A stretch of 48,240 bases of DNA from assembly GCA_026993265.1 (NCBI GenBank), contig JALWTY010000202.1, positions 1-48,240 of the forward strand, written 5' to 3'. Position 1 is the first letter of the stretch. Every line of letters starts with the position of its first letter. The notes under the pieces were generated by a model. That model made no database searches, was not told the DNA's origin, and worked only from the letters and a program-made list of their open reading frames with translations. The translations under genes were made by a program, and so were the position numbers. This stretch comes from Desulfobacterales bacterium (lineage in GTDB: Bacteria; Desulfobacterota; Desulfobulbia; Desulfobulbales; JAJRZW01). Positions 1-48,240 of the stretch are shown piece after piece.

Positions 1-4
1 AGAG

Positions 5-3000
5 TTGCCCGGTGGCGAACTCCCGCAGGGGGGTGCGGTGGATGATGCGCCCAACGTGCTGGTCTTCGGCTCTGGCATCCGTCCGGAGGATCTGCGCTAT
101 CAGGAATCGAATGGCGACCTGACCATCGAGTTCGCCGGCCGTCCGGGCGACCGGGTGATTTTGCGCGGCTACGACGCTACGCGGGCGACCCGAACGCGCT
201 CGGTGGACATCTTCCGCTTTGCGGACGGCACCGAGATCTCGGTTGGGTTTATCGAACCTGCCGGTATCACCGAAACCGTGGGTGAGGACGGCGATCCGCT
301 GGTCGGTACGCCCTTCGCGGATACGCTCATCGGTGGCGACGGCGACGACGAGCTTGACGGTGCTGGGGGATCTGACCGGCTGGCTGGCGGAACCGGTTCG
401 GATACCTATCGAATCTACCAAGCGTGGGGCCGCACCCGCGTGACCGAGACAGTGATTCTGGAGGATTGGCGACCCGAAGACGTCAACCGGATCGAATTGA
501 CCGGCGACGTGAATGCAGCCGATCTGTTCCTGGCCTTCGACGGGCGCGACTTGATACTTCAGCTCGGGGAAGGGGGTGACCGGGTACGTTTCGCGGGGTT
601 CGATCCCAGGGGGGCCGGTATGCAGGCGCCGGTCGCGAGCGTCGCCGTACCGGCGGAGGGTGTCGAGCTTGCTTATGAGGATCTGGCCGCCCAAGGCATT
701 CGCATCATCGGTACGCCAGACGACGACGCGCTGGAAGGTACGGCGTTTGCCGACTGGATCGAGGGGCGTGCTGGTGACGACCTGATTGCTGGCGGCCCGG
801 GCGGTGACATCTATGTGACCGCCTCGGCCGAGGGCACCGACACCATCGTGGACGCCGAGGAGGGCGGCGCGCCGAACGTTCTGGTGCTGCCGGCCGGTAC
901 CACGCTCGACGATTTGCGCCTGTCTTTCGATGCAGAGGGCTTCCTGGTCATCGACATCGAGCGCACGGGCAACCGGATCCGGCTGTCGGGCTTCGATCCC
1001 TTGAATCCGCTCGGTCCCCGGGCGGTGGAGCGCTTCCGTTTCGGTCCCGACGGTGTCGAGATCGGCTATCAGGACCTGCTCGCGCGCGGTTTCCACATCA
1101 TCGGCACCGATGGGAACGACGCGCTCGGCGGCACCCTGTTCGGCGACCTGGTCGAAGGAGGCGCGGGTGAGGATCTGATCGATGCCACGCCGGGCGGAGA
1201 CCGCTTGGCGGGGGGCACCGGCAACGACACCTTCGTGGTGAATCCCGGCGATGGCGAGGTGACCATCGATGATCAGGCACAGCCCGAAGGCGGCAATGTC
1301 CTGCGTTTCGGCCCAGGTGTCGATCCGGCAGCGCTACGCAACAACCTGAGGTTCGCTCCGGATGGCCAAGGGGGATACCTGCTGCTGATTCCCTACGGGG
1401 AACCAGGTGACGTGGTGCGGCTGACCGGATTCGACCCGGCCAATGTGCGGGGCCCCCATGCTGTGGAAACCATCGAGTTCGCCGACGGGACGGTGGTGGA
1501 CTACGCGACGCTCGTTTCCTGGACCTTCATCGTCGAGGGCGACAATGGTGCCAATGCGCTCAACGGGACCGATGTGGGTGATCGTCTGTACGGCTATGGG
1601 GCGGATGACCTGCTGGAGGGCGGTGCCGGCGAAGACGTGCTCACCGGCGGTACCGGCAATGACGTCCTGCGTGGCGGGGAAGGCCGGGACGCCTATGTCG
1701 TGAACCTGGGCGACGGGGTGGACGTGATCGAGGATGATGCATCGAACGGTGTCGGCAACCTGCTCACCTTCGGTCCCGGCATCACGCCGGCGGACGTCGT
1801 CCTGAGCTGGGAGGGGGACGACCTGCTGGTCCGCTACGGCACGGGCGGCGACGAGGTGCGAGTGCGCGGACAGGCGCTTTCGAAGGTGATCGACACCTTC
1901 GAGTTCGAGGGCAACCTCCGCATGGGCCTGGAGGAGTTCCTCAATCGCGCGCCGGAAGCGGCTGCCGGGGGCGTGGCGGACCAGATGATACTGGAGGACT
2001 CGCCGTTCAATCTGACCCTGCCGGCGGACCTGTTCACGGATGCCGACGGGGATGGGGTGATGATGCGCGTGGGCGTCGCGGGCGTTGGCAATGCCTGGCC
2101 GGCCTGGCTCCAGTATGACGCGGCCACCGGCACATTTTCCGGTACGCCCCTCAACGAGGACGTAGGTAGTATCGATATCGTCATCCAGGGCATGGATACC
2201 CGGGGGGCTTCCGCATTCTATGGGTTCCGCATCGAGGTCCTGAATACCAATGACGCGCCGGAGGTCATGCAACCTGTCGGCGATCAGACAGCCACGGAGG
2301 ACATGCCATTTACCTTTACCTTGCCGGAGGAGGCCTTCGTCGATGTAGACGTGGGAGACGTGTTGACGTGGTCGGCCGAGCTGTCCGACGGCAGCCCGTT
2401 GCCCGAGTGGCTGTCTTTCGATGGGGTTACGCGCAGCTTCAGCGGCCTCCCCACCAACGACAATGTGGGCGACACGTCACTGCGCGTGAAGGTCACCGAC
2501 CTGGAAGGCGCGCAGGCATGGCAGGATTTCACCCTGACGGTAGTCAACGTCAACGACGCCCCCCAAATCGGCCTTGCCCTGGAGGACCAGGAGGCGAGGG
2601 TCGGCCACAGCTTCAGTTGGCAGGTGCCGGACGGTGCCTTCTACGACGTGGACGTTGGCGACGTGCTCACCTATTCGGCAGAACTGGCCGACGGCAACGC
2701 CCTGCCCGACTGGCTGGTGTTCGATCCAGCTACCGGTGCGCTCAGTGGAACGCCAGTGGCGGCCGGCGACTTCGAGATCCGGATCACAGCCACCGACCAG
2801 GCGGGTGCCTCAGTGAGCCAGACCTTTACCTTGGAAGTCGAGAGCGGTCCGATCACTGTGCCGGACGATGCGGACGTGATCGAAGACCGCAAGATCTTTG
2901 CCTGGGGCAATGTGCTGGCCAATGACAGCGATCCCGACGGACTGCCGCTTGAGGTTGCGGATCCAGGAGCGCGGCGCGGCGAATACGGAGTGCTGGGGTT

Positions 3001-3973
3001 GCTGCCCAACGGGCTTTATGGCTATTTGCTCGACAATCATTCCGCCAAGGTACAGTCGCTGGGGGCGGGGGAAACCGCTGTCGATACCTTCGTCTACACG
3101 GCGGACAACGGCAACGAACAGACCACCGGCGAACTCCGGGTGACGATACAAGGGACCAATGATATCCCACGGTTGGCCAGTCACCTTCCATCCGTGCAGC
3201 TTGCCCGGGGAAGCACGTTCAGTTGGCAGTTGCCCGCTGATAGTTTCGTCGATCCTGACCGCAACGATCGACTGATTTATACGGCGGAGCTTGCCGATGG
3301 CAGCCCATTGCCGGAGTGGCTGTCTTTCGACGCGAATTCGCTCACCTTCAGCGGCACGGCGCCCGGCGGGGCACACCATCCGCTGCACGTCCGGGTGGTG
3401 GCAAGCGACGGGCAAGGACCAGCTTCCCAGGCGAGCGGTATTTTCCATATCCGTTTCGGTACGGAGACTGTCCTGCCGTCGGAGGCCGATCTGGCTGCGC
3501 TGCCCCAGGGAATGTCGCGGATGGCAGCTCCGGCTGTCCCCCACGCCCAGACGGATGCCAGCGGCGAAGCGGATCCGCTTGAGGATTTTCTGAGAGGGTT
3601 CGGGGCGCAGACCGACTCTGGGGTGCGTTTCTGGCCACCGGCTGACCTCCGGGCAGTCTGCCGGACGACAGGCGTGCAGGGGGACCCGGTCGCAACGGCG
3701 ACGCCCCATGGTCTGGAGGCCAGGCACCACTGGGCAAGAATCGCCAGGGCGTTGGCTTCCCTCGAAAATTCCGGAGACGGCACGCCGGCCTGGGAAGATC
3801 CGGTCCACGGGGCGGATACGGGGGCCTTGGCCGGCATGTTGCTGAGCCAGAAGGCGCGGGCCGGCGTGCCAGCGGTAGATGGCGTGGGCATTGCAGCCGC
3901 AGGCGTCAGGCTCGAAACGTTCAGGGGGCTGCACGAAGGCCAGCCTGCCCTTCAGGTTGCCGGTCTGAAGTGA
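5..3973 (+). CDS. Large RTX-family repetitive exoprotein/adhesin, C-terminal 1322 aa (5' end lies outside the window)
   Basis: The frame is open from the window edge, and the 'start' at 5 is only an in-frame TTG. It has five ~120-aa modules with GGxGxD nonapeptide runs (e.g. [52 protein letters not shown]) next to '...NVL.FG.G....DL......F.F.DG' segments. Four ~100-aa cadherin/dystroglycan-like repeats follow (NDAP...[27 protein letters not shown]...SGTP), plus one VCBS-like unit ([10 protein letters not shown]). The stop overlaps the GTG of the next gene (GTGA). Confidence 0.85.
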   Translation: [1322 protein letters not shown]

Positions 3974-5334
3974 AGGAAAGCACGTTTCACCCCGTCCCTT
4001 CAGTGGACTGGCGGCGGTTTCATCCGCCGCTGGTCCGGATCCAGGAGAGTGCGCCTAATCCTGTGGGGCGGCGGGTGCTCTGGGCATTGTTTTCCCTGCT
4101 CGTGTTCCTGATCGCATGGGCGTTGCTCGGCCGCCTCGATGTCGTCGCCGTTGCCGAGGGCAGGCTCGTGCCCGAGGGGTATCTCAAGATTGTGCAGCCT
4201 GCTGAGGCCGGCGTCGTAAAGGAGATCCTTGTGCATGAGGGTGAGCGGGTTCGGGCCGGGCAGGTTCTCATGCGCATGGATACGGTCATGGCGGAAGCGG
4301 ATATCGCCGCCATGGCGTTGGAACAGGCCCGCCTGCGCCTGACGTTGGCCCGCATCGAGGCGGAACTTGATGGGCGGTCTTTTGAGCCGGAGGACGGCGG
4401 GTTTCCGGCACTTGCGCGGGAGCTGACGGAGCAGTTCCGGGCCAATCGGGAAGCCTTGGCTGCGGCCCTCGCAGAGGAACGTAGTCGGCTCCGAAGGGCC
4501 GAACAGGAATTGGCCGCGGCCCGTCAGCAGAAGACCCGACTGGAATCCGTGCTGCCATTCTACCGGGAAGAGGAGGCTGCGCTCGAGCAGCTCGGCGAGA
4601 AGGGATATTCCGGAAAACTGGAATTGATCACGAAACGGCGGGAAAGGATAGAAAAGGAACAAGAGCTGGCTACGCAGGTTCATGTGATCGCCTCGGCCCA
4701 GGCCGCCATCGAGGAGGCGCACAAGAAGCTCGCGCAGATCGAGGCCGATTACCGGCGCCGTCTGCATGCCGAACGGCAGGAGGTGAGGGCGCAGTTGGAC
4801 CGGCTCGTCCAGGAGCTGGAAAAACAGAAGCACCGCCGTGATCTCCTTGAACTCAGGGCACCCCGAGAGGGTGTCGTCAAAGAGTTGGCGACGCATACGG
4901 CGGGTACCGTGGTGCAGCCCGGTACCGTACTGGCGACTCTCGTGCCGGATACGAAGAAACTGAAAGCGGAGGTCTGGGTGTCGAATGAAGATGTCGGGTT
5001 CGTCCATGTGGGGCAGGAGGTGGCCCTCAAGTTCGCACCCTATCGTTTCCAGAAATACGGTATGGGGCGGGGCCAGGTAGCTTATGTCAGTGCGGATGCG
5101 TTGACGGCGGAAGAAGTCCGAGAGGCGGGTTTTCCCGTGATGCCCGGTGCTCCGTTACGCTATAAAGCGTTGGTAGCCTTGGAAAAGAACGTGTTGGAGC
5201 ATAAAGGACACAACTATCCCTTGACGGCGGGCATGCACGTCGTGGCCGAAATACGTCTCGGAGAACGCACGGTGGCCGAATACCTGCTCTCCCCGATTCG
5301 AAAGGTATGGCAAGAAGCGGGGCGGGAACGATAG
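3970..5334 (+). CDS. HlyD-family type I secretion membrane-fusion (periplasmic adaptor) protein
   Basis: 454 aa with an N-terminal TM segment (VLWALFSLLVFLIAWALLG), a lipoyl-like segment (VVKEILVHEGERVRAGQVLMRMD), a long coiled coil (aa ~110-300) and a beta-barrel C-terminus ending ...TVAEYLLSPI. It is translationally coupled to the RTX gene. Confidence 0.9.
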   Translation: MKESTFHPVPSVDWRRFHPPLVRIQESAPNPVGRRVLWALFSLLVFLIAWALLGRLDVVAVAEGRLVPEGYLKIVQPAEAGVVKEILVHEGERVRAGQVLMRMDTVMAEADIAAMALEQARLRLTLARIEAELDGRSFEPEDGGFPALARELTEQFRANREALAAALAEERSRLRRAEQELAAARQQKTRLESVLPFYREEEAALEQLGEKGYSGKLELITKRRERIEKEQELATQVHVIASAQAAIEEAHKKLAQIEADYRRRLHAERQEVRAQLDRLVQELEKQKHRRDLLELRAPREGVVKELATHTAGTVVQPGTVLATLVPDTKKLKAEVWVSNEDVGFVHVGQEVALKFAPYRFQKYGMGRGQVAYVSADALTAEEVREAGFPVMPGAPLRYKALVALEKNVLEHKGHNYPLTAGMHVVAEIRLGERTVAEYLLSPIRKVWQEAGRER

Positions 5335-5371
5335 TAAGAGGTTCGAACTGGAAGTCAATCTGCGGCTCCTC

Positions 5372-5956
5372 TTACTTCTTGGTGTCTCGAGGGAGAGAGC
5401 GTCCTCCGGGAAAGTACCGGTAGAAAGTGGCGGGGGACACGCCAAGTTGTTCGGCAATTTCCTGTACGGTGAGGCTGTCGTCCTTCAGCAAGGTTTTGCC
5501 GACCTGGATCTGCTTGGGTGAGAGCTTTCGTTTCCGACCAGGCTTGCGGCCGCGTTTCCGTGCTGCCTCGAGGCCGGCCTTCGTGCGCTCCCGGATCAGG
5601 TTTCGCTCGAACTCTGCCAGAGCACCCATGAGGTGGAAGAAGAGGCGGCCAGTGGCCGTTGTGGTGTCGATCTGCTCCTGGAGGCTGCGCAGGCCGACAC
5701 TCCGCTCCTCCAGCTCGTCTGCGATCCGGATCAGGTCCCGGAGGGAACGGCCAAGGCGGTCCAGGCGCCAGACCACCAGGACGTCGCCAGGTCGGAGCGC
5801 CTTCATGCAGGCGGTCAGGCCTGGGCGGTCGGCCTTGGCGCCGGAGAGGCGGTCCTCGTAGATATGGCTGGGCTCGACACCAGCCTCGGTCAGCGCGTCG
5901 CGCTGAAGCGACAGATCCTGGTCGTCCGTGGAGACGCGCTGGTAGCCAACGAGCAT
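5372..5956 (-). CDS. Serine recombinase (resolvase/invertase family)
   Basis: 194 aa with the catalytic N-terminus MLVGYQRVSTDDQ, the motif VWRLDRLGRS and a C-terminal HTH (LTVQEIAEQLGVSPATFYRY). It sits exactly where GC-rich sequence switches to AT-rich sequence. Confidence 0.9.
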   Translation of the reverse strand: MLVGYQRVSTDDQDLSLQRDALTEAGVEPSHIYEDRLSGAKADRPGLTACMKALRPGDVLVVWRLDRLGRSLRDLIRIADELEERSVGLRSLQEQIDTTTATGRLFFHLMGALAEFERNLIRERTKAGLEAARKRGRKPGRKRKLSPKQIQVGKTLLKDDSLTVQEIAEQLGVSPATFYRYFPGGRSLPRDTKK

Positions 5957-6276
5957 GGCGAAGGCCTCGCGTTGTATCTCGAATCCCGTGAGATGGTAGA
6001 TTATTTTGAGATATTATTTCAAGAGATATTTTTGAGAGGCCTTAGGACTAGGCAGGGGAGTAGCGCCACAGGCCTCTCATAAACGGTCATTTTTGGGACC
6101 TGCTGTGCCGGTCTTGGATTGGACAAAGGTCAGTGAAGTTTGAGCATTCATAGTTGGTGGGGAGTGGAAATTGGTTAAAGTGGGAGAATAGGCGGTGTGT
6201 CAACAATTTTTACTGGCGCGACGAGGTTGTAATTTTTTGATTTAACTGAACTATTTGGATTAGAGTGCATTTTTCC

Positions 6277-6293
6277 TGTCAAAATATTTGACA
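6277..6293. promoter_or_regulatory. 17-bp palindrome TGTCAAA-ATA-TTTGACA (candidate recombinase or repressor binding site; contains TTGACA)
   Basis: Perfect 7-bp arms with a 3-bp spacer. It lies 320 bp upstream of the recombinase start and 165 bp upstream of the 6457 operon. The TGTC half-site is reminiscent of resolvase res half-sites. Confidence 0.35.
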
Positions 6294-6456
6294 GATGTGA
6301 GTTACTTCACAATACTCCCCTATCCTATCTGGTTGATCTACCACACCTTTTGCTTAAGGCGCGGATTTTGCATGGAAAAACCAGATCGCCAGCTTCAAGA
6401 CTTCCGCTAGTTGGCCGATCAGGGCAAATGAGCAGCCACGAATATGAGGAGACGCC

Positions 6457-6957
6457 ATGTACGCAGCATCTTGCAAAGATGTTGAGTCAACGGTCATTAA
6501 TGCCTGCAATGTGCTTGGTAACTTCAAGGACGAGGGTGGCTTGCAGCGGGTCGTGGATGAAACAGTCGAAAATCTCACACACCTAGCGTGTTACCTGACA
6601 GCGGTGCATCACATCGTCCAAGGGGCGGCAGAGCTGCTAGAAGTGTGTTCCTCAACAAAAGTTATCGATCCCGACGATAGACTCTCTTCTATCATTGAGC
6701 AGGTAGAGAATGCGATCGAGCATACCATCGAAATGATGAAAGGAAAGAGATCATCAGCGCTCATGGATGACGATCTCTACGGACGTAACGAAAAACGCGT
6801 AACAGAGGCCTACAGTCGCACTATCAAGGCCTATGCGGCTCTGCATGATGCGGCAGTGAGATTGCGGTGGGCCATCATGGAGCATGATGCGGATCTTTCG
6901 CCTGTAAGTGACGCTTTCGAAAATATGGAAGATCTCGTTGCCAGTCTGAGCGCATGA
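6457..6957 (+). CDS. Hypothetical all-helical protein, first gene of a 4-gene operon (candidate atypical antitoxin)
   Basis: 166 aa with an ATG preceded by GAGGAG. It ends 9 nt before the RelE-like gene. I recognise no family. The acidic C-terminal tail is ...SDAFENMEDLVASLSA, and there is an R-x5-H string (RWAIMEH) near the C-terminus. Confidence 0.6.
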   Translation: MYAASCKDVESTVINACNVLGNFKDEGGLQRVVDETVENLTHLACYLTAVHHIVQGAAELLEVCSSTKVIDPDDRLSSIIEQVENAIEHTIEMMKGKRSSALMDDDLYGRNEKRVTEAYSRTIKAYAALHDAAVRLRWAIMEHDADLSPVSDAFENMEDLVASLSA

Positions 6958-6966
6958 TGTTCTCTG

Positions 6967-7257
6967 ATGCGCCCGCATCCTGTAAGGAAAATCCGTTTCA
7001 AGGATCGCTTCAAGAAAGACTACAGAAAATTGCCGGAAGATTTACAGCGCCAAGTTGGCAAAGCAATCGAAGCTTTGAAACAAGGTCCTTCTCCTAGGTG
7101 GTTGCGGTTCGAGAAACTGCAGGGATACAGGAACCCAGCTATTTATACGATTCATGTGACACCAAACCATAGCCACAAGATTTCATTTGAAATGGATGGC
7201 GATGAAGCGATTTTGAGGCGCGTTAGTACGCACAAATTGATTGATAAGTCGCCGTGA
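6967..7257 (+). CDS. RelE/ParE-superfamily type II toxin
   Basis: 96 aa with the typical layout: KIRFKDRFKKDYRKLPEDLQRQVGKAIEAL...LRFEKLQGYRNPAIYTIHVTPNHSHKISFEMDGDEAILRRVSTH. Confidence 0.8.
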   Translation: MRPHPVRKIRFKDRFKKDYRKLPEDLQRQVGKAIEALKQGPSPRWLRFEKLQGYRNPAIYTIHVTPNHSHKISFEMDGDEAILRRVSTHKLIDKSP

Positions 7258-7294
7258 ACTAGGACAAAATCTTTATTGATCGGATTTAAATCCC

Positions 7295-7822
7295 ATGAGT
7301 GCGCTAGCTGCAGAAGTCAAAAATTTAGATCTAGATGATGCTGAGAGATTGGCGGAAGAAGTACGTCTCGAATTCTGGCGTGATGTGTTTCCTGTGGATC
7401 CAGTCGTGATTGCCAAACAGATGGATCTGAAAGTGATCGAGGCCGAACTTCCTGCGCCTGTTTCTGGCGGGTTGCTGCGTAAGGATGGGGACGATCCAGT
7501 TGTCGTGTTAAATGAATCTGAGCCGAAGACAAGAAAGCGATTTACCTGTGCACATGAGCTTGGTCACTATGTTTATCGGCTTGAAACAGGATGTGATCGT
7601 GAATTTGAATACACGGATTTGAGAAATCATTTATCCTCAATGGGCATGGATAAGGAGGAAATGTTCGCCAATAGATTTGCAGGCGCATTGTTGATGCCCC
7701 GGTCTAAGGTGGAAGAACTCATGAAAAATCATTTGCCTGTTTTGGTTATGGCGCATAAGTTCGGTGTGTCGGCCGATGCGATGCGAGTTCGCCTTAAGGT
7801 GCTGAATCTATTTGATTGTTGA
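7295..7822 (+). CDS. ImmA/IrrE-family (COG2856) zinc metallopeptidase
   Basis: 175 aa with the HExxH motif in FTCAHELGHYV and the downstream EEMFANRFAGALLMP typical of the family. No fused or adjacent HTH partner is present. Confidence 0.85.
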   Translation: MSALAAEVKNLDLDDAERLAEEVRLEFWRDVFPVDPVVIAKQMDLKVIEAELPAPVSGGLLRKDGDDPVVVLNESEPKTRKRFTCAHELGHYVYRLETGCDREFEYTDLRNHLSSMGMDKEEMFANRFAGALLMPRSKVEELMKNHLPVLVMAHKFGVSADAMRVRLKVLNLFDC

Positions 7823-8199
7823 TTGAGTGTTGGTTAGGTGTTCCGTTGTCATCGAAGCGCAACCGACATAGCAAATTTTCTATTGGAGATCTGCTTTCGA
7901 AAGCTCCAGATGAGGACCACAACGGTAAGCCTGGACGCGCCATTTACTCGCTTGATTCTGAAAAGCGACGTTTAGAAAACGAGAGCATTCGCGTTGATGT
8001 TGAGCTCAAGAGAGACTACGGCAAGAAAATGTATAAGATTCTTGTCGGCCAGATCTCAGTCATGAATTTTATATTCATTATGGTTGGATTTGGGGCGTTC
8101 GACTTTTCGGATGAAGCGTTGAATCTCTACGTTGGTGGGACGCTGGCTGAAATTTTTGGCCTCGTTTTTGTTATTGTTCGATACTTGTTCCGTTCTTGA
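7816..8199 (+). CDS. Small membrane protein (two C-terminal TM segments), start uncertain
   Basis: The ORF-track start is a TTG overlapping the ImmA stop, and the first ATG is at 8029 (MYKILVGQISVMNFIFIMVGFG...LAEIFGLVFVIVRYLF). It is the same strand as the three upstream genes and contiguous with them. Confidence 0.5.
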   Translation: MLIECWLGVPLSSKRNRHSKFSIGDLLSKAPDEDHNGKPGRAIYSLDSEKRRLENESIRVDVELKRDYGKKMYKILVGQISVMNFIFIMVGFGAFDFSDEALNLYVGGTLAEIFGLVFVIVRYLFRS

Positions 8200-8406
8200 G
8201 CTATAATTTACCCAGTCACTGCATGAATTTTCTCTCCCGGAAGGCGGGGGCATTTAGACTTCTCCATAGGTGAAGTCCAGCAGCGGTGCCGTGCGCAGCG
8301 GAAAATCCATCAAAAAAAGCTCCTGGTGTTCTGTGCGCTGGAGTTATGCAGCCGTCAGGTTTAATTAATTTCGGGATGCGGGCCTACTATAGCGGGGGTC
8401 GTAGAG

Positions 8407-9186
8407 ATGCGATCTGAACATTTCTACAAGGCGGCGTTGATCAAGGCCCTTCTACAGAAGAAGGAAATTGGGTTCGGCGATGTAGTGCTGAATGAATTAA
8501 CCATCCGCCGCATGACGCGGCGTGTCGATATTGTTGCCGTCAATGGAAAACTCCATGCCTTCGAGATCAAGACAGATGCTGACTCTTTATCCAGAGTCGA
8601 TGATCAGGTCAGAGACTATGCTCAGCACTTTGATAAGGTAACAGTTGTTTGTGGTACTAGTCACTATGAGAAATTGAAGGACAGATTACCAGAGCGCGTT
8701 GGCCTTTGGGTATTAGATGAGCGAAGCGGCTATTCCATCAGAGTGATACGAAGGGGGAGGACGAAGCTAGTCTCTAACCCTGAAAAATTGTGGACTTTTA
8801 TTCCCCGCAAAGAGATAGAGCGCTTTCTGCGAAAGAACCGTGTTCGTATCTCTGGGCGTGAATATCGAGAGGTTTTGTGTGAGATAGCAAAGGCCGAGCT
8901 CGATAAGAACAAGATCAGGGCATTTGCAATTTCGTTCGCCAAGCAGCGGTACGGAGAACGCTGGAGGAGGTTTCTTCGCAAGATAGAGGGCAAGCAAGGT
9001 AACCCAGATCCGGAAGATATTGCAATTCTGTTATGGGAGAAGCCCCAGCAATCCGGCGCTGGCAGCAATAGCAAGCCGTCTATGCCTCAGGAATTACCAT
9101 CTTGGCATGAAGAGGGCAGGCCGCGGCCAATCCCTGTCGCTTGGGCAGAAGCTAGAATTCGAAATCGACAAAATCTTCATCGATAA
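8407..9186 (+). CDS. sce7726-like protein with a PD-(D/E)XK nuclease-type motif
   Basis: 259 aa. RRVDIVAVNGKLHAFEIKTDADSL gives D-x11-ExK, followed by ...YAQHFDKVTVVC....VGLWVLDE..., which matches my memory of the 'sce7726 family'. The C-terminal 60 aa are low-complexity. Confidence 0.7.
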   Translation: MRSEHFYKAALIKALLQKKEIGFGDVVLNELTIRRMTRRVDIVAVNGKLHAFEIKTDADSLSRVDDQVRDYAQHFDKVTVVCGTSHYEKLKDRLPERVGLWVLDERSGYSIRVIRRGRTKLVSNPEKLWTFIPRKEIERFLRKNRVRISGREYREVLCEIAKAELDKNKIRAFAISFAKQRYGERWRRFLRKIEGKQGNPDPEDIAILLWEKPQQSGAGSNSKPSMPQELPSWHEEGRPRPIPVAWAEARIRNRQNLHR

Positions 9187-10282
9187 GTTCCTCGTCTTCA
9201 TGAAGAATCGGAGATTCGTCCATTGTCGCCATGATTTGGCGGTATAGATGAACATTTACACGGACCTGGATCCATTTAGCTGGTGAACCCATCTTCTCCG
9301 TATTCCCAGCTGCAACTTGTTTGATCATTCTCGTACCCCAAATATCCAGGTTCTCATCCCAGCGATGGTCTTTTATAAGGCGTTGTGCGCATTCGACGTA
9401 ACCCGCCGAACCTGATTGCGAACGGCTTCTATAATAAAGCCAGGAATCCGTAAGTGGATAATCGATCCTTGGTACAAAGCCCTTGATCACCTCATCATAA
9501 ACTCTTGGATGAATAGACGAATGGTCTCCATAAATGATGTAATACCGCCCTCCTAATTCCTGATAAAGTTTCCTTTCAAGAATGGTGATCTCACCTTCAA
9601 GTTTCCCATGTTCAGCCGCGCTCTTAGGATAGCTCGATCCCATGGAGATACACTCTATCCCTTTGTCTATTGCGCGGATGCTGTTCATCATGTCGACCAT
9701 CAGGTCGATGGTCGAATTCAATGATGATTGATGAGACAAATATCCTGCGTCCAGAATGCAGATGCAGTGTTTTGCAGGATCGTCCAAGGCTAGCAAAATA
9801 TCTTTTGCTGCTTCTTTTTCCGGAATAGAAGTGATATCGATATGCAGAGCAATTTTTCCATCCTTTTCTAGCTTTCGCGCTTGCTGAACGATATGGCGGA
9901 GTGTCGGATTTCTTATGTCATCTCCAAATTGTACTACTGGAATGATCTTCTCCCGTCCAAGGCCATTATCCTGATCTGCGATTTTGTTTATATAGCTTCT
10001 CCAGCTGACGAAGCTATCCGCTGGGTCGAGTAGTCTTTCTATTTCATCATTCTGGTGTTTTGGTATTCTTGTTAGGTCGAGAATATGAGGGCGTTCTCCA
10101 ATTGCTTCTATAGCCTTGTTGTAAGGTGTAAACACATCTTCAAGTCTTGGCCATTTCCCTATAACAAATACTGGGAGCATGTAATCTTTTATGTTGTCAT
10201 CAAGTTCATAAAGCCCGTTCAGTTCTGCAGGTCTGGTTCGGATGAGCGGGCAGTAATTGACATCCTCGAAGCTAATCGTCAT
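9152..10282 (-). CDS. Beta_protein-family (phage T4 'beta protein'-like / sce7725-like) protein
   Basis: 376 aa. The N-terminus ...YCPLIRTRPAELNGLYELDDNIKDYMLPVFVI... matches the family signature (Y.PilK.k.gE..AL..L......i.Pl.Ei). Its 3' end overlaps the convergent 8407 gene by 35 nt. Confidence 0.65.
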   Translation of the reverse strand: MTISFEDVNYCPLIRTRPAELNGLYELDDNIKDYMLPVFVIGKWPRLEDVFTPYNKAIEAIGERPHILDLTRIPKHQNDEIERLLDPADSFVSWRSYINKIADQDNGLGREKIIPVVQFGDDIRNPTLRHIVQQARKLEKDGKIALHIDITSIPEKEAAKDILLALDDPAKHCICILDAGYLSHQSSLNSTIDLMVDMMNSIRAIDKGIECISMGSSYPKSAAEHGKLEGEITILERKLYQELGGRYYIIYGDHSSIHPRVYDEVIKGFVPRIDYPLTDSWLYYRSRSQSGSAGYVECAQRLIKDHRWDENLDIWGTRMIKQVAAGNTEKMGSPAKWIQVRVNVHLYRQIMATMDESPILHEDEELIDEDFVDFEF

Positions 10283-10772
10283 TTCTGTTCTCCGAATGCT
10301 CGACTGGTGTTGGCCTAATGGGTGCGGACGCCGTCGTGTTTATTACAATTTCTCTAAGGATATCGTAAGCACCCGCTAGCTGGCTAATGGTTTGCTGATC
10401 TGTTTCTGCAGACCGCTCAAGCTCATCTATGGTGAGCTGCAATTTCTTGTGTTCTTCTTCTAGACGTGTTTTGGTTTTTTGTAATTTTCTAATTTTTTTC
10501 TCCGATCCGTCGAGTTTTTCTTTATGATTATCTTCAAGGGTTTTAATCGTTCGTTGATGAAAAATCGCAAAACCAATCGCCCATAACCAACCAACACCAC
10601 CTAATCCTATAAAAACCATATATTTATAATATTCGCTAACATATTTGTCTGGCGCGAAAAGGAGTGCCAAGGCAATTCCGGCAATCGGAATAATGTAGCT
10701 GAAGACGTATTTCACTGTACATGCCCCCACTATCGTACCTCGGCTTCCGGTCCGGATGTCAGGGCCTGACAA
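10272..10772 (-). CDS. Membrane protein with a cytoplasmic coiled coil; first gene of the Beta_protein operon
   Basis: Two TM segments (YIIPIAGIALALLF, FIGLGGVGWLWAIGFAIF) are followed by a charged coiled coil (KKIRKLQKTKTRLEEEHKKLQLTIDELERS). The track start at 10772 is a TTG, and GTG at 10715 (MKYVFSY...) is more plausible. It overlaps the Beta_protein start by 11 nt. Confidence 0.6.
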   Translation of the reverse strand: MSGPDIRTGSRGTIVGACTVKYVFSYIIPIAGIALALLFAPDKYVSEYYKYMVFIGLGGVGWLWAIGFAIFHQRTIKTLEDNHKEKLDGSEKKIRKLQKTKTRLEEEHKKLQLTIDELERSAETDQQTISQLAGAYDILREIVINTTASAPIRPTPVEHSENRNDD

Positions 10773-11355
10773 TAACCTCAGTGGCTGGATGCTGTGGGTT
10801 CAGCGGTCTCAGGGATTTCCAGCCCGGAGATAGGTGTCAATAGCGATATCCTTAGTGAAGCCCGCTGTTATATTGAACCTTTCCTCGTAAGACGGCAGAT
10901 AGTGGCTTGGCTATGCGCATTGTGTGGCTTCCTCTGTCCTGGTCTTAGCCGTAACAGGTAACCACAGTTCTTAAGAAGAGGCATAGAAGATCTGCCTCAA
11001 AAAGGTTGCTTGCAGTCATAGTCATGCGGCGGTGGTGAGCGGTGAAGCTTCACCTTCATCTTCACGATCACGAGGCCGCGAACTGGCATTATGCAAGAGC
11101 CGCGGCCTTTCATAGCCATCTTTTAGCACTCCCTATTAAGGTTCGTGGCAGGTTTAGGCCCACCAATGGGGTAGTCCGCCTGCGCGACATCCGACGTCAT
11201 AAATACAAGTAATAGCCAAGGCTGTCAAGATAATACGTCAACATATGGGGGTGTACGGGTATTAATAGACGCAGCATATTGTGGATATCCTGTAGATAAA
11301 CAGTTTGCCGGTGGCCAATGTGTTGCCTGGGAGGACGCGGGCACCGACGGTTATT

Positions 11356-11383
11356 TTGGAGCCACCTGACTCCGGGCTATAAT
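11356..11383 (+). promoter_or_regulatory. Candidate sigma70 promoter of the csrA paralogue (TTGGAG-N16-TATAAT)
   Basis: TTGGAG lies at 11356-11361 and TATAAT at 11378-11383. The leader that follows carries three GGA motifs (11388, 11399, 11415), and the last one lies within the SD GGAAGGG. Confidence 0.45.
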
Positions 11384-11429
11384 CGGCGGAAAAGAACCGG
11401 AGGGTATTAACCACGGAAGGGTAGCAGAA

Positions 11430-11630
11430 ATGCTTGTTTTGACCAGGAAATCGGGGGAGTCCATTCTGATTCGCCTCTCTGACGAGGTCGATCCCGACAC
11501 GCCCGTGCGGGATCTGTTCCAGAAAGGCCCCATAAGGATACAGTTGCTGAACAGGCAGGACCGGAGCCACCGCATCGGCATCGAGGCGCCGGCGGAGTTC
11601 GTGGCCCTGCGCGAGGAGATCGCCGACTGA
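11430..11630 (+). CDS. csrA: CsrA/RsmA-family RNA-binding regulator, RsmN/RsmF-like variant with an internal insertion
   Basis: 66 aa: MLVLTRKSGESILI...(insert SDEVDPDTPVRDLFQKGP)...IRIQLL.....HRIGIEAPAEFVALREEI. The CsrA hallmarks (MLvLtRk.GEsi.I, iGI.AP..v.i.ReEi) are present. The extra ~18 aa sit where RsmN/RsmF carries its internal helix. Confidence 0.85.
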   Translation: MLVLTRKSGESILIRLSDEVDPDTPVRDLFQKGPIRIQLLNRQDRSHRIGIEAPAEFVALREEIAD

Positions 11631-11852
11631 GGTGGGGCGCGGCTCTCGGGCTGCTGCTGCCAGCGGTCTGCGCCGGCTGGACCAATGGTCCCTCGGGAAA
11701 CGCCGTCACCGATGAAGCGTGGGAGTGCGCGGACCCGCCGTACTAGCGCAATCATTGCTGTCTGTTCAGGCGGGGCAATCGGGATCGGGTACTGGGTCAT
11801 CGATGAAAAGATGGCATGGAAGATTGGCAAATAGAGGGCCTGCTCGGAATGG

Positions 11853-14800
11853 ATGAGAAATACAAATATAGGGGGCAGGTGGTTATTGTTGATCTGCCGG
11901 ATTTACGAAGAAACCGAATATAACTCAACGAGTGTAAAGAATATGTTTAGGGGGGGGAGAAACGGGGTTCGCCCAGTATGCCCTTGCATTATAGCTTTTC
12001 CCTTGTCGGTGATCTGCCTCGTTTCTTATTTTCTGTCCGGACTGATAATTCTTTCCACCCCTGATTTGGTGCGCGCCCATTCAGACGGGCTTCTGTGGGA
12101 CGCAAATAGAGCGCACCAAGAATGCATAAATCTAATTCCCCGAGGAGACCCTGGTCAGTTTACCTGTACTTTTTGTGCTGGCAATCATGAGATAAATCCT
12201 GGCGACACCTGTACATATCTGTATGGTGGTGGAGGTCAAACAAGAACGGTGCTGGCGCCAATGTGGGTAAATCTGCAATATGGGAAGTTCTATTCTGGAA
12301 GCCATTACGATCCTACTCTTTGCCCGGCGGGGACGGAATACAATCAAGACGGATACTGCTCACCAGGGCTGCCAACTTATTCACCGCCAAATATTGAGAA
12401 AAGCAAGAATCTTGGCTGCGGAAGGAATAGTAGTCTGGCGGGAAATCCCTGCAATCCAGCTACGGGCAACAAGTATTTGTTTGAGAAAGATTTTGCGGCT
12501 CCTAACGGGTCACTTTCTTTTGTTCGCTACTACAATAGTTTTTTGGACAAGAATTTTGGCCTTGGCTATGGCTGGACGACACCGTATTTTTCAAGACTTG
12601 AGATAGGCGGGGCTACAATAGTGGCGCGACGACCGAACGGACGCGGAGATATATTCATCGACAATTCCGGCCAATGGATTGGTGATGCTGATAGTAATTT
12701 AAGTTTGCATCAAGATGTATCTGGTTTTACGTTACAGCTGCCGGATGGAACAACAGAAAAATACGATACAAATGGAAAGCTCGTTTCAATAACTGATGTC
12801 TTTGGCAACAACACAACATTGACATATGATACCCAAGGGCAGATTAGAACCATATCCTCCGATACCGGAGAGTCACTGACTTTTACCTATAACGCTTCAA
12901 AAATTGGGACCGTCACTGATCATTCTGGTCGTGTCTGGGTATACCGGTATAACCCATCGGAAGGTCTCGAGTACGTGGAAAATCCAGATACAACAATTCG
13001 CCAATATCATTACGAAGATGTAAATTTCCCACATTTACTTACTGGCATCACTGACGAGCGGGGTATTCGTTATGCGACCTATCAATATGATGAGCAAGGT
13101 GGGGTCATAGCAAGTTACCACGCGAATGATGTAAATCGAATTGATATTTCATACGTGGATAGCAATACAAGGATTCTCAAGAATAGCACTAATGAGACTA
13201 CTACCTATGCGATCACCCAGCAGCTAGGCGTCGCCCTAGTTACCAACATCTCCGGTCCTGGCTGCTCCACCTGCGGCACCGGCAACACCAGCTATCAATA
13301 CGACCCCGCCAACAACAACCTCCTCAGCAAGACAGAAAACGGCGTCACCACGGAATACGGCAACTACGACGCCAAGGGCCAGTACGGCTATAAGATCGAG
13401 GCCAAAGGTACGCCTGAGGAGCACCGTACCGACTACACCTACGACAACCGCTTCTACAATAAGATTACCTCCATCACCGAACCCTCGGTCTTCCCAGGCA
13501 ATCAGAAGATCACTACCTATACCCACGATGACTGGGGCAACCGCACCTCGGAGACCATTTCGGGCTTCGACCCGGTCGGTAATCCGGTTTCCCGCACCAC
13601 TACTTGGCAATACGGCGGCGATGGCACCCCCGAATGTGATGCCGTGCCGCTGCACCAGCTCTGCCGGGTCGACGGGCCGCGCACGGATATCGAGGACATC
13701 ACTTGGTATCGCTACTATCCCAATGACAGCTCGATCCCGGTGGGCAGCCGGGCTCGGCTGAAGGAGGTCGAGGACGCCAACGGGGTGCTCATTCGATCCA
13801 ACATTAAGTACACCGCCACCGGCAAGGTCGCCTCCGAGGACCGTCCCAACGGCCTGCGTCTCACCTACAGCTACTACTATGGCAACGACCGCCTGGAATC
13901 CCTCACCGAGACCGACACGGCCACTGGAGAAAGCCGTACCACCCGCTGGACCTATCTCCCCACTGGCGAAGTGGAGAGCATCACCCAGGGCGATGGCACC
14001 CCCGAGGCGGTCACCCTGTACTTCGGCTACGACGACGCCCGCCGCCTGGTCCGGGTCACCGACGGCCTCGGCAACTACATCGAATACACCCTCGACACGG
14101 AGGGCAACCGCCTGGCAGAGAAGACCTATGACACTGCCGGCACCCTGAAAAAGGCCATCACCCAGACCTTTGACCCCTATAACCGCCTCGACACCACCGC
14201 CCAGGCCAATGAATCAGTGGACTATGATTTCGCCCCCAATGGCACCCTCGACCAGACGACCGACGGCCGGGGTGTGATCACCGATTACAGCTACGATGCT
14301 CTGAAGCGCCTGGTCAGCGCCACCCAGGACCCGGGCGGTACCGATCCCGCCACCGCTGATACCGCTGTCACCTACGGCTATGATCCCGCCGGCAACCTGA
14401 CCTCGGTCACTGATCCCGTCGGCGGCAACACTACCTATGCCTACGACGACCTAGGCAATCTGGTTTCGCGGACCAGCCCCGACACTGGTACCACCAGCTT
14501 CCGGTACGACGAGGCCGGCAACCTGATCGAGAAGACCGACGCCCTGGGGCAGGTCTTCACCTACAGTTACGACGCCCTGAACCGCCTCACCCGCATCGAC
14601 GCCCCTGGCACGGCCGACGACATCGAGTATGTCTATGACCGCTGCGCCAAGGGTGTTGGCCGGCTGTGCCGGGTGAGCACCGCCGATGGCGCCGTGCACT
14701 ATGCCTACGATGCTTTCGGCGACATCACCCTTCACCAGGCTGTCCGCTATGAATACGACGCCGCGGGCCGCCTCCAGGCCCTGACCTACCCTAGCGGGGC

Positions 14801-16796
14801 CCGGGTGAGCTACAGTTACGATGCCGCCGGCCAGGTCACCCAGGTCGACTTCCAGCATGGCAGCCTGACCCGCACCTTGGCCCAGGGCGTCACCCACGCC
14901 CCCTTCGGCCCCGTCACCGCTTTCACCTACGGCAACGGCCTGACCTTCAGCCAGAGCCTCGATACCGCCTACCGCAGCCTGCGCCGCACCGTGCCCGGGA
15001 TCCTCGACCTCGACTACACCAGCACCGGCTATCCGGAGGGCTACGACGCCAACGGCAACCTCCTGGTCCGACGCGATCTCGTCGCCGGAGCCGACACCGG
15101 CTTCGCCTACGATGCCCTGAACCGCCTCGACACCGCTGACGGCCCCTTCGGCACCCGGGACTACGACTATGACAAAAACGGCAACCGGGCCCAGCTCACC
15201 GCGGACGGCCAGGCCACGGCCTACAGCTACACCTCCAACAGCAACCGCCTGAACAAGATCGGCGCCACCGACGTTCTGCTGGACGCCAACGGCAACACCC
15301 TCAACCAGGGCCTGTGGACCTACGCCTACACCACCCACAACCGCCTCAAGACCGCCACCGAGGACACCACCCTCCGGGCCACCTTCGCCTACAACGGCCT
15401 GGGCCAAAGGAGCCAAAAAACCGACGCCGTCACCGGCCGTGGAAAACTGTTCCTCTACGGAACCCAGGGCGAACTGCTGATGGAAGCCGACGCCGATGGC
15501 AACATCCTCACCGAGTACATCTACCTCGATGGCGAACTGCTCGCCCTCTACCGCCCGGACGAGGATCAGGACGGCACCCCCAATGCTGAGGAGCCGCCCG
15601 AGAACCTGCCCGCCAACCTCGACAGCGACGGCGACGGCGTCCTGAACCGGGATGAATGGCTGATCCACGGCAGCGACAGCCTGGATGCCGACACGGACGG
15701 CGACGGTATTCTGGACGGCGAGGAGATTGCCCAGGGCACCGACCCCGTCTATGCCCTGAGCTATCCAGGGGACGGCGACGTCAACCAGAACGGCGAGGTC
15801 AATGTTGGTGATCTCCTCCTGGTGACCCAGATGGCCCTGAAGATGCGCGCCCCGACGCCGGAGCAGTTCGTGCACGCCGACATCAACCGAGACGGCATCA
15901 TCGACGTGGTGGATGTGCTGCTGTTGCAGCGGAAGATCCTGTACCCGACCGGCAGCGCGGCGCTCGATACAGGCGACGAAACCAGGCTGGCGAACAAAAC
16001 CGAAGCCGTTGTTCCCGCGCGGGCTGGAATCCAGACCCTTCTGGACTATCTCATCCCGCTAGCCCATGCCGCTGCCGGCGATCCTGGGCAGCTATACTAC
16101 GTGCACAACGATCATCTGGGAACGCCGTGGGCTGTGACCGATGACAGCGGAACCAAGGTCTGGAGCGTAAGCTACGATCCGTTCGGCAAGGCGACGGTGG
16201 ATGCGGGCAGTATGATTGAGATGAATGTGCGGCTTCCGGGACAGTATTATGACCAGGAGACCGGGCTGCACTATAACTACTTCAGGTATTACGATCCCCG
16301 AACAGGTAGGTACATCACAGCGGATCCGCTTGGATTGGCGGGTGGGGTCAATATATACACGTACGCCCTGAATAATCCGTTATATTGGATTGACCCTTAC
16401 GCGCTTGATATTACTGTTTCGTTTAATCCCAACGCAGCGGCTGGCTTTGGCCACGTTGGACTTGGAGTTAACACTCTAGATACGGTAGGGCAGAGACCTC
16501 AGCCAAGTGCGAGTTCCATTCGAATGGCGTTAGGATTGAATGTTCCAGGGGAAATATCTCCAGATCCGACCGCGCCATTAAGTGTCACGATACCGACTAC
16601 GTCAGAGCAAGATCGAAATGCGCAGAAATGTATTGAGACGCGGACACAGCAACAGCAAGATTACAATTTGTATAACAATAACTGCACTCTGTTTGTTAGA
16701 CAGTGTTTGGGGGCGGCGGGGATAAATACGCCTAATACCATCCTTCCAAGAACGCTATTTAATGATCTTCAACGCAATTTTGCTGGAAATCCGTAA
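11853..16796 (+). CDS. RHS/YD-repeat polymorphic toxin (1647 aa)
   Basis: There are dozens of YD repeats (e.g. YTYDDLGNLVSRTSPDTGTTSFRYDEAGNLIEKTDALGQVFTYSYDALNRLT). The RHS core reads LYYVHNDHLGTPWAVTDDSGTKVWSVSYDPFGK...GQYYDQETGLHYNYFRYYDPRTGRYITADPLGLAGG (PxxxxDPxGL cleavage motif at 16323-16337), followed by a ~130-aa variable tip. An alternative start at 11943 (MFRGG...) would give a signal/TM-like N-terminus. Confidence 0.9.
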   Translation: MRNTNIGGRWLLLICRIYEETEYNSTSVKNMFRGGRNGVRPVCPCIIAFPLSVICLVSYFLSGLIILSTPDLVRAHSDGLLWDANRAHQECINLIPRGDPGQFTCTFCAGNHEINPGDTCTYLYGGGGQTRTVLAPMWVNLQYGKFYSGSHYDPTLCPAGTEYNQDGYCSPGLPTYSPPNIEKSKNLGCGRNSSLAGNPCNPATGNKYLFEKDFAAPNGSLSFVRYYNSFLDKNFGLGYGWTTPYFSRLEIGGATIVARRPNGRGDIFIDNSGQWIGDADSNLSLHQDVSGFTLQLPDGTTEKYDTNGKLVSITDVFGNNTTLTYDTQGQIRTISSDTGESLTFTYNASKIGTVTDHSGRVWVYRYNPSEGLEYVENPDTTIRQYHYEDVNFPHLLTGITDERGIRYATYQYDEQGGVIASYHANDVNRIDISYVDSNTRILKNSTNETTTYAITQQLGVALVTNISGPGCSTCGTGNTSYQYDPANNNLLSKTENGVTTEYGNYDAKGQYGYKIEAKGTPEEHRTDYTYDNRFYNKITSITEPSVFPGNQKITTYTHDDWGNRTSETISGFDPVGNPVSRTTTWQYGGDGTPECDAVPLHQLCRVDGPRTDIEDITWYRYYPNDSSIPVGSRARLKEVEDANGVLIRSNIKYTATGKVASEDRPNGLRLTYSYYYGNDRLESLTETDTATGESRTTRWTYLPTGEVESITQGDGTPEAVTLYFGYDDARRLVRVTDGLGNYIEYTLDTEGNRLAEKTYDTAGTLKKAITQTFDPYNRLDTTAQANESVDYDFAPNGTLDQTTDGRGVITDYSYDALKRLVSATQDPGGTDPATADTAVTYGYDPAGNLTSVTDPVGGNTTYAYDDLGNLVSRTSPDTGTTSFRYDEAGNLIEKTDALGQVFTYSYDALNRLTRIDAPGTADDIEYVYDRCAKGVGRLCRVSTADGAVHYAYDAFGDITLHQAVRYEYDAAGRLQALTYPSGARVSYSYDAAGQVTQVDFQHGSLTRTLAQGVTHAPFGPVTAFTYGNGLTFSQSLDTAYRSLRRTVPGILDLDYTSTGYPEGYDANGNLLVRRDLVAGADTGFAYDALNRLDTADGPFGTRDYDYDKNGNRAQLTADGQATAYSYTSNSNRLNKIGATDVLLDANGNTLNQGLWTYAYTTHNRLKTATEDTTLRATFAYNGLGQRSQKTDAVTGRGKLFLYGTQGELLMEADADGNILTEYIYLDGELLALYRPDEDQDGTPNAEEPPENLPANLDSDGDGVLNRDEWLIHGSDSLDADTDGDGILDGEEIAQGTDPVYALSYPGDGDVNQNGEVNVGDLLLVTQMALKMRAPTPEQFVHADINRDGIIDVVDVLLLQRKILYPTGSAALDTGDETRLANKTEAVVPARAGIQTLLDYLIPLAHAAAGDPGQLYYVHNDHLGTPWAVTDDSGTKVWSVSYDPFGKATVDAGSMIEMNVRLPGQYYDQETGLHYNYFRYYDPRTGRYITADPLGLAGGVNIYTYALNNPLYWIDPYALDITVSFNPNAAAGFGHVGLGVNTLDTVGQRPQPSASSIRMALGLNVPGEISPDPTAPLSVTIPTTSEQDRNAQKCIETRTQQQQDYNLYNNNCTLFVRQCLGAAGINTPNTILPRTLFNDLQRNFAGNP
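15768..15941 (+). other. Dockerin-like duplicated EF-hand segment embedded in the RHS core, preceded by TSP3-like Asp-rich repeats (from ~15555)
   Basis: GDGDVNQNGEVNVGDLLLVTQMAL...HADINRDGIIDVVDVLLLQRKIL is the two-fold D.N.DG.v...D signature of type I dockerins. Upstream, DSDGDGVLNRDE...DADTDGDGILDGEE resembles thrombospondin type 3 repeats. Confidence 0.6.
16407..16793 (+). other. C-terminal toxin tip of the RHS protein: His...Cys permuted papain-like (LRAT/PPPDE-like) candidate
   Basis: After DPLGL...WIDPYAL the sequence becomes AT-rich. It has an ordered His (AAGFGHVGLGV) followed by ...YNNNCTLFVRQCL (an NCxxF-type Cys), the order seen in LRAT/PPPDE-type permuted NlpC/P60 folds. This is a motif-level call only. 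Confidence 0.4.
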
Positions 16797-17185
16797 TGGT
16801 TGCATTGCTAGACAGTTTTCCATTTAGCAGGCCGCTTGTTCTTTATGTTCTTGCAGTTTCCATAGCAAGAGGAATTTTCTTGCCGGATTTCAGGTATGAT
16901 ATAGTTTCGATTATCTTAATACAGGTGGTTTATCCGGTTGCGTTGTTCGTGCCGATGATAATGCGATTACAAGATGAGCATTTCTGGGGCTACTATTTTC
17001 TTTGTATTGGTGGAATAGTGTTAGCAGCGTTACTAGCATTGCTCAGATATTATTTTGAGGCGGGAAAAGCTAATGTTACTGACCAAGTCAGTGTGGCGGT
17101 GGTATCGTTATCTTTTGCTGCTCAGATTGGCCTGTATACCGTGTTGGTTATTTCGTTACTTATTGTTAATAAGGTGAAAGGGTGA
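16796..17185 (+). CDS. Putative RHS immunity protein (polytopic membrane protein)
   Basis: 129 aa. The ATG overlaps the RHS stop (TAATG). It has four hydrophobic segments, is AT-rich like the toxin tip, and occupies the canonical immunity position. Confidence 0.65.
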   Translation: MVALLDSFPFSRPLVLYVLAVSIARGIFLPDFRYDIVSIILIQVVYPVALFVPMIMRLQDEHFWGYYFLCIGGIVLAALLALLRYYFEAGKANVTDQVSVAVVSLSFAAQIGLYTVLVISLLIVNKVKG

Positions 17186-17332
17186 GCTTCTCCGTCTTGA
17201 CCTCCCCAGCAGCTACAGACAGTTCAACATCCTCCACACACCAGGGATCTTCAACGCCCAAAATCCGACTGTACAGCTCTCGGTCTCTCATGCCTTATAC
17301 GCTAAACTACCCACACAATTCGGGGAAGAGCC
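17166..17332 (-). mobile_element. ISL3-family insertion sequence remnant (terminal inverted repeat plus the first ~35 codons of the transposase)
   Basis: On the minus strand, GGCTCTTCCCCGAATTGTGTGGGTAG (terminus at 17332) is followed by an ATG at 17291 encoding MRDRELYSRILGVEDPWCVEDVELSVAAGEVKTEK. That is the conserved ISL3 transposase N-terminus (LY..ILG...PW.V..VEL....GEV). The reading frame degenerates where GC content drops at ~17186, right at the immunity gene stop. Confidence 0.6.
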
Positions 17333-17396
17333 AAGTAGAATTTCTGGCATTACTCTCGGTGTAGACGGTGGAGGCGGCCGGTTTGGTCGTTAGGGA

Positions 17397-18575
17397 TTAT
17401 GGCTCTTCATAAACGATCCGCATAATTTCGGATGCATAGAAATACTGTGGGCGGATGATGCTGGGTCCGGCCTTCAATATGTCCAACTTGAGGAGTTGGT
17501 GAACGTCATTCTTGGCGGTTGGGTAACTGACATTCAGGTAATCTGCCAACTGGGGAATAGTAACGACAGGTCTTTCGAATAGTAGATCGATGATCGGATG
17601 AAGCCTGGCGTTTTGACCCTTGACCATATCCTTGTAACGACGACGGGCATCGACGAGGCGGTCAAACCGCCGAATGGCGTCGGTCGCCTGGGTTTCGGCA
17701 CCTCGCAGGCAGAAATCCAGCCATCGTTCCCAATCGGCATGGGTGCTGACCCGGAACAGGAGGTCAATATATTCGTCCTTGTACTGTTCGAAATAGGCGC
17801 TCATGTATAGCCAAGGTGCGGTAAGCCCCATGGTTTTATATATTTGCAGGGATAATAGCAGCCTCCCTACGCGGCCATTGCCGTCGTTGAAGGGATGAAT
17901 TGTCTCGAACTGATAGTGCACCATGAAGGCATGAATCAGCGGGTCAATCTCCGGCGCGTTGCGTAGATGCGATTCCAGGTCTTCCAGGCATCCGGGGAGG
18001 TGATGGGCGGGGGGCGGAACGAAACGCGCGCCCGCACCTACGTGCACCTGGCGTTGCCGGAATTCTCCCGGCTGTTTGTCGCCCCCTCTCACGCCTCCCA
18101 GGAGTTTTGAATGTAGCATCTTGATCAACGTCAGCGAGAGCGGGCGGTCCTCGTCCAAGTATTTCTGGCCGAGGGTCAGCGCCTGACCATAGTTGGACAC
18201 TTCTCGCCGGGCGTTGACGGGGTCGCGTTCGGATTTTGGTTCCTTGGGTTCTGCCTCATAGAGCAGAAGCTCGACTGGCGTTGCGTAGGTGCCCTCCATG
18301 CTCGAGGATCGCAGGGCCTCCCGCTGTTGGAGGGGGCGTAGCAGAAGTTTGTGGTTGGGCATGTGCCGGCCAACGCCATCCAGTCGGGCAATGGCTTCGC
18401 GGGCCTGAGCGAGCTTGGGCCACAACGTGGGGGGGAGCTGCCAATCCCTGGGCAAGGGGGAGGGGACGAAGGCGCAGGCGGCGTGGTCGGCGCCAATTTC
18501 CACTAATTGTCCGGGGGATTGGTCGGTGAATCGTCTGGGATCCATGTAAAAAATCTTGCTTTGGTCGGCAAACAA
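17397..18575 (-). CDS. Fic/DOC-family protein (AMPylase-type), class II with an N-terminal autoinhibitory helix and a C-terminal wHTH
   Basis: 392 aa with the Fic motif HPFNDGNGRVGRLL. The inhibitory (S/T)xxxE(G/N) motif is present as SSSMEG in REALRSSSMEGTYATP (Fic_N-like). The C-terminal segment VVTIPQLADYLNVSYPTAKNDVHQLLKLDIL is wHTH-like. Confidence 0.9.
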   Translation of the reverse strand: MFADQSKIFYMDPRRFTDQSPGQLVEIGADHAACAFVPSPLPRDWQLPPTLWPKLAQAREAIARLDGVGRHMPNHKLLLRPLQQREALRSSSMEGTYATPVELLLYEAEPKEPKSERDPVNARREVSNYGQALTLGQKYLDEDRPLSLTLIKMLHSKLLGGVRGGDKQPGEFRQRQVHVGAGARFVPPPAHHLPGCLEDLESHLRNAPEIDPLIHAFMVHYQFETIHPFNDGNGRVGRLLLSLQIYKTMGLTAPWLYMSAYFEQYKDEYIDLLFRVSTHADWERWLDFCLRGAETQATDAIRRFDRLVDARRRYKDMVKGQNARLHPIIDLLFERPVVTIPQLADYLNVSYPTAKNDVHQLLKLDILKAGPSIIRPQYFYASEIMRIVYEEP

Positions 18576-18766
18576 ATAAAAATATCGGGCAATTATTTTA
18601 ATTCATTCGGCCGTATTAAAACAGTCTGCAGAGTTCCAACACGGATTGGATGCGTGTAACTATTTGATATATCGATGGGCTCGTGCGGAAAAGGCGCGGT
18701 TTGCATGTGGGGAAACCATGTGCATACTGTGGGGCCAAGTGTAAAGCAATTGACAACATGCCCGAT

Positions 18767-18782
18767 ATAACTTAAAAGTTAT
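18767..18782. promoter_or_regulatory. 16-bp palindrome ATAACTT-AA-AAGTTAT overlapping a TATAAT box (18780-18785); candidate HigA operator
   Basis: Perfect 7-bp arms, located ~80 nt upstream of the HigB-like ATG. This is the typical position for type II TA autoregulation. Confidence 0.4.
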
Positions 18783-18861
18783 AATCCCCCTCGTGGAACT
18801 GAGAATCGTCGTCCAAGGCATCTGGTGCGTGTGTTCGCCGGTTACGAAACCCGGTCAATCC

Positions 18862-19218
18862 ATGTTGGAAGGATTCCTGGAAGCACTGGATCAGCAGGGT
18901 GACCCTGCCGCGGACGGTTTCCGGCACATCCTGGAGCTCGTGGCGGATGACCGGAATGGGCCGAGGGCATTGCCCATGAGTCTCAGTCACGAGATTTGTA
19001 AGGAAGAGAGTTTGTGGCAGTTCATCAAGGGGCGTTGGCGTATTCCCTGGTTTTACGGGGGTGATTGCCAGGGCCGGAAGAAAATCATAGTTTGTGCTGA
19101 AGGGTTTTTTAAAAAGGGTCAGAAAACTCCTCCCCCGATTATTGAGAGCACGACAGCTATAAAGAATAAATTCAATAAAGCACGATTGGCGGGGCGACTG
19201 ATCATCCATGATGATTGA
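18862..19218 (+). CDS. higB: HigB/Gp49-like (RelE superfamily) toxin
   Basis: 118 aa from the first ATG (the track start at 18793 is a GTG). ...LWQFIKGRWRIPWFYGGDCQGRKKIIVCAEGFFKKGQKTPPPIIESTTAIKNKF matches the Gp49 signature (l.E.r...g..Ri.y......ivll.gF.KKtqktP..ei..A). Confidence 0.75.
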   Translation: MLEGFLEALDQQGDPAADGFRHILELVADDRNGPRALPMSLSHEICKEESLWQFIKGRWRIPWFYGGDCQGRKKIIVCAEGFFKKGQKTPPPIIESTTAIKNKFNKARLAGRLIIHDD

Positions 19219-19242
19219 GCCCGCGCATAGAAGGAGACGGCA

Positions 19243-19659
19243 ATGGCAAGGTGGAATAGGCGCGCGGCTGAGAGAGTTCGGCGCGCCAAAGAGACAGATC
19301 AGTATTGGAGCGAAAAGATCAAGCTGGATTTCGCGCTGAAGATTCATCGCTTCATGGAACGGGCCGGGCTCACGAAAACCCAGCTGGCCGAAAAAATTGG
19401 CGTATCCCAGCCTTACGTCACCAAGGCGCTCCGTGGGGATGCGAATCTCACCATCGACACCATGGTAAAGCTGGCGCGCGCGGTGGGTGCTGAGTTCTCC
19501 ATTGAACTCAAATGCCCAGGCAAGGTCTCGGATTGGTGCGAGGAACCTGATTACGCCAGACCAAAACATGGCTATTGGCGGGATCATGTGGCGCGCTCCG
19601 CGAACGATTTGAAGGTGCAGGTCAATGCCGAGAACCAAGACGACCTCCTTGCGGCTTGA
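19243..19659 (+). CDS. higA: HigA-like XRE-family HTH antitoxin with a long C-terminal tail
   Basis: 138 aa with a strong RBS (GAAGGAGA). The HTH is LTKTQLAEKIGVSQPYVTKALRGDANLTIDTMVKLARAVG. About 45 aa extend beyond the HTH domain. Confidence 0.8.
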   Translation: MARWNRRAAERVRRAKETDQYWSEKIKLDFALKIHRFMERAGLTKTQLAEKIGVSQPYVTKALRGDANLTIDTMVKLARAVGAEFSIELKCPGKVSDWCEEPDYARPKHGYWRDHVARSANDLKVQVNAENQDDLLAA

Positions 19660-20101
19660 GGAGTATTTTTATCCTGGAGTTCGTTTCGAGGCGAACCGGG
19701 ATTTTGATCCGGACGCCGATGAGGAGGCGTCTGCCCCCAAGATTTTCTCCCGCATTGTCTTCTTCGAAGACAGGAATGTAATGCGTGTGGAGATGACCAT
19801 TGAAAGCGACAGCGAGGCGTGTGATTCGGCATTGCCATATCAATACCACCTGAAAGTGTTCGGTGTTTTTCGTTATGAGGCAGATCTGGACGGTGACGAG
19901 GATGAGGTAGTGGTGGTTATTCGAAATGCTCTGTCGATTCTCTATGGTTCGGCAAGAGAATACCTCCTTGTGCTGACGTCCCGTGCACCTTGGGGCGGGT
20001 ATCCTTTGCCTACGGTAACTCCACGAATGATCGTCGAAAACATCGAGGTTGGTCGCGCAACGGTGGAAAGCAGTAATGCACCGGAAACGCAGGCGGGGTA
20101 A
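19625..20101 (+). CDS. SecB-like chaperone (third component of a TAC-type toxin-antitoxin-chaperone module)
   Basis: 158 aa, overlapping higA by 35 nt. LRLEEYFYPGVRFEANRDF... and ...NALSILYGSAREYLLVLTSRAPWGGYPLPTVTP resemble the SecB N-terminal strand and the ..LfPYaRe.i......gGfpPl.L motif. Confidence 0.6.
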   Translation: MPRTKTTSLRLEEYFYPGVRFEANRDFDPDADEEASAPKIFSRIVFFEDRNVMRVEMTIESDSEACDSALPYQYHLKVFGVFRYEADLDGDEDEVVVVIRNALSILYGSAREYLLVLTSRAPWGGYPLPTVTPRMIVENIEVGRATVESSNAPETQAG

Positions 20102-20259
20102 AGCCGATTTGGATATATTTGGATACGAGGCTCAAGGGCGGCGGTCAACTGTAGCATGGCGCCCGGGCTTGACAAGCGCGCCTCGGAACAGGGATGCGCC
20201 CTGTGATCGGGGCTTAAGAAGTCCATGGAATCAAGTGCGAGACTAGGAGAGCTCTGGTT

Positions 20260-20763
20260 GTGGTGATCACCGGTTGGCATGGCGGATGGGGCAGGTTTAC
20301 AGTCGTCGACCCGCGTCAATTGGGAACGGGAGAGAACGATGCCTTGGGATGGGGCTTCTATTTCGCAGAACATAAGGCTGGTGGAGAAAAATATGCCCGC
20401 TATGCCAAATTTGTGCATGGTACCAGCTACTTGCACAGGGTATGCGTCAAAGTTCCACGGCCATGTATATGGCAGGATCCTGAGAAACAGTCGTGGGTTG
20501 CGCCGGACGGTTCCGAAATCTCCTGGGAACAATACCGCTGGATGAGACTCTCATTAGGTACCGATGTGGCAGCGGCGATACTGCGGCGTCAGGGCGTGAG
20601 GGTGATCGCGATGGCATCGGAAGCAGATACATCTTGCCACGGCTGTACCTACGTGGCGCTCAATGTGAACGCCGTCAGGGTCACGGAGTCTTACGAATGG
20701 CGGGTCGTCGACGGTCGCGGGGATTGGCGGCGGATCGCATGCCGGCCGGTGAGTGGCGGGTAA
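20260..20763 (+). CDS. Hypothetical protein (GTG start); possible H-Y-type ADP-ribosyltransferase-like/DUF3990-like N-terminus
   Basis: 167 aa with AGGAGA 11 nt upstream. WHGG....(19 aa)..LGWGFYFAEHKAGGEKYA resembles the 'HG...GfGFY.t....A..yA' pattern. The assignment is weak. Confidence 0.45.
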   Translation: MVITGWHGGWGRFTVVDPRQLGTGENDALGWGFYFAEHKAGGEKYARYAKFVHGTSYLHRVCVKVPRPCIWQDPEKQSWVAPDGSEISWEQYRWMRLSLGTDVAAAILRRQGVRVIAMASEADTSCHGCTYVALNVNAVRVTESYEWRVVDGRGDWRRIACRPVSGG

Positions 20764-20848
20764 TTTGGCTATAGACGGGTGGAGGAGAAGAGCCTGCGGT
20801 CGCCGGGGTAGGGGTCAAGTGGCCTGCCCCCGGCGGCCGACAAGGGCC
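20751..20848 (+). repeat. 98-bp direct repeat, copy 1 (partner at 23621-23717, ~90% identity)
   Basis: agtGgcgggtAatttggctataGACgggtggaggagaagagccTgcggtcgccggggTAgggggtcaagtggCcTgcccccggcggccgacaagggcc. It contains the hairpin GGTCGCCGGGGTAG / CTGCCCCCGGCGGCC. Confidence 0.85.
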
Positions 20849-20999
20849 TGACAGCGCCCCTCACTTAAGAACTATGCTTGCCCTCCAGCGCCAGCAGCTC
20901 CAGCCGATAGCTATATATAGTTTGCACGACCCCAGATCCTTCAGCGGCACCGTATTCTGTCCTATACTGTCAGACAATGGTTGTTCGGAGACCCGGTAG

Positions 21000-21335
21000 A
21001 TGAGCGATTTCCAACTTGGCCTGATCGTCTTGGCTGTCGCCGCCCCCCTCGCGTTCTGGGTGCTGCGATGGCTTCTGCGCCTGCTCCTCCGACTCACTGG
21101 CCTTAACGCCCTGATGGCCCGCCGCCAGGATTTTCCTGCCGATGGTTCCGCAGCTGAGAGCCTTGATGACGATTGGCTTGACGAGTGGCACGACGTTCCC
21201 AGCTTAAAAGATCCCACTGCGGGTCTAATCAATCCCGCCACGGGTTTAATTATCGGGGACTCCGGTTGCGATGCCGACGGCTGCATCTTCGGGGAGGGCC
21301 CGGACCGAGATGGCACCGTGATATCCGAACCCTGA
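21000..21335 (+). CDS. Small single-pass membrane protein with an acidic tail
   Basis: 111 aa: MSDFQLGLIVLAVAAPLAFWVLRWLL..., then Asp/Glu-rich sequence and ...INPATGLIIGDSGCDADGCIFG. The N-terminus is paralogous to that of the 23717 gene. Confidence 0.5.
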   Translation: MSDFQLGLIVLAVAAPLAFWVLRWLLRLLLRLTGLNALMARRQDFPADGSAAESLDDDWLDEWHDVPSLKDPTAGLINPATGLIIGDSGCDADGCIFGEGPDRDGTVISEP

Positions 21336-21631
21336 GCCCCCCTTTGTCGCCCCCGGCCTGGGTAATAGCCCCCATTCCCAGGCCTCTCTTTGGTCATTTT
21401 CCACTTCCTTGCCCATCCGCCGGGCCTGACTGGTAATCCTTCGCGCCGCGCTTGATCAGGATCTCACCTGGTTTCTGTCCTGGCTCCGATGGCCCGCCCG
21501 TCGGTCGATCCCTGCCCCTTCGCCCGGTACGTTGATGCAGCTAGCAGTCGAGGACAGGATCTGACAGGCGAGCAGGAGGAGAAACCGGAACCCACAAACA
21601 GGCGGGCTGTGCGGCACTGAGGCCGCCCTAT

Positions 21632-21886
21632 TTAGTGGGGAGGATCGAGATCCGTGACACCGTACGCATGGCCATGTATATCGACGTCACCAACCATTGG
21701 TGTCCCATCCACATTGACTGTCGGGCGGTCCTGTTCTTCATCAAAAAGATCAAAGTAACCGTCCTTGTCAGGAAGTTCGATATTCCTGCGGCGCAGATAC
21801 ACGTGCACCAAGGCGACGAAGAGGCCCCAGACCGCCATGCCGACGTAGATCCAAAAATCGTGGATGCCCATGAAATCGTAGTCCAT
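21632..21886 (-). CDS. Small single-pass membrane protein with an acidic tail
   Basis: 84 aa from the ATG at 21886 (the track start is a GTG at 21973): MDYDFMGIHDFWIYVGMAVWGLFVALVHVYL..., then DKDGYFDLFDEEQD...VNVDGTPMVGDVDIHGHAYG. Confidence 0.5.
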   Translation of the reverse strand: MDYDFMGIHDFWIYVGMAVWGLFVALVHVYLRRRNIELPDKDGYFDLFDEEQDRPTVNVDGTPMVGDVDIHGHAYGVTDLDPPH

Positions 21887-22116
21887 GATAGCCGCCCCCA
21901 AGGTGCTCCCGGATTCAATATAGCATATGGGCGTTGCCAGCCAAGAAGCCAGCGCGCTGTCGGAGTGGAGCACTCACACTGGGTGGGGTGTGTCCATGAC
22001 AAAAAGCGCCACTTAGGCGCGCGACCCGGCGGAAACGAATGGCGACTAAGCAAATCGGTGCGGGGCGAAAAAAAACGGCCGGGCTGAATACCCGGCCGCC
22101 AGAAACAACGAACAGC

Positions 22117-22347
22117 CTAGGTCGCCGCGCGCAAATAGGCGCTGACGCCCTCGGCGATGAGCTGGCGCCGTGCTGGGACGGGAAGTTCTCGGTGGCGCCA
22201 ATCGGCGTGCGACCGGCGATAAATGCGGATGGCCTCGCGGATGCCATCGGGTGGCACCGGCTGGCCAATGCGATCCAGGCCGCAGCCGACCACGTCGGCT
22301 AGCGGTAGGTTGTGGGAATCGAGGAACAGATCTCGGTAGTGTGTCAT
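22117..22347 (-). CDS. Hypothetical 76-aa protein
   Basis: The ATG is preceded by GGAGGA at an 8-nt spacing. GC-rich codon third positions fit the strand. I recognise no family. Confidence 0.55.
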   Translation of the reverse strand: MTHYRDLFLDSHNLPLADVVGCGLDRIGQPVPPDGIREAIRIYRRSHADWRHRELPVPARRQLIAEGVSAYLRAAT

Positions 22348-22543
22348 ATTAATATCCTCCGTGTGTAGGTTATGTGGTGCGGTAGCAGAATAGCCTGCGG
22401 GTCAGGTAAAAATAACCCCCTGAGACCCCGATTTTGTGGGTAATGTCCAGAGGGGTTTTTTACATTTTTACCGCTGATCTTGTTGCCCTATCTCCTATCA
22501 ACTATATTTGGAGTACAATCCAACCGCCATTTTTTTTGTCGCC

Positions 22544-22879
22544 ATGACCAAGGCAGATTACGTCAATATCGGTATTGCCGTACTCGTTGTCGGTGGCATC
22601 CTGATCGGGCTGCTGATTCGCCGCCTCGTGCGGGCCTTCCGCCAGCGACGGGGCCTGCCCGTACAGCCCCCCACCCGCCGGTACGAGATGAACACCGACA
22701 TCCTGGAGGAATTTAGGAAGCGAGAGGAACAGATCAACAACGAACTCGCTGGAGCCACTCCTGTGTATACTGGCTACCCCGACTGGATGAGCATTGATGC
22801 GGGGTATGCATTCTTTGAAGACGACCGAATTTATCTGCCCCAGGACGACCGCGGTCCTTTTGACTCTCACCTCTCGTGA
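22544..22879 (+). CDS. Small single-pass membrane protein (start uncertain)
   Basis: 111 aa from the first ATG (the track start at 22508 is a TTG): MTKADYVNIGIAVLVVGGILIGLLIRRL..., then a charged or acidic tail. No clear SD is present. Confidence 0.45.
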   Translation: MTKADYVNIGIAVLVVGGILIGLLIRRLVRAFRQRRGLPVQPPTRRYEMNTDILEEFRKREEQINNELAGATPVYTGYPDWMSIDAGYAFFEDDRIYLPQDDRGPFDSHLS

Positions 22880-23159
22880 TCCGACTCCCCATCCTGGCGC
22901 TCCCGGTCTGCCTTCGCCGCGTCGGTGAGCACCCTTGCTGAGCGACCTGTTTCCCGCGCAGATTCGACCATCGCCCCGCTGAATTCCCCATCCCTGGTCT
23001 GGCCCGCCACGGCCGCACGCAACGATCCGGGTCTGGGTTATCCGGCAATCAAGGGATTGCGGGCATATTGGCAGTTGCCACGCGGATGTTCCATAATCGC
23101 TGGCGGTCGGCGCTCCCCGTCGTCGGCGTTGGAATTTCTTGGCCAAGGAGGAACTGCGT

Positions 23160-23339
23160 ATGGCGCCAATCCTTTTCGCTGCATTGCTTCTTGTGCCGCC
23201 CCTGTGGCGGATTTTCACGCGGGTCGGGCTGAACCCGGCATGGAGCCTGGTGGCGTTGATTCCCTGGGTGGGTTTCCTGATCGCGGGCCTGGTGCTCGGT
23301 GCCCACAAGTGGACCCTCCAGACGGATGGGGGGAGGTGA
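23160..23339 (+). CDS. Small two-TM membrane protein (DUF5684-like pattern), paralogue 1
   Basis: 59 aa from the ATG at 23160, with AAGGAGG 8 nt upstream. ...WRIFTRVGLNPAWSLVALIPWVGFLI fits the pattern '.f.kaG.pgW..liP.vn'. Confidence 0.6.
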   Translation: MAPILFAALLLVPPLWRIFTRVGLNPAWSLVALIPWVGFLIAGLVLGAHKWTLQTDGGR

Positions 23340-23342
23340 ACC

Positions 23343-23582
23343 ATGGGAATTGGTCTCTGGCAGCTCATTATCATGTCAATATTGTTCCTGCTCCCGATCT
23401 TCATCTACCGGCCGGTCGCGGAAAAGGCCGGTTTTCCGGGATGGTGGGCCGTGACGATGGCCATTCCCGTGGTGAACATCGCGGTCGTTTGGGCGTTCGC
23501 GTTCATGGAATGGCCGGTCGAGCGGGAGGCAGGAGCCCTCGAGGCCCCGGGTGGCGGTGCCCGGCCGGAGGACGAGGGATGA
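23343..23582 (+). CDS. Small two-TM membrane protein (DUF5684-like pattern), paralogue 2
   Basis: 79 aa with GGGAGG upstream. ...IYRPVAEKAGFPGWWAVTMAIPVVNIAVVWAFAF shows the same pattern as the upstream gene. Confidence 0.65.
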   Translation: MGIGLWQLIIMSILFLLPIFIYRPVAEKAGFPGWWAVTMAIPVVNIAVVWAFAFMEWPVEREAGALEAPGGGARPEDEG

Positions 23583-23620
23583 CCGCGACCGGGCGGCCAC
23601 GGCCAGCCGTCCAGGCTCCG

Positions 23621-23717
23621 AGTCGCGGGTGATTTGGCTATAATTGGGTGGAGGAGAAGAGCCCGCGGTCGCCGGGGCGGGGGTCAAGTGGTCCGCCCCG
23701 GCGGCCGACAAGGGCCA
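23621..23717 (+). repeat. 98-bp direct repeat, copy 2 (contains TATAAT at 23639-23644 and runs into the ATG of the next gene)
   Basis: agtCgcgggtGatttggctataATTgggtggaggagaagagccCgcggtcgccggggCGgggggtcaagtggTccgccccggcggccgacaagggcc. The hairpin is GGTCGCCGGGGCGG / CCGCCCCGGCGGCC (13 of 14 bp). One stem pair covaries with copy 1 (G-C versus A-T). Confidence 0.85.
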
Positions 23718-24181
23718 TGAACCAGGAGGATACGGACATGGATTTTCTGGATATGGGCCTGATGGTCTGGCTGGTGGTGCTCGCCGCCTGGGGCGTGGCG
23801 CGTCTCTGGCTGACCCCCGCGGAGATCGGCGAGCGGCTCGGGCGCGGCCTGCGCCAGGTCCGTCGCGGCCGGGTGGGGCGTTTCGCCGCCCGGCATCGGA
23901 AGGCCACCACCGTCGTGCTCGGGCTGGCGGTGCTTGCCGTGGCGCCCTTCGCGCTGTCGGCCGCGCTGCTGCTGGCCATCGCCGCCGTGATGGCTTGGGT
24001 ATTCCCCGATGAGCCTTCGGTGAACGAGGACGAGCGGAGCTATGATGATGGGGTCGGCTATTACTATTTTGATCCCGTCACCATGACAGCATCTCCGGAT
24101 GCTCCGCCGGAACTGGACAAAACAGCTAGTATGGTATGCGGTTATGATGCCGCGTGGGATGGCACTCCGATTCGCCACTGA
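23717..24181 (+). CDS. Membrane protein (two or three TM segments) with an acidic tail
   Basis: 154 aa from the ATG at 23717 (the track start at 23648 lies inside the repeat). ...DMDFLDMGLMVWLVVLAAWGVARLWL... is paralogous to the N-terminus of the 21000 gene. It is convergent with traG. Confidence 0.55.
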   Translation: MNQEDTDMDFLDMGLMVWLVVLAAWGVARLWLTPAEIGERLGRGLRQVRRGRVGRFAARHRKATTVVLGLAVLAVAPFALSAALLLAIAAVMAWVFPDEPSVNEDERSYDDGVGYYYFDPVTMTASPDAPPELDKTASMVCGYDAAWDGTPIRH

Positions 24182-24192
24182 AGGAATTGGGA

Positions 24193-25812
24193 TCATTTCC
24201 CCCGGGACATTACTTTCTTAATGTGCCGGGCGCCCTCTTCGCCTTTCTTTACGCCGGTGCCAGCGGCGGCTCCTGCGGCTTTCGTCCCAGAAAGGGGCAT
24301 CAGGTCGGCCAATCTCCCAATAATGCTAACCCCCGCCCAGCCGACCACGATGGTCCAGACGAAGGGCAGTCCCAGGAACATGGACTGGAGCATGATGTCG
24401 AAGAACAGGTCCTTCGAGGCGCTGGTGGCGATGCCCTCCGGCGAGGACAACCAGTAGAGCAGGTTGTCCAGCGCGCCGGGGAACATGGCGGAGAGCATGT
24501 TCTCGTCCACCCAGGCGGCGAGCCGCCACAGCACCGTCCAGAAATGGATGGCGAACAGCGCGATGGCGGCGCCGATCATGACGCCCAGGGAGTAGCGGGA
24601 GAACACCACCACGAAGGGCAGGAGCGCGTAGATGCTCATCAGGATGAGCGCCTGCGCCATGGGCAGCCCGGTCTTGAGGATGTTGGTCTTCGCCGTCGTT
24701 TCGAGGTGCGTGTACCCCGATCCCACGGCCCCCAGGATGTCGGCGGCGGCGTTGTAGATTCCGTCGAACACGCCATTCGCCTCGTTGACGCCGAGGTCGT
24801 CGGGGTGCCCGGAGGTCATGGCGTTCACGCGGGCGTTGTCAAGGGCCGCGCGGACCGCCCAGTCCTTGGCCTTCTCGGTGGCCGCGCCCAGCACAGGCAC
24901 GCCCGTCAACGAGGGCAGCGCGCTGGCGACGGCGATCAGGTCGCCGTTGAGGTCCAGCACGCTCGATTCGCTGAGAATCTTCTCCCGCAGCCCGATCGTC
25001 GGATCGGCCCACCACTGTTCGCACGTGGGCTGGCCCCAGGTATGTATGGCCGAGGGGTCGTAGTCGATGTCGCGGGCCGGGTCGTAGAGCCATCCCTTGA
25101 CCGGCCTGCGGGCGCGCATGTACGGGTAGTAGGTCGCGCGGTAGACGTGCGAGCCCATCCAGTCCACGTCGTCGTTGCCATAGGTCGAGAGCAGGCTGGT
25201 GATGGTCGCGGAGGAGGGTTTCTCCCGGAGGTAGCGGGAGCGGGCCTCGATGTAGCAGTCGTACCAGAACTGCGAGGCCTCGGCGCGGAGCTGGGCGTCG
25301 GAGATGGTGGCGAGCTGGGCCTGCTGCTGGATCTGGCGCAGTCCCTGCTCGGTCGGGAAGCCCGCGAGGATCGCCTGGTTGATGCCCTTGGAGAGGGTGA
25401 TGACGGCGTACCACCACACCGGGACCTGGACGGATCCGGGCGCCGAGGAGAAGGCCCCGCCGCTGCCGTAGGTGGATTGCGGGCTGGCGACGGTGGCGGC
25501 CGGCGGCGTCGGATCGACGATGGTCGGTTGCGGCTGAAAGGACATGCTGGAGGCGGCGAGCGGCAGGGCGGGTGGTCCCGAGAGCATGGCGACGAACAGC
25601 GCCAGGTAGAAGTCGAGTTCCATGGTGCGCAGGGAGATGCTCCAGGCGCTGCGGTACTCCGAGTTCGCGCGTGCCTGGCGCCAGTTGTTCACCAGCATGA
25701 CGATGAACGGGACATAGACGATGCCGGTGGTGGCGAGCACGTCCCAGATGATGCCGTAGAACTGCCACCCGAACAGGGTGGTGAAGAGTTCCAGGTAGGA
25801 ATCGACCTGCAT
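24193..25812 (-). CDS. traG: ICE conjugal transfer membrane protein with a TraG N-terminal-type domain
   Basis: 539 aa from MQVDSYLELFTTLFGWQFYGIIWDVL... (the upstream 80 codons of the ORF are Arg/Gly-rich and were rejected). It is polytopic and is the last gene of the transfer operon, as in PFGI-1/ICEclc-class elements. Confidence 0.8.
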   Translation of the reverse strand: MQVDSYLELFTTLFGWQFYGIIWDVLATTGIVYVPFIVMLVNNWRQARANSEYRSAWSISLRTMELDFYLALFVAMLSGPPALPLAASSMSFQPQPTIVDPTPPAATVASPQSTYGSGGAFSSAPGSVQVPVWWYAVITLSKGINQAILAGFPTEQGLRQIQQQAQLATISDAQLRAEASQFWYDCYIEARSRYLREKPSSATITSLLSTYGNDDVDWMGSHVYRATYYPYMRARRPVKGWLYDPARDIDYDPSAIHTWGQPTCEQWWADPTIGLREKILSESSVLDLNGDLIAVASALPSLTGVPVLGAATEKAKDWAVRAALDNARVNAMTSGHPDDLGVNEANGVFDGIYNAAADILGAVGSGYTHLETTAKTNILKTGLPMAQALILMSIYALLPFVVVFSRYSLGVMIGAAIALFAIHFWTVLWRLAAWVDENMLSAMFPGALDNLLYWLSSPEGIATSASKDLFFDIMLQSMFLGLPFVWTIVVGWAGVSIIGRLADLMPLSGTKAAGAAAGTGVKKGEEGARHIKKVMSRGK

Positions 25813-25829
25813 GGTCCCCTCCTCGCGTG

Positions 25830-26177
25830 CTAGTGCCCGGCGAGCATGCCGAGCAGGTTTTGTCCCAGTACGAGTTCGAGCGCGACGAGCGCGGTCGCCA
25901 GTCGCCAGCGGGCGGCCAGCATCTCCCGCCCTTCCTCCTCGGAGAGGTCGAACCGTTCGGTGGCCCAGGCGGCGATGGCGGGCCAGCGCCACACCACCAT
26001 GATCATGGCCGCCCACTTGAGGGCCTGGATGGTGGCGCGCGCCGAGGCCCATGCCCTGGCGACGGCGTCGAAGCCGGCGGCATGGATCAGCATGAGCGTC
26101 ATTCCCGAGACGACCCCCACGATTCCGAGCAGGAGGGTGGCGGTCACGAGCAGCAGGCGTTTCTTGCCGGGCGTCAC
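25830..26177 (-). CDS. Small ICE inner-membrane protein
   Basis: 115 aa with three or four hydrophobic segments. Its ATG overlaps the stop of the upstream gene (ATGA). Confidence 0.65.
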   Translation of the reverse strand: MTPGKKRLLLVTATLLLGIVGVVSGMTLMLIHAAGFDAVARAWASARATIQALKWAAMIMVVWRWPAIAAWATERFDLSEEEGREMLAARWRLATALVALELVLGQNLLGMLAGH

Positions 26178-27517
26178 TGGAAGCGTCCTCCCTCGCGGAG
26201 CTGGACCGGATCCTCCCGCCGGGTCGACGGCGCGGCCTGGGCCTCGCTGCGAAGCTGGTTGTGCCGGGAGAGCAACAGGCTGGCCGTGGCGGCCGAGATC
26301 TCGCGGCGGACGCGGGTCTCGTAGAGGACGTTGTCGATCTCGTGCTCGAGTTCGGCGATGCCCTTGTTCAGTCGTTCCTGGAGGGCCTCGTTGCCACGGG
26401 CGTGCGGCTCCCGCTTGGCGGTCAGCAGCATTCGGCGCAGCGCTAGGGCCTTCTCGACGGTTCGGGCGACCGCCACCTCCGCGGCCAGGCGGCCGGCGAG
26501 GATGCCACGCTCCTCGTCGGGCAGGGATTGGAGCGTCTCGATCACCCGGCGGGAGATGGCCACGCCGGGCGCGGCAACGTCCTGGAGGTTGGTGTAGTTG
26601 GGCGTCGAGGCGCCCGAGATCAGGTTGGCCAGGTTGGTGGAGACGGTGCCCTTCTCGGCCTCGATTCGGGGCGCCAGGCCGTGGCCCGCCGTGGATTGGC
26701 TGGTGCAGCCGTCGCAGGTGCGGATGATCTCGTCGCCGAGGACCTGCACGGCGAAGTCCTCGGCGGCGGCCGGGCTCGGGAAGAGCTCGACCAAGCGCGG
26801 CGCGCCCAGGCCGCTTGGCGGCGGTGTGGTCGTGGTGGGCGCGCGATTGAGTTCCATGTTATAGCCGGCGCGTGTCGAGTCACGCACCACCTCGATGGGT
26901 GGTTGGGAGACGCCGGCCTTCCTGACTCCCCCATACGTGGTGAGGCCAAGATCCCCGCCCGACGACTCCACGTTGCTCTTGGCCACGATGGCATCGCTGG
27001 TGGCGCTTTGTTGTGCCTTCCAATTCTCTCCCTTCGCGAGGGCGACCCATTCCGCGTAGGGATCCTTGCCGGCCAGGATATCCCTTTCATAGTCCTCGCA
27101 GCTCTTGAGCGCGAAGTTGAAGGCCTTCGTGAAGTCGGCGGTGTAGGTCTGGAACAGCTCGTAGAGGTCCGGCCGTGCGCGCTGGAAGATATAGAGGGGA
27201 AGCGCGGCGATGGCGCCGGTGGCCGCGCTGTACAAGGTGTTCTGAAGGCTCGTCGCGACGTTGCTGAACAGATTGGAGACGGAGGCGGTGATGTTGAAGC
27301 GCCCGCAGCTGTACTTGAGCCCGAGCGTGCCGGTGGCCCCGAGGGTGATGGTGGAGGCGCCCGGGTTCGGGGCAGCGGAAATGGGCGATGCCCCGCCGAT
27401 CTCGTAATACCACGACTGCGTCGACGTGGGTGGCCGGACGGCGTGCGCCGCGCAGGCGACTGACACGAGGGCCGCGAGGGCGGTGGTTTTGAGACCAAGG
27501 TGCTTGCAGGTGTTCAT
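26174..27517 (-). CDS. ICE transfer protein, secreted (PFL_4711-like family, assigned from memory)
   Basis: 447 aa from MNTCKHLGLKTTALAALVSVACAAHA (signal peptide). It holds the conserved position between the TraU-like and TraG genes. Confidence 0.7.
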   Translation of the reverse strand: MNTCKHLGLKTTALAALVSVACAAHAVRPPTSTQSWYYEIGGASPISAAPNPGASTITLGATGTLGLKYSCGRFNITASVSNLFSNVATSLQNTLYSAATGAIAALPLYIFQRARPDLYELFQTYTADFTKAFNFALKSCEDYERDILAGKDPYAEWVALAKGENWKAQQSATSDAIVAKSNVESSGGDLGLTTYGGVRKAGVSQPPIEVVRDSTRAGYNMELNRAPTTTTPPPSGLGAPRLVELFPSPAAAEDFAVQVLGDEIIRTCDGCTSQSTAGHGLAPRIEAEKGTVSTNLANLISGASTPNYTNLQDVAAPGVAISRRVIETLQSLPDEERGILAGRLAAEVAVARTVEKALALRRMLLTAKREPHARGNEALQERLNKGIAELEHEIDNVLYETRVRREISAATASLLLSRHNQLRSEAQAAPSTRREDPVQLREGGRFQ

Positions 27518-27531
27518 GACAGATCTCCTTG

Positions 27532-28563
27532 TCATGGGACCGATCCGATGAACCATCCTCGGCGCCGGCAGCAGCGATAGGGGCGCCAGAGGTTGTAGAC
27601 GTAGTCGCCGCCTGGATCACGTCTGCCATCGCCCAGGGATCCCAGGGTGCCGTCGGCCCATCCGACGAGCGAGAGGCTGTCGTTCTCGCCAAAGACGTAG
27701 CAGGACGTGTCCGTCCGGGGCTCCAGCATCTGCCACATCCCGGTGCCGGCGTCGTTCTCCCGGAGTGGTGGTGGGTTGTCCCAGCGGAACCCGGCGCCGC
27801 TCCGGCTCGCGGTGATCGGGACGTAGACGTGTGGTTGCCCGGTGCGGGTGATGATGTCTCCCACGCGCTGGGCGAGCACCGCCGAGGCCTTTGGCTCGTT
27901 CGTCTGGGTCGTGCGGCCGGTGCGGGGGTGTACCGTCCCCCACGTGTTGATTGGCCAGCTCCCGATCTCCCGCATGCCCGGGATCCAGGTGGCCGGATAG
28001 AAGAGTTCCGTGGGGAGAATGGCCCGCCAGGCGAGGGCATCGAGGCTGGAGTTGAAGTATGGAAACATGGGCCAGGTTCGGGGTGGGCAGACGACGCCGG
28101 CGAGGAAGGAAAGCGCGCCCAGGAAGCCCGTGGCGCCAAGGGGGTGCCCCAGGGCGTCCGCCTCCCGGTAGACCTGGTAGCGCCGGGTGTCTCGCCCGGT
28201 CGGACCGATGTAGCCTCCGCTACCCGCCGGTCCACCGAGCAGGGCGGTGAGGACGCCGGAGGAGGTGGCCAGGAGCGGGGAAGCCTCGACCCATGGATGC
28301 ACCGTGAGGTTGTTGCGGACCGTGACGACCACTTCCGGCACGTAGTTCCGGATCCTGGGGCTGACCCGCACGCTGCATCCACTGAACAGGGAACAGCGCA
28401 GCCAGAAACAGACGCCATCGATGCGCCAACGGAGACACGCCGGCAAGGCGGCGGTGGTGTCCGCAATGATCTGTAGCGTGTTGGTCGAGGCCGCGTGCGC
28501 GCCCCCGGACGCCAGGAGCATGCCCAGGGCCAGGACCCGCAAGTGTCGGAGCGCCTGGATCAA
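27532..28563 (-). CDS. TraU-like ICE transfer protein (PFL_4710-like)
   Basis: 343 aa with a signal peptide (MIQALRHLRVLALGMLLASGGAHA). The Cys-rich N-terminus CLRWRIDGVCFWLRCSLFSGC is typical of TraU-type proteins. Confidence 0.75.
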   Translation of the reverse strand: MIQALRHLRVLALGMLLASGGAHAASTNTLQIIADTTAALPACLRWRIDGVCFWLRCSLFSGCSVRVSPRIRNYVPEVVVTVRNNLTVHPWVEASPLLATSSGVLTALLGGPAGSGGYIGPTGRDTRRYQVYREADALGHPLGATGFLGALSFLAGVVCPPRTWPMFPYFNSSLDALAWRAILPTELFYPATWIPGMREIGSWPINTWGTVHPRTGRTTQTNEPKASAVLAQRVGDIITRTGQPHVYVPITASRSGAGFRWDNPPPLRENDAGTGMWQMLEPRTDTSCYVFGENDSLSLVGWADGTLGSLGDGRRDPGGDYVYNLWRPYRCCRRRGWFIGSVP

Positions 28564-29045
28564 TTCGCTCCTCCCCGGGCGTCTTGCAGGCGGATGGCGG
28601 CGGATACGTCGCGCATGCCGTAGACCACGGTGGGCTGGTGGCCGGGCACGTGGAAAACGATGGCCGGATAGCGGTCCAGGCCGTCCTCGTAGAGGGCGTG
28701 CGCGAGTCCCTCCGCGGCTTCCATCATCAGCGGCGCGATCCGCGGCTTCAGGTGCAGGAACCTCTCGCCGGCGATGCGCGCCGCCTGGGCCTGGTCTGCC
28801 GGCAGGTCCCTCGACAGGGTTTCCTGGGCCTGGACCAGGCCATCCAGCCGCCAGACCTGGATGTCCACGCCATCGAGGTTCGGGATGCCGACCGCGGGGA
28901 GGTCGGAAGTGGTGAACACCTCGATGGTCGTTCCCCGTTCCAGCGCCCGCGTTTCGGTCGGGTATAGGATCGAGAGCGCGGAGACGGCGGCCACGACCGC
29001 CGCGGCCATGGCGCCGAGGCCTTCCAGGGCGTGGCGGGGCATCAT
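28560..29045 (-). CDS. ICE transfer protein (PFL_4709-like), secreted
   Basis: 161 aa from MMPRHALEGLGAMAAAVVAAVSALS. It has 4-nt overlaps with both neighbours. Confidence 0.65.
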   Translation of the reverse strand: MMPRHALEGLGAMAAAVVAAVSALSILYPTETRALERGTTIEVFTTSDLPAVGIPNLDGVDIQVWRLDGLVQAQETLSRDLPADQAQAARIAGERFLHLKPRIAPLMMEAAEGLAHALYEDGLDRYPAIVFHVPGHQPTVVYGMRDVSAAIRLQDARGGAN

Positions 29046-29752
29046 GACGCGCGCCTCCTCAGCCGGAACCATCCGCGGCGGCCGCGTTCCTCCCGGATCC
29101 ACCCAATGGTGCGTCGGGCGCCTTCCGCGTCGAGGATTTCCTCGATGCCCTCGGCGGGGTCCACGTACCGGATCCTGGGCTCGAAAAGGTCCAGCTTCCA
29201 GCCTGGCGTGTCCTCCCGCCCGATCGGCCGGTTGATCGGTTCCACCAGGATGGCGGGGTCGGCCTCGCGCGCCAGTTCCTGGAGGCGGAGGTAGAGCCTG
29301 CGCAGCTCGTGATCGAAGCGATGGTCCGTGAGGTGCACCCCGTGAAGCATCGTCCGCCCATCGTGGGAGAAAAGGAATCTGGCGATGCAGGTCCGATGGT
29401 TGCCATCGGCGCCCACGTACCAGTCCGTGCCGTCCATGGAGAGGTAGTACATGGAGGGCCGCTTGGCGACGGTATCGGCGTAGTAATCCGGATTGACGCG
29501 CAACAGCTCGAGGTTTTCATCCATGCGTTTGCCGCCCTCGAGGAACCAGCGCCAGCTGCGGCCCTGGTAGTCGGGGTGCTGGGTTCCGACCACGCGGAAG
29601 ACGTTGATCGATCCCTGGTCGGTCCAATAGACGTGGGTGCGGAACGGCTCGAGCCGGGCATACAGGGCATCGTCCCAGGGGCGGATGATCTGGTCCGCCC
29701 AGTGGGGCGGTCGCCGGCGCGCTTGTTCGCGCAACGGAAAATCGTGCGTCAT
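29042..29752 (-). CDS. ParB/Srx-fold-like protein (DGNHR motif) in the variable slot of the transfer operon
   Basis: 236 aa (MTHDFPLREQ...), formed by the last 236 codons of the 976-aa track ORF. The ATG overlaps the ATPase stop (ATGA). WYVGADGNHRTCIARFL resembles the DGxHR motif of ParB N-terminal/sulfiredoxin-like domains. Confidence 0.6.
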   Translation of the reverse strand: MTHDFPLREQARRRPPHWADQIIRPWDDALYARLEPFRTHVYWTDQGSINVFRVVGTQHPDYQGRSWRWFLEGGKRMDENLELLRVNPDYYADTVAKRPSMYYLSMDGTDWYVGADGNHRTCIARFLFSHDGRTMLHGVHLTDHRFDHELRRLYLRLQELAREADPAILVEPINRPIGREDTPGWKLDLFEPRIRYVDPAEGIEEILDAEGARRTIGWIREERGRRGWFRLRRRAS

Positions 29753-32418
29753 GAGTGTTCCCTCCTCCGTTTCTCGATCTGTTCTGCGATCATCATGGCC
29801 GCCTCGACCTCGGTGCAGTCGTGCTCCTTCATGAGCGCGGCGCGGGCGGCCTTCTCGTGTTGCTCGGTCTGGGCCAGCGCCAGCGCGAGCGATGGCGGGA
29901 CGTTGCGAAAGAGCGCCGCCATGGTGTCGGTGAGAACCACGCCCTCGGTGTACTTGCCGGGCTCCTTGCGGGCCGAGAGGAGCAGTTGGCGTTGTTCCTC
30001 GGTCAGTTGCCGGAAGCGCGCGATCTGGTCGACCTCCTCCTTGGGCATGACCAGACACAGCCACCACTCCAGCATGTTGAGCATGCGACGGCTCGCGTCG
30101 GGGAAGTCCTCGAGGTTCTGGGTGGCGATCCAGTACCAGGCGCCGTACTTGCGCCACATCTTGGTGATCTTCACGACGTAGGGGGCCAGCAGCGGGTTCG
30201 TCGTGATGATGTGGCCCTCGTCCGTGATGACGATGGTGGGCCGGCGTTCGTGCTGCCGGGCCTCGACCACGCCGTTGATGTGGTTCATGAGGGCGGTGTA
30301 GGCGACGGTGAGCTGGTCCTCGTAGCCCTCTCGCTGCAGGATGCCCATCTCCAGATGCGTGACGTCCACGTCCGGCCAGCGCACGCCTGGCCGGTTGAAA
30401 AAGTGCCCGGCAAGCCCGGAGCAGAAGAGGCTCATGGCGTCCGCCATGTCGACGGCGCGTTGGCGGCGCCGCTCGTCCAGCTCGGGGTCGGAGGCGATGG
30501 CGCGCAGCGCCCGCGCGACGTCCTCGCTGATCACCTGGTCGCCCCCTGCCTCCCGCACCCTTTCCGCGGCCTCCAGGATCGCGCGGCGTATGATCATGCG
30601 GTCGGCCCGGCTCATGCGGGCGTCCTCTCGTTCGTCTCCGCCCGTGATCATGATGCGGGCGGCCAGCTCCATTTCTCCAAGGAGGTCGCGTGTCTCGCCG
30701 GTGGGGTCCTCGCCGTCGTTTTCCAGCTCGTCCTCCAGGCCGGCGGTTTCCGTTTCCTTGCGATCGAGCAGGCTGAGGGCGCCCGCGAAGGGGGGCAGGC
30801 TGACGTCGGAGGTCGGCGTCATGGCCACCTTGTGCACGGAGAGACCCTGCGATGCGAGGTAATCGCACAGCAGGCCGAACGAATTGCCGGCCTCGATGAT
30901 GAATATCCGCGGCCGCCACATGGCGAGCACCTGGAGGATGAGGCAGGAGAGGGTCACCGACTTGCCCGCGCCCGTCGGGCCTATGATCAGCATGTGACCG
31001 TTCTTGGCGCGGTCGAGCTTGTTGAGCGGGTCGAACACCAGGGGCTCGCCGCCGCGGTTCCAGAAGACGAACCCCGGATGGCCGGTTCCCCGGCTGCGGC
31101 CATAGAGTGGCAGCATGGCGGCCGCGTGGGAGGCGAACAGCATGCGCGAGCGCCGGTTGGCCTTGTCGAGCGCGGGGTCGTGGTTCATGGGGAGGTTGCG
31201 GATCCAGGCATCGAGGGGCAGTGGGTCGGATTCGCGCTCGACCGTCTGGATGCCGGCGTGGAGAAGCTGACTCGACAGCTCGTTCCGTCGCTTGCGCAGT
31301 TCCTGCTCGTCCCTGGCCTGGATGTAGAAGGCCAGCACGGAGGGTATGAGGCGGTCGCCCTGGGCCATGGCGATTTCCACCGCCTCGGCGTTTTCGCGGG
31401 CGAGCACGGATTCGGCGGCGTCGCCCACCGAGGCGCGCTTGATGGAGGCGACGTGCTGACGCAGGATGTCCTGTGGCTTGCAGACGAGGGTCAGCACCAT
31501 GGTGGTGCCGGGAGGAAGGCGGTCGAACAGGCTGTAGACCTGTTCTCCCGCGCGCCGTTCGGCCGTGAACACGCCGATCTCCGGCGCGCGCCGGAGCGCC
31601 TGCATGGGCACGATCGAGTGGGGAAGCCCGTCGAAACGCCAGACGCCGGCCTCCGGGTCGGACTCCGGCATGGAGAGCACGAGCATCTCCGAGAAGTCCC
31701 GGCCGAATGGCAGGTTCTCGTCGCCTGGATAGGGTGGCAATCTCGCGGGATCGCCGCCGCCGGACGCGGGGGCGGGGTTGAACCAGCGGATCAGCCAATC
31801 GTGGACGTGGCGGCCGTCGGCGATGGTCACGCGAACCCCGATGGATTCCAGGGACGCCTGGATGCGGGCGGCCTGGTCGCAGAGTTGCTCTAGGGTGGTC
31901 TCGAGGGGCTGGGTCTCCTTCTTGAACCTTCGGTAGAGCACCATCCGCACCCGGCGCATGCGCCCGCCCCACCAGGTGCCTGACACCACGTGGTCATCGA
32001 ATATCCCGCCGGGGCTGGCCACGTGGCGGACATGGTCGCTCATGACCTCCAGCCAGCGATTCGTCAGTTCCGTGCCGGCGGCGCCCTCCGCCGGGTAGGC
32101 GTGGAGGGTTTCCACGAAGGCCTCCAGGCTGGTTTCGTCCTGCACGTAGAACTGGACGACCCAGGGCGCGGGATCCAGTTCCGCCACCGCGCCGAGCGCG
32201 CCCAACAGGCCCTCGTGCAGCGTCGCCAGGAAGGCGGGTGGCCTGCCCTCGCAGCCGAGCGGCTGGAGTTCCATGACCATCCCGACGGAACGTCCGTCCT
32301 CGAGGAGGAAGGCCCGGTGTTCCGGCAGGTACTCCATCCATGGGAGCAGATCGGTGAAGGAGGGCGGTCGCTTGTAGAGCGCGGCCTCCTCCTGCCTGGT
32401 GACGCGCCTGACCTTCAT
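29749..32418 (-). CDS. Conjugative transfer ATPase, VirB4/TraC-like (PFL_4706 class)
   Basis: 889 aa with Walker A IIGPTGAGKSVTLS and a Walker B-like RPRIFIIEAGNSF...TIVITDEGH. The size and position are typical of the family. Confidence 0.9.
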   Translation of the reverse strand: MKVRRVTRQEEAALYKRPPSFTDLLPWMEYLPEHRAFLLEDGRSVGMVMELQPLGCEGRPPAFLATLHEGLLGALGAVAELDPAPWVVQFYVQDETSLEAFVETLHAYPAEGAAGTELTNRWLEVMSDHVRHVASPGGIFDDHVVSGTWWGGRMRRVRMVLYRRFKKETQPLETTLEQLCDQAARIQASLESIGVRVTIADGRHVHDWLIRWFNPAPASGGGDPARLPPYPGDENLPFGRDFSEMLVLSMPESDPEAGVWRFDGLPHSIVPMQALRRAPEIGVFTAERRAGEQVYSLFDRLPPGTTMVLTLVCKPQDILRQHVASIKRASVGDAAESVLARENAEAVEIAMAQGDRLIPSVLAFYIQARDEQELRKRRNELSSQLLHAGIQTVERESDPLPLDAWIRNLPMNHDPALDKANRRSRMLFASHAAAMLPLYGRSRGTGHPGFVFWNRGGEPLVFDPLNKLDRAKNGHMLIIGPTGAGKSVTLSCLILQVLAMWRPRIFIIEAGNSFGLLCDYLASQGLSVHKVAMTPTSDVSLPPFAGALSLLDRKETETAGLEDELENDGEDPTGETRDLLGEMELAARIMITGGDEREDARMSRADRMIIRRAILEAAERVREAGGDQVISEDVARALRAIASDPELDERRRQRAVDMADAMSLFCSGLAGHFFNRPGVRWPDVDVTHLEMGILQREGYEDQLTVAYTALMNHINGVVEARQHERRPTIVITDEGHIITTNPLLAPYVVKITKMWRKYGAWYWIATQNLEDFPDASRRMLNMLEWWLCLVMPKEEVDQIARFRQLTEEQRQLLLSARKEPGKYTEGVVLTDTMAALFRNVPPSLALALAQTEQHEKAARAALMKEHDCTEVEAAMMIAEQIEKRRREHS

Positions 32419-32807
32419 GGGGCGGTGGTCTCCCCGGGCAGCGCGAAGTGATCGCGCTCGTACATGCGGAACGCGGTCGCGTACCCTGGAACCGGCGCGC
32501 CGTCCTCCGCGAGGTGCGGGTAGACGTAAAGCACGAGCATCGGGTTGGGCAGCAACGGAAAGCGGTTCTCGATTTCATTCGCCGCCTCGCGCGACCAGCG
32601 GGTGTCGGGCGCGGGGTCGACCCGTCGCGGCGGGGCCGGAGTCGTCCCCGACGCGCTCCCGCCCGCCTGTTCCAGATGACTGCGATAGATCTCCAGCATG
32701 TCCGGGCCGTCCTGCGGAATGATGTCCTCCTGGGTGGAGGCGCAGCCGGACAGGGTCGCCGCCAGGATCAGCGCGGCGATTCGTGGCTTGTCAGTCCAAG
32801 GGGGCAT
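32415..32807 (-). CDS. Conjugal transfer lipoprotein
   Basis: 130 aa from MPPWTDKPRIAALILAATLSGCAS (lipobox LSGC). It has a 4-nt overlap with the ATPase gene. Confidence 0.7.
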   Translation of the reverse strand: MPPWTDKPRIAALILAATLSGCASTQEDIIPQDGPDMLEIYRSHLEQAGGSASGTTPAPPRRVDPAPDTRWSREAANEIENRFPLLPNPMLVLYVYPHLAEDGAPVPGYATAFRMYERDHFALPGETTAP

Positions 32808-34230
32808 GTCGGGTCTCTCCTGTGTTCCGGGCGAGCCGGTGGTCGACCATGCGGCCGGCCGGGTCGCGGTCGATGGGCAGGTTGACGTCGATGTGGACGG
32901 TGATGGGCGCGCCTGGCCGGACATAGATGGCGTCGAACGACTGCGCCTGCCGTTCGGTCAGCCACTTGTTGATCTCGCCGACGCCCTTGGAGGCGGCCTG
33001 GCCGAGAACGTATTGGGCCTGGTCCCCGGTCACCGCGGAGGCGGTGCCGCCTCCCGCCGGTGAGTAGATCGTGGTGGTCTGGGAGGCGGCGGCCGCCGCC
33101 GCGGCCGCTTCCATGGTCCCGAGCCCCACGCGCTGTGCCAGGTACTGGGGCGCGTTCGTAACCCGCTTGCCGACGACGCACGGGGTTCCGAAGCGGTCCG
33201 AGATCCAGCCGAGTTCCGTCTGGTTCTTCCGGTTCTGGCTGCCTTGACCGGGCTTTCCGGGCTCGACGGTCCGGGCGCCGAAGGTCACCACCCGGCCGTC
33301 CTCGAAGATGAACGTGGCCGACGTGATGCGTCCGGAGGCGCACGAGAGCGTCCAGTCGCCGACCGCGTACCCCGCGACCACCATGCCGGCGAGGCCAGGG
33401 ATCTCGTGGCCGTTGGCGGCCAGGTTGTCGGCGCCGATGAGTGCCTTGAACGGGACCGGATCCTGGACCTGACCGCTGATGGGGATGCGTCCGACCAATG
33501 CCGTGAAGGCCGTCGCGCCGGCGAGCGTGGAGTTGGCGGGGATGGTATAGACCGGTTCGGGCTCGGCGAGGGTCCGCTCGCCGAGGGAGGTCGCGCGCGC
33601 CTGCGCGAGCGCGGCCAGGCGGTCCTTGGGGCTCTTGCCGTCATCCGGCAACAGCCGGTCGAGGCCGGGCACGCGATCGTCCTTCGGGGCTGGTGGCATG
33701 GAGGTCTCGCCGGCGTCGAGCGACTCGATCCAGTGAATGGGCGCTTCCTCGCCACCAAACCCCACGGGCAGGTCGTCGGCGCCAGGGGCGGGGGAGGGGC
33801 CGCCCCCCTGGAGCGCGCTGGGAAGCCCCTGGACGCGGGCGCTCAGTTGGTCGACCTTGGCGGCCAGGTCCGCCACCAGGCTGTCCGCGTCCTGGTTGTT
33901 GCGGGCGAGCGCCTGCTGGACCTGGGAACGGATGCGTTCGTCGATGCGGGTCTGCCTGTCCAGCAGGGCCGTCGCCTGTTCGCGCAGCATCCGGTTCTCC
34001 TCGGTCAACTTCTCGGTGGAGTCGAGCAGGTCGGCCACCTGGGCCGACAGGGTGCGCACCGTGTCGGCGGGCGTGTCGACGTCCGGCGCGGGCGCCTCGG
34101 GCAGCTGGGTCATCGGCGCGGGTGGCGGTGGAGGCTCGCTTTTCTTGCAGGCGCGCAGGCCCACGGCGCCCGCCACGACAAGCATGACGACGCCGACGAT
34201 CGGGATGATCCGGTTCATCGGCGCGTTCAT
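32791..34230 (-). CDS. ICE transfer protein, bitopic with a coiled coil (TIGR03752-like, from memory)
   Basis: 479 aa with an N-terminal TM segment (IIPIVGVVMLVVAGAVGL), a Pro-rich linker, a coiled coil and a beta-rich C-terminus. Confidence 0.7.
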   Translation of the reverse strand: MNAPMNRIIPIVGVVMLVVAGAVGLRACKKSEPPPPPAPMTQLPEAPAPDVDTPADTVRTLSAQVADLLDSTEKLTEENRMLREQATALLDRQTRIDERIRSQVQQALARNNQDADSLVADLAAKVDQLSARVQGLPSALQGGGPSPAPGADDLPVGFGGEEAPIHWIESLDAGETSMPPAPKDDRVPGLDRLLPDDGKSPKDRLAALAQARATSLGERTLAEPEPVYTIPANSTLAGATAFTALVGRIPISGQVQDPVPFKALIGADNLAANGHEIPGLAGMVVAGYAVGDWTLSCASGRITSATFIFEDGRVVTFGARTVEPGKPGQGSQNRKNQTELGWISDRFGTPCVVGKRVTNAPQYLAQRVGLGTMEAAAAAAAASQTTTIYSPAGGGTASAVTGDQAQYVLGQAASKGVGEINKWLTERQAQSFDAIYVRPGAPITVHIDVNLPIDRDPAGRMVDHRLARNTGETRHAPLD

Positions 34231-35138
34231 GATGCCTCGTCTCCCTTTTCGTCCACGCCGGGTTCATCAGCCCTGGGCGGCTCCAGGGCCCGGATGAAGC
34301 CGATGGCCTGGCGCCATGGCCTGGACGAGATCAGATAGAGCGTCGTGGCGTCGACGTCCGTGCCGGCCGGGCCCAGCCGCCAGGCCTGGGCCGAGACGGC
34401 GAGCCAGGTGCCCCGGATGTCGGTGCGCGGGTCGAGTTCGCGCGGGCCGTCCAGGCGGTTTCGCACCGTCACCGCCGTCAGCCACAGGGGGCCATGTGGT
34501 CCCTCCGCGCGCCAGGCGATGACGGGCCTGGCGACGCAGCAGCCCCCGCGGATCAAGGCCGCCGTCTCCGAGCCGCCGGTCAGCGGAACCCGCGCGATGC
34601 CGGGGGTGTTTGGCGACAGCCGCCGAGGCCCGTACAGGGTCTGGGCCGCATGGCGGACCAGCCGTTGATAACCAACGCCTTCCTTCCTGGCCCTGGTGTC
34701 CGATTCGCCCGTTCCCGTGGCCGGGAGGGTGGCCTCGGCGGTGGTCGCCGGCCGGCTGGGGGAACGTGGCAGGGCAATCTCGATCGGTGGCAACGGACCC
34801 TGATCGTCCGTGGCGCGCAAGTCGAGCATGAGGGTGTCTCCCTGGTTCGTGCGAACCAGCATTCGCGTGGATCGGAACGGCGCGGCCGCGGTGACGAAGA
34901 TCCGATCGCCGAGCGGCTGGACCCGCAGTCCCGGAACGGGCCCGCCAATCAGGCCCGCGCGCAGTCCGCTGGCCCCGGGCACCCGGATCACTCGTTCCTG
35001 GCCCCTGGCCAGGGAGATCTCTATGGGCTCGCCTCGCCAGGCCACGCGATCGGGCTCTCCGTCGGTCGTTCCGGCCGTGGTCGTTGCCGGGAACGACAGG
35101 ACCCAGCCGATGAGAATCAGGCGAATGATTCGTGTCAT
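34227..35138 (-). CDS. ICE transfer protein, secreted (TIGR03749-like, from memory)
   Basis: 303 aa from MTRIIRLILIGWVLSFPATTTAG (signal peptide). The upstream 196 codons of the track ORF were rejected (Arg/Gly/Pro-rich). Confidence 0.7.
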   Translation of the reverse strand: MTRIIRLILIGWVLSFPATTTAGTTDGEPDRVAWRGEPIEISLARGQERVIRVPGASGLRAGLIGGPVPGLRVQPLGDRIFVTAAAPFRSTRMLVRTNQGDTLMLDLRATDDQGPLPPIEIALPRSPSRPATTAEATLPATGTGESDTRARKEGVGYQRLVRHAAQTLYGPRRLSPNTPGIARVPLTGGSETAALIRGGCCVARPVIAWRAEGPHGPLWLTAVTVRNRLDGPRELDPRTDIRGTWLAVSAQAWRLGPAGTDVDATTLYLISSRPWRQAIGFIRALEPPRADEPGVDEKGDEAS

Positions 35139-35782
35139 TTGGGTTCTCCCTGTGGAAGTTCGGAGTCCGGGATGCGCACGGGGTCTTGCGAGAATCCATC
35201 CAGCGCCATGCCCCATGGATTCGCCTCCGGGTCCACCTCGTAGCGGACGACGCGCAGGGGGTAGCGGATGGGCGTCCGCTTGACCTCCAGGCCAGCCACG
35301 GTCTCCTCGATGATGGCGTCTATCCAGACGATCCAGACGCCATCGCTCACCACGTCCACGCGCCGGTCCTCGTAGACGACGCCGGGCACCGCGTGCAGCG
35401 CGCGCACCCGGCCGACCAGCTCGCCGCGTTTTCCGCGTTGCTTCAGTTGCCGCAGCAGCTCCGCCCGGAACCGCGGCGTCAGGTATGCCTGGAAGGAGTA
35501 GAGGTTCTTCGGGTAATCCTTTTCGCCGTTGTCGGGCCAGCGGTTCACTTGCTGCCAGATGTAGAACGCGAATGCGTAGACGTTGGGCTTCGGGATGTCC
35601 TGCAGGCCCAGCGTGACGCCCTCGGAGAGGTCCGGGGGCACGTGGACCGTGATGTCCTCGGGCGCGTTGCTCCAGCCATGCAGGGCCCAGGCCAGGAACA
35701 GCGACAAGAGGCCGATCACGGCCCACAGGCTCAGGACGTGGGCCCGGGCGTTGTCGATTTCGTGGCGGTATCGGGACAGCAT
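35135..35782 (-). CDS. ICE transfer protein, membrane-anchored (TIGR03746-like, from memory)
   Basis: 215 aa with one N-terminal TM segment (VLSLWAVIGLLSLFLAWAL). It has a 4-nt overlap with the downstream gene. Confidence 0.7.
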   Translation of the reverse strand: MLSRYRHEIDNARAHVLSLWAVIGLLSLFLAWALHGWSNAPEDITVHVPPDLSEGVTLGLQDIPKPNVYAFAFYIWQQVNRWPDNGEKDYPKNLYSFQAYLTPRFRAELLRQLKQRGKRGELVGRVRALHAVPGVVYEDRRVDVVSDGVWIVWIDAIIEETVAGLEVKRTPIRYPLRVVRYEVDPEANPWGMALDGFSQDPVRIPDSELPQGEPK

Positions 35783-36166
35783 CTATTTTTTCCTCCCCAT
35801 CGGAGCGGAGCGGCCAAGATCCCAGCTTCCCCCCCGGAGGATGAACTTGTTCCCTCCGAACATGCGTTGCATCAGGATGGCGAGTCGCACCTGGTAGTAA
35901 CCGATCGGGCGGCCTCGCTTGAGGCGGCGGAAGATGACGGAGCCGCCATAGACCCCGCCCAGGAACAGGAATCCGGTAAGTCCGAGGGCGATCTGGACCG
36001 CGCCGAACATGGCGCCGAGCAGGAGCGTCGCCGGCAGGCAGACCAGCCCCACGACGCCCGAGACGATGAGGATCTCGCTCGTCGATAGGCCCAGGATGGC
36101 GGGGGGCTCGCCGTCCACGCGGTCGGCGAGCACCCCCTGGGCCCGTAGTTCCCGGGTGTCCTCCAT
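35783..36166 (-). CDS. ICE transfer membrane protein (TIGR03750-like, from memory)
   Basis: 127 aa with two TM segments (ILIVSGVVGLVCLPATLLLGAMFGAVQIALGLTGFLFLGGVYGG). Confidence 0.7.
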   Translation of the reverse strand: MEDTRELRAQGVLADRVDGEPPAILGLSTSEILIVSGVVGLVCLPATLLLGAMFGAVQIALGLTGFLFLGGVYGGSVIFRRLKRGRPIGYYQVRLAILMQRMFGGNKFILRGGSWDLGRSAPMGRKK

Positions 36167-36525
36167 CAGATGATGCCGGAGGCCTGGGTGAGGGCGTAGG
36201 TGCCGAAGGCGATGCCCGCGGCGCTCGCCAGCCCGATCTTGGCGACGCCGGCGATCGTCTCCTTCCCCGTCATGATCTGGCTGATGGCCCAGATCATGCC
36301 GGCCGCGCCGAGCACGAAGAGCGTCACGCCGAGCGCCAGGATGCCGACCTCGGATGTGTCCTCGAACACGCCCTCCACCCAGGAGATCGCGTCGGACGTG
36401 CCCGGCGCGGTGGAAGGCGTGGGCGGCGTCGGCACGGCGGCCAGGACGGGGCCGGTCGCGAGGGCGCCCATCATTGCCCAGGCGGCCGTGATCTTGGTCT
36501 TCATGCGGTTCAGGGTCTTCTTCAT
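36166..36525 (-). CDS. ICE membrane protein, candidate pilin-like subunit (TIGR03745-like, from memory)
   Basis: 119 aa with a signal peptide followed by two hydrophobic helices, small and Ala/Gly-rich. Confidence 0.65.
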   Translation of the reverse strand: MKKTLNRMKTKITAAWAMMGALATGPVLAAVPTPPTPSTAPGTSDAISWVEGVFEDTSEVGILALGVTLFVLGAAGMIWAISQIMTGKETIAGVAKIGLASAAGIAFGTYALTQASGII

Positions 36526-36587
36526 CGTGTTTCCTCCTTGCTGTCAGCTTTCAGGGTTGTCCGCGGTTGTCCGGCCGCGGGCCGGTC

Positions 36588-36818
36588 TCACTGCACCAGG
36601 TACAGCGCGATCCATATCAACGCCGAGGCGCGAAGCGAGACGAACAGAAGATCCAGTTCGATCGCCTCGTTCCGTCGCAGGGAACCGAGCACCTGGACCA
36701 CGAGCCACGCGGCCCAGATGAAGAGCAGCACCACCAGGATCGAGGAAACGATGTCCCCGACGCCGGTGGCGGTGTGCCCGGTGGCGCCCTGGAACGCCGT
36801 GTTCTGCGCCGGCGTCAC
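36588..36818 (-). CDS. Small ICE membrane protein, GTG start (TIGR03758-like, from memory)
   Basis: 76 aa (M)TPAQNTAFQGATGHTATGVGDIVSSILVVLLFIWAAWLVV.... The GTG at 36818 overlaps the RAQPRD-gene stop (GTGA). It is hidden inside the 167-aa track ORF. Confidence 0.55.
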   Translation of the reverse strand: MTPAQNTAFQGATGHTATGVGDIVSSILVVLLFIWAAWLVVQVLGSLRRNEAIELDLLFVSLRASALIWIALYLVQ

Positions 36819-37111
36819 CGGCGGTAGTCCCCGCGGAGCGGAGCGACCCTGCGCGGTTCCGCGCGAGGCGCCTCGACGTGGTCCAGGATGCCCCTGCGTA
36901 TCCGCGCGAGGTCCTGGCGCAGCCAGTCGTACCGGAACCGGATCCGGGCGGCCGGATCGGCGTGGGTCTCGGCCTCCGCGATCAGCGGCTCGAGTTGCTC
37001 GATCTCGTGCGCGAGGCGGGCCAGCGCCTCGCGTTCGTTTTCGCTCGCCATGGCGGCGGGCGGGGCCACCATGGCGATCAGCAGCAGGCATGTGGTGATT
37101 CGTTTCATCAT
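36815..37111 (-). CDS. RAQPRD-family ICE protein
   Basis: 98 aa with a signal peptide (MMKRITTCLLLIAMVAPPAAMA), then ...EREALARLAHEIEQLEPLI..., and the family motif present as RAEPRR near the C-terminus. Confidence 0.7.
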   Translation of the reverse strand: MMKRITTCLLLIAMVAPPAAMASENEREALARLAHEIEQLEPLIAEAETHADPAARIRFRYDWLRQDLARIRRGILDHVEAPRAEPRRVAPLRGDYRR

Positions 37112-37121
37112 GGACAGCTCC

Positions 37122-37862
37122 TCACAGGTATTTCTTGAAGCTCGCCACCGTCACCGCGATCACCAGGCCGGTTGCGGCCGCGAACGGGATGACGACCAGG
37201 CTCGGATGGACGGAGACGGGCATTGACAGGTAGATGACCCAGGCGGCGATGAACGCGGGCCAGATCAGCCTGCGGGCGTGGTGATACACGAAGCTGGATT
37301 CCCGGCCACCGCCCCAGCGGCGGAGGTCGCGTTGAACGGCGCCGTCCAGAAGGCCCATGAACGCGGCCAGCAGGAAGGCGGGCATGGAAAGGGAGAGCAC
37401 CGCGATCCGCACGAAGAAGAGTTGCGTGATGTGACTGGCGGCCACCACGTATTCGCCGACGGCCCGCCACAGGCGATGGGCCCAACGCCGGAAGGTGCCG
37501 GCGTCCGGCGCCGGGGGGCGGGCGGCGGAATCGGCAAGGGCCTCGAGCCCCGTTCGCCGCCAAAGCCATTCATATCCGGCGTCGGCGAAGGTCCGGGCAT
37601 ACGCCTGGGTGTCCTCGACCACCAGGCTGGTCCGCACGCCGGACGCCAGGTAGCCGATTTCCGCCTCCAGCATGTCCCGGGCGTGTCGGGCGCCCTGCTC
37701 GGGCCACCACCAGGTCATGCCCACCCACTCGACGAGGATGGAGACGACGAGGGATCCAACGATCCAGAGCAACAGCCTGAACAGGCTGCCGGCCAGCCCG
37801 CGCTTCTCGGAGCGGGTGGCGGGGGCCGACGCCTGGCGAACCGCGGCTTGCTGCACGCTCAT
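37122..37862 (-). CDS. ICE inner-membrane protein (PFL_4697-like)
   Basis: 246 aa from MSVQQAAVRQ... with four hydrophobic segments. The ATG overlaps the traD stop (ATGA). The upstream 546 codons of the track ORF are the wrong frame of traD. Confidence 0.7.
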   Translation of the reverse strand: MSVQQAAVRQASAPATRSEKRGLAGSLFRLLLWIVGSLVVSILVEWVGMTWWWPEQGARHARDMLEAEIGYLASGVRTSLVVEDTQAYARTFADAGYEWLWRRTGLEALADSAARPPAPDAGTFRRWAHRLWRAVGEYVVAASHITQLFFVRIAVLSLSMPAFLLAAFMGLLDGAVQRDLRRWGGGRESSFVYHHARRLIWPAFIAAWVIYLSMPVSVHPSLVVIPFAAATGLVIAVTVASFKKYL

Positions 37863-39958
37863 CGTCCGCCTCCCTGGGCGACCAGGGCGTCGCCCTCCGT
37901 GTCCTGGTACCAGTCCTCGCCCGTGCGGTAGGAGCGGCGCATGGATTCGGCAAGCGCCGCCACGTCCTCGGGCATGTCGGGATCGCCGGAGGCATCCGGC
38001 AGGGGCATTCGCAGTTTCCACAGCCGTCCACCCTCGACGAGCGCGAAGGCCTGGCCCTTCGGGAGGGACATCAGCTCGTTCTGGGTGAGCAGGGGCGCCT
38101 TGGTGACCGAAATGCGGTCCTCGTTTCTCGAGGTGAAGTCGACTCCCGAGCCCGGGGTGGATGAATCCGTGGCCCCCGAGACCTGCATCAGGGTCTGGAT
38201 CTCGATTTCGGGGAGCTGATTGGTCAGCATCTCGGCGGTGGCCAGCTCCTTCACGCGAAACATGACCAGGGTGTTGAAGTTGCCGGCCACCTGCCCGGCC
38301 TTGGCCCGTGACCCGACCCGGGCCTCGACGTCGGACCAGGTTTGCGTGTAGGCCGTGACCTGGAATCCCGCGCCGCCCGCCTTGTTCACCAGCGGGATGA
38401 ACTCGTCCCCGATCAGTTCGTTGAACTCGTCCGCGTGCAGGCACACGCGGAAGGGGCCGTCGTCCTCGCCGACGTCCGGCAGGCCGGCGGCTATTCCATG
38501 CTTGTAGATGTGGCCGGCGACGGAGACCAGGTCGGCGAACATGCTGTTGCCGACGGCGGCGGCCACGGTGGCATCCGAAAGGGCGTCGAGACCCACATAG
38601 ATGACCGATCGGGTGCGAATGACCGAACGCCAATCGATGATGGGGCGCGGGTCCGTGGTGTCCAGGTAATCCGGGGAGATCAGTTCGGCGATCTTGCCGG
38701 TCGTCAGTTTCTCCATCAGCGGACCGACGGAGCTGACGATCTTGTCGTAATAGGTGCGGTCGTACTTGAAGGCGCCGGCGAGACCCTCCAGAACGGGGTC
38801 GTAGGCGTTGGACTCCTGGATGAAGTTGAACAGCGCGATGGCCTCCCGCCCGCGGCCCTTGAATGCATGAGGCAGGTTGCGTTCGTTGATGCCGTCCATG
38901 ATGGCCGCCACGCGGGCGGCCCAGTCGCCGGTGATGTCGCCTTGTTCCGCGAGCCGCCCGAGCGCCTGTCGCGCGTATTCGACGAACAGCGGCTCGATGT
39001 CGTTGATGTGGCGTCGGATCTGGTGATAGTCGGGCCGGCGACCGAGATCGACCAGGGCGCGCGCGATGATGTTGACGAAGCGCCAGGCGAACTCCTTGAA
39101 GGCGGCAGAGTTTCCCTCGCTGGGCAATTGGTTGGCGATGCGGGTGGCGACCTCGGTGACGCGCTCGAAGTTGCCCACCGCGTTGTAGCGCGCGGAGATG
39201 TCCGGGTACCCGAGATGGAAGATGTAGCAGGGCCTGTCGGCCCGCCTGGCCTCGGTCCAGACGCGCCGCATGAGATCGGCGTCGCCCTTGGGATCGAAGA
39301 CTATGACGACATCGCCGCGCCGAATGTCCTGTGTGATGAGGATTTCGGCGAAGCGCGTCTTGCCGACTCGGGTCGTGCCAAGGACCAGCGTGTGACCGTT
39401 TCGTTCCTCCAGGGGGATCCAGACGTCCTGTTCCTCGATGGCGACCCCGTGGATCTGGGAGAGCCCGCCCACCGGCGGGGGCGGCCGGAGCGGATTCCAC
39501 CAGGCGTCGAGGCGGGTGAGGCGGGCGATCCAGCGCGTGGCGGCGTGCCGCTCCCAGGCGGGTTCGTGCTTCCGGACCCAGGTTTCGAGCGGGGACGGCG
39601 CCAGGTACTTTCTCGCGGCGGGCCGGAGCGTGTCCTTCAGTCGCTGGGCATGGAGCTGGGTCCAGCGGAACCCGCGTCCGAGGAACAATCGGCTGGGGTT
39701 CCAGGGGATTTTCGGCGAGGGCAGCCGGTAGCGCGGCAGGAAGCGCAGGCGCCGCTGATACCGGACGACGTGAATGCCCTGCCTTGCGCGGGTCCAGGCA
39801 AGCAGGCCAAAGAGCCCCGCCGACACCCAGGCCACCTCTGGTGTCATGAACAGGGCCCAGGGCGCCACGGTGCAGATGGCGGCGCAGGCGCCAGCCACGC
39901 TGGCGGACCAGAGTTCCACGGGCGGACGCAGGAGCGCTTCCACGGGATGTCCCTTCAT
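37859..39958 (-). CDS. traD: Type IV coupling protein TraD (PFGI-1/ICEclc class)
   Basis: 699 aa from MKGHPVEALLRPPVELW... with two N-terminal TM segments, Walker A LVLGTTRVGKT, and a Walker B-like VCLHADEFNE. Confidence 0.9.
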   Translation of the reverse strand: MKGHPVEALLRPPVELWSASVAGACAAICTVAPWALFMTPEVAWVSAGLFGLLAWTRARQGIHVVRYQRRLRFLPRYRLPSPKIPWNPSRLFLGRGFRWTQLHAQRLKDTLRPAARKYLAPSPLETWVRKHEPAWERHAATRWIARLTRLDAWWNPLRPPPPVGGLSQIHGVAIEEQDVWIPLEERNGHTLVLGTTRVGKTRFAEILITQDIRRGDVVIVFDPKGDADLMRRVWTEARRADRPCYIFHLGYPDISARYNAVGNFERVTEVATRIANQLPSEGNSAAFKEFAWRFVNIIARALVDLGRRPDYHQIRRHINDIEPLFVEYARQALGRLAEQGDITGDWAARVAAIMDGINERNLPHAFKGRGREAIALFNFIQESNAYDPVLEGLAGAFKYDRTYYDKIVSSVGPLMEKLTTGKIAELISPDYLDTTDPRPIIDWRSVIRTRSVIYVGLDALSDATVAAAVGNSMFADLVSVAGHIYKHGIAAGLPDVGEDDGPFRVCLHADEFNELIGDEFIPLVNKAGGAGFQVTAYTQTWSDVEARVGSRAKAGQVAGNFNTLVMFRVKELATAEMLTNQLPEIEIQTLMQVSGATDSSTPGSGVDFTSRNEDRISVTKAPLLTQNELMSLPKGQAFALVEGGRLWKLRMPLPDASGDPDMPEDVAALAESMRRSYRTGEDWYQDTEGDALVAQGGGR

Positions 39959-40470
39959 GGAGAGATCACCTCCGGTCCGATCAATACCGGGTAATGACCG
40001 ATGCCGAGCAGCCGGGCGACCTCGTCTCCCGCGATCGGGGCGACGGGGATGGGTGCCGCGACCCGCAGTATGCGGTGCCAGGCGCGTTCGTCGGCCACGG
40101 AGACCGCCATGCAGCTCGCGCCCAGTTTCACGAGCCGCCCGTGGTTGGCTTCCAGCCAGGCCAGGGATCGCGGATCGTCGCCAATCAGGCACACCGGGGG
40201 GAGGGGGCGCTCCAGCCGGAGGATCGGTTGCTCGCCCGGAGTGAGTTTCCGACTGACGACGGGAAAGACGGAGGGCGGCAGGTTGCCGAGGGGGACGTCC
40301 CGCAGATCGGCGGGTGGCTCCGCGGCCATGCCGGACTCCTTGGCCAGGGGCATCAGCGGGCGAGTCCCGCCCGCGTCATGGATGACGATTGGGCCGTCCG
40401 GCGCCCGCATCGGTCCGGCGTCCACGGTCATGGCGATCATCGTCAGCACGCAGGCGAGGGATCGTTTCAT
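39955..40470 (-). CDS. ICE protein, secreted (PFL_4695-like)
   Basis: 171 aa from MKRSLACVLTMIAMTVDA (signal peptide), with 4-nt overlaps on both sides. Confidence 0.65.
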   Translation of the reverse strand: MKRSLACVLTMIAMTVDAGPMRAPDGPIVIHDAGGTRPLMPLAKESGMAAEPPADLRDVPLGNLPPSVFPVVSRKLTPGEQPILRLERPLPPVCLIGDDPRSLAWLEANHGRLVKLGASCMAVSVADERAWHRILRVAAPIPVAPIAGDEVARLLGIGHYPVLIGPEVISP

Positions 40471-41006
40471 CGTTCGATCCTCCCGTACCAGCGCGCGACC
40501 CTGGCGCGGTACCTGGCGCCGCGCCCGGGATCCCGGGAGTGGTAGCGCTCGACGGCCCGCCACCAGTCGCCCGTGGCCTCGTACTCGGACGCGAGAACCG
40601 ACGAGCCGGCCCGCAGGTTGTACCAGGGATCGAGCGCGATCGCGGGGGACGAAAGCAGGTTTCCGTGCCACTTCCAGTTGACCTGCATGAGGCCGACGTC
40701 GGGCCGCTCGCCGCTCGCGAGCAGCCGGGCCAGGGCCGAGGTGGCCGCCTCCCGTGACTCGAAACGCAGGCCCCGCCCACGCACGTTCAACGTCCAGGGC
40801 CAGGGCGCGACGCCTTGACGGAGTTGCCGGCCGGATTCCGTGAGGGCGATGGCGTAGAGCAGGTTTGGCGGGATTCCGTATTCGGCGCCGACCGTCCGAA
40901 ATGCCGCCGGTACCGGCAGTGGCTGCGTCGCTTCGGCCACGACGGAGGCCACGAGCAGGGCCAGGCTCGCCGGACAACGGAGCCGGATCAGCGATGCCGC
41001 GTTCAT
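40467..41006 (-). CDS. Lytic transglycosylase (SLT domain)
   Basis: 179 aa with a signal peptide. LLYAIALTESG (catalytic Glu context) ...GLMQVNW...YN are the SLT hallmarks. Confidence 0.85.
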   Translation of the reverse strand: MNAASLIRLRCPASLALLVASVVAEATQPLPVPAAFRTVGAEYGIPPNLLYAIALTESGRQLRQGVAPWPWTLNVRGRGLRFESREAATSALARLLASGERPDVGLMQVNWKWHGNLLSSPAIALDPWYNLRAGSSVLASEYEATGDWWRAVERYHSRDPGRGARYRARVARWYGRIER

Positions 41007-41770
41007 TTCCTGGCCTCCATGGTGGCCGACAGCGCGGGCACGGGTTCGAAGTCATCGCCGTCGCGGGCAAAGATGGCGGGGACGGTGCGTCCACCCAGGC
41101 GGGCGAAGAGCGCCTTGCCGCGATTGAGCGTGATGCGCTTGGCCTTCACCTGCTCGGGGGGGATGCGGTGCCGGCGGGCCCAGGCCCGGATGTCCTCGTC
41201 CTTGTCGGTGTCCACCACGTAGAAGTCCATCCCCTCGATGCGTTCGTCCTGGGCGATCGTCAGAAGACGGGGCATTCCACGCTCGCAGGCGGCGCACGCC
41301 GTCGAGACGAAGGCGGCGAGCCGCTTGCCGGCCAGGTCGTCGAGGGACCAGGGCCTCTGATCGGGTGGCAACTTGGCGGTGTCGATGATGGGCACGTCGC
41401 CATAGAGCCGCTTCCAGGCGGCCTGGACCTCCCGCTCGAAGGCCATGACACGTTCCGTGTCCTCGTAAAGCAACTTGACGAGGCGTTCGGCGTACCGTCG
41501 GCGCTCGGCGGCCGAACGGGCATGGATACCGAGAACCTCCAGCGGCGAGATGTTGGGTTTCGAGAACGAGCCCCGAATGCCCCGCATCAACCGCGCGTAC
41601 CGAGCCGCCTCCTCGTCGTCCAGTTGCCAGGCCTGGACATCCACCTGGTCGGCGAAAAAGGTGGAACGGCGGCTTTCGGTCGTGGAGGAGGAGGCGACCT
41701 CCACGGCCACCGCCGATCCGAAGGGCACCGCCAGTGCGAAAAGGAGGAGTAGGAAGGCGGGGCGTCTCAT
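41003..41770 (-). CDS. ICE thioredoxin-fold protein (PFL_4693-like) with a CxxC motif
   Basis: 255 aa from MRRPAFLLLLFALAVPFGSAVA. The CAAC motif occurs in FVSTACAACERG. Confidence 0.7.
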   Translation of the reverse strand: MRRPAFLLLLFALAVPFGSAVAVEVASSSTTESRRSTFFADQVDVQAWQLDDEEAARYARLMRGIRGSFSKPNISPLEVLGIHARSAAERRRYAERLVKLLYEDTERVMAFEREVQAAWKRLYGDVPIIDTAKLPPDQRPWSLDDLAGKRLAAFVSTACAACERGMPRLLTIAQDERIEGMDFYVVDTDKDEDIRAWARRHRIPPEQVKAKRITLNRGKALFARLGGRTVPAIFARDGDDFEPVPALSATMEARK

Positions 41771-41997
41771 GGGCGGCAACTCTCGCCGTTGGGGCCGATG
41801 TAGCGGCGTTCCCGCCAGTCTCGCGTCAAGTCCCGGACCACGGGGTCGCCGGCGGGCGGACAGGGTCGCGCGGATTCCGGCTCGGCGGGCGGAGGGGAGG
41901 TCGCCTCGCGTTCGCCCAGCTGGGCGCGCGGTCCCTGGGTGGTGGCGCATCCGGCCGCCAGCGATGCCAAGAGAAGCAAGGGCAGGAACGTCTTCAT
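41767..41997 (-). CDS. Small lipoprotein
   Basis: 76 aa: MKTFLPLLLLASLAAGCAT (lipobox), with 4-nt overlaps on both sides. Confidence 0.6.
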   Translation of the reverse strand: MKTFLPLLLLASLAAGCATTQGPRAQLGEREATSPPPAEPESARPCPPAGDPVVRDLTRDWRERRYIGPNGESCRP

Positions 41998-42839
41998 CCG
42001 GACACCTCCCTGAAGGCGGCCAGTTCATATCGCAGGTCGCAGGAGACCAGGCGATGCACCGGGTCGATCACGAGGCGGAAGGCCTCGCCGCACAGGACGG
42101 ACAGCGCCTGGTCGACGCGCATCGGTCCCATCTCGCGTTGGGGGCGTGGCAGCGGCAGGCGAAACAGTGCCAAGGCGGCCGGGTCGGTGGCTGGGGCATC
42201 GGCACGGCGCCAGCCGGTGCCGCGCAACACGGCGTCGAAGGCCTCGCCGACCGTGCCCGCCCGCAGCCGGATCCGGCGCACCGCGCGAAGTGGTGCCCGT
42301 TCGGCGGCGGTGGGCCCCGGGACGAGGACCGAGTATCGGCTCACGCGGAGGTCGTTCACCAGGCGTTCCCCGGTGTCCCTGGATTGCCGCGCGTTCAGTC
42401 GCACCTCCGCGCGACGGTTCAGCGCGCGACCCTGGGGCGTTTCGTTGCTGGCGACGTAATCGCTCTTGCCCTTGCCGGCGACCTCGATGGCCGAGGCGGA
42501 AAGGCCGGCGCTGGCGAGCACCTGCCGCACGGCCTCGGCACGCCGCAGGGCAAGGGCGTCGTTGTACGCTTGTGGTCCGATGTCGTCGGTGTGCCCGGTC
42601 ACGAGCAGGGGGGTGTCTGTTCCGGAACTATCCGCGATGCGATCGGCCAGCCGCGACAGTCCACGCTGGTCCTCTCCACGCACGGTGTCCTCGGCGAATC
42701 CGAAGTGCACGGTATAGAGGGGTTTCATCTGGGCCGTTTCCGGTGGGTTCTGGACGTCCGCTCCCGCCGCGTGGGCGGCCGGGGCGAGGCTCGACAACCA
42801 CCAGGTCATCCCGGCGATAAGGGCGGTGGTGATGCGCAT
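41994..42839 (-). CDS. pilL: OmpA-domain / PilL-like first gene of the transfer operon
   Basis: 281 aa from MRITTALIAGMTWWLSSLAPAAHA. The OmpA_C signature is LLVTGHTDDIGPQAYNDALALRRAEAVRQVL...NRRAEV. The C-terminal ~120 aa are PilL-like. The RBS is AAAGGA. Confidence 0.8.
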   Translation of the reverse strand: MRITTALIAGMTWWLSSLAPAAHAAGADVQNPPETAQMKPLYTVHFGFAEDTVRGEDQRGLSRLADRIADSSGTDTPLLVTGHTDDIGPQAYNDALALRRAEAVRQVLASAGLSASAIEVAGKGKSDYVASNETPQGRALNRRAEVRLNARQSRDTGERLVNDLRVSRYSVLVPGPTAAERAPLRAVRRIRLRAGTVGEAFDAVLRGTGWRRADAPATDPAALALFRLPLPRPQREMGPMRVDQALSVLCGEAFRLVIDPVHRLVSCDLRYELAAFREVSG

Positions 42840-42906
42840 GTCCTTTTCTCGCTGTCGGTGATCTGAAACGGCGGCAAGTGTTGCGGGAGAAACGGGAGAC
42901 GTAAAT

Positions 42907-42940
42907 GGAAAACTCCGCCCAGTTGCGGGCGGAGTTTTCC
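42907..42940 (-). promoter_or_regulatory. Perfect 14-bp hairpin GGAAAACTCCGCCC-(6 nt)-GGGCGGAGTTTTCC, 68 nt upstream of pilL
   Basis: Read directly from the sequence. On the minus strand it is followed by ATTTAC, so it could be a terminator/attenuator or a protein-binding inverted repeat. Confidence 0.5.
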
Positions 42941-43270
42941 CTTGACAAGTGGAATGGCCGTGTTCCGGCCGAGGGGTGGTGGACGGGGGGCGACGGACAA
43001 GGTGGGTGAAAGCGCGCCGCGCCGTGGTGGAGAAGAAGCCCCTGGCTGCCTTGCGCAGTCCTCCCGTGCGACTGCTTGCGACGGCCCGACCCGATCGACG
43101 GGGGCCAGCGGGTCCGACTTTCCGGGCGCGGATGACTCCGCACAAAGGGGCACCGCCTATTTGTGTCCGGCGACGGGCGGCCGGTGTCGTACAGGAAACG
43201 AAGGCCCGGGGCCTTCCCGCCGCGGCCAGAAGCCGCGCCGGGAAACCCCCGGGTTGGTTTCGTGGATCCC

Positions 43271-43303
43271 AAAATGAAAAAAGCGCCGGTTACCAGCCGG
43301 CGC
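43271..43303 (-). terminator. Rho-independent terminator of the small-gene array
   Basis: On the minus strand: GCGCCGG-CTGGTAA-CCGGCGC followed by TTTTTTCATTTT. Confidence 0.7.
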
Positions 43304-43473
43304 CATGTGGAGCGGGCCCCCGGCCGATTGTGGTGTGCTGACGTACCCTAGGAGGGCGTGGCCGAGGGCGCGAGGTCCCCTGACCCCGAGGGGTCCGGCG
43401 CCGTCGCAGGGAACCCGGCGCCTTGCCGTGGTACCGCCACGGCGCGGGGTAGATGAGGCCCACTTTAGCCCAA

Positions 43474-43526
43474 GCGCGGGGCCTTTCCAAGGTGCCTGGG
43501 GGAAGCAGCTTGGAAAGGCCCCGCGC
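43474..43526 (-). other. Perfect 18-bp stem hairpin directly after the stop of the 43541 gene
   Basis: GCGCGGGGCCTTTCCAAG-(17 nt)-CTTGGAAAGGCCCCGCGC with no U-tract. It is a candidate mRNA 3'-end stabiliser or protein-binding inverted repeat. Confidence 0.6.
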
Positions 43527-43540
43527 AGGCGGGGCAAGGT

Positions 43541-43855
43541 TCAGGAACGGTCGGCCTTCTCGACGGCCTTGAGCGCCTCGTGGTAGGCGCGATCGACGTC
43601 CTCCCAGTCGACGGAGCCGCCCCGTTCCTCGCCGCGGCGGTAGGCCGCGACGAGAAGACGGGCGGCGCTCATGGCGTCGGACTCTCCGCTTTCGTCGAGC
43701 CGAGCGAGACGACGCTCCAGGACCGGCCGTAGCGCGGCCTCGAGCACCGTTCGAAGCTCCTCGTCCAAGGGGAAGCTGCCGTGGTCGGTGAGGACCTCGC
43801 AGGCCCGCGGGAGCTGCTTCGAGAGGACGTAGGCGATCTTCCATTTCTCGTCCAT
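43541..43855 (-). CDS. Hypothetical 104-aa protein
   Basis: The start lies 3 nt after the stop of the upstream gene (coupled). The sequence is acidic and helical. I recognise no family. Confidence 0.6.
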   Translation of the reverse strand: MDEKWKIAYVLSKQLPRACEVLTDHGSFPLDEELRTVLEAALRPVLERRLARLDESGESDAMSAARLLVAAYRRGEERGGSVDWEDVDRAYHEALKAVEKADRS

Positions 43856-43858
43856 CGC

Positions 43859-44269
43859 TCAGTCCTCCTCCGGCAGCATGATGGTGACCACGGGCTCGCC
43901 CTGGTCGCCGGGGCCGGCGACGATCTTGAGCACCGTCTCCACGGCGTCCGAGCTCATGCCATCTCGCGGGACGCGGTGGAGCGGGTAGAGCAGCCGGTCC
44001 TGGCCGGGGCGGCCCCGGATGGCCATGTGCGCCATCCAGAGCACGTCCCAGAGCCTGCCGTCCTGGTCCTGGTGGACCCCCTGGATGTCGGAGTCCCGGT
44101 CGTTCCAGGCCACGCAGTCCTCCCAGGCCGCCTGGGTGAGCGCGACGGGCCAGTTGAAGCCCGCCTCCCTGGCCGTCTCGGTCACGTCGACCAGCACGCC
44201 GTCGGCGATGGCCTGGGCGCGCGTGTAGGTGAAGATGACTTCTCCGAAGAGATTCGTGGATACATTCAT
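43859..44269 (-). CDS. Conserved plasmid/ICE small protein (AIADGVLVDV-type)
   Basis: 136 aa from MNVSTNLFGEVIFTYTRAQAIADGVLVDVTETAREAGFNWPVALTQAAW.... I have seen this N-terminal pattern in mobile-element proteins of unknown function. It is preceded by the structured leader. Confidence 0.65.
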   Translation of the reverse strand: MNVSTNLFGEVIFTYTRAQAIADGVLVDVTETAREAGFNWPVALTQAAWEDCVAWNDRDSDIQGVHQDQDGRLWDVLWMAHMAIRGRPGQDRLLYPLHRVPRDGMSSDAVETVLKIVAGPGDQGEPVVTIMLPEED

Positions 44270-44340
44270 GGTGCGTCTCCTCTGCTGTGTTGAAGGGAGG
44301 GGCACCGCTCCCGCCGGGAGGGGTGCCCCGGCGGGGTCGT
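44270..44340 (-). promoter_or_regulatory. Structured 5' leader, copy 1 (SD-sequestering element)
   Basis: On the minus strand: CACGACCCCGCCGGGGCACCCCTCCCGGCGGGAGCGGTGCCCCTCCCTTCAACACAGCAGAGGAGACGCACC-ATG. P1 is CCCGCCGGG/CCCGGCGGG. GGTGC..CTCC pairs with GGAG..GCACC. Confidence 0.6.
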
Positions 44341-44352
44341 GAAAATGGGCGC

Positions 44353-44586
44353 TCAGGCCCTGTTCAGCTTCTCGAGCGCTGCGCGCGTCCGTTGCAACTT
44401 CATCGCCATTGCGGCGATGTCCTCATCGAGTCCCTCGATACCAGCCCGGGCGCCAAGTTGCAGATCGTGCAAGTCCGATTGGAGCCTGTCCTCCTGCATC
44501 TCGAGCACCAGTCGGGCCGAGGAGACCGAAATGCAGCCCTCGAGATCGTCGGGCCACAGATCCAGAACGATGTCTTCCACATTCAT
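44353..44586 (-). CDS. Hypothetical 77-aa acidic protein
   Basis: GGAGG lies within the 12-nt gap after the upstream stop (coupled). Confidence 0.55.
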   Translation of the reverse strand: MNVEDIVLDLWPDDLEGCISVSSARLVLEMQEDRLQSDLHDLQLGARAGIEGLDEDIAAMAMKLQRTRAALEKLNRA

Positions 44587-44598
44587 CGTGCGGCCTCC

Positions 44599-45153
44599 TC
44601 AATGGCCGTGGCACAGGCGATGCAGCGCCTCGTGGGCCTCGGCAATCGCCTCGTCGGCCAGCTCGAGCGCCGTCTCCGTGAAGTAGTCCTCGTCAGAGTC
44701 CGACTCGATGCCGGAAAGCGAGGCCTCGCCGATCAGGATGCCCGCGCGCCAGGCCTGTACCCGGATGGTTTCGTACCACCAGGTGCGCCCGTAGGTGTGG
44801 GCCCGTTCGTAGAGGACGTGCCGGTTCTCGGGATCGGCGGGGATGAACCAGGGGAACTCGCCCCGCTCGCCGCGATGCCGGACGGCGCCCGGCGCCCACT
44901 GGTTGGTGAAATGCCCCAGGTCGTCGCCGTGGATCCACCAGCCGTCCTCGTCGATCAGGCGCCGGGCGACGAGATCGAAGCCGTTCTGACGCCACCGGGC
45001 GACGGGACGATGGTTCTCCTCGGCCCACTCGATGCCGAGTTCGGCGATCCGACGACGAAGCCGGGCCTGGTCTCGAGCGATGTGAAGGGCGAGGGCCGCG
45101 GGAAGGCCCCGGGTACGAAGTTGGCGATACTCGCCTCGAACGTCGATGTGCAT
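44599..45153 (-). CDS. Hypothetical 184-aa protein
   Basis: From MHIDVRGEYRQL..., with AAGGAGG 6 nt upstream. It is Trp-rich (WWIHGDDLGHF...WWYETIRVQAW) with an acidic C-terminus. It is preceded by the structured leader. Confidence 0.65.
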   Translation of the reverse strand: MHIDVRGEYRQLRTRGLPAALALHIARDQARLRRRIAELGIEWAEENHRPVARWRQNGFDLVARRLIDEDGWWIHGDDLGHFTNQWAPGAVRHRGERGEFPWFIPADPENRHVLYERAHTYGRTWWYETIRVQAWRAGILIGEASLSGIESDSDEDYFTETALELADEAIAEAHEALHRLCHGH

Positions 45154-45230
45154 GGTTGCCTCCTTGGTGAAACGTGCCGGAGGCGCCATGCCCCCGGCCG
45201 GGGGACGGGCCCCCGGCGGGGTGGAAGGGT
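45154..45230 (-). promoter_or_regulatory. Structured 5' leader, copy 2
   Basis: On the minus strand: CTTCCACCCCGCCGGGGGCCCGTCCCCCGGCCGGGGGCATGGCGCCTCCGGCACGTTTCACCAAGGAGGCAACC-ATG. P1 is CCCCGCCGGGGG/CCCCCGG(C)CGGGG. GCCTCC pairs with GGAGGC. Confidence 0.65.
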
Positions 45231-45410
45231 TTACAGAAGACCGTAGACCAGGAGCCAGGACGGATGCCCGTGAGGACAGACGCCGTCGGGTTCGACCTCG
45301 CATCCGTCGGTGGCCACGGCGACACCGTCATAGGCCATCTGTTCCAGTTCATCCATCTCCGGAGCAGGAATCTCCGGTTCTGGCCATCCGGAACGTCTTG
45401 CTGCTTGCAT
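45231..45410 (-). CDS. 59-aa Cys/His-containing protein missing from the ORF track (below the size cut-off)
   Basis: MQAARRSGWPEPEIPAPEMDELEQMAYDGVAVATDGCEVEPDGVCPHGHPSWLLVYGLL. GAGGAG lies upstream and it has its own copy of the leader. The DGC.VEPDG.CPHGHPSWL pattern is familiar from other mobile elements. Confidence 0.6.
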   Translation of the reverse strand: MQAARRSGWPEPEIPAPEMDELEQMAYDGVAVATDGCEVEPDGVCPHGHPSWLLVYGLL

Positions 45411-45470
45411 GGGTTGTCTCCTCTGCTGGGTTGAAGGGAAACCGGCGGCGCCGGCGGGGTGGAAGAAAGG
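45411..45470 (-). promoter_or_regulatory. Structured 5' leader, copy 3 (degenerate P1)
   Basis: On the minus strand: CTTCCACCCCGCCGGCGCCGCCGGTTTCCCTTCAACCCAGCAGAGGAGACAACCC-ATG. GGTT.TCC pairs with GGA..AACC. The ~70 nt further upstream (GGGACCGACGAGACAGGGG...) resemble the region upstream of copy 6. Confidence 0.5.
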
Positions 45471-45629
45471 ACCGAGACCTTGCGGCCACCCCTGTCTCGT
45501 CGGTCCCAGGGGTTTCTGCTGCCTTTGGCCCAGGCAGCGGGGCGTCGAAAGCCTCTCCGCAGCGGCTGCGCTCTGGAGAGGCCTCCCGGATTCCTCGGAG
45601 GAGAGGCTCCCCTTGCGGGGAGCCGTCGG

Positions 45630-46004
45630 TCATGCCAGATGGGCCTGCAAGCGCTCGGACCCGTGGACCAGGCGGTGTGCCAGGGCACGGGCGACCCGTG
45701 CGTGGTGAACGCCACCCGCATCCGCCAGCACGTGTTGCTGGGAGACGCTGCCAAGGCGCTGGGTGCCCTTGCGCACTTCCACATGCACCGTGACGCGGGG
45801 TCGGTCGCAAGGATCGCCGGCTTCCGGGCTCACATGGGCCCGGATGGCGAGGCCGTGCTCGACCCAATCGGCCCGGAATGCCGCAGGGCCCCATTCGACC
45901 CGTTGCCAGCGGATCCGCCTGGCGTGGTGAATTTCCCGCAAACGCCGCAGACGGCGCAGCAGGAGGGAGATCGCCCGAGGGCGGTGTGCAAGAGGATGAA
46001 GCAT
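45630..46004 (-). CDS. Hypothetical 124-aa basic protein
   Basis: From MLHPLAHRPRAISLLLRRL..., with AAGGAGG upstream and a full leader copy. The coding call rests mainly on that context. Confidence 0.5.
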   Translation of the reverse strand: MLHPLAHRPRAISLLLRRLRRLREIHHARRIRWQRVEWGPAAFRADWVEHGLAIRAHVSPEAGDPCDRPRVTVHVEVRKGTQRLGSVSQQHVLADAGGVHHARVARALAHRLVHGSERLQAHLA

Positions 46005-46080
46005 GGTTGGCCTCCTTGGTTGAGAGAGCCGGAGGGCCATGCCCCCTGCCGGGGGATGGGCCCCCGGCGGGGTTGAAAAC
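46005..46080 (-). promoter_or_regulatory. Structured 5' leader, copy 4
   Basis: On the minus strand: TTTCAACCCCGCCGGGGGCCCATCCCCCGGCAGGGGGCATGGCCCTCCGGCTCTCTCAACCAAGGAGGCCAACC-ATG. GGCC(C)TCC pairs with GGAGGCC. Confidence 0.65.
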
Positions 46081-46128
46081 CTGACTGGCGTCAGGCATCG
46101 TGGGTTGGAACGATGCGGGAGGTTCCCG

Positions 46129-46383
46129 ATGCTCGTCGATCCAGAGACCGGTCTTGTACGACTCACGCGCGAGGAGTTCGACGCCTATCGGCGCGCGGCC
46201 GCGCGCAACGGTCATGCGGTGAACCGGGTCGGGAACGCCCGAGAGCTGATGCGGGCCGCCGTCGAAGGACTGCCCGACAGCCTGCTCGATGATCTGCTGG
46301 AATTCGCCGAGACGGGCAGCTCGCGGCTCACCCGCCTTCCTTCGCCCGAAGCGCTGCGAGCGCGGCTTTCCGGAGACGAATGA
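46129..46383 (+). CDS. Hypothetical 84-aa protein, the only plus-strand gene in the array
   Basis: MLVDPETGLVRLTREEFDAYRRAAARNGHAVN... with GGGAGG 7 nt upstream and GC-rich third positions. Its 3' end overlaps the convergent 46328 gene by 56 nt. Confidence 0.45.
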   Translation: MLVDPETGLVRLTREEFDAYRRAAARNGHAVNRVGNARELMRAAVEGLPDSLLDDLLEFAETGSSRLTRLPSPEALRARLSGDE

Positions 46384-46555
46384 GGACGAGGACCTCCTCG
46401 TCCTCCAGCGTTTCCCATCCCTTCGGCAAGGCCTCGATGTAGGCCAGCACCAGCTCGGGGTTCTCTTCCGCTTTCTCGAACAGCCTTCTTGCCGCCTCGC
46501 GCCGGTGCTTGAGGTCCGTCAGGAAGGCATGAACGCGATCGTCTTTTGGGGTCAT
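46328..46555 (-). CDS. Hypothetical 75-aa helical protein
   Basis: MTPKDDRVHAFLTDLKHRREAARRLFEKAEENPELVLAYIEAL..., preceded by a leader copy with a near-perfect anti-SD. Confidence 0.6.
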   Translation of the reverse strand: MTPKDDRVHAFLTDLKHRREAARRLFEKAEENPELVLAYIEALPKGWETLEDEEVLVLIRLRKAALAALRAKEGG

Positions 46556-46637
46556 GGTCTTCTCCTTGCCTTGGTTGAAAGAAGGCCGGGGAAGACCGCC
46601 CCGGGCCGGGGAAGGTGTTCCCCGGCGGGGTGGAAGA
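46556..46637 (-). promoter_or_regulatory. Structured 5' leader, copy 5
   Basis: On the minus strand: CTTCCACCCCGCCGGGGAACACCTTCCCCGGCCCGGGGCGGTCTTCCCCGGCCTTCTTTCAACCAAGGCAAGGAGAAGACC-ATG. GGTCTTCCCC pairs with GGAGAAGACC (9 of 10). Confidence 0.7.
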
Positions 46638-46649
46638 TGTGCCCAGGTG

Positions 46650-46952
46650 CTAGCTGGCCACCAGCTTGCAGACGTGGCCGACCACGAAGCCGAACGGCAC
46701 GGACCGGTGCGGCGGGTGGACGATGCCGGCGTCGATCAGCGCTTCCAGCATTCCCTGGTTCTCGGACCAGTCCTTGATGACCACTTCGTCAGGGTCCAGC
46801 TGAATGTCCGGAACGTTCACCGTGGCGGTCGCGACGGGTGACCCATCGTCGGCGACCAGGGCAATCGCCGGCCTGCCGTCGGCATACTTCTGGAGCCTTG
46901 CGGTACAGCGCCAGTCCTGGAACCGCACCACCCCGAGCGTGATGTTGCTCAT
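46650..46952 (-). CDS. DUF4313-like small protein
   Basis: 100 aa from MSNITLGVVRFQDWRCTARLQKYADGRPAIALVADDGSPVATATVNVP...IKDWSENQGMLEALIDAGIV. GGAGG lies in the 11-nt gap after the radC stop. Confidence 0.6.
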   Translation of the reverse strand: MSNITLGVVRFQDWRCTARLQKYADGRPAIALVADDGSPVATATVNVPDIQLDPDEVVIKDWSENQGMLEALIDAGIVHPPHRSVPFGFVVGHVCKLVAS

Positions 46953-46963
46953 GGGACACCTCC

Positions 46964-47473
46964 TCACATCAAGCCACGTTCGGCGAACGACACGCTTCCG
47001 CATGCCGAGACCACGAAGTGGTCCAGCACGCGGACGTCGATCAGCGCGAGCGCGTCCTTGAGCCTCCGGGTGATCGATTGATCCGCCATGCTGGATTCGG
47101 CCACCCCGGAAGGGTGGTTGTGGTAGAACACCACGGCGGCCGCGTTCGATTCCAGGGTCTGTTGGACCACGACCCGAGGATGGATCGAGGCCCCATCCAG
47201 GGTGCCCTGGAACAGCTCCCGCATGTCGATGATCCGGCACCTGCTGTCGAGAAACAGGCATCCGAAGACCTCGTTGGGGCGGTCCGCCAGCTTGAGTCGC
47301 AGGTACCTCCGGGTGTCGTCCGGGTTTTCCAGGCGTTTTCCAGGTTGGTGCCGCGCTTCCATGATCTGGAGGGCGAGCTTCACGAGGGTATCCTGCTCCA
47401 CCGTGGTGAGATTGCTGGCATGGAGACCAGCGAAGCGGTTCATGTCGAGCGATACGACGTTGTTACGTGGCAT
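46964..47473 (-). CDS. radC: RadC-like JAB/MPN-domain protein
   Basis: 169 aa from MPRNNVV... with ...FGCLFLDSRCRIIDMRELFQGTLDGASIHPRVVVQQTLESNAAAVVFYHNHPSGVAESSMADQSITRRLKDAL (HNHPSG JAMM-type motif). It is preceded by a leader copy. Confidence 0.9.
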   Translation of the reverse strand: MPRNNVVSLDMNRFAGLHASNLTTVEQDTLVKLALQIMEARHQPGKRLENPDDTRRYLRLKLADRPNEVFGCLFLDSRCRIIDMRELFQGTLDGASIHPRVVVQQTLESNAAAVVFYHNHPSGVAESSMADQSITRRLKDALALIDVRVLDHFVVSACGSVSFAERGLM

Positions 47474-47550
47474 GGTGACCTCCTTGGTTGAACAGGCCGG
47501 AGACACCACGCCCCGACCGGGGAATGGAGTTCCCCGGCGGGGTTGAAAGG
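47474..47550 (-). promoter_or_regulatory. Structured 5' leader, copy 6 (upstream of radC)
   Basis: On the minus strand: TTTCAACCCCGCCGGGGAACTCCATTCCCCGGTCGGGGCGTGGTGTCTCCGGCCTGTTCAACCAAGGAGGTCACC-ATG. GGTG.C.TCC pairs with GGA.G.CACC. Confidence 0.65.
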
Positions 47551-47746
47551 ATGAACCGGAAGCCCAGTTGGGCTCGTCCCTGTCTCGCCGGTTCCAGGGA
47601 CGTTGCCGCGATGCCCTCGCGGCGGGGGGATGAAGGCGATCTGGAGGTTTTCCGCAAGCTGTTGAAAGCAACAGGCTGGGGAAACCCCCCGTCGAGGTTG
47701 ATGGAAGATGAAAGGGTGCCGGGGCGAACGCCCCGGCGGATTGGAA

Positions 47747-48193
47747 TCAGCCGACCAGCTTGAGCAAGCCAACGAGGGCGATCATCGTGCCGACGCTCCA
47801 CATGATGTGTCTGTTGCCTTCGGCGATGATCTGCGCCTTGAGACCAGCGACTTCGGTTCGGACCTCGGCGACGTCCTGCTTGAGCTCGCTGCGGACCATG
47901 GCGATCTCGCCGCGGACCTCGGCGATCTCTTGCTTGAGTTCGCTCCGAACCGTGGCGATCTCCTGCCCGAGTTCGCTCCGAACTGTGGCGATCTCCTGCC
48001 CGAGTTCGTTACGGACCTTGCCGATCTCTTGCTTGAGTTCGGCGATGTCGTCCTTGGTGGCCAGATGGGCCATGACGAACTCGCCGAAGGCTTCGGCCTC
48101 CGCCTCTGCGACGGCCTCGGCTTGTTCGGCTGGCATGCCCGCGTCGCGGAGCTTGCGGGCCAGCTTGAGGGTGTCGAATGCGACCATGTTCAT
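47747..48193 (-). CDS. DUF1640-like coiled-coil protein with a C-terminal TM anchor
   Basis: 148 aa: FDTLKLARKLRDAGMPAEQAEAVAEA..., then 11-aa periodic repeats (ELGQEIATVRS twice, plus variants), then IMWSVGTMIALVGLLKLV. Confidence 0.8.
   Translation of the reverse strand: MNMVAFDTLKLARKLRDAGMPAEQAEAVAEAEAEAFGEFVMAHLATKDDIAELKQEIGKVRNELGQEIATVRSELGQEIATVRSELKQEIAEVRGEIAMVRSELKQDVAEVRTEVAGLKAQIIAEGNRHIMWSVGTMIALVGLLKLVG
47882..48034 (-). repeat. 33-bp (11-codon) tandem repeats inside the DUF1640-like gene
   Basis: Units 47936-47968 and 47969-48001 differ at one base. Flanking units are progressively diverged. Confidence 0.8.
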
Positions 48194-48240
48194 TACTTTA
48201 CCTCCGATCCTGATGGTCGTGAACCCGACGGAGGTCCGCC
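48194..48240 (-). promoter_or_regulatory. Structured 5' leader, copy 7 (truncated by the window edge)
   Basis: On the minus strand: GGCGGACCTCCGTCGGGTTCACGACCATCAGGATCGGAGGTAAAGTA-ATG. ACCTCCG pairs perfectly with CGGAGGT (the SD). The P1 region lies outside the window. Confidence 0.5.

Follow-up and report, generated by a model that had tools for sequence, protein, structure and literature searches.

The RosmerTA class was reportedly defined by Millman et al. in 2022. Its representative in Gordonia phage Kita has been validated experimentally as a pair with anti-phage activity, formed by the antitoxin RmrA (node D25) and the membrane-depolarising RmrT (node D5) (Ernits et al. 2023, PMC10440598). 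In this phage, the antitoxin corresponds to gp32, a protein of 178 aa with neither an HTH nor an adjacent XRE gene, and it is followed, with a 4-nt overlap, by gp33, a protein of 119 aa with two C-terminal TM helices.

Other proteins with the M78 fold act on repressors: in each of the canonical ImmA/ImmR, IrrE/DdrO and CapP/CapH systems, the peptidase cuts a repressor of the XRE type. CapP senses ssDNA in the groove between its two domains. The ImmA family (COG2856) has also been linked to RelE and PIN toxins, with the prediction of three-component systems (Makarova et al. 2009, PMC2701414), and in PD-lambda-2 a P4-beta-like protein and a fusion of Xre and peptidase occur together with a HigB-like protein, which relieves the toxic effect of the protein that it pairs with (Vassallo et al. 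2022, PMC9519451). Finally, the type II TA systems of the RelE family include DinJ-YafQ, HP0893-HP0892 and RelBE, and the substitution H86A markedly lowers the RNase activity of HP0892 (PMC3581365). A survey of the RelE/ParE toxins (Gerdes 2025, PMC11980606) makes no mention of ImmA, M78 or a helical-bundle partner.

The locus and its setting

The window analysed here is a stretch of 48,240 nucleotides from a Desulfobacterales bacterium, in which four open reading frames follow one another on the same strand (Table 1), with gaps of 9 and 37 nt and then a 7-nt overlap, exactly as an earlier sequence-only reading had described them. The reading that we favour, and consider fairly likely, is that these genes are two independent TA-type cassettes lying side by side, Module A (6457-7257) and Module B (7295-8199), which were joined head to tail by recombination within a defence island.

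The island that carries both modules has a GC content of 45-57%, against 63-72% (mostly 65-70%) in the host, and a resolvase and a Gop-beta-Cll system are the neighbours of the locus. There is no XRE-type or HTH_3 gene within 5 kb of the locus, the nearest HTH_3 protein being encoded at 19243-19659, approximately 11 kb off, and no Rfam match was obtained in 5900-8500. Apart from the helical antitoxin-like family of Module A, which is what is new at this locus, the arrangement is ordinary defence-island mosaicism.

Table 1. Coordinates of the features of the locus, numbered from the first nucleotide of the window.
Feature	Position	Strand	Remarks
Perfect palindrome TGTCAAA-ATA-TTTGACA	6277..6293	.	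overlaps the -35 box; tentative candidate operator
Best sigma-70-like promoter match	6288..6316	+	TTGACA, 17 nt, AATACT; 10/12 matches
Inverted repeat TGTGA-N6-TCACA	6296..6311	.	between the -35 and -10 boxes; conserved in L006
Module A gene 1, 166-aa acidic helical protein	6457..6957	+	putative antitoxin of the downstream RelE-like toxin
Module A gene 2, 96-aa basic RelE/YafQ-like protein	6967..7257	+	putative mRNA interferase toxin
Module B gene 1, 175-aa protease-only ImmA/IrrE (M78)	7295..7822	+	putative RosmerTA-type antitoxin
Module B gene 2, 117-127 aa membrane protein	7816..8199	+	TTG start at 7816 or 7846; putative RmrT-like toxin

The helical protein and its RelE-like partner

The first protein of Module A has a net charge of -14, and its AF2 model (pLDDT 88) is all-helical, with three long antiparallel helices, which agrees with what had been read from the sequence. 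No HTH had been seen in this protein either, and neither the family nor the fold searches recovered a recognisable DNA-binding domain. It belongs to no Pfam, NCBIfam or PADLOC family, carries none of the known type II antitoxin domains (RelB, ParD, Phd/YefM, HigA, DinJ or PanA) and has no sequence match in the PDB; its model has no fold neighbour at E <= 0.001 in the PDB or among the viral structures of BFVD, the best PDB match with Foldseek having an E of 0.6. The family itself is made up of members of ~170 aa in 606 clusters at 50% identity (E <= 1e-3), and all of those that bear a name are labelled hypothetical protein, with no Pfam match in any of 53 members. A tblastn search of plasmids with the 166-aa protein and a scan of viral contigs with the family alignment returned nothing.

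The family has a near-invariant motif, L-R-W-A-I-M-E-H-D-A-D, and its invariant residues are R137, E142, H143, D144 and D146, together with D71 and D74 in an IDPDD loop; among the closer relatives, a 15-residue motif is invariant and reads R-x5-H. Given R137-x5-H143, a HEPN identity was considered. In HEPN proteins, the Rx4-6H motif opens the last core helix. Here, it is placed by the AF2 model at the C-terminal end of the helix 110-147, that is, at the wrong helix end, and this identity was rejected, as there is no HEPN among the PDB Foldseek matches and nothing in BFVD.

The second protein of the module has a net charge of +11 and matches RelE/ParE models weakly but over its full length, below the curated cut-offs (21.0 bits against 27.9 for TIGR02385, with an E of 3.6e-4, and 15.4 against 23 for PF05016). 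A profile built from four members of the toxin family matches RelE3 (3bpq, E 2.5e-5), HP0892 (4ls4, 2.5e-4), HP0894 (1.6e-3) and YoeB (0.11), the matches spanning positions 8-92, and it also matches phrog_1213, a RelE-like toxin, with an E of 1.5e-4. R85 and H89 are invariant in the family and, in the alignment with HP0892, take the places of its catalytic Arg-82 and His-86, whereas the general base of HP0892, Glu-58, aligns to Thr61 and is not conserved. The single-sequence AF2 model is poor (pLDDT 57), with a topology of two helices and then four strands, and the top Foldseek match of this poor model is the archaeal RelE 1wmi (E 8e-4, TM 0.40), followed by RelE, YoeB, HP0892 and HigB. No match to the 96-aa protein was obtained by tblastn in plasmids.

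The two genes are kept together as a bicistronic pair in varied contexts. A RelE-superfamily gene is located at most 250 nt downstream of the 166-aa family gene in 31 of the 33 loci, which represent 23 lineages at 90% identity, and the surrounding genes are heterogeneous, otherwise unrelated housekeeping genes. Scans seeded from either side gave the same picture, with the 166-aa family directly upstream of the toxin in 10 of 12 genomes, and a RelE-superfamily gene directly downstream of the antitoxin in most of 19 metagenome loci. The genes, 9 nt apart in the window, overlap in relatives. The earlier proposal of the 166-aa protein as candidate antitoxin is supported by this pairing, the opposite charges of the two proteins, the purifying selection on both (a dN/dS of ~0.1 against an 80%-identical relative, 0.09 in the 166-aa gene and 0.10 in the RelE-like gene) and the tail of the helical protein, which co-varies with two toxin subtypes as RWAIMEHD stays fixed. 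Small membrane proteins were found near the pair only in L006, in L014 and in the P0003 contig, where the gene is of the SieB family, among the approximately 25 loci with enough downstream sequence, and an association with them is too sporadic to call.

Module A resembles DinJ-YafQ, HP0893-HP0892 and RelBE in its toxin, which is small and basic, matches RelE3, HP0892, HP0894 and YoeB over the full length in profile searches and keeps the catalytic Arg/His, and in the acidic partner encoded upstream. It differs from them in this partner, for which a folded bundle of three helices and ~170 aa is predicted and neither a known antitoxin domain, such as RHH, Phd or HTH, nor a structural neighbour was obtained, and in the toxin, with its scores under the curated cut-offs and its unconserved general base. 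In the mechanism that we propose, Module A would be a type II TA-like system in which the 96-aa protein cleaves mRNA as an endonuclease of the RelE/YafQ type and probably depends on the ribosome as its relatives do, and the 166-aa acidic bundle would bind this toxin directly and hold it inactive. The acidic end of the third helix (R137, E142, H143, D144 and D146) and the IDPDD loop may cover the toxin on its basic, catalytic side (LRR-x-G-T-H-K), and the variable C-terminal tail may determine the specificity for the partner.

The roles might also be distributed otherwise, with the helical protein as the effector or sensor, neutralised or regulated by the RelE-fold protein, much as it is the HigB-like protein that rescues in PD-lambda-2. 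A well-folded structure is predicted for the helical protein, unlike many antitoxins, which are disordered, it has no DNA-binding domain, and the R-x5-H motif of the closer relatives is reminiscent of catalytic motifs. We nonetheless consider this exchange of roles quite improbable. The RelE-like partner invariably keeps the Arg and His that serve catalysis in RNases of the YafQ/HP0892 type, and the order of the genes, their sizes and the opposite charges of their products are what an antitoxin gene ahead of its toxin gene typically shows. The searches with the helical protein, moreover, recovered neither HEPN nor another enzyme fold.

A sizeable unannotated family, of approximately 600 clusters and with a confidently predicted bundle and the RWAIMEHD motif, appears as the dedicated upstream partner of the RelE/YafQ-type toxins. 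With the helical protein as antitoxin, it would represent a new folded class of antitoxin that lacks a DNA-binding domain, which raises the questions of how the pair is regulated and what triggers it.

The ImmA-like protease and its membrane partner

The first protein of Module B is a Peptidase_M78 (PF06114, 75.6 bits against a cut-off of 22, E 3.9e-21) with the HExxH motif H87-E-L-G-H91, and its 175-aa sequence has no HTH, as had been noted before. Its best PADLOC match is capP (E 1.6e-26), and given that only the positions 4-151 of the 242 of this profile are matched, it lacks an equivalent of the C-terminal portion of the capP model. The RmrA models of PADLOC also match it, with E values down to 7.6e-15, and it is homologous to the validated RmrA of phage Kita, gp32, with 39% identity over 162 aa (E 2e-32).

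The second gene, which had been put forward as one for a small membrane protein, is real and conserved. Its product has a soluble N-terminal part, two predicted C-terminal TM helices (~72-98 and ~101-125) and the conserved motif GGTLAE(I/V)FG. As the homologues have 110-125 aa, against 127 aa here, translation may begin at the in-frame TTG at 7846 instead, and a 23-nt gap would then replace the 7-nt overlap with the ImmA gene. The 127-aa protein has no Pfam or NCBIfam family, and it matches the phage family phrog_5346 with an E of 6.5e-20. No hits were obtained in the viral contig and metagenome scans with the alignment of this protein, or by tblastn of the membrane proteins against phages.

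A small gene for a membrane-region protein lies next to that of ImmA, as in the Kita-type RosmerTA, and the likeness extends to several details. In both cases, a protease-only ImmA-like protein of 175-178 aa is followed by an overlapping gene of ~120 aa, whose product combines a soluble N-terminus with two C-terminal TM helices, the second with a Glu, and the two proteases share the same PADLOC pattern, with capP first and then the RmrA models. The membrane partners, on the other hand, are marginally alike, as the profile of the window protein scores 17.3 bits against gp33 (pairwise E 2e-7, colinear over the TM hairpin), a value that the TM composition may inflate, and no alignment is returned by BLASTP between the two. 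Both match phrog_26171 weakly, and no PADLOC model matches either of them. The classical RmrA models are also longer, with 357-400 aa, of which the ImmA of the window matches the central part only, and many ImmA-type antitoxins have a small N-terminal HTH (Ernits et al., PMC10440598) that is absent here.

Only four independent contexts were found for Module B. The two genes are adjacent, with 56-62% identity, in L021, a metagenome contig, and in L019/L020. In the former, a 130-aa HTH_3 repressor is encoded directly upstream of the pair, and a small gene on the opposite strand, also upstream, resembles Mu Ner by eye; in the latter, the pair is part of a Mu-like prophage and adjoins the lysis genes. 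In E. coli, the pair is adjacent in 69 of 5426 genomes, with ~39% identity for the membrane protein, and these copies are at least 99.5% identical and have no adjacent XRE gene.

Given the XRE repressor ahead of ImmA in L021, it is conceivable that Module B serves in regulation and is no TA system. It would then be a displaced piece of prophage immunity, in which the ImmA protein acts as an anti-repressor protease on a distant XRE repressor, accompanied by a membrane protein of the superinfection-exclusion type. The Ner-like gene of L021, the Mu-like prophage with its lysis genes in L019/L020, the membership of the membrane protein in a phage family and the canonical cleavage of XRE repressors by M78 proteins, with which the window protein shares the fold and the HExxH motif, are all in keeping with this. 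The ImmA/ImmR-type switches differ from the pair, however, in that no adjacent XRE substrate is present in the window, in the E. coli element or in phage Kita, and CapP/CapH differs also in its HTH partner, which has no equivalent here. As the Kita pair acts as a toxin and an antitoxin, and as the nearest XRE gene of the window is 11 kb away, we regard a role in prophage immunity as unlikely.

Read as a TA-type cassette, Module B would be a Kita-type RosmerTA-like system, in which the 2-TM protein is the toxin and depolarises the membrane, while the protease-only ImmA-like protein serves as both the antitoxin and the sensor of the trigger. The Kita-related pair of a protease-only ImmA and a 2-TM protein is thus spread over Proteobacterial mobile elements, such as a Mu-like prophage and an integrated element of E. 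coli, and it is easy to test, given that this integrated element is present in 69 complete E. coli genomes.

One system or two modules

The 37-nt stretch between the two modules, from 7258 to 7294, has no terminator and a single weak promoter-like site. Given this, the four genes are probably co-expressed, and both modules are probably transcribed as one unit from the promoter near 6288-6316, which makes a functional coupling possible. The sequence-only reading had gone further and proposed a single four-gene system, in which the triggered ImmA cleaves the 166-aa antitoxin and frees the RelE-like toxin, with the membrane protein as a sensor or second effector. Such integration is consistent with the same strand, the tight spacing and the lack of a terminator between the genes, and it also has precedents in the linkage of the ImmA family with RelE and PIN toxins (PMC2701414) and in the composition of PD-lambda-2 (PMC9519451). 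In addition, the ImmA of the window has no XRE substrate nearby.

The RelE-superfamily gene is immediately upstream of the M78 gene, as in PD-lambda-2 and in the pairing of COG2856(-Xre) with RelE/PIN, and 1.3 kb beyond the peptidase gene there is a gene for a Beta_protein (P4 beta-like) which matches the PD-Lambda-2_C model (E 9e-14). This protein matches the Gop-beta-Cll model far better, however (E 4e-94), the peptidase of the window has no Xre domain, and the PD-Lambda-2 A and B models have no match at E <= 0.1. Furthermore, the RelE-like gene has a partner of its own and is never beside the peptidase elsewhere, in 35 loci.

The distribution of the four families also speaks against a single system. 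They occur together only in this locus and in its identical copies, L004 and L005, and it was precisely the lack of co-occurrence elsewhere that had been named beforehand as a result that would refute a four-gene system. Neither ImmA nor a clear homologue of the membrane protein is present in any of the 35 loci (174 kb) with a toxin-family gene, 33 of which also have the 166-aa partner, and the 166-aa family is kept with no protease partner in 32 other loci. In L006, where the pair is 80% identical, the homology to the window ends exactly at the stop codon of the toxin (TGA, 7255-7257), beyond which there are an unrelated membrane protein and no ImmA. The ImmA and membrane genes, in turn, form a conserved pair of their own, which recurs in the absence of the 166-aa/RelE pair and matches the validated two-gene RosmerTA. 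The release of the toxin through the cleavage of the 166-aa protein by ImmA finds no support in these loci, and we consider the integrated system very improbable.

A functional juxtaposition restricted to this lineage can also be conceived, in which ImmA would be a hub for two different toxins, keeping the 2-TM one in check and, once triggered by a phage, cutting the helical antitoxin so that the RelE-like RNase is freed. If this were true, the locus would be a composite abortive-infection system with two effectors, derived from the capture of a RosmerTA module downstream of a TA pair, although we hold it to be very unlikely. Two independent cassettes remain our preferred reading, and the locus offers a caution, given that the tight same-strand spacing within a defence island mimicked a four-gene system, which comparative genomics separated into two modules.

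The upstream region

The palindrome TGTCAAA-ATA-TTTGACA, which had been pointed out upstream of the genes, is present in the sequence and overlaps the TTGACA of the -35 box, and its arms reach 8 nt when it is taken as 6276-6294. It is only mildly unusual: when the 500-nt intergenic region was shuffled 1000 times by dinucleotides, 59 of the shuffles contained a perfect inverted repeat whose arms reached 8 nt or more (p ~0.06). The left arm of the palindrome has two mismatches in L006, the closest relative, and is thus not conserved. It was dropped as strong evidence of a conserved operator on these grounds.

The best promoter match would give a leader of ~130-140 nt ahead of the ATG at 6457, and the total count of sigma-70-like sites in the region is not above that of the shuffles. 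The block 6294-6333 has 85% identity to L006, and the inverted repeat TGTGA-N6-TCACA has there the counterpart TGTGAATTGCTTCACA. As this repeat is kept in L006 despite a different 6-nt spacer, it is a better operator candidate than the palindrome, and its form is that of a CRP-type site.

Organization of the four-gene block

The block is most likely a mosaic built from two cassettes of TA type: Module A, which joins the genes of a 166-aa helical protein and a 96-aa RelE-like protein (the terms antitoxin and toxin denoting their inferred roles), and Module B, which joins those of a 175-aa ImmA-like protease and a 127-aa membrane protein with two TM helices. A previous sequence-only reading had treated them as one system, in which ImmA would cleave the 166-aa protein to free the toxin. 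The arrangement that it described was confirmed, with four ORFs on the same strand, gaps of 9 and 37 nt and a 7-nt overlap of the last two. As homologues of the 127-aa protein are 110-125 aa long, its gene may alternatively start at the in-frame TTG at 7846.

The palindrome reported at 6277-6293 is likewise real, and its arms can be extended to 8 nt, a length that 59 of 1000 dinucleotide-shuffled versions of the intergenic region also reach. It overlaps the -35 element of the best promoter-like site, and its left arm has two mismatches in L006, the closest relative of the Module A pair (80% identity), where a second repeat, TGTGA-N6-TCACA (6296-6311), is kept with a different spacer.

Table. 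Features of the locus and of related loci (L006, L014, L042, L043 and a JGI contig)
Feature	Position	Strand	Evidence or remark
Best promoter-like site, TTGACA-17-AATACT	6288-6316		-35 overlapped by palindrome
166-aa protein ORF	6457-6957	+	ORF reading
96-aa protein ORF	6967-7257	+	ORF reading
175-aa protein ORF	7295-7822	+	ORF reading
127-aa protein ORF, TTG start	7816-8199	+	ORF reading
cll/sce7726	8407-9186	+	PADLOC cll, E 2e-55
Beta_protein	9152-10282	-	beta, E 4e-94; also PD-Lambda-2_C, E 9e-14
gop-like gene	10272-10772	-	gop, E 2e-5
CsrA homologue	11430-11630
RHS/YD-repeat toxin, 1647 aa	11853-16796
129-aa ORF, possibly RHS immunity gene	16796-17185		3' of RHS toxin
Fic protein	17397-18575	-
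XRE HTH_3 protein	19243-19659
134-aa phrog_27816 member	L006 1356-1760		downstream of Module A pair
74-aa 2-TM ORF	L014 about 4347-4570		downstream of Module A pair
SieB-family protein	JGI contig of P0003, 1981-2370		downstream of Module A pair
E. coli ImmA/IrrE and 125-aa 2-TM genes	L042 4410-5279; L043 9007-9870

The putative RelE-like toxin and its helical partner

The 96-aa protein gave weak full-length matches to RelE/ParE, below the curated cut-offs, and its family profile matched RelE3, HP0892, HP0894 and YoeB over the full length. R85 and H89 correspond in the alignment to Arg-82 and His-86 of HP0892, in which the H86A mutation markedly lowers RNase activity (PMC3581365), and Thr61 aligns with the general-base Glu-58. 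The single-sequence AF2 model is poor (pLDDT 57), with two helices followed by four strands, as expected, and its top Foldseek match is an archaeal RelE.

The novelty of the locus lies in the partner of this protein, a member of an unannotated helical-bundle family that accompanies RelE-type toxins. The 166-aa protein matched no family in Pfam, NCBIfam or PADLOC, and the first database search returned five clusters only, none of them annotated. A profile search recovered 54 clusters, all hypothetical where the source names them and free of Pfam domains, and no plausible Pfam family was found for any of 53 members. When 1.84 billion cluster representatives were searched exhaustively, 606 reached E <= 1e-3; the best 150 listed are nearly always about 165-175 aa long. 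The AF2 model (53-sequence alignment; pLDDT 88, pTM 0.73) predicts long helices at 26-63, 75-103 and 110-147 plus a short C-terminal helix, for which Foldseek found generic helical bundles only, in PDB (best E 0.6) and BFVD. An HEPN reading of its R-x5-H was considered and rejected.

The association of the two genes is conserved. The 166-aa homologue lies directly 5' of the 96-aa homologue in Aromatoleum aromaticum, a Logan contig, a JGI contig and L006, and ImmA is absent from all four loci. A genome scan with the toxin alignment recovered 12 loci from Beta- and Gammaproteobacteria plus one from Microthrixaceae, and in 10 the 166-aa family stands immediately upstream; a metagenome scan with the antitoxin alignment returned 19 loci, most with a RelE-superfamily gene immediately downstream. 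Overall, local HMMs placed the start of a RelE-superfamily gene within -60 to +250 nt of the antitoxin-family stop in 31 of 33 loci, which represent 23 lineages at 90% identity. The pair is flanked by unrelated housekeeping genes. The toxins fall into two subtypes, one with a GTHKEID end (like YafQ and HP0892) and one with a GPRQKFY end (like RelE), and the antitoxin C-terminal tail co-varies with them around a constant core motif, RWAIMEHD. Relative to L006, the antitoxin gene has a dN/dS of 0.09 and the toxin gene one of 0.10; the net charges of the two proteins are -14 and +11, respectively.

Module A would work like a RelE-family type II TA system, but one whose antitoxin is new in kind. 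In the model, the third long helix bears the invariant R137, H143 and D144 at its C-terminal end, which, by the up-down-up geometry of the bundle, is also the end that holds the invariant IDPDD loop (D71, D74). This acidic end may contact the basic catalytic face of the toxin, whose LRR-x-G segment is common to both subtypes.

In Logan contig L003 (1035-1361), the RelE-like reading frame runs on directly from the antitoxin stop codon, in the same frame, and its first possible start (ATG, GTG or TTG) comes only deep inside the conserved domain; an assembly error, read-through of the stop codon or an unusual start codon could explain this. In Nitrosomonas marina (L015, 3980-5149), the toxin homologue matches residues 6-78 only and then extends as a 389-aa ORF, which would make it a fusion or, alternatively, a toxin gene with a disrupted 3' end, and a further locus (L018) has a truncated toxin homologue and lacks the helical partner. 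A small membrane protein directly follows the pair in three lineages (L006, L014 and the JGI contig of P0003). Such genes are sporadic: of the loci with sufficient sequence downstream, about 3 of 25 have one, which could be chance or a loose preference.

The ImmA-like protease and its membrane partner

The 175-aa protein is a Peptidase_M78 (E 3.9e-21) that carries HELGH at residues 87-91 and lacks an HTH. Among PADLOC models, capP scored best (E 1.6e-26, over its protease part alone), ahead of the RmrA models. The 127-aa protein matched no family in the initial domain and PADLOC searches, has two homologous clusters (57-62% identity), and belongs through its C-terminal half to phrog_5346, of unknown function (E 6.5e-20). 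In one related locus (L021) an XRE gene (HTH_3, 130 aa) precedes an ImmA gene (56% identical) and a membrane protein gene that overlap by 4 nt, and in two others (L019, L020) the pair lies within a Mu-like prophage, just 5' of lysozyme, holin, terminase and portal genes.

Phage matches of the protease include gp32 of Gordonia phage Kita, a protease-only protein of 178 aa that is 39% identical (E 2e-32), followed with a 4-nt overlap by gp33 (119 aa), whose N-terminal part is soluble and whose C-terminal part has two TM helices. RosmerTA was defined by Millman et al. as a Zn-peptidase antitoxin (RmrA) with a toxin of unknown function (RmrT), and the Kita pair was validated as such, with RmrA as antitoxin and with protection of E. 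coli against some phages; RmrT(D5), whose C-terminal region localizes to the membrane, depolarizes and permeabilizes it (Ernits et al. 2023, PMC10440598). The window ImmA and the Kita RmrA share their PADLOC match pattern, and neither membrane partner matched any PADLOC model. BLASTP gave no alignment between the window membrane protein and gp33; a profile built from the four membrane proteins was colinear with gp33 along the TM hairpin, at 17.3 bits, and both proteins match phrog_26171 weakly. The ImmA/2-TM pair of Module B is a further member of an already known kind, best filed as a putative Kita-type RosmerTA-like pair, with tentative homology of the toxin.

A more distant pair occurs in E. 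coli (ImmA of 162 aa and a membrane protein of 125 aa, 39% identical to that of the window, 3 nt apart), in 69 of 5426 complete genomes at >= 99.5% identity. It is annotated only as a peptidase and a hypothetical protein, and no XRE gene lies beside it. The element that carries it is an integrated one, next to dinD, and also encodes a TOPRIM/DUF927 primase, a PerC regulator and phage ejection proteins. This pair is a RosmerTA-like candidate that can be readily tested.

Two probable modules in place of one system

The sequence-only reading stands in part: the 166-aa family is conserved upstream of the RelE-like gene, and the single four-gene system is not supported. No locus apart from identical copies carries both modules, an absence that this reading had itself named as refuting it. 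Across 35 related loci (174 kb; 33 with the Module A pair, two with the toxin gene only), the ImmA profile found nothing at E <= 1 and the membrane-protein profile gave one weak match, to a short hydrophobic ORF in L014 (E 0.005). The nucleotide similarity between the window and L006 stops exactly at the toxin stop codon, beyond which L006 encodes an unrelated membrane protein, which marks a recombination junction at 7257/7258.

The inter-module gap contains no terminator, and the only promoter-like site near it (7241-7270) has 9 of 12 matches, so the modules are likely co-transcribed. Functional cross-talk in this one lineage is for that reason conceivable, at a very low probability. The arrangement superficially resembles the three-component COG2856-Xre systems with RelE/PIN predicted by Makarova et al. 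(PMC2701414) and PD-lambda-2, which consists of a HigB-like protein, an Xre-peptidase fusion and a P4-beta-like protein (PMC9519451). Unlike in both, the window peptidase has no Xre domain; moreover, the A and B models of PD-Lambda-2 matched none of the window proteins, and the Beta_protein nearby is part of a Gop-beta-Cll system.

The gap at this junction also holds a perfect 12-bp palindrome, GGATTTAAATCC, at 7281-7292, ending 2 nt 5' of the ImmA start codon, with no Shine-Dalgarno evident there.

Genomic setting

The block opens a low-GC island at about 6000-22000 (45-57% GC, against 63-72%, mostly 65-70%, in the genome and flanks), straight after a serine resolvase gene (5372-5956). Downstream follow the Gop-beta-Cll system (8407-10772), in which cll and beta are convergent with a 35-nt overlap, the RHS toxin, the Fic protein and the XRE gene; the region is a defence and toxin island. 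The parent of the window is a 110-kb metagenome scaffold with an identical copy in another sample.

Upstream of the island (5-5334) lie the C-terminal part (1322 aa) of a giant RTX/Ig-repeat protein, whose length on the parent scaffold is 3326 aa, and an HlyD-type membrane-fusion protein, a type I secretion substrate and transporter of the high-GC host backbone. Positions 6014-6093, which include a 14-nt inverted repeat (6029-6042/6070-6083), show 75-82% identity to the 3' end of ORF 20-163 of L006, the gene that precedes the TA pair there. They look like what is left of the ancestral neighbour on that side, cut off at the left junction of the island.

Follow-up and report, generated by a model that had tools for sequence, protein, structure and literature searches.

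Organization of the locus

The window, meaning the whole 48,240-nt stretch of DNA that was analyzed, holds three intact genes at positions 8407-10772. According to the ORF list, cII lies on the plus strand, and gop followed by beta lies on the minus strand. A preliminary description, made from the letters of the DNA, had placed ORFs of 259, 376 and 166 aa at these coordinates and had reported both of the gene overlaps listed here, all of which we confirm. The features of the locus and its borders are as follows:

5372-5956, minus strand: serine recombinase/resolvase gene (Pfam Resolvase, 3.1e-49), the left border of the hotspot, regarded as context and not as part of the system
6967-8199, plus strand: operon of RelE-like (6967-7257), M78 peptidase (7295-7822) and 2-TM protein (7816-8199) genes, co-directional with cII
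8178-8207, plus strand: sigma-70-like match TCGATA-18-TATAAT, 200 nt upstream of cII; candidate cII promoter (consensus match only)
8407-9186, plus strand: cII, 259 aa, sce7726 / Phage_P4_cII family
9152-9186: convergent 3' overlap of cII and beta, 35 nt, read from the sequence
9152-10282, minus strand: beta, 376 aa, Beta_protein family
10272-10282, minus strand: overlap of the gop stop and the beta start, 11 nt, ATGACGATTAG, read from the sequence
10272-10730, minus strand: gop, with a product of 152 aa when read from GTG 10730 and of 166 aa when the ORF is taken up to TTG 10772
10773-11429, minus strand: intergenic region separating the divergent gop and csrA-like genes, presumed site of the gop-beta promoter
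11430-11630, plus strand: csrA-like gene (Pfam CsrA, 9e-12), the right border of the hotspot, also context

The sequence points to the GTG at position 10730 as the likely start of gop: a GAGG ribosome-binding site precedes it by 9 nt, and public gene calls begin the gene there as well. The TTG at position 10772 is less likely. The 11-nt overlap implies probable translational coupling within a gop-beta operon. At the other end of beta, the 35-nt overlap leaves no room for a terminator, and a promoter/terminator scan found no terminator-like site in it; the cII and beta transcripts must therefore be partly complementary. The same approach detected no consensus promoter for gop-beta in the gop-csrA intergenic region, and the single sigma-70-like site found in the region, against 5.3 expected from shuffled sequences, is not significant alone.

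Identity of the three proteins

The product of the plus-strand gene matches the PADLOC model cll (PDLC02989) at 2e-55 and scores 143.7 bits against the NCBIfam sce7726_fam model (cutoff of 70 bits; E 5.8e-42), which bears out its earlier description as sce7726-like. It is 32% identical to P4 cII in a pairwise alignment (E 5e-30), and Pfam has a dedicated family for this protein (PF26915, Phage_P4_cII). An AF2 model (pLDDT 85) predicts a PD-(D/E)XK nuclease fold at residues ~1-120, a helical C-terminal domain at ~125-210 and a disordered tail; secondary structure elements of the model run, in order, through a helix at 4-17, strands at 26-33, 38-45 and 49-55, a helix at 64-74 and a strand at 77-83. 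The D-x11-ExK core that had been picked out previously corresponds to D41, E53 and K55, and together with E30 these residues make up a motif, E30...D41...E53-x-K55, that is invariant in the 43 homologues aligned. Foldseek returned 3dnx as the best match (E 1e-6), ahead of AF1548 (1y88) and the nuclease domains of Can2. The MmcB-like/AF1548-like proteins (3dnx, 1y88) and the Can2 domains share with the cII N-terminus the restriction-endonuclease-like fold and the E..D..ExK residues. The resemblance does not go beyond the fold (17% identity; TMq 0.38 / TMt 0.64), and 3dnx lacks a counterpart of the helical C-terminal domain. A cII profile searched against PDB sequences gave no match below E 0.07. 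By the core fold of the predicted model and its D...(D/E)xK residues, cII is a member of the PD-(D/E)XK superfamily, as had been proposed, and may have nuclease activity.

The 376-aa protein belongs, as had been stated, to Beta_protein (Pfam PF14350; 1.2e-51 over residues 10-350 of 376), a family for which we collected 1004 representatives at E <= 1e-10. It matches the PADLOC model beta (PDLC02985) at 4e-94 and is 35% identical to P4 beta (pairwise; E 5e-69). When Beta was searched against phages by tblastn, the best match was the 'beta gene product' of satellite phage P4, and not of T4, to a protein of which the family name had been traced. An AF2 model of high confidence (pLDDT 91, pTM 0.90) predicts a stand-alone TIM barrel. 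Approximately 22 residues are invariant in the family alignment, most of them polar, and the conserved motifs read Y-G-D253-H254-S-S256-I-H258, P-R272-I-D274 and R341-V-N343-x-H345. Placed on the model, the invariant residues D69, D178, S217, D253-H258 and R272-D274 lie at or just past strand ends. The best Foldseek matches are all TIM barrels (class II FBP aldolase, glycoside hydrolases, endonuclease IV and MTHFR), and they are generic (TM <= 0.54, 7-14% identity), with no match to a specific enzyme. Against PDB sequences, the Beta profile likewise returned nothing below E 0.07.

The remaining protein was assigned by combining several tests. Hydropathy of the 166-aa ORF shows two hydrophobic peaks, at ~22-40 and ~53-71; the ~94 aa behind them form a charged helical tail, in keeping with the two-TM coiled-coil protein described before. 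Predicted features are two TM helices, the second of which carries the GW motif of the Gop family, a charged helix resembling a coiled coil, a basic P-R patch and an acidic C-terminus. The PADLOC gop model (PDLC03001) matches at 2.3e-5 and 22.6 bits; identity to P4 Gop is 26% (BLASTP, E 1e-9), and P4 Gop finds the gene in the window by tblastn at E 9e-8. A word-seeded homologue search with Gop matched only Gop itself, under a shorter start call, and the case for homology was built on sequences collected by synteny and on a leave-one-out profile. This profile scores 27.1 bits (E 3e-7); no other ORF of the window exceeds 11.9 bits, and 1000 shuffles reach at most 6.2 bits. The match is weak in each single test but consistent across them, which suggests that the protein is a member of the Gop family.

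Comparison with the P4 gop-beta-cII system

In P4 (NC_001609, P4p01-03), gop lies at 247-648 (+), beta at 651-1718 (+) and cII at 1746-2540 (-). The families, order and orientation of this system (PADLOC gop_beta_cll) are those of the window, with gop coupled to beta and cII convergent. The proteins are 133, 355 and 264 aa long in P4 and 152, 376 and 259 aa in the window (Gop, Beta and cII, respectively). Two TM helices, the GW motif, the coiled coil and a basic-then-acidic tail are common to both Gop proteins, and the cII catalytic motif and the invariant residues of Beta match between the copies. The differences lie in sequence, with only 26-36% identity between the proteins; in the junction of beta and cII, which is a 27-nt spacer annotated with a terminator in P4 and an overlap in the window; and in host and setting, which are an enterobacterium and the int/cos hotspot of P4 in the one case, and a high-GC proteobacterium and the resolvase-csrA hotspot on a conjugative element in the other. 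Residence in a P4-satellite hotspot, which the window copy does not show, is the original context of the system and no requirement of it.

According to published experiments (PMC9122126), gop-beta-cII of P4 gives E. coli protection from lambda and P1, and Gop is toxic without Beta. Expression of the phage gene orf184 is reported to trigger programmed cell death via gop-beta-cII (bioRxiv 10.1101/2023.04.06.535777). Our literature search found no newer mechanistic paper on gop-beta-cII. We conclude from these comparisons that the locus is very probably a complete, apparently intact Gop-Beta-cII anti-phage cassette, distantly homologous to gop-beta-cII of P4. By analogy with the P4 and E. coli versions that have been tested, the function of the window copy would be phage defence. 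The preliminary description had likewise read the trio as a defence system, and matches to the PADLOC gop, beta and cll models uphold that reading. It had also called the system uncharacterised and its membrane protein an extra partner; the trio is the published P4 system, represented in PADLOC and by PF26915, and the membrane protein is Gop, the canonical third gene.

Conservation across genomes

A genome survey of Beta loci (n = 49) showed that the trio genes co-occur across Alpha-, Beta- and Gammaproteobacteria, so that the co-occurrence extends beyond the source genome. A convergent cII directly follows beta in 46 of the 49 loci by tblastn and in one more by BLASTP; another locus is cut at a contig end. 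The stop codons of beta and cII are -82 to +34 nt apart in 45/48 loci and overlap in 27. Gop was found, upstream of and co-directional with beta, in 29/49 loci (~60%), and in other gop loci too, gop ends a few nt from the beta start. Five loci (~10%), all from Xanthomonadaceae, carry an M78 peptidase module in the place of Gop, and approximately 15 of the 49 are Beta-cII loci in which Gop is absent (about a quarter have nothing upstream). These last loci mean that Gop cannot be the only effector of the family, and a simple picture of Gop toxin and Beta antitoxin may be incomplete. The survey suggests that the convergent, near-abutting Beta-cII pair, and not Gop-Beta, is the constant core.

Genomic setting and mobility

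The locus lies in a low-GC island (45-47% GC, compared with 61-72% in the flanks), as had been noted, and the flanks contain the serine recombinase and TraG/TraD-type conjugation genes. Megablast against plasmids gave just short traD/ATPase matches, of 73-76% identity. Of the neighbors named previously, the M78 peptidase (as ImmA), RHS and Fic are present in the window. The RelE-like protein remains sub-threshold (21 bits against a cutoff of 27.9) with a PHROG 'RelE-like toxin' match of 1.5e-4, and an HTH_3 protein was the only find at the site labelled 'TAC'.

The closest relative is an element, L053, to which window positions 10793-11744 align at 79% nucleotide identity; the gop-csrA intergenic region is part of this conserved stretch. 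Its resolvase is 100% and its CsrA 92% identical in amino acid sequence to those of the window; inside these near-identical borders it carries the same gop/beta/cII layout, with cassette proteins that are only 26-52% identical. An SDH-protease/NfeD module replaces the RelE-like and M78 genes beside cII in L053. Jointly with its Gop-Beta-cII identity, and with the same high confidence, we regard the cassette as cargo that can be exchanged at a resolvase-csrA hotspot, on a conjugative element of a high-GC proteobacterium. The RelE-like/M78/2-TM operon was treated as a separate neighboring module, and a functional link between it and the trio is possible.

Proposed mechanism

We propose a working model in which gop and beta would be co-transcribed and, as their observed 11-nt overlap suggests, translationally coupled. 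Gop, a small protein, would sit in the inner membrane by its two TM helices, with the coiled coil in the cytoplasm. It would act as the lethal effector, in line with the toxicity reported for P4 when Beta is absent, and its topology points to membrane disturbance as the probable mode. Beta would keep Gop in check. Its predicted TIM barrel and strongly conserved polar pocket make an enzyme or a ligand-sensing regulator likelier than a passive antitoxin. During infection, a phage product would disable or re-programme Beta, and the freed Gop would cause death or arrest before phage release (abortive infection); for the window copy this trigger step is proposed by homology, orf184 being the trigger reported in E. 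coli. The catalytic motif of cII is intact, and its helical C-terminal domain is possibly nucleic-acid-binding. Since cII accompanies Beta invariably, also in loci that lack Gop, it may serve as a second nucleolytic effector or as a nucleic-acid sensor. The convergent 3' overlap would render the gop-beta and cII transcripts mutually antisense, which may balance their expression.

Alternative explanations

A broader reading, which we put forward tentatively, takes Beta-cII (TIM barrel plus PD-(D/E)XK) as the true core of a broad defence family with an exchangeable upstream partner. The partner would be Gop, a TM protein with an M78 peptidase (Xanthomonadaceae), a HigB/Xre-peptidase pair (PD-lambda-2), or none. 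If this were true, Beta would be an enzyme or sensor controlling varied effectors, with cII in the constant role of executor or sensor; the antisense 3' overlap would contribute to regulation, and the RelE-M78-TM operon of the window could be a second effector arm.

It is unlikely, in our judgment, that the RelE-like, M78 and 2-TM genes at 6967-8199 and cII-beta-gop form one six-gene unit, a composite related to PD-lambda-2. PD-lambda-2 (Vassallo et al. 2022) is a three-gene operon that encodes a Beta-like protein together with a HigB-like toxin and an Xre-HTH-peptidase fusion, and its defence needs the Beta-like protein (PMC9519451). It shares this protein with the window, where a toxin-like gene and a metallopeptidase gene also lie near beta. 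The window Beta matches PD-Lambda-2_C at 9e-14, and the five Xanthomonadaceae loci have a tight unit of TM protein, M78 and beta, with cII convergent, in which M78 is 33-37% identical to that of the window; the different protease (SDH/NfeD type) at the cII-adjacent spot of L053 also fits a composite. Against this, L053, the closest relative, lacks both RelE and M78; M78 occurs in only those five of the 49 loci; and M78/ImmA genes are common on mobile elements. As described, PD-lambda-2 has neither Gop nor cII, and the RelE-like and M78 genes of the window lie beyond cII, on the strand opposite beta and outside the beta operon. Neither of their products matches PADLOC PD-Lambda-2_A/B at E <= 0.01, and no HTH match was found for the window M78. 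Membership in PD-lambda-2 was rejected on the absence of A and B and on the partial C match of Beta, which is confined to residues 156-347 and far weaker than that to the beta model (9e-14 versus 4e-94). A general association of proteases with the cII side was also considered and rejected, given the rarity of M78 and the heterogeneous cII-side neighbors across loci. Between the 2-TM protein of the window (127 aa, phrog_5346) and the TM proteins of the Xanthomonadaceae loci there is no relationship, as BLAST gave no match and no PHROG is shared.

The favored reading, a Gop-Beta-cII defence cassette, must also be weighed against the view that the trio is mainly an addiction or stabilisation module of the conjugative element, with Gop as toxin and Beta as antidote and with defence absent or incidental. 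The reported toxicity of Gop without Beta (PMC9122126) fits this view, as do the site on a mobile element, where RelE-like/M78 genes and a gene resembling an HTH antitoxin are TA-like neighbors, and the presence of the sce7726-Beta pair on many plasmids. The protection conferred by the P4 homologue against lambda and P1 and the phage-gene trigger speak against it. It also leaves unexplained both the universally linked, nuclease-fold cII gene and the turnover of alleles between near-identical backbones, such turnover being typical of defence cargo. We consider it quite improbable as the main role. Addiction and defence roles are not mutually exclusive.

That the trio is a new, uncharacterised defence system is scarcely credible: neither NCBIfam nor the Pfam copy used assigns a function, PHROG labels families 984, 9159 and 5975 as 'unknown function' and no solved structure was matched by sequence, but all three proteins match a named PADLOC system, the P4 layout is identical and experiments on the family have been published (PMC9122126; 10.1101/2023.04.06.535777). 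Equally implausible is the idea that an integrated satellite of the P4 type left the locus behind, even though the namesake system sits in a P4 hotspot beside int and cos, since only gop, beta and cII were found when every P4 protein was searched against the window by tblastn, with no match to int, alpha, sid, delta, psu, epsilon or cI, a search for known RNAs and tRNAs found none in the window, and the flanks are those of a conjugative element.

Significance and related gene pairs

The discovery value of the locus is small, as the system is already in PADLOC and validated in E. coli. Its interest is that of a diverged copy outside enterobacteria and P4 satellites, which provides comparative material on what is conserved, namely the polar pocket of Beta, the E..D..ExK residues of cII, the GW motif and basic/acidic tail of Gop, and the abutting convergent 3' ends. 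These features suggest concrete mutants and constructs for work on phage sensing by Gop-Beta-cII and PD-lambda-2. The comparison with L053 also documents cassette-level turnover of Gop-Beta-cII in a resolvase-csrA hotspot.

The sce7725/sce7726 pair (NF033831/NF033832) is related in part, the window cII being a clear sce7726 member. Plasmid sce7726 genes converge on and overlap a Beta_protein gene, by 32 nt in Bacillus and 62 nt in Acinetobacter; at 189-200 aa their products are shorter, with most of the C-terminal region absent. The label sce7725-like, which had been given to the window Beta, was rejected, as neither this protein nor P4 Beta has an NCBIfam sce7725 match even at E <= 10. The Bacillus Beta has a sub-threshold N-terminal sce7725 match (E 0.0035), which hints at a distant relationship.

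Identity of the trio

The three genes at 8407-10772 are a divergent copy of an already known anti-phage system, Gop-Beta-cII of satellite phage P4, and very probably make up a functional-looking one. They are arranged as follows.

8407-9186, + strand: cII, 259-aa ORF
9152-10282, - strand: beta, 376-aa ORF
10272-10772, - strand: gop, 166-aa ORF, with a better start at GTG 10730 (152 aa)

All three ORFs lie where the preliminary description put them, and both of its overlaps can be read off the sequence, namely 35 nt between the convergent 3' ends of cII and beta (9152-9186) and 11 nt where gop stops and beta starts (ATGACGATTAG). For gop the ORF stands, but the 166-aa start gives way to GTG 10730, which has GAGG 9 nt upstream and is adopted in public gene calls. 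The low-GC island around the trio (45-47% GC, with flanks of 61-72%) was also recovered.

PADLOC library profiles match the trio as one named system (cll, the library's spelling of cII, 2e-55; beta, 4e-94; gop, 2.3e-5). Among annotated phage records, the best tblastn match of the window Beta is the P4 'beta gene product'. The P4 record places gop at 247-648 (+), beta at 651-1718 (+) and cII at 1746-2540 (-), and the gop->beta<-cII layout is common to P4 and the window.

Window proteins compared with their P4 counterparts
Gop: 26% identity, E 1e-9
Beta: 35% identity, E 5e-69
cII: 32% identity, E 5e-30

Because the Gop match was the weakest of the three, a leave-one-out profile was built from P4 Gop and 27 synteny-derived Gop-like ORFs of other genomes, with the window Gop left out. 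The window Gop scored 27.1 bits (E 3e-7) against this profile, compared with at most 6.2 bits for shuffles (n=1000) and 11.9 bits for the highest-scoring other window ORF. It also has the architecture of the family: a pair of TM helices, of which TM2 bears the conserved GW motif, a charged helix of coiled-coil-like character, a P-R basic patch and an acidic C-terminus.

The assignment of the 259-aa protein to sce7726 holds (NCBIfam sce7726_fam, 143.7 bits, cutoff 70), as does that of the 376-aa protein to Beta_protein (Pfam, 1.2e-51). P4 cII is itself a 'sce7726 family protein' in RefSeq, and Pfam has a newer family for cII, PF26915 (Phage_P4_cII). The label 'sce7725-like' was dropped, as the window Beta gives no match to the NCBIfam sce7725 model and is at most distantly related; the family match is likewise to P4 beta and not to a T4 namesake. 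The preliminary description was right to read the trio as defence, though it took a known system for an uncharacterised one: Gop-Beta-cII is named in PADLOC, its P4 layout is identical, and homologues are reported as phage defence. The supposed extra membrane partner is Gop, a canonical member.

According to Rousset et al. 2022 (PMC9122126), P4 gop-beta-cII guards E. coli from both lambda and P1, and the authors suggest a TA-like abortive-infection system; Ghisotti et al. 1990, as cited there, is the source for toxicity of Gop without Beta. The phage gene orf184 is reported to set off programmed cell death via gop-beta-cII (Silas et al. 2023, bioRxiv 10.1101/2023.04.06.535777). No account of the molecular mechanism was found in the literature searched.

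Predicted structures and a proposed mechanism

The Beta model (pLDDT 91, pTM 0.90) has an alternating beta/alpha fold, and its top PDB matches are all TIM barrels (class II fructose-bisphosphate aldolases, glycoside hydrolases, endonuclease IV and MTHFR). With TM <= 0.54 and 7-14% identity to these, the fold class is clear and no enzyme family can be assigned. In an alignment of 30 sequences, 22 columns are invariant, mostly polar and placed at or just after strand ends. Conserved residues are E20, D69, D178, S217, E236, D253, S256, D274, R285, R341, N343, H345 and Q349, with D69 and D178 nearly invariant. Active sites of TIM barrels are found in this same position, which suggests that Beta may be an enzyme or ligand-binding sensor rather than a passive antitoxin.

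In the cII model (pLDDT 85), an alpha-beta-beta-beta-alpha-beta domain at the N-terminus precedes a helical domain at about 125-210 and a disordered tail. Among its structural matches 3dnx ranks first (E 1e-6, TMt 0.64), with AF1548 and the Can2 nuclease domains next; each has a restriction-endonuclease-like fold. The D-x11-ExK core noticed earlier corresponds to D41-x11-E53-x-K55, and E30, D41, E53, K55 and Q67 are invariant among 43 sequences. Given this predicted fold and these residues, it is plausible that cII is a catalytically competent nuclease.

A model can be drawn from the family membership, operon layout, overlaps, conserved motifs and predicted folds established for this locus, together with what has been reported for homologues (relief of Gop toxicity by Beta, protection against phage and triggering by a phage gene) and may apply here by analogy. 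Gop would kill via the membrane. Beta would act as a sensing or enzymatic regulator that a phage product inactivates or re-programmes, cII could sense nucleic acids or serve as a nucleolytic effector, and expression might be tuned by the antisense 3' overlap. Taken individually, these steps range from doubtful to evenly balanced.

Beta-cII loci in other genomes

A pattern scan with one genome per species yielded 49 Beta-encoding loci in Alpha-, Beta- and Gammaproteobacteria. By tblastn, a cII homologue lies directly downstream of beta, convergent every time, in 46 of these; BLASTP added one in L042 (a Xanthomonadaceae locus), none was detected beside beta in comparison locus L050, and one further locus ends at a contig edge. 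Beta and cII stop codons are -82 to +34 nt apart in 45 of 48 pairs, which include P4 and L053 (an ENA metagenome contig, the closest full relative), and overlap in 27. The 35-nt overlap of the window is therefore a family trait. Plasmid-borne sce7726/Beta_protein pairs also overlap convergently, by 32 nt in Bacillus and 62 nt in Acinetobacter.

The gene upstream of beta is less constant. Gop is directly upstream in 29/49 loci and absent in about 15, including Photorhabdus, Curvibacter, Paraburkholderia, Caballeronia, Achromobacter and Microvirga; the Beta-cII pair of a Bacillus mycoides plasmid (L055) likewise has no Gop. No Gop-like or other coupled gene occurs 5' of beta in loci L011, L019, L027, L028, L030, L031, L037, L047, L049 and L055. 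In five Xanthomonadaceae loci, the Gop position is taken by a TM protein (180-280 aa) and then an M78 peptidase (174-180 aa), with cII convergent on Beta and a 3' overlap of 21-24 nt where measured.

L039, L040, L042, L044 and L051, about 4800-7700 in each: M78 variant of Stenotrophomonas and Pseudoxanthomonas

This four-gene variant looks like a bridge from gop-beta-cII to PD-lambda-2. As cII is nearly always beside beta, with Gop, M78 or nothing upstream, the Beta-cII pair is the constant part and the upstream partner the variable one; the two-gene pair may be self-sufficient. A search of 1.84 billion proteins gives the Beta family 1004 representatives (50% identity) at E <= 1e-10, almost every one a stand-alone protein about 350-375 aa long. 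What the locus offers as comparative leads is the Beta-cII core, the pocket in the TIM barrel and the obligate overlap of the convergent 3' ends.

Judged by eye, the M78 variant adjoins an integrase-like ORF in at least two loci, L040 and L042. Two conserved neighbours each recur beside cII in unrelated genomes: a protein of about 210 aa (L016 7893-8519 (+), Aquabacterium; L051 8051-8683 (+), Pseudoxanthomonas) and one that by eye apparently combines ribbon-helix-helix and zinc-finger parts (L009 9392-10024 (-); L048 8340-9035 (-)).

Genomic setting and cassette turnover

Genes around the trio in the window
5-5334, + strand: RTX/He_PIG/cadherin-like large repeat protein, then HlyD-family membrane-fusion protein; runs off the window start
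5372-5956: serine recombinase (resolvase), start of the island
6967-8199, + strand: tight operon of RelE-like gene, M78 peptidase and 127-aa protein, co-directional with cII
11430-11630: CsrA
11853-17185, + strand: RHS/YD-repeat toxin, 1647 aa
17397-18575, - strand: Fic-domain protein
18793-20101, + strand: three ORFs
from about 24 kb: TraG_N, TraD and conjugative-ATPase genes

The RelE-like gene is sub-threshold for TIGR02385 and matches a PHROG RelE-like toxin at 1.5e-4. The M78 peptidase is HTH-less (PADLOC capP, 1.6e-26; phrog_87), and the 127-aa protein, overlapping it by 7 nt, has a C-terminal 2-TM domain (phrog_5346, 8e-20) and spans only positions 114-199 of 201, the C-terminal part of that profile. 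The most serious alternative is that this operon and the trio are one unit, as suggested by the Xanthomonadaceae M78 variant and by the composition of PD-lambda-2, in which Vassallo et al. 2022 (PMC9519451) report a defence-essential, Beta-like component 'related to a P4 phage antitoxin'. We consider it unlikely: L053 carries an SDH-protease/NfeD module at the position of these genes, and neighbouring genes are heterogeneous across loci. The window locus does not have the PD-lambda-2 layout. It has all sequence and layout features of Gop-Beta-cII, and differs only in residing outside a P4 satellite, which is not a defining feature. A P4-like satellite was rejected, since only Gop, Beta and cII found matches when all P4 proteins were searched against the window and a tRNA search of the window gave none.

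L053 has the same backbone as the window and a strongly diverged cassette.

Amino-acid identity between the window and L053
Resolvase: 100%
CsrA: 92%
Beta: 52%
cII: 44%
Gop: 26%

By these comparisons, the contrast is one of cassette exchange at a hotspot, which is typical for defence cargo. JGI metagenome contig L052 (3300028908) encodes cII alone (7992-8837; 92% aa identical to the window cII), with helicase and SLT genes of a different mobile element on either side. Window 8398-9243 (93% nt) is all that the two have in common, so orphan cII copies circulate too; this segment takes in the final 92 nt of beta, hence either beta-gop was lost or cII moved alone.

Resolvase and csrA frame the variable hotspot in both the window and L053, and the backbone of this mobile element keeps a CsrA-family regulator gene.

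The Fic-domain protein is a full-length PADLOC SoFic match (7.3e-105) and therefore a second known single-gene defence system on the island. The claimed 'TAC' module was not confirmed: at 18793-20101 only the middle ORF, 19243-19659, gave a match (HTH_3; PADLOC PDC-M64B/C), and the ORFs on its two sides, of 141 aa and 158 aa, matched nothing in Pfam or PADLOC. Besides DUF6531, TSP3 and dockerin repeats, the RHS toxin has a variable C-terminal tip, and GC shifts within its gene from about 46% at the 5' end to 65% in the core. The start of a 129-aa ORF, probably the immunity gene, overlaps the RHS stop. The genes at 5-5334 resemble a type I secretion adhesin locus that directly borders the island.

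Follow-up and report, generated by a model that had tools for sequence, protein, structure and literature searches.

Structured 5' leaders that pair with the ribosome-binding sites of unrelated genes in MPF_G-type mobile elements

The stretch of DNA analysed here (48,240 nucleotides, hereafter the window) ends in a run of ten minus-strand genes, which are served by seven structured leaders located within positions 44267-48240 (Table 1). What the leaders have in common is a flank reading TTCMACC, a hairpin rich in GC (P1) and a further helix (P2), in which an upstream pyrimidine tract is paired with the segment spanning the Shine-Dalgarno (SD) sequence to the ATG. The genes starting at 43855, 44586 and 46952 are leaderless and closely coupled to the preceding gene, the stop codon of which is 3, 12 and 11 nt away, in agreement with an earlier reading made from the sequence alone (the sequence-only reading). 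A plus-strand ORF (~46129-46383) converges on the 46555 gene, so the region is more than a simple array on one strand. The 59-aa ORF behind copy 3 is doubtful, and the gene caller of the source record places an opposite-strand ORF there. Pfam matches assign the genes at 44269 and 47473 to DUF6573 and RadC (1.8e-39), respectively.

Table 1. Leaders and associated features at the end of the window. CM, covariance model.
Feature	Position	Strand	Description
Ten leader-served genes	43541..48193	-	Starts 48193, 47473, 46952, 46555, 46004, 45410, 45153, 44586, 44269, 43855
Leader copy 1	44267..44343	-	DUF6573 gene, ATG 44269; 5' flank TTCACGACC; P1 unbulged; P2 GGTGC..CTCC:GGAG..GCACC
Leader copy 2	45151..45228	-	184-aa gene, ATG 45153; P2 CATGG.GCCTCC:GGAGGC..CCATG over SD and ATG; CM R1 95 bits, R2 78 bits
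Leader copy 3, degenerate	45408..45468	-	ATG 45410; P1 short, stable P2 absent, ribosome-binding site predicted open
U domain, second window copy	45465..45569	-	5' of leader copy 3; also found as a repeat
Leader copy 4	46002..46079	-	124-aa gene, ATG 46004; divergent gap beside plus-strand ORF; CM R1 88 bits, R2 71 bits
Leader copy 5	46553..46637	-	75-aa gene, ATG 46555; P2 GGTCTTCCCC:GGAGAAGACC; CM R1 52 bits, R2 58 bits
Leader copy 6	47471..47549	-	radC, ATG 47473; P2 CGTGGTG.TCTCC:GGAGG.CACCATG, two G:U; CM R1 90 bits, R2 84 bits
U domain	47549..47657	-	Hairpin and pseudoknot-like helices; abuts leader copy 6 on its 5' side
Orphan flank and P1-like hairpin	47715..47746	-	TTCCAATCCGCCGGGGCGTTCGCCCCGG; right behind DUF1640 stop; without P2 or ATG
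Leader copy 7	48191..48240	-	DUF1640/CCDC90-like gene, ATG 48193; P2 ACCTCCG:CGGAGGT; P1 past window end

In the predicted folds the leaders are 60-90 nt long and consist of two helices only. A single-stranded (A/C)ACC flank is followed by the conserved P1 (consensus ACCC..GGGG(A/G)-loop-(Y)CCCC..GGG) and then by the gene-specific P2, which lies 0-3 nt from P1 in nearly all copies. The segment immediately 3' of P1 is the 5' arm of P2, and the SD, the spacer and often the AUG make up its 3' arm. Minimum free energy folds contain P1 and P2 in all copies except the degenerate copy 3; at starts 44269, 45153, 46004, 46555 and 47473, P2 is formed by anti-SD/anti-spacer and SD..ATG sequences. The ATG itself is inside P2 in several copies, as CATGG:CCATG (copies 2 and 4) or CGTGGTG:CACCATG (copy 6). 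A leader under CsrA/RsmA control would be expected to have at least two GGA motifs, one or more of them displayed in a hairpin loop that overlaps the SD. Here the GGA of the SD is part of the P2 stem and is not looped out, and GGGGA is found on many, not all, P1 tops; a csrA paralogue maps to ~11430-11630 in the window. The window contains 9 occurrences of TTCMACCCCGCCGG (2.0 expected), a number reached in 0/100 shuffles, and against dinucleotide shuffles the leaders have a mean z-score of -4.2, with 97% of them below -2.

Folding of each leader confirmed the seven leaders of the sequence-only reading, copy 3 being degenerate and devoid of a stable P2, as well as the copy-specific P2 partners and the change of the P1 apex from GGGGG/CCCCC to GGGGAA/TTCCCC. 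The P2-loop motif that it described is present in this element as TTCAACCAA, but family-wide AACC is just ~3-fold enriched in the loop (22% vs 7%). Copy 3 is matched by nhmmer (E 3e-7) and has no CM match in searches of the window and the source contig. Copy 1 scores 21 bits with CM R1 and 28.6 bits with CM R2 (E 0.0006-0.002, at 13851-13927 of the source contig, L082). Copy 7, which is cut by the window end, is complete with P1 at L082 9921-10003, and the orphan hairpin is a weak P1-only CM match at L082 10457-10477.

The host is an MPF_G (ICEclc/pKLC102-type) integrative conjugative element (ICE), and the leader-bearing region is its establishment/anti-restriction segment, which extends from parB/topB to traD. 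The source contig carries 13 leader copies, from parB through the DUF6573 gene, six of which are upstream of the window's seven. The leader family has no match in Rfam 15. With a covariance model, 146 copies were located across 55 related loci, pKLC102 and a Ralstonia element among them; the matches are nearly always on the coding strand and are restricted to the parB-to-traD segment. Leaders of this family are common in MPF_G-type mobile elements. They are found in beta- and gammaproteobacterial MPF_G ICEs, with 12-13 paralogous copies per element. An ATG ORF of at least 45 aa starts at the match end in 126 of the 146 copies, compared with 12% for random positions. At least 34 unrelated clusters are represented among the proteins encoded downstream, including RadC, ArdC, DUF3577/STY4534, DUF6573 and a helicase.

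The leader structure, which lies on the coding strand and ends at the starts of many unrelated genes, is kept by compensatory change. Among 59 non-identical leaders from 11 elements, paired cells amount to 91.1% (76.6% in shuffles), and 18/23 pairs show compensatory changes. The covariation score of the 59 leaders is 0.33 vs 0.119 (0/500 shuffles), controls in which the structure was slid do not exceed 0.056, and the outcome is unchanged on 118 and 141 distinct rows. Alignment-free duplex tests gave -15.5 kcal/mol for cognate and -9.8 kcal/mol for non-cognate P2 arms (~5.7 better), and -19.4 vs -15.7 kcal/mol for P1 arms. Compensatory changes across distant elements indicate selection on pairing itself. 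The idea that a covarying anti-SD sequesters the ribosome-binding site (RBS) at the head of each mini-operon thus held on 59-146 homologous leaders, where covariation is strong, and in the cognate/non-cognate duplex test. G:U pairs outnumber A:C pairs 194:42 on the coding strand in CM alignments, which are structure-fitted and biased toward G:U, and 71:23 when 1x1 mismatches are counted in a fold that is blind to G:U. This excess (~3-4.6 to 1) favours a structure of the mRNA strand, and folding is, taken overall, more stable on the sense strand (p=0.002).

Partition-function folds predict that the SD is mostly paired in leaders (median probability of being unpaired, 0.035), and P2 stability is about -12 to -21 kcal/mol. 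The predicted RBS accessibility is lower for leader genes (0.32) than for the elements' other genes (0.45; p=2.5e-6). We propose, with a probability of roughly 0.6, that the leaders are cis-acting translational locks on the mRNA of the MPF_G establishment/anti-restriction region. P2 would keep initiation on each module's first cistron at a low level, and later cistrons of the module would rely on the first through close coupling. P1 may be a common handle and/or an insulator, which could set the register of P2, screen P2 from upstream sequence or stabilise processed mRNA; alternatively, a factor encoded by the element or the host may bind it and relieve the lock. A lock so stable would need an opener, and none was found in silico among P1-arm removal, upstream stops and heat. 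A toggle based on P1 failed in silico, as the SD stays paired when the flank and the P1 5' arm are removed (median probability unpaired 0.035 to 0.038), and so did coupling to ribosome termination, as upstream stops are mostly >20 nt from P1. Two further readings failed likewise: a promoter, as neither promoter-like sites nor -35/-10-like boxes are present in front of the leaders, and a terminator.

The hairpins might instead be intercistronic processing or stability elements, in which P1 (and P2) would act mainly as RNase barriers, protecting 5' or 3' ends left by cleavage in the single-stranded flank, and set segment half-lives in a long polycistronic transcript, RBS occlusion being secondary. 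P1 is the most conserved leader part, is very stable and lies between cistrons; an orphan P1 without P2 occurs right behind the DUF1640 stop, and the lack of promoter-like sites before leaders fits polycistronic transcripts. We nevertheless consider this explanation unlikely, because it accounts neither for the SD-spacer-AUG segment being always the covarying 3' arm of P2 nor for elements ending exactly at start codons. Action in single-stranded DNA (ssDNA) during transfer or rolling-circle replication, as priming signals, ssDNA promoters or protein-loading sites, seems less probable again. The region's genes are of the plasmid-leading-region kind (ArdC, an SSB-like DUF3577 protein and RadC), and an ssDNA role has a precedent in the suggestion of Weinberg et al. 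for the neighbouring STAXI motif (PMC2864571). Moreover, the five good copies of the window fold equally or better on the opposite strand (-43 to -52 vs -38 to -46 kcal/mol), the P2 apex of which gains G:T where the coding strand has C.A. The surplus of G:U relative to A:C that the coding strand shows family-wide nonetheless disfavours the ssDNA hairpin that the sequence-only reading had considered. Such a signal has no reason to take the SD and the ATG as an arm, and the 12-bp stems, unlike Frpo-type promoters, carry no -35/-10-like boxes.

It is very improbable that leaders are recombination scars or cassette boundaries, in which the flank and P1 would provide homologous or site-specific, attC-like crossover points for the exchange of gene modules between elements and structure would be a by-product. 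In favour of it, some unrelated genes are preceded by leaders that are almost the same, down to the U domain and the first two codons (L082 6112 vs 10645, and 7186 vs 7767), and the multiplicity of unrelated gene clusters behind leaders is in line with shuffling. Compensatory changes across distant elements and the 5' location of a leader that includes the RBS argue against this view, and no integron-type integrase was noticed among the annotated genes in an untargeted survey of part of the window and the source-contig flank. Shuffling is better read as a consequence of the repeats. We give least credence to RNA thermometers of the ROSE/fourU type, thermometers being another early suggestion, and to double-stranded DNA operators with P1 as two palindromic half-sites. 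An SD-occluding hairpin is a thermometer design, but predicted SD/ATG accessibility is flat over 25-55 C in 12/13 copies, which leaves the thermometer unsupported, and known thermometers are much less stable than P2. Each P1 arm is a near-palindromic C-run/G-run, as an operator might be, but at its variable middle positions P1 shows covariation from one arm to the other, not inside one arm.

Translational locks of the proposed kind would resemble structured RBS hairpins, such as the coat/replicase operators of phage MS2, in which the helix at the SD/AUG sets the initiation rate; rules of RBS stability were reportedly established by de Smit and van Duin. MS2-type hairpins are single and gene-specific, whereas the leaders are portable, two-part devices that place a common first hairpin ahead of dozens of unrelated genes. 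Two stem-loops also cover the SD and the AUG in the 5' UTRs of parA and traH of the gonococcal genetic island (Ramsey 2015; PMC8716806); stem-loop deletion raises translation 10-400-fold, and SL1 governs the extent of SL2 (PMC8716806). A hallmark of this type is that protein output rises at an unchanged transcript level when the stem-loops are disrupted. The leaders share with parA and traH a horizontally acquired T4SS island, downstream cistrons that are translationally coupled (for the leaders, as predicted here) and a first stem-loop located directly upstream, here P1. As for parA, no alternative fold freeing the RBS was found in leaders; in contrast, traH has such a fold in the absence of the SL1 5' leg. 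The gonococcal switches are two, single-copy and experimentally proven, whereas the leaders occur in 12-13 copies per element and have a conserved P1 sequence. In Frpo elements, long and imperfect hairpins in the transferred strand restore -35/-10 boxes (PMC11541004). Frpo/ssi elements and leaders are both repeated hairpins before early establishment/anti-defence genes of conjugative elements, but the leaders are short, contain the RBS, lack promoter boxes and show an RNA-type G:U bias on the coding strand.

The radC RNA (RF01754; Weinberg 2010), with which the leaders had tentatively been equated, proved to be a different element. Like the leaders, it occurs in multiple copies per element in MPF_G ICEs, on the same strand and as part of the 5' UTRs that precede radC, anti-restriction genes and DNA-binding or DNA-handling genes of proteobacterial mobile elements. 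The radC RNA is a 149-nt, multi-hairpin, pseudoknotted structure (outer stem, three hairpins, pseudoknot and a terminal ACCACCGC hairpin), whereas the leaders have two helices. RF01754 has no match in the window at the gathering score (40 bits), and relaxing the cutoff to E<=10 over 43500-48240 brought up none either; the source contig likewise lacks a match at the gathering threshold. The search works, since it recovered 5 radC RNAs (79-117 bits) in pKLC102 and the Ralstonia element. These end 3-25 nt upstream of some leaders, adjacent and non-overlapping, which identifies the radC RNA as a neighbouring, distinct element; most leaders have none. The equation was a near miss: radC RNAs are known to be numerous in MPF_G ICEs (PMC5587801), and the leaders are present in the sequences that flank Weinberg's own radC alignment.

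Where a sensor-like domain, either a radC RNA or the U domain, lies on the 5' side, the leader could be the expression platform of that domain. The U domain is present in 5 copies in the source contig (nhmmer), upstream of 2/7 window leaders and 5/13 contig leaders, and 7/18 pairs in its alignment are compensatory (alifold).

When the 100 nt ahead of seven minus-strand start codons (44269, 45153, 45410, 46004, 46555, 47473 and 48193; leader copies 1 to 7, respectively) were folded, the minimum-free-energy (MFE) structures reproduced the shared architecture described in the sequence-only reading. A TTCMACC-like flank is followed by a 12-13 bp GC hairpin (P1) and then by a second helix (P2), in which an upstream anti-Shine-Dalgarno (anti-SD) tract faces a 3' arm made of the Shine-Dalgarno (SD) sequence and its spacer. 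The ATG is also paired within P2 in copies 2, 4 and 6 (CATGG:CCATG, CGTGGTG:CACCATG). Copy 3 is degenerate, and copy 7 is truncated by the end of the window. The flank-plus-P1 word occurs 9 times, versus 2.0 expected occurrences, and the mean dinucleotide-shuffle z of the leaders is -4.2. As had been noted, three leaderless genes lie close behind the preceding stop, at distances of 3, 12 and 11 nt.

The source contig (L082), a 110-kb metagenomic scaffold, was retrieved via exact protein look-up. Searching it with the leader model recovered copy 7 in full, along with another six copies. All 13 leaders are on the coding strand and occur only in an 8.6-kb stretch that runs from parB to the DUF6573 gene. 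Some unrelated genes have near-identical leaders in front of them, at 6112-6190 and 10645-10723, where the likeness extends to an additional upstream structured segment (U domain) and to the first two codons, and again at 7186-7269 and 7767-7852. Whole leader cassettes therefore seem to have undergone recent copying or gene conversion.

Ten small co-oriented minus-strand genes occupy positions 43541-48193. Three were assigned to Pfam families (see table), and the other seven matched no Pfam family. Genes for an SLT transglycosylase, the coupling protein TraD, DUF2895, TraC and TraG_N are located downstream on the same strand and constitute the type IV secretion module of an integrative conjugative element (ICE) of the MPF_G (ICEclc/pKLC102) type. 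In the source contig, topoisomerase III, response regulator and ParB genes are found upstream of the leader region, and ArdC and DUF3577 genes lie just past the window end. A near-match search of the region against a plasmid database returned only two matches, both short and to DUF6573. One plus-strand ORF, about 85 aa long, escaped the sequence-only reading. Behind copy 3, which is degenerate, the 59-aa minus-strand ORF is doubtful, as the gene caller of the source chose a 201-aa plus-strand ORF instead.

Features of the leader region and of the surrounding element
Feature	Position	Strand	Remark
CCDC90-like/DUF1640 coiled-coil protein	start 48193	-	Pfam
RadC	start 47473	-	Pfam
DUF6573	start 44269	-	Pfam
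U domain	window 47549-47657	-	5' of leader
U domain	window 45465-45569	-	5' of leader
U domain	L082 5284-5368		5' of leader
U domain	L082 6031-6111		5' of leader
U domain	L082 9148-9234		5' of leader
Orphan flank and P1-like hairpin	window 47715-47746	-	directly after DUF1640 stop
Five 33-nt tandem coding repeats	window 47848-48066		in DUF1640/CCDC90-like gene
ORF of about 85 aa	window about 46129-46383	+	own GGGAGG; converges on 46555 gene
ORF of 201 aa	window about 45188-45793	+	
CsrA/RsmA paralogue	window about 11430-11630	+	MLVLTRKSGESILI...
RHS/YD-repeat toxin with dockerin domain	window 11853-16796	+	
Very large RTX/He_PIG adhesin-like protein	window 5-3973	+	

Leaders are not confined to this element. 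Scanning one genome per species on the basis of RadC yielded 80 loci, mostly from gammaproteobacterial MAGs (e.g., Sedimenticola, Thiodiazotropha and Chromatiales). The consensus obtained with MAFFT and RNAalifold from 22 leaders was unusable, because P2 was misaligned. Following nhmmer, a covariance model with a structure set by hand was built from four close copies and then iterated. This model found 134 matches, three or four per locus, at constant positions relative to radC and, with few exceptions, on the same strand as radC. These matches were used to build a second model, which at E<0.1 found 146 matches in 55 loci, many with E values of 1e-8 to 1e-15. In 126 of the 146 the match ends at an ATG opening an ORF of at least 45 codons, as do 12% of random positions. 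ORFs behind the leaders form at least 34 protein clusters, which include RadC, DUF3577/STY4534, DUF6573, ArdC, a SNF2-type helicase, small membrane proteins and many unknowns. The architecture is also found in Pseudomonas aeruginosa pKLC102 (via NC_019202) and in a Ralstonia MPF_G element.

Two of the related loci have peculiar arrangements. In a Pseudomonadales MAG element (L054, 6551-6805 and 11595-11971), two identical ArdC-type leaders are 1.4 kb apart, two tRNA genes lie directly behind radC, and a nearby tmRNA gene may mark the integration site. A short MAG contig (L001), whose RadC is 96% identical to that of the window, carries two almost identical leaders at its end in inverted orientation (24-108, minus strand; 149-232, plus strand), probably as an assembly artefact.

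The sequence-only reading held that the upstream partner in P2 changes with the SD-to-ATG spacer. This is correct and general, as evidenced by covariation and by the pairing of cognate arms. Among 59 different leaders from 11 elements, standard pairs fill 91.1% of cells, versus 76.6% in column shuffles, and 18 of 23 pairs feature changes on both sides. The covariation score (0.33 versus 0.119) was reached in none of 500 shuffles, and slid partners scored at most 0.056; larger leader sets were concordant. Because these alignments were fitted to the structure model, alignment-free duplex tests were added. Arms from the same leader pair better than arms from different leaders, both for P2 (-15.5 versus -9.8 kcal/mol) and for P1 (-19.4 versus -15.7 kcal/mol).

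The identity with the radC RNA motif (RF01754) that had been suggested did not hold, since neither the window nor, at the gathering threshold, the source contig yielded a match to this family. No relevant Rfam 15 family was retrieved from the window, from the source contig or from 12 related loci, and the leaders matched no Rfam 15 family, either at the gathering threshold or at E<=10, in the window, the 12 related loci and positions 5300-7300 of locus L007. The same search found five radC RNAs (79-117 bits) in pKLC102 and the Ralstonia element. Four of these are separate from the leader, ending 3-25 nt upstream of a leader match, and the fifth has a leader-like fold behind it. Leaders are also visible in the 3' flanks of radC representatives in Weinberg's Stockholm file. 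Since adjacent radC matches lie upstream and most leaders lack a radC RNA, the leader is a separate module, located between the radC motif and the start codon, that also occurs alone. Together, radC and STAXI account for 80% of the RNAs in MPF_G ICEs (Cury et al.).

The U domain, 85-110 nt long, is found directly 5' of five of the 13 leaders. It features a hairpin (GCYGCS..SGCRGC), interleaved CCCYG/CRGGG and RACCGR/YCGGTY helices and an inner hairpin, with compensatory changes among paralogues. Among the loci compared, it was found in this element only. As it occupies the position of the radC RNA in pKLC102 but is not recognized by RF01754, it may represent a sensor-like RNA domain that is either new or divergent.

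Pairing could operate in mRNA or in single-stranded DNA. The opposite strand folds better in four of the five good window copies, where the P2 apex gains G:T pairs at positions at which the coding strand has C.A. Across the family, however, G:U or U:G combinations exceed A:C or C:A by 194 to 42 in the covariance-model alignment, and by 71 to 23 at 1x1 mismatches inside helices when a G:U-forbidding fold is applied alike to both strands. Overall, the sense strand is the more stable of the two, by a mean of 1.5 kcal/mol (p=0.002). The G:U bias across the family favours action as mRNA structure, as does the constant use of SD-spacer-AUG as one arm; a role as single-stranded DNA is less likely.

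Most likely, the leader locks translation of the first cistron in every module, a module being a leader-headed gene with or without a closely coupled follower. This reading is based on predicted SD pairing (median unpaired probability 0.035), on the lower ribosome-binding site (RBS) accessibility of leader genes than of other genes of the same elements (0.32 versus 0.45, p=2.5e-6) and on a parallel with the gonococcal genetic island. SD-occluding leaders are already known in kind, and that island has two; among systems studied by experiment, its two-stem-loop RNA switches come closest. In these switches the SD and AUG of parA or traH are occluded by SL2, SL1 limits how far SL2 extends, and stem-loop deletion increases translation 10-400-fold at unchanged mRNA levels; the activator is unknown (PMC8716806). 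In this reading, P2 would lock translation initiation, and P1 would serve as a common handle or insulator. The most economical guess is that a factor recognizing the conserved flank and P1 opens the lock.

Other means of control fared poorly. Opening by heat, as in the RNA thermometer suggested earlier, failed in silico. A toggle was also considered, with the P1 3' arm (CCGGnGGGG) switching to the anti-SD (CCUCCGG) once its 5' partner is blocked. Copies 2, 4 and 6 make this model look attractive; the SD nevertheless remains paired after 5'-arm deletion, and the GG following the anti-SD is not conserved family-wide. Opening by ribosomes terminating upstream was rejected on stop-to-P1 distances, which mostly exceed 20 nt (crudely estimated median, about 57). 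No Sigma-70 promoter-like sites were found at the leaders, and the three terminator-like sites compare with 2.7 expected. The idea that the P2 loop holds a conserved sRNA target was discarded, as TTCAACCAA is peculiar to this element and the family as a whole shows only a 3-fold enrichment of AACC.

We tentatively propose, with a probability of roughly one in four for the whole, that the leaders form an element-wide post-transcriptional regulon. One factor acting in trans, be it an RNA-binding protein or an RNA and encoded by the ICE or by the host, would read the flank and P1 and open all P2 locks together. The entire set of establishment and anti-defence genes (ArdC, RadC, SSB-like and dozens of unknown genes) would thereby undergo a burst of translation, confined to fresh transconjugants or to donors competent for transfer, with the radC RNA and, here, the U domain as optional sensors on the same expression platform.

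Literature searches found no description of these leaders. On the basis of these searches and of Rfam 15, three features appear undescribed, namely a leader family that is portable, occurs in multiple copies and keeps its first hairpin conserved, the reuse of this family before dozens of unrelated establishment genes in MPF_G elements of beta- and gammaproteobacteria, and its physical coupling to the orphan radC RNA. MPF_G elements (ICEclc, PAPI-1/pKLC102, PAGI and ICEHin1056 relatives) carry around virulence, catabolic and resistance genes; to our knowledge, the timing of their establishment and anti-restriction genes is not known. A leader locking the RBS of every module, if confirmed, would be a simple control layer open to testing and, since at least 34 mostly uncharacterized protein clusters carry it, a marker for accessory 'early' genes. 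We likewise know of no function assigned to the radC RNA, a structured RNA described in 2010. The leader provides it with a defined downstream partner and candidate expression platform, making the mechanism directly testable in P. aeruginosa pKLC102/PAPI-1.

Additional features were observed in the window. The csrA paralogue, about 32 kb from the leaders, adjoins the RHS-repeat toxin gene, and nothing else implicates csrA in leader control. This toxin gene and that of the adhesin-like protein could be either element cargo or flanking chromosome. The orphan P1-like hairpin has neither P2 nor a start codon and could be a leader remnant or a 3' stabilizer. The tandem repeats of the DUF1640/CCDC90-like gene encode EIATVRSELGQ-type 11-residue units.
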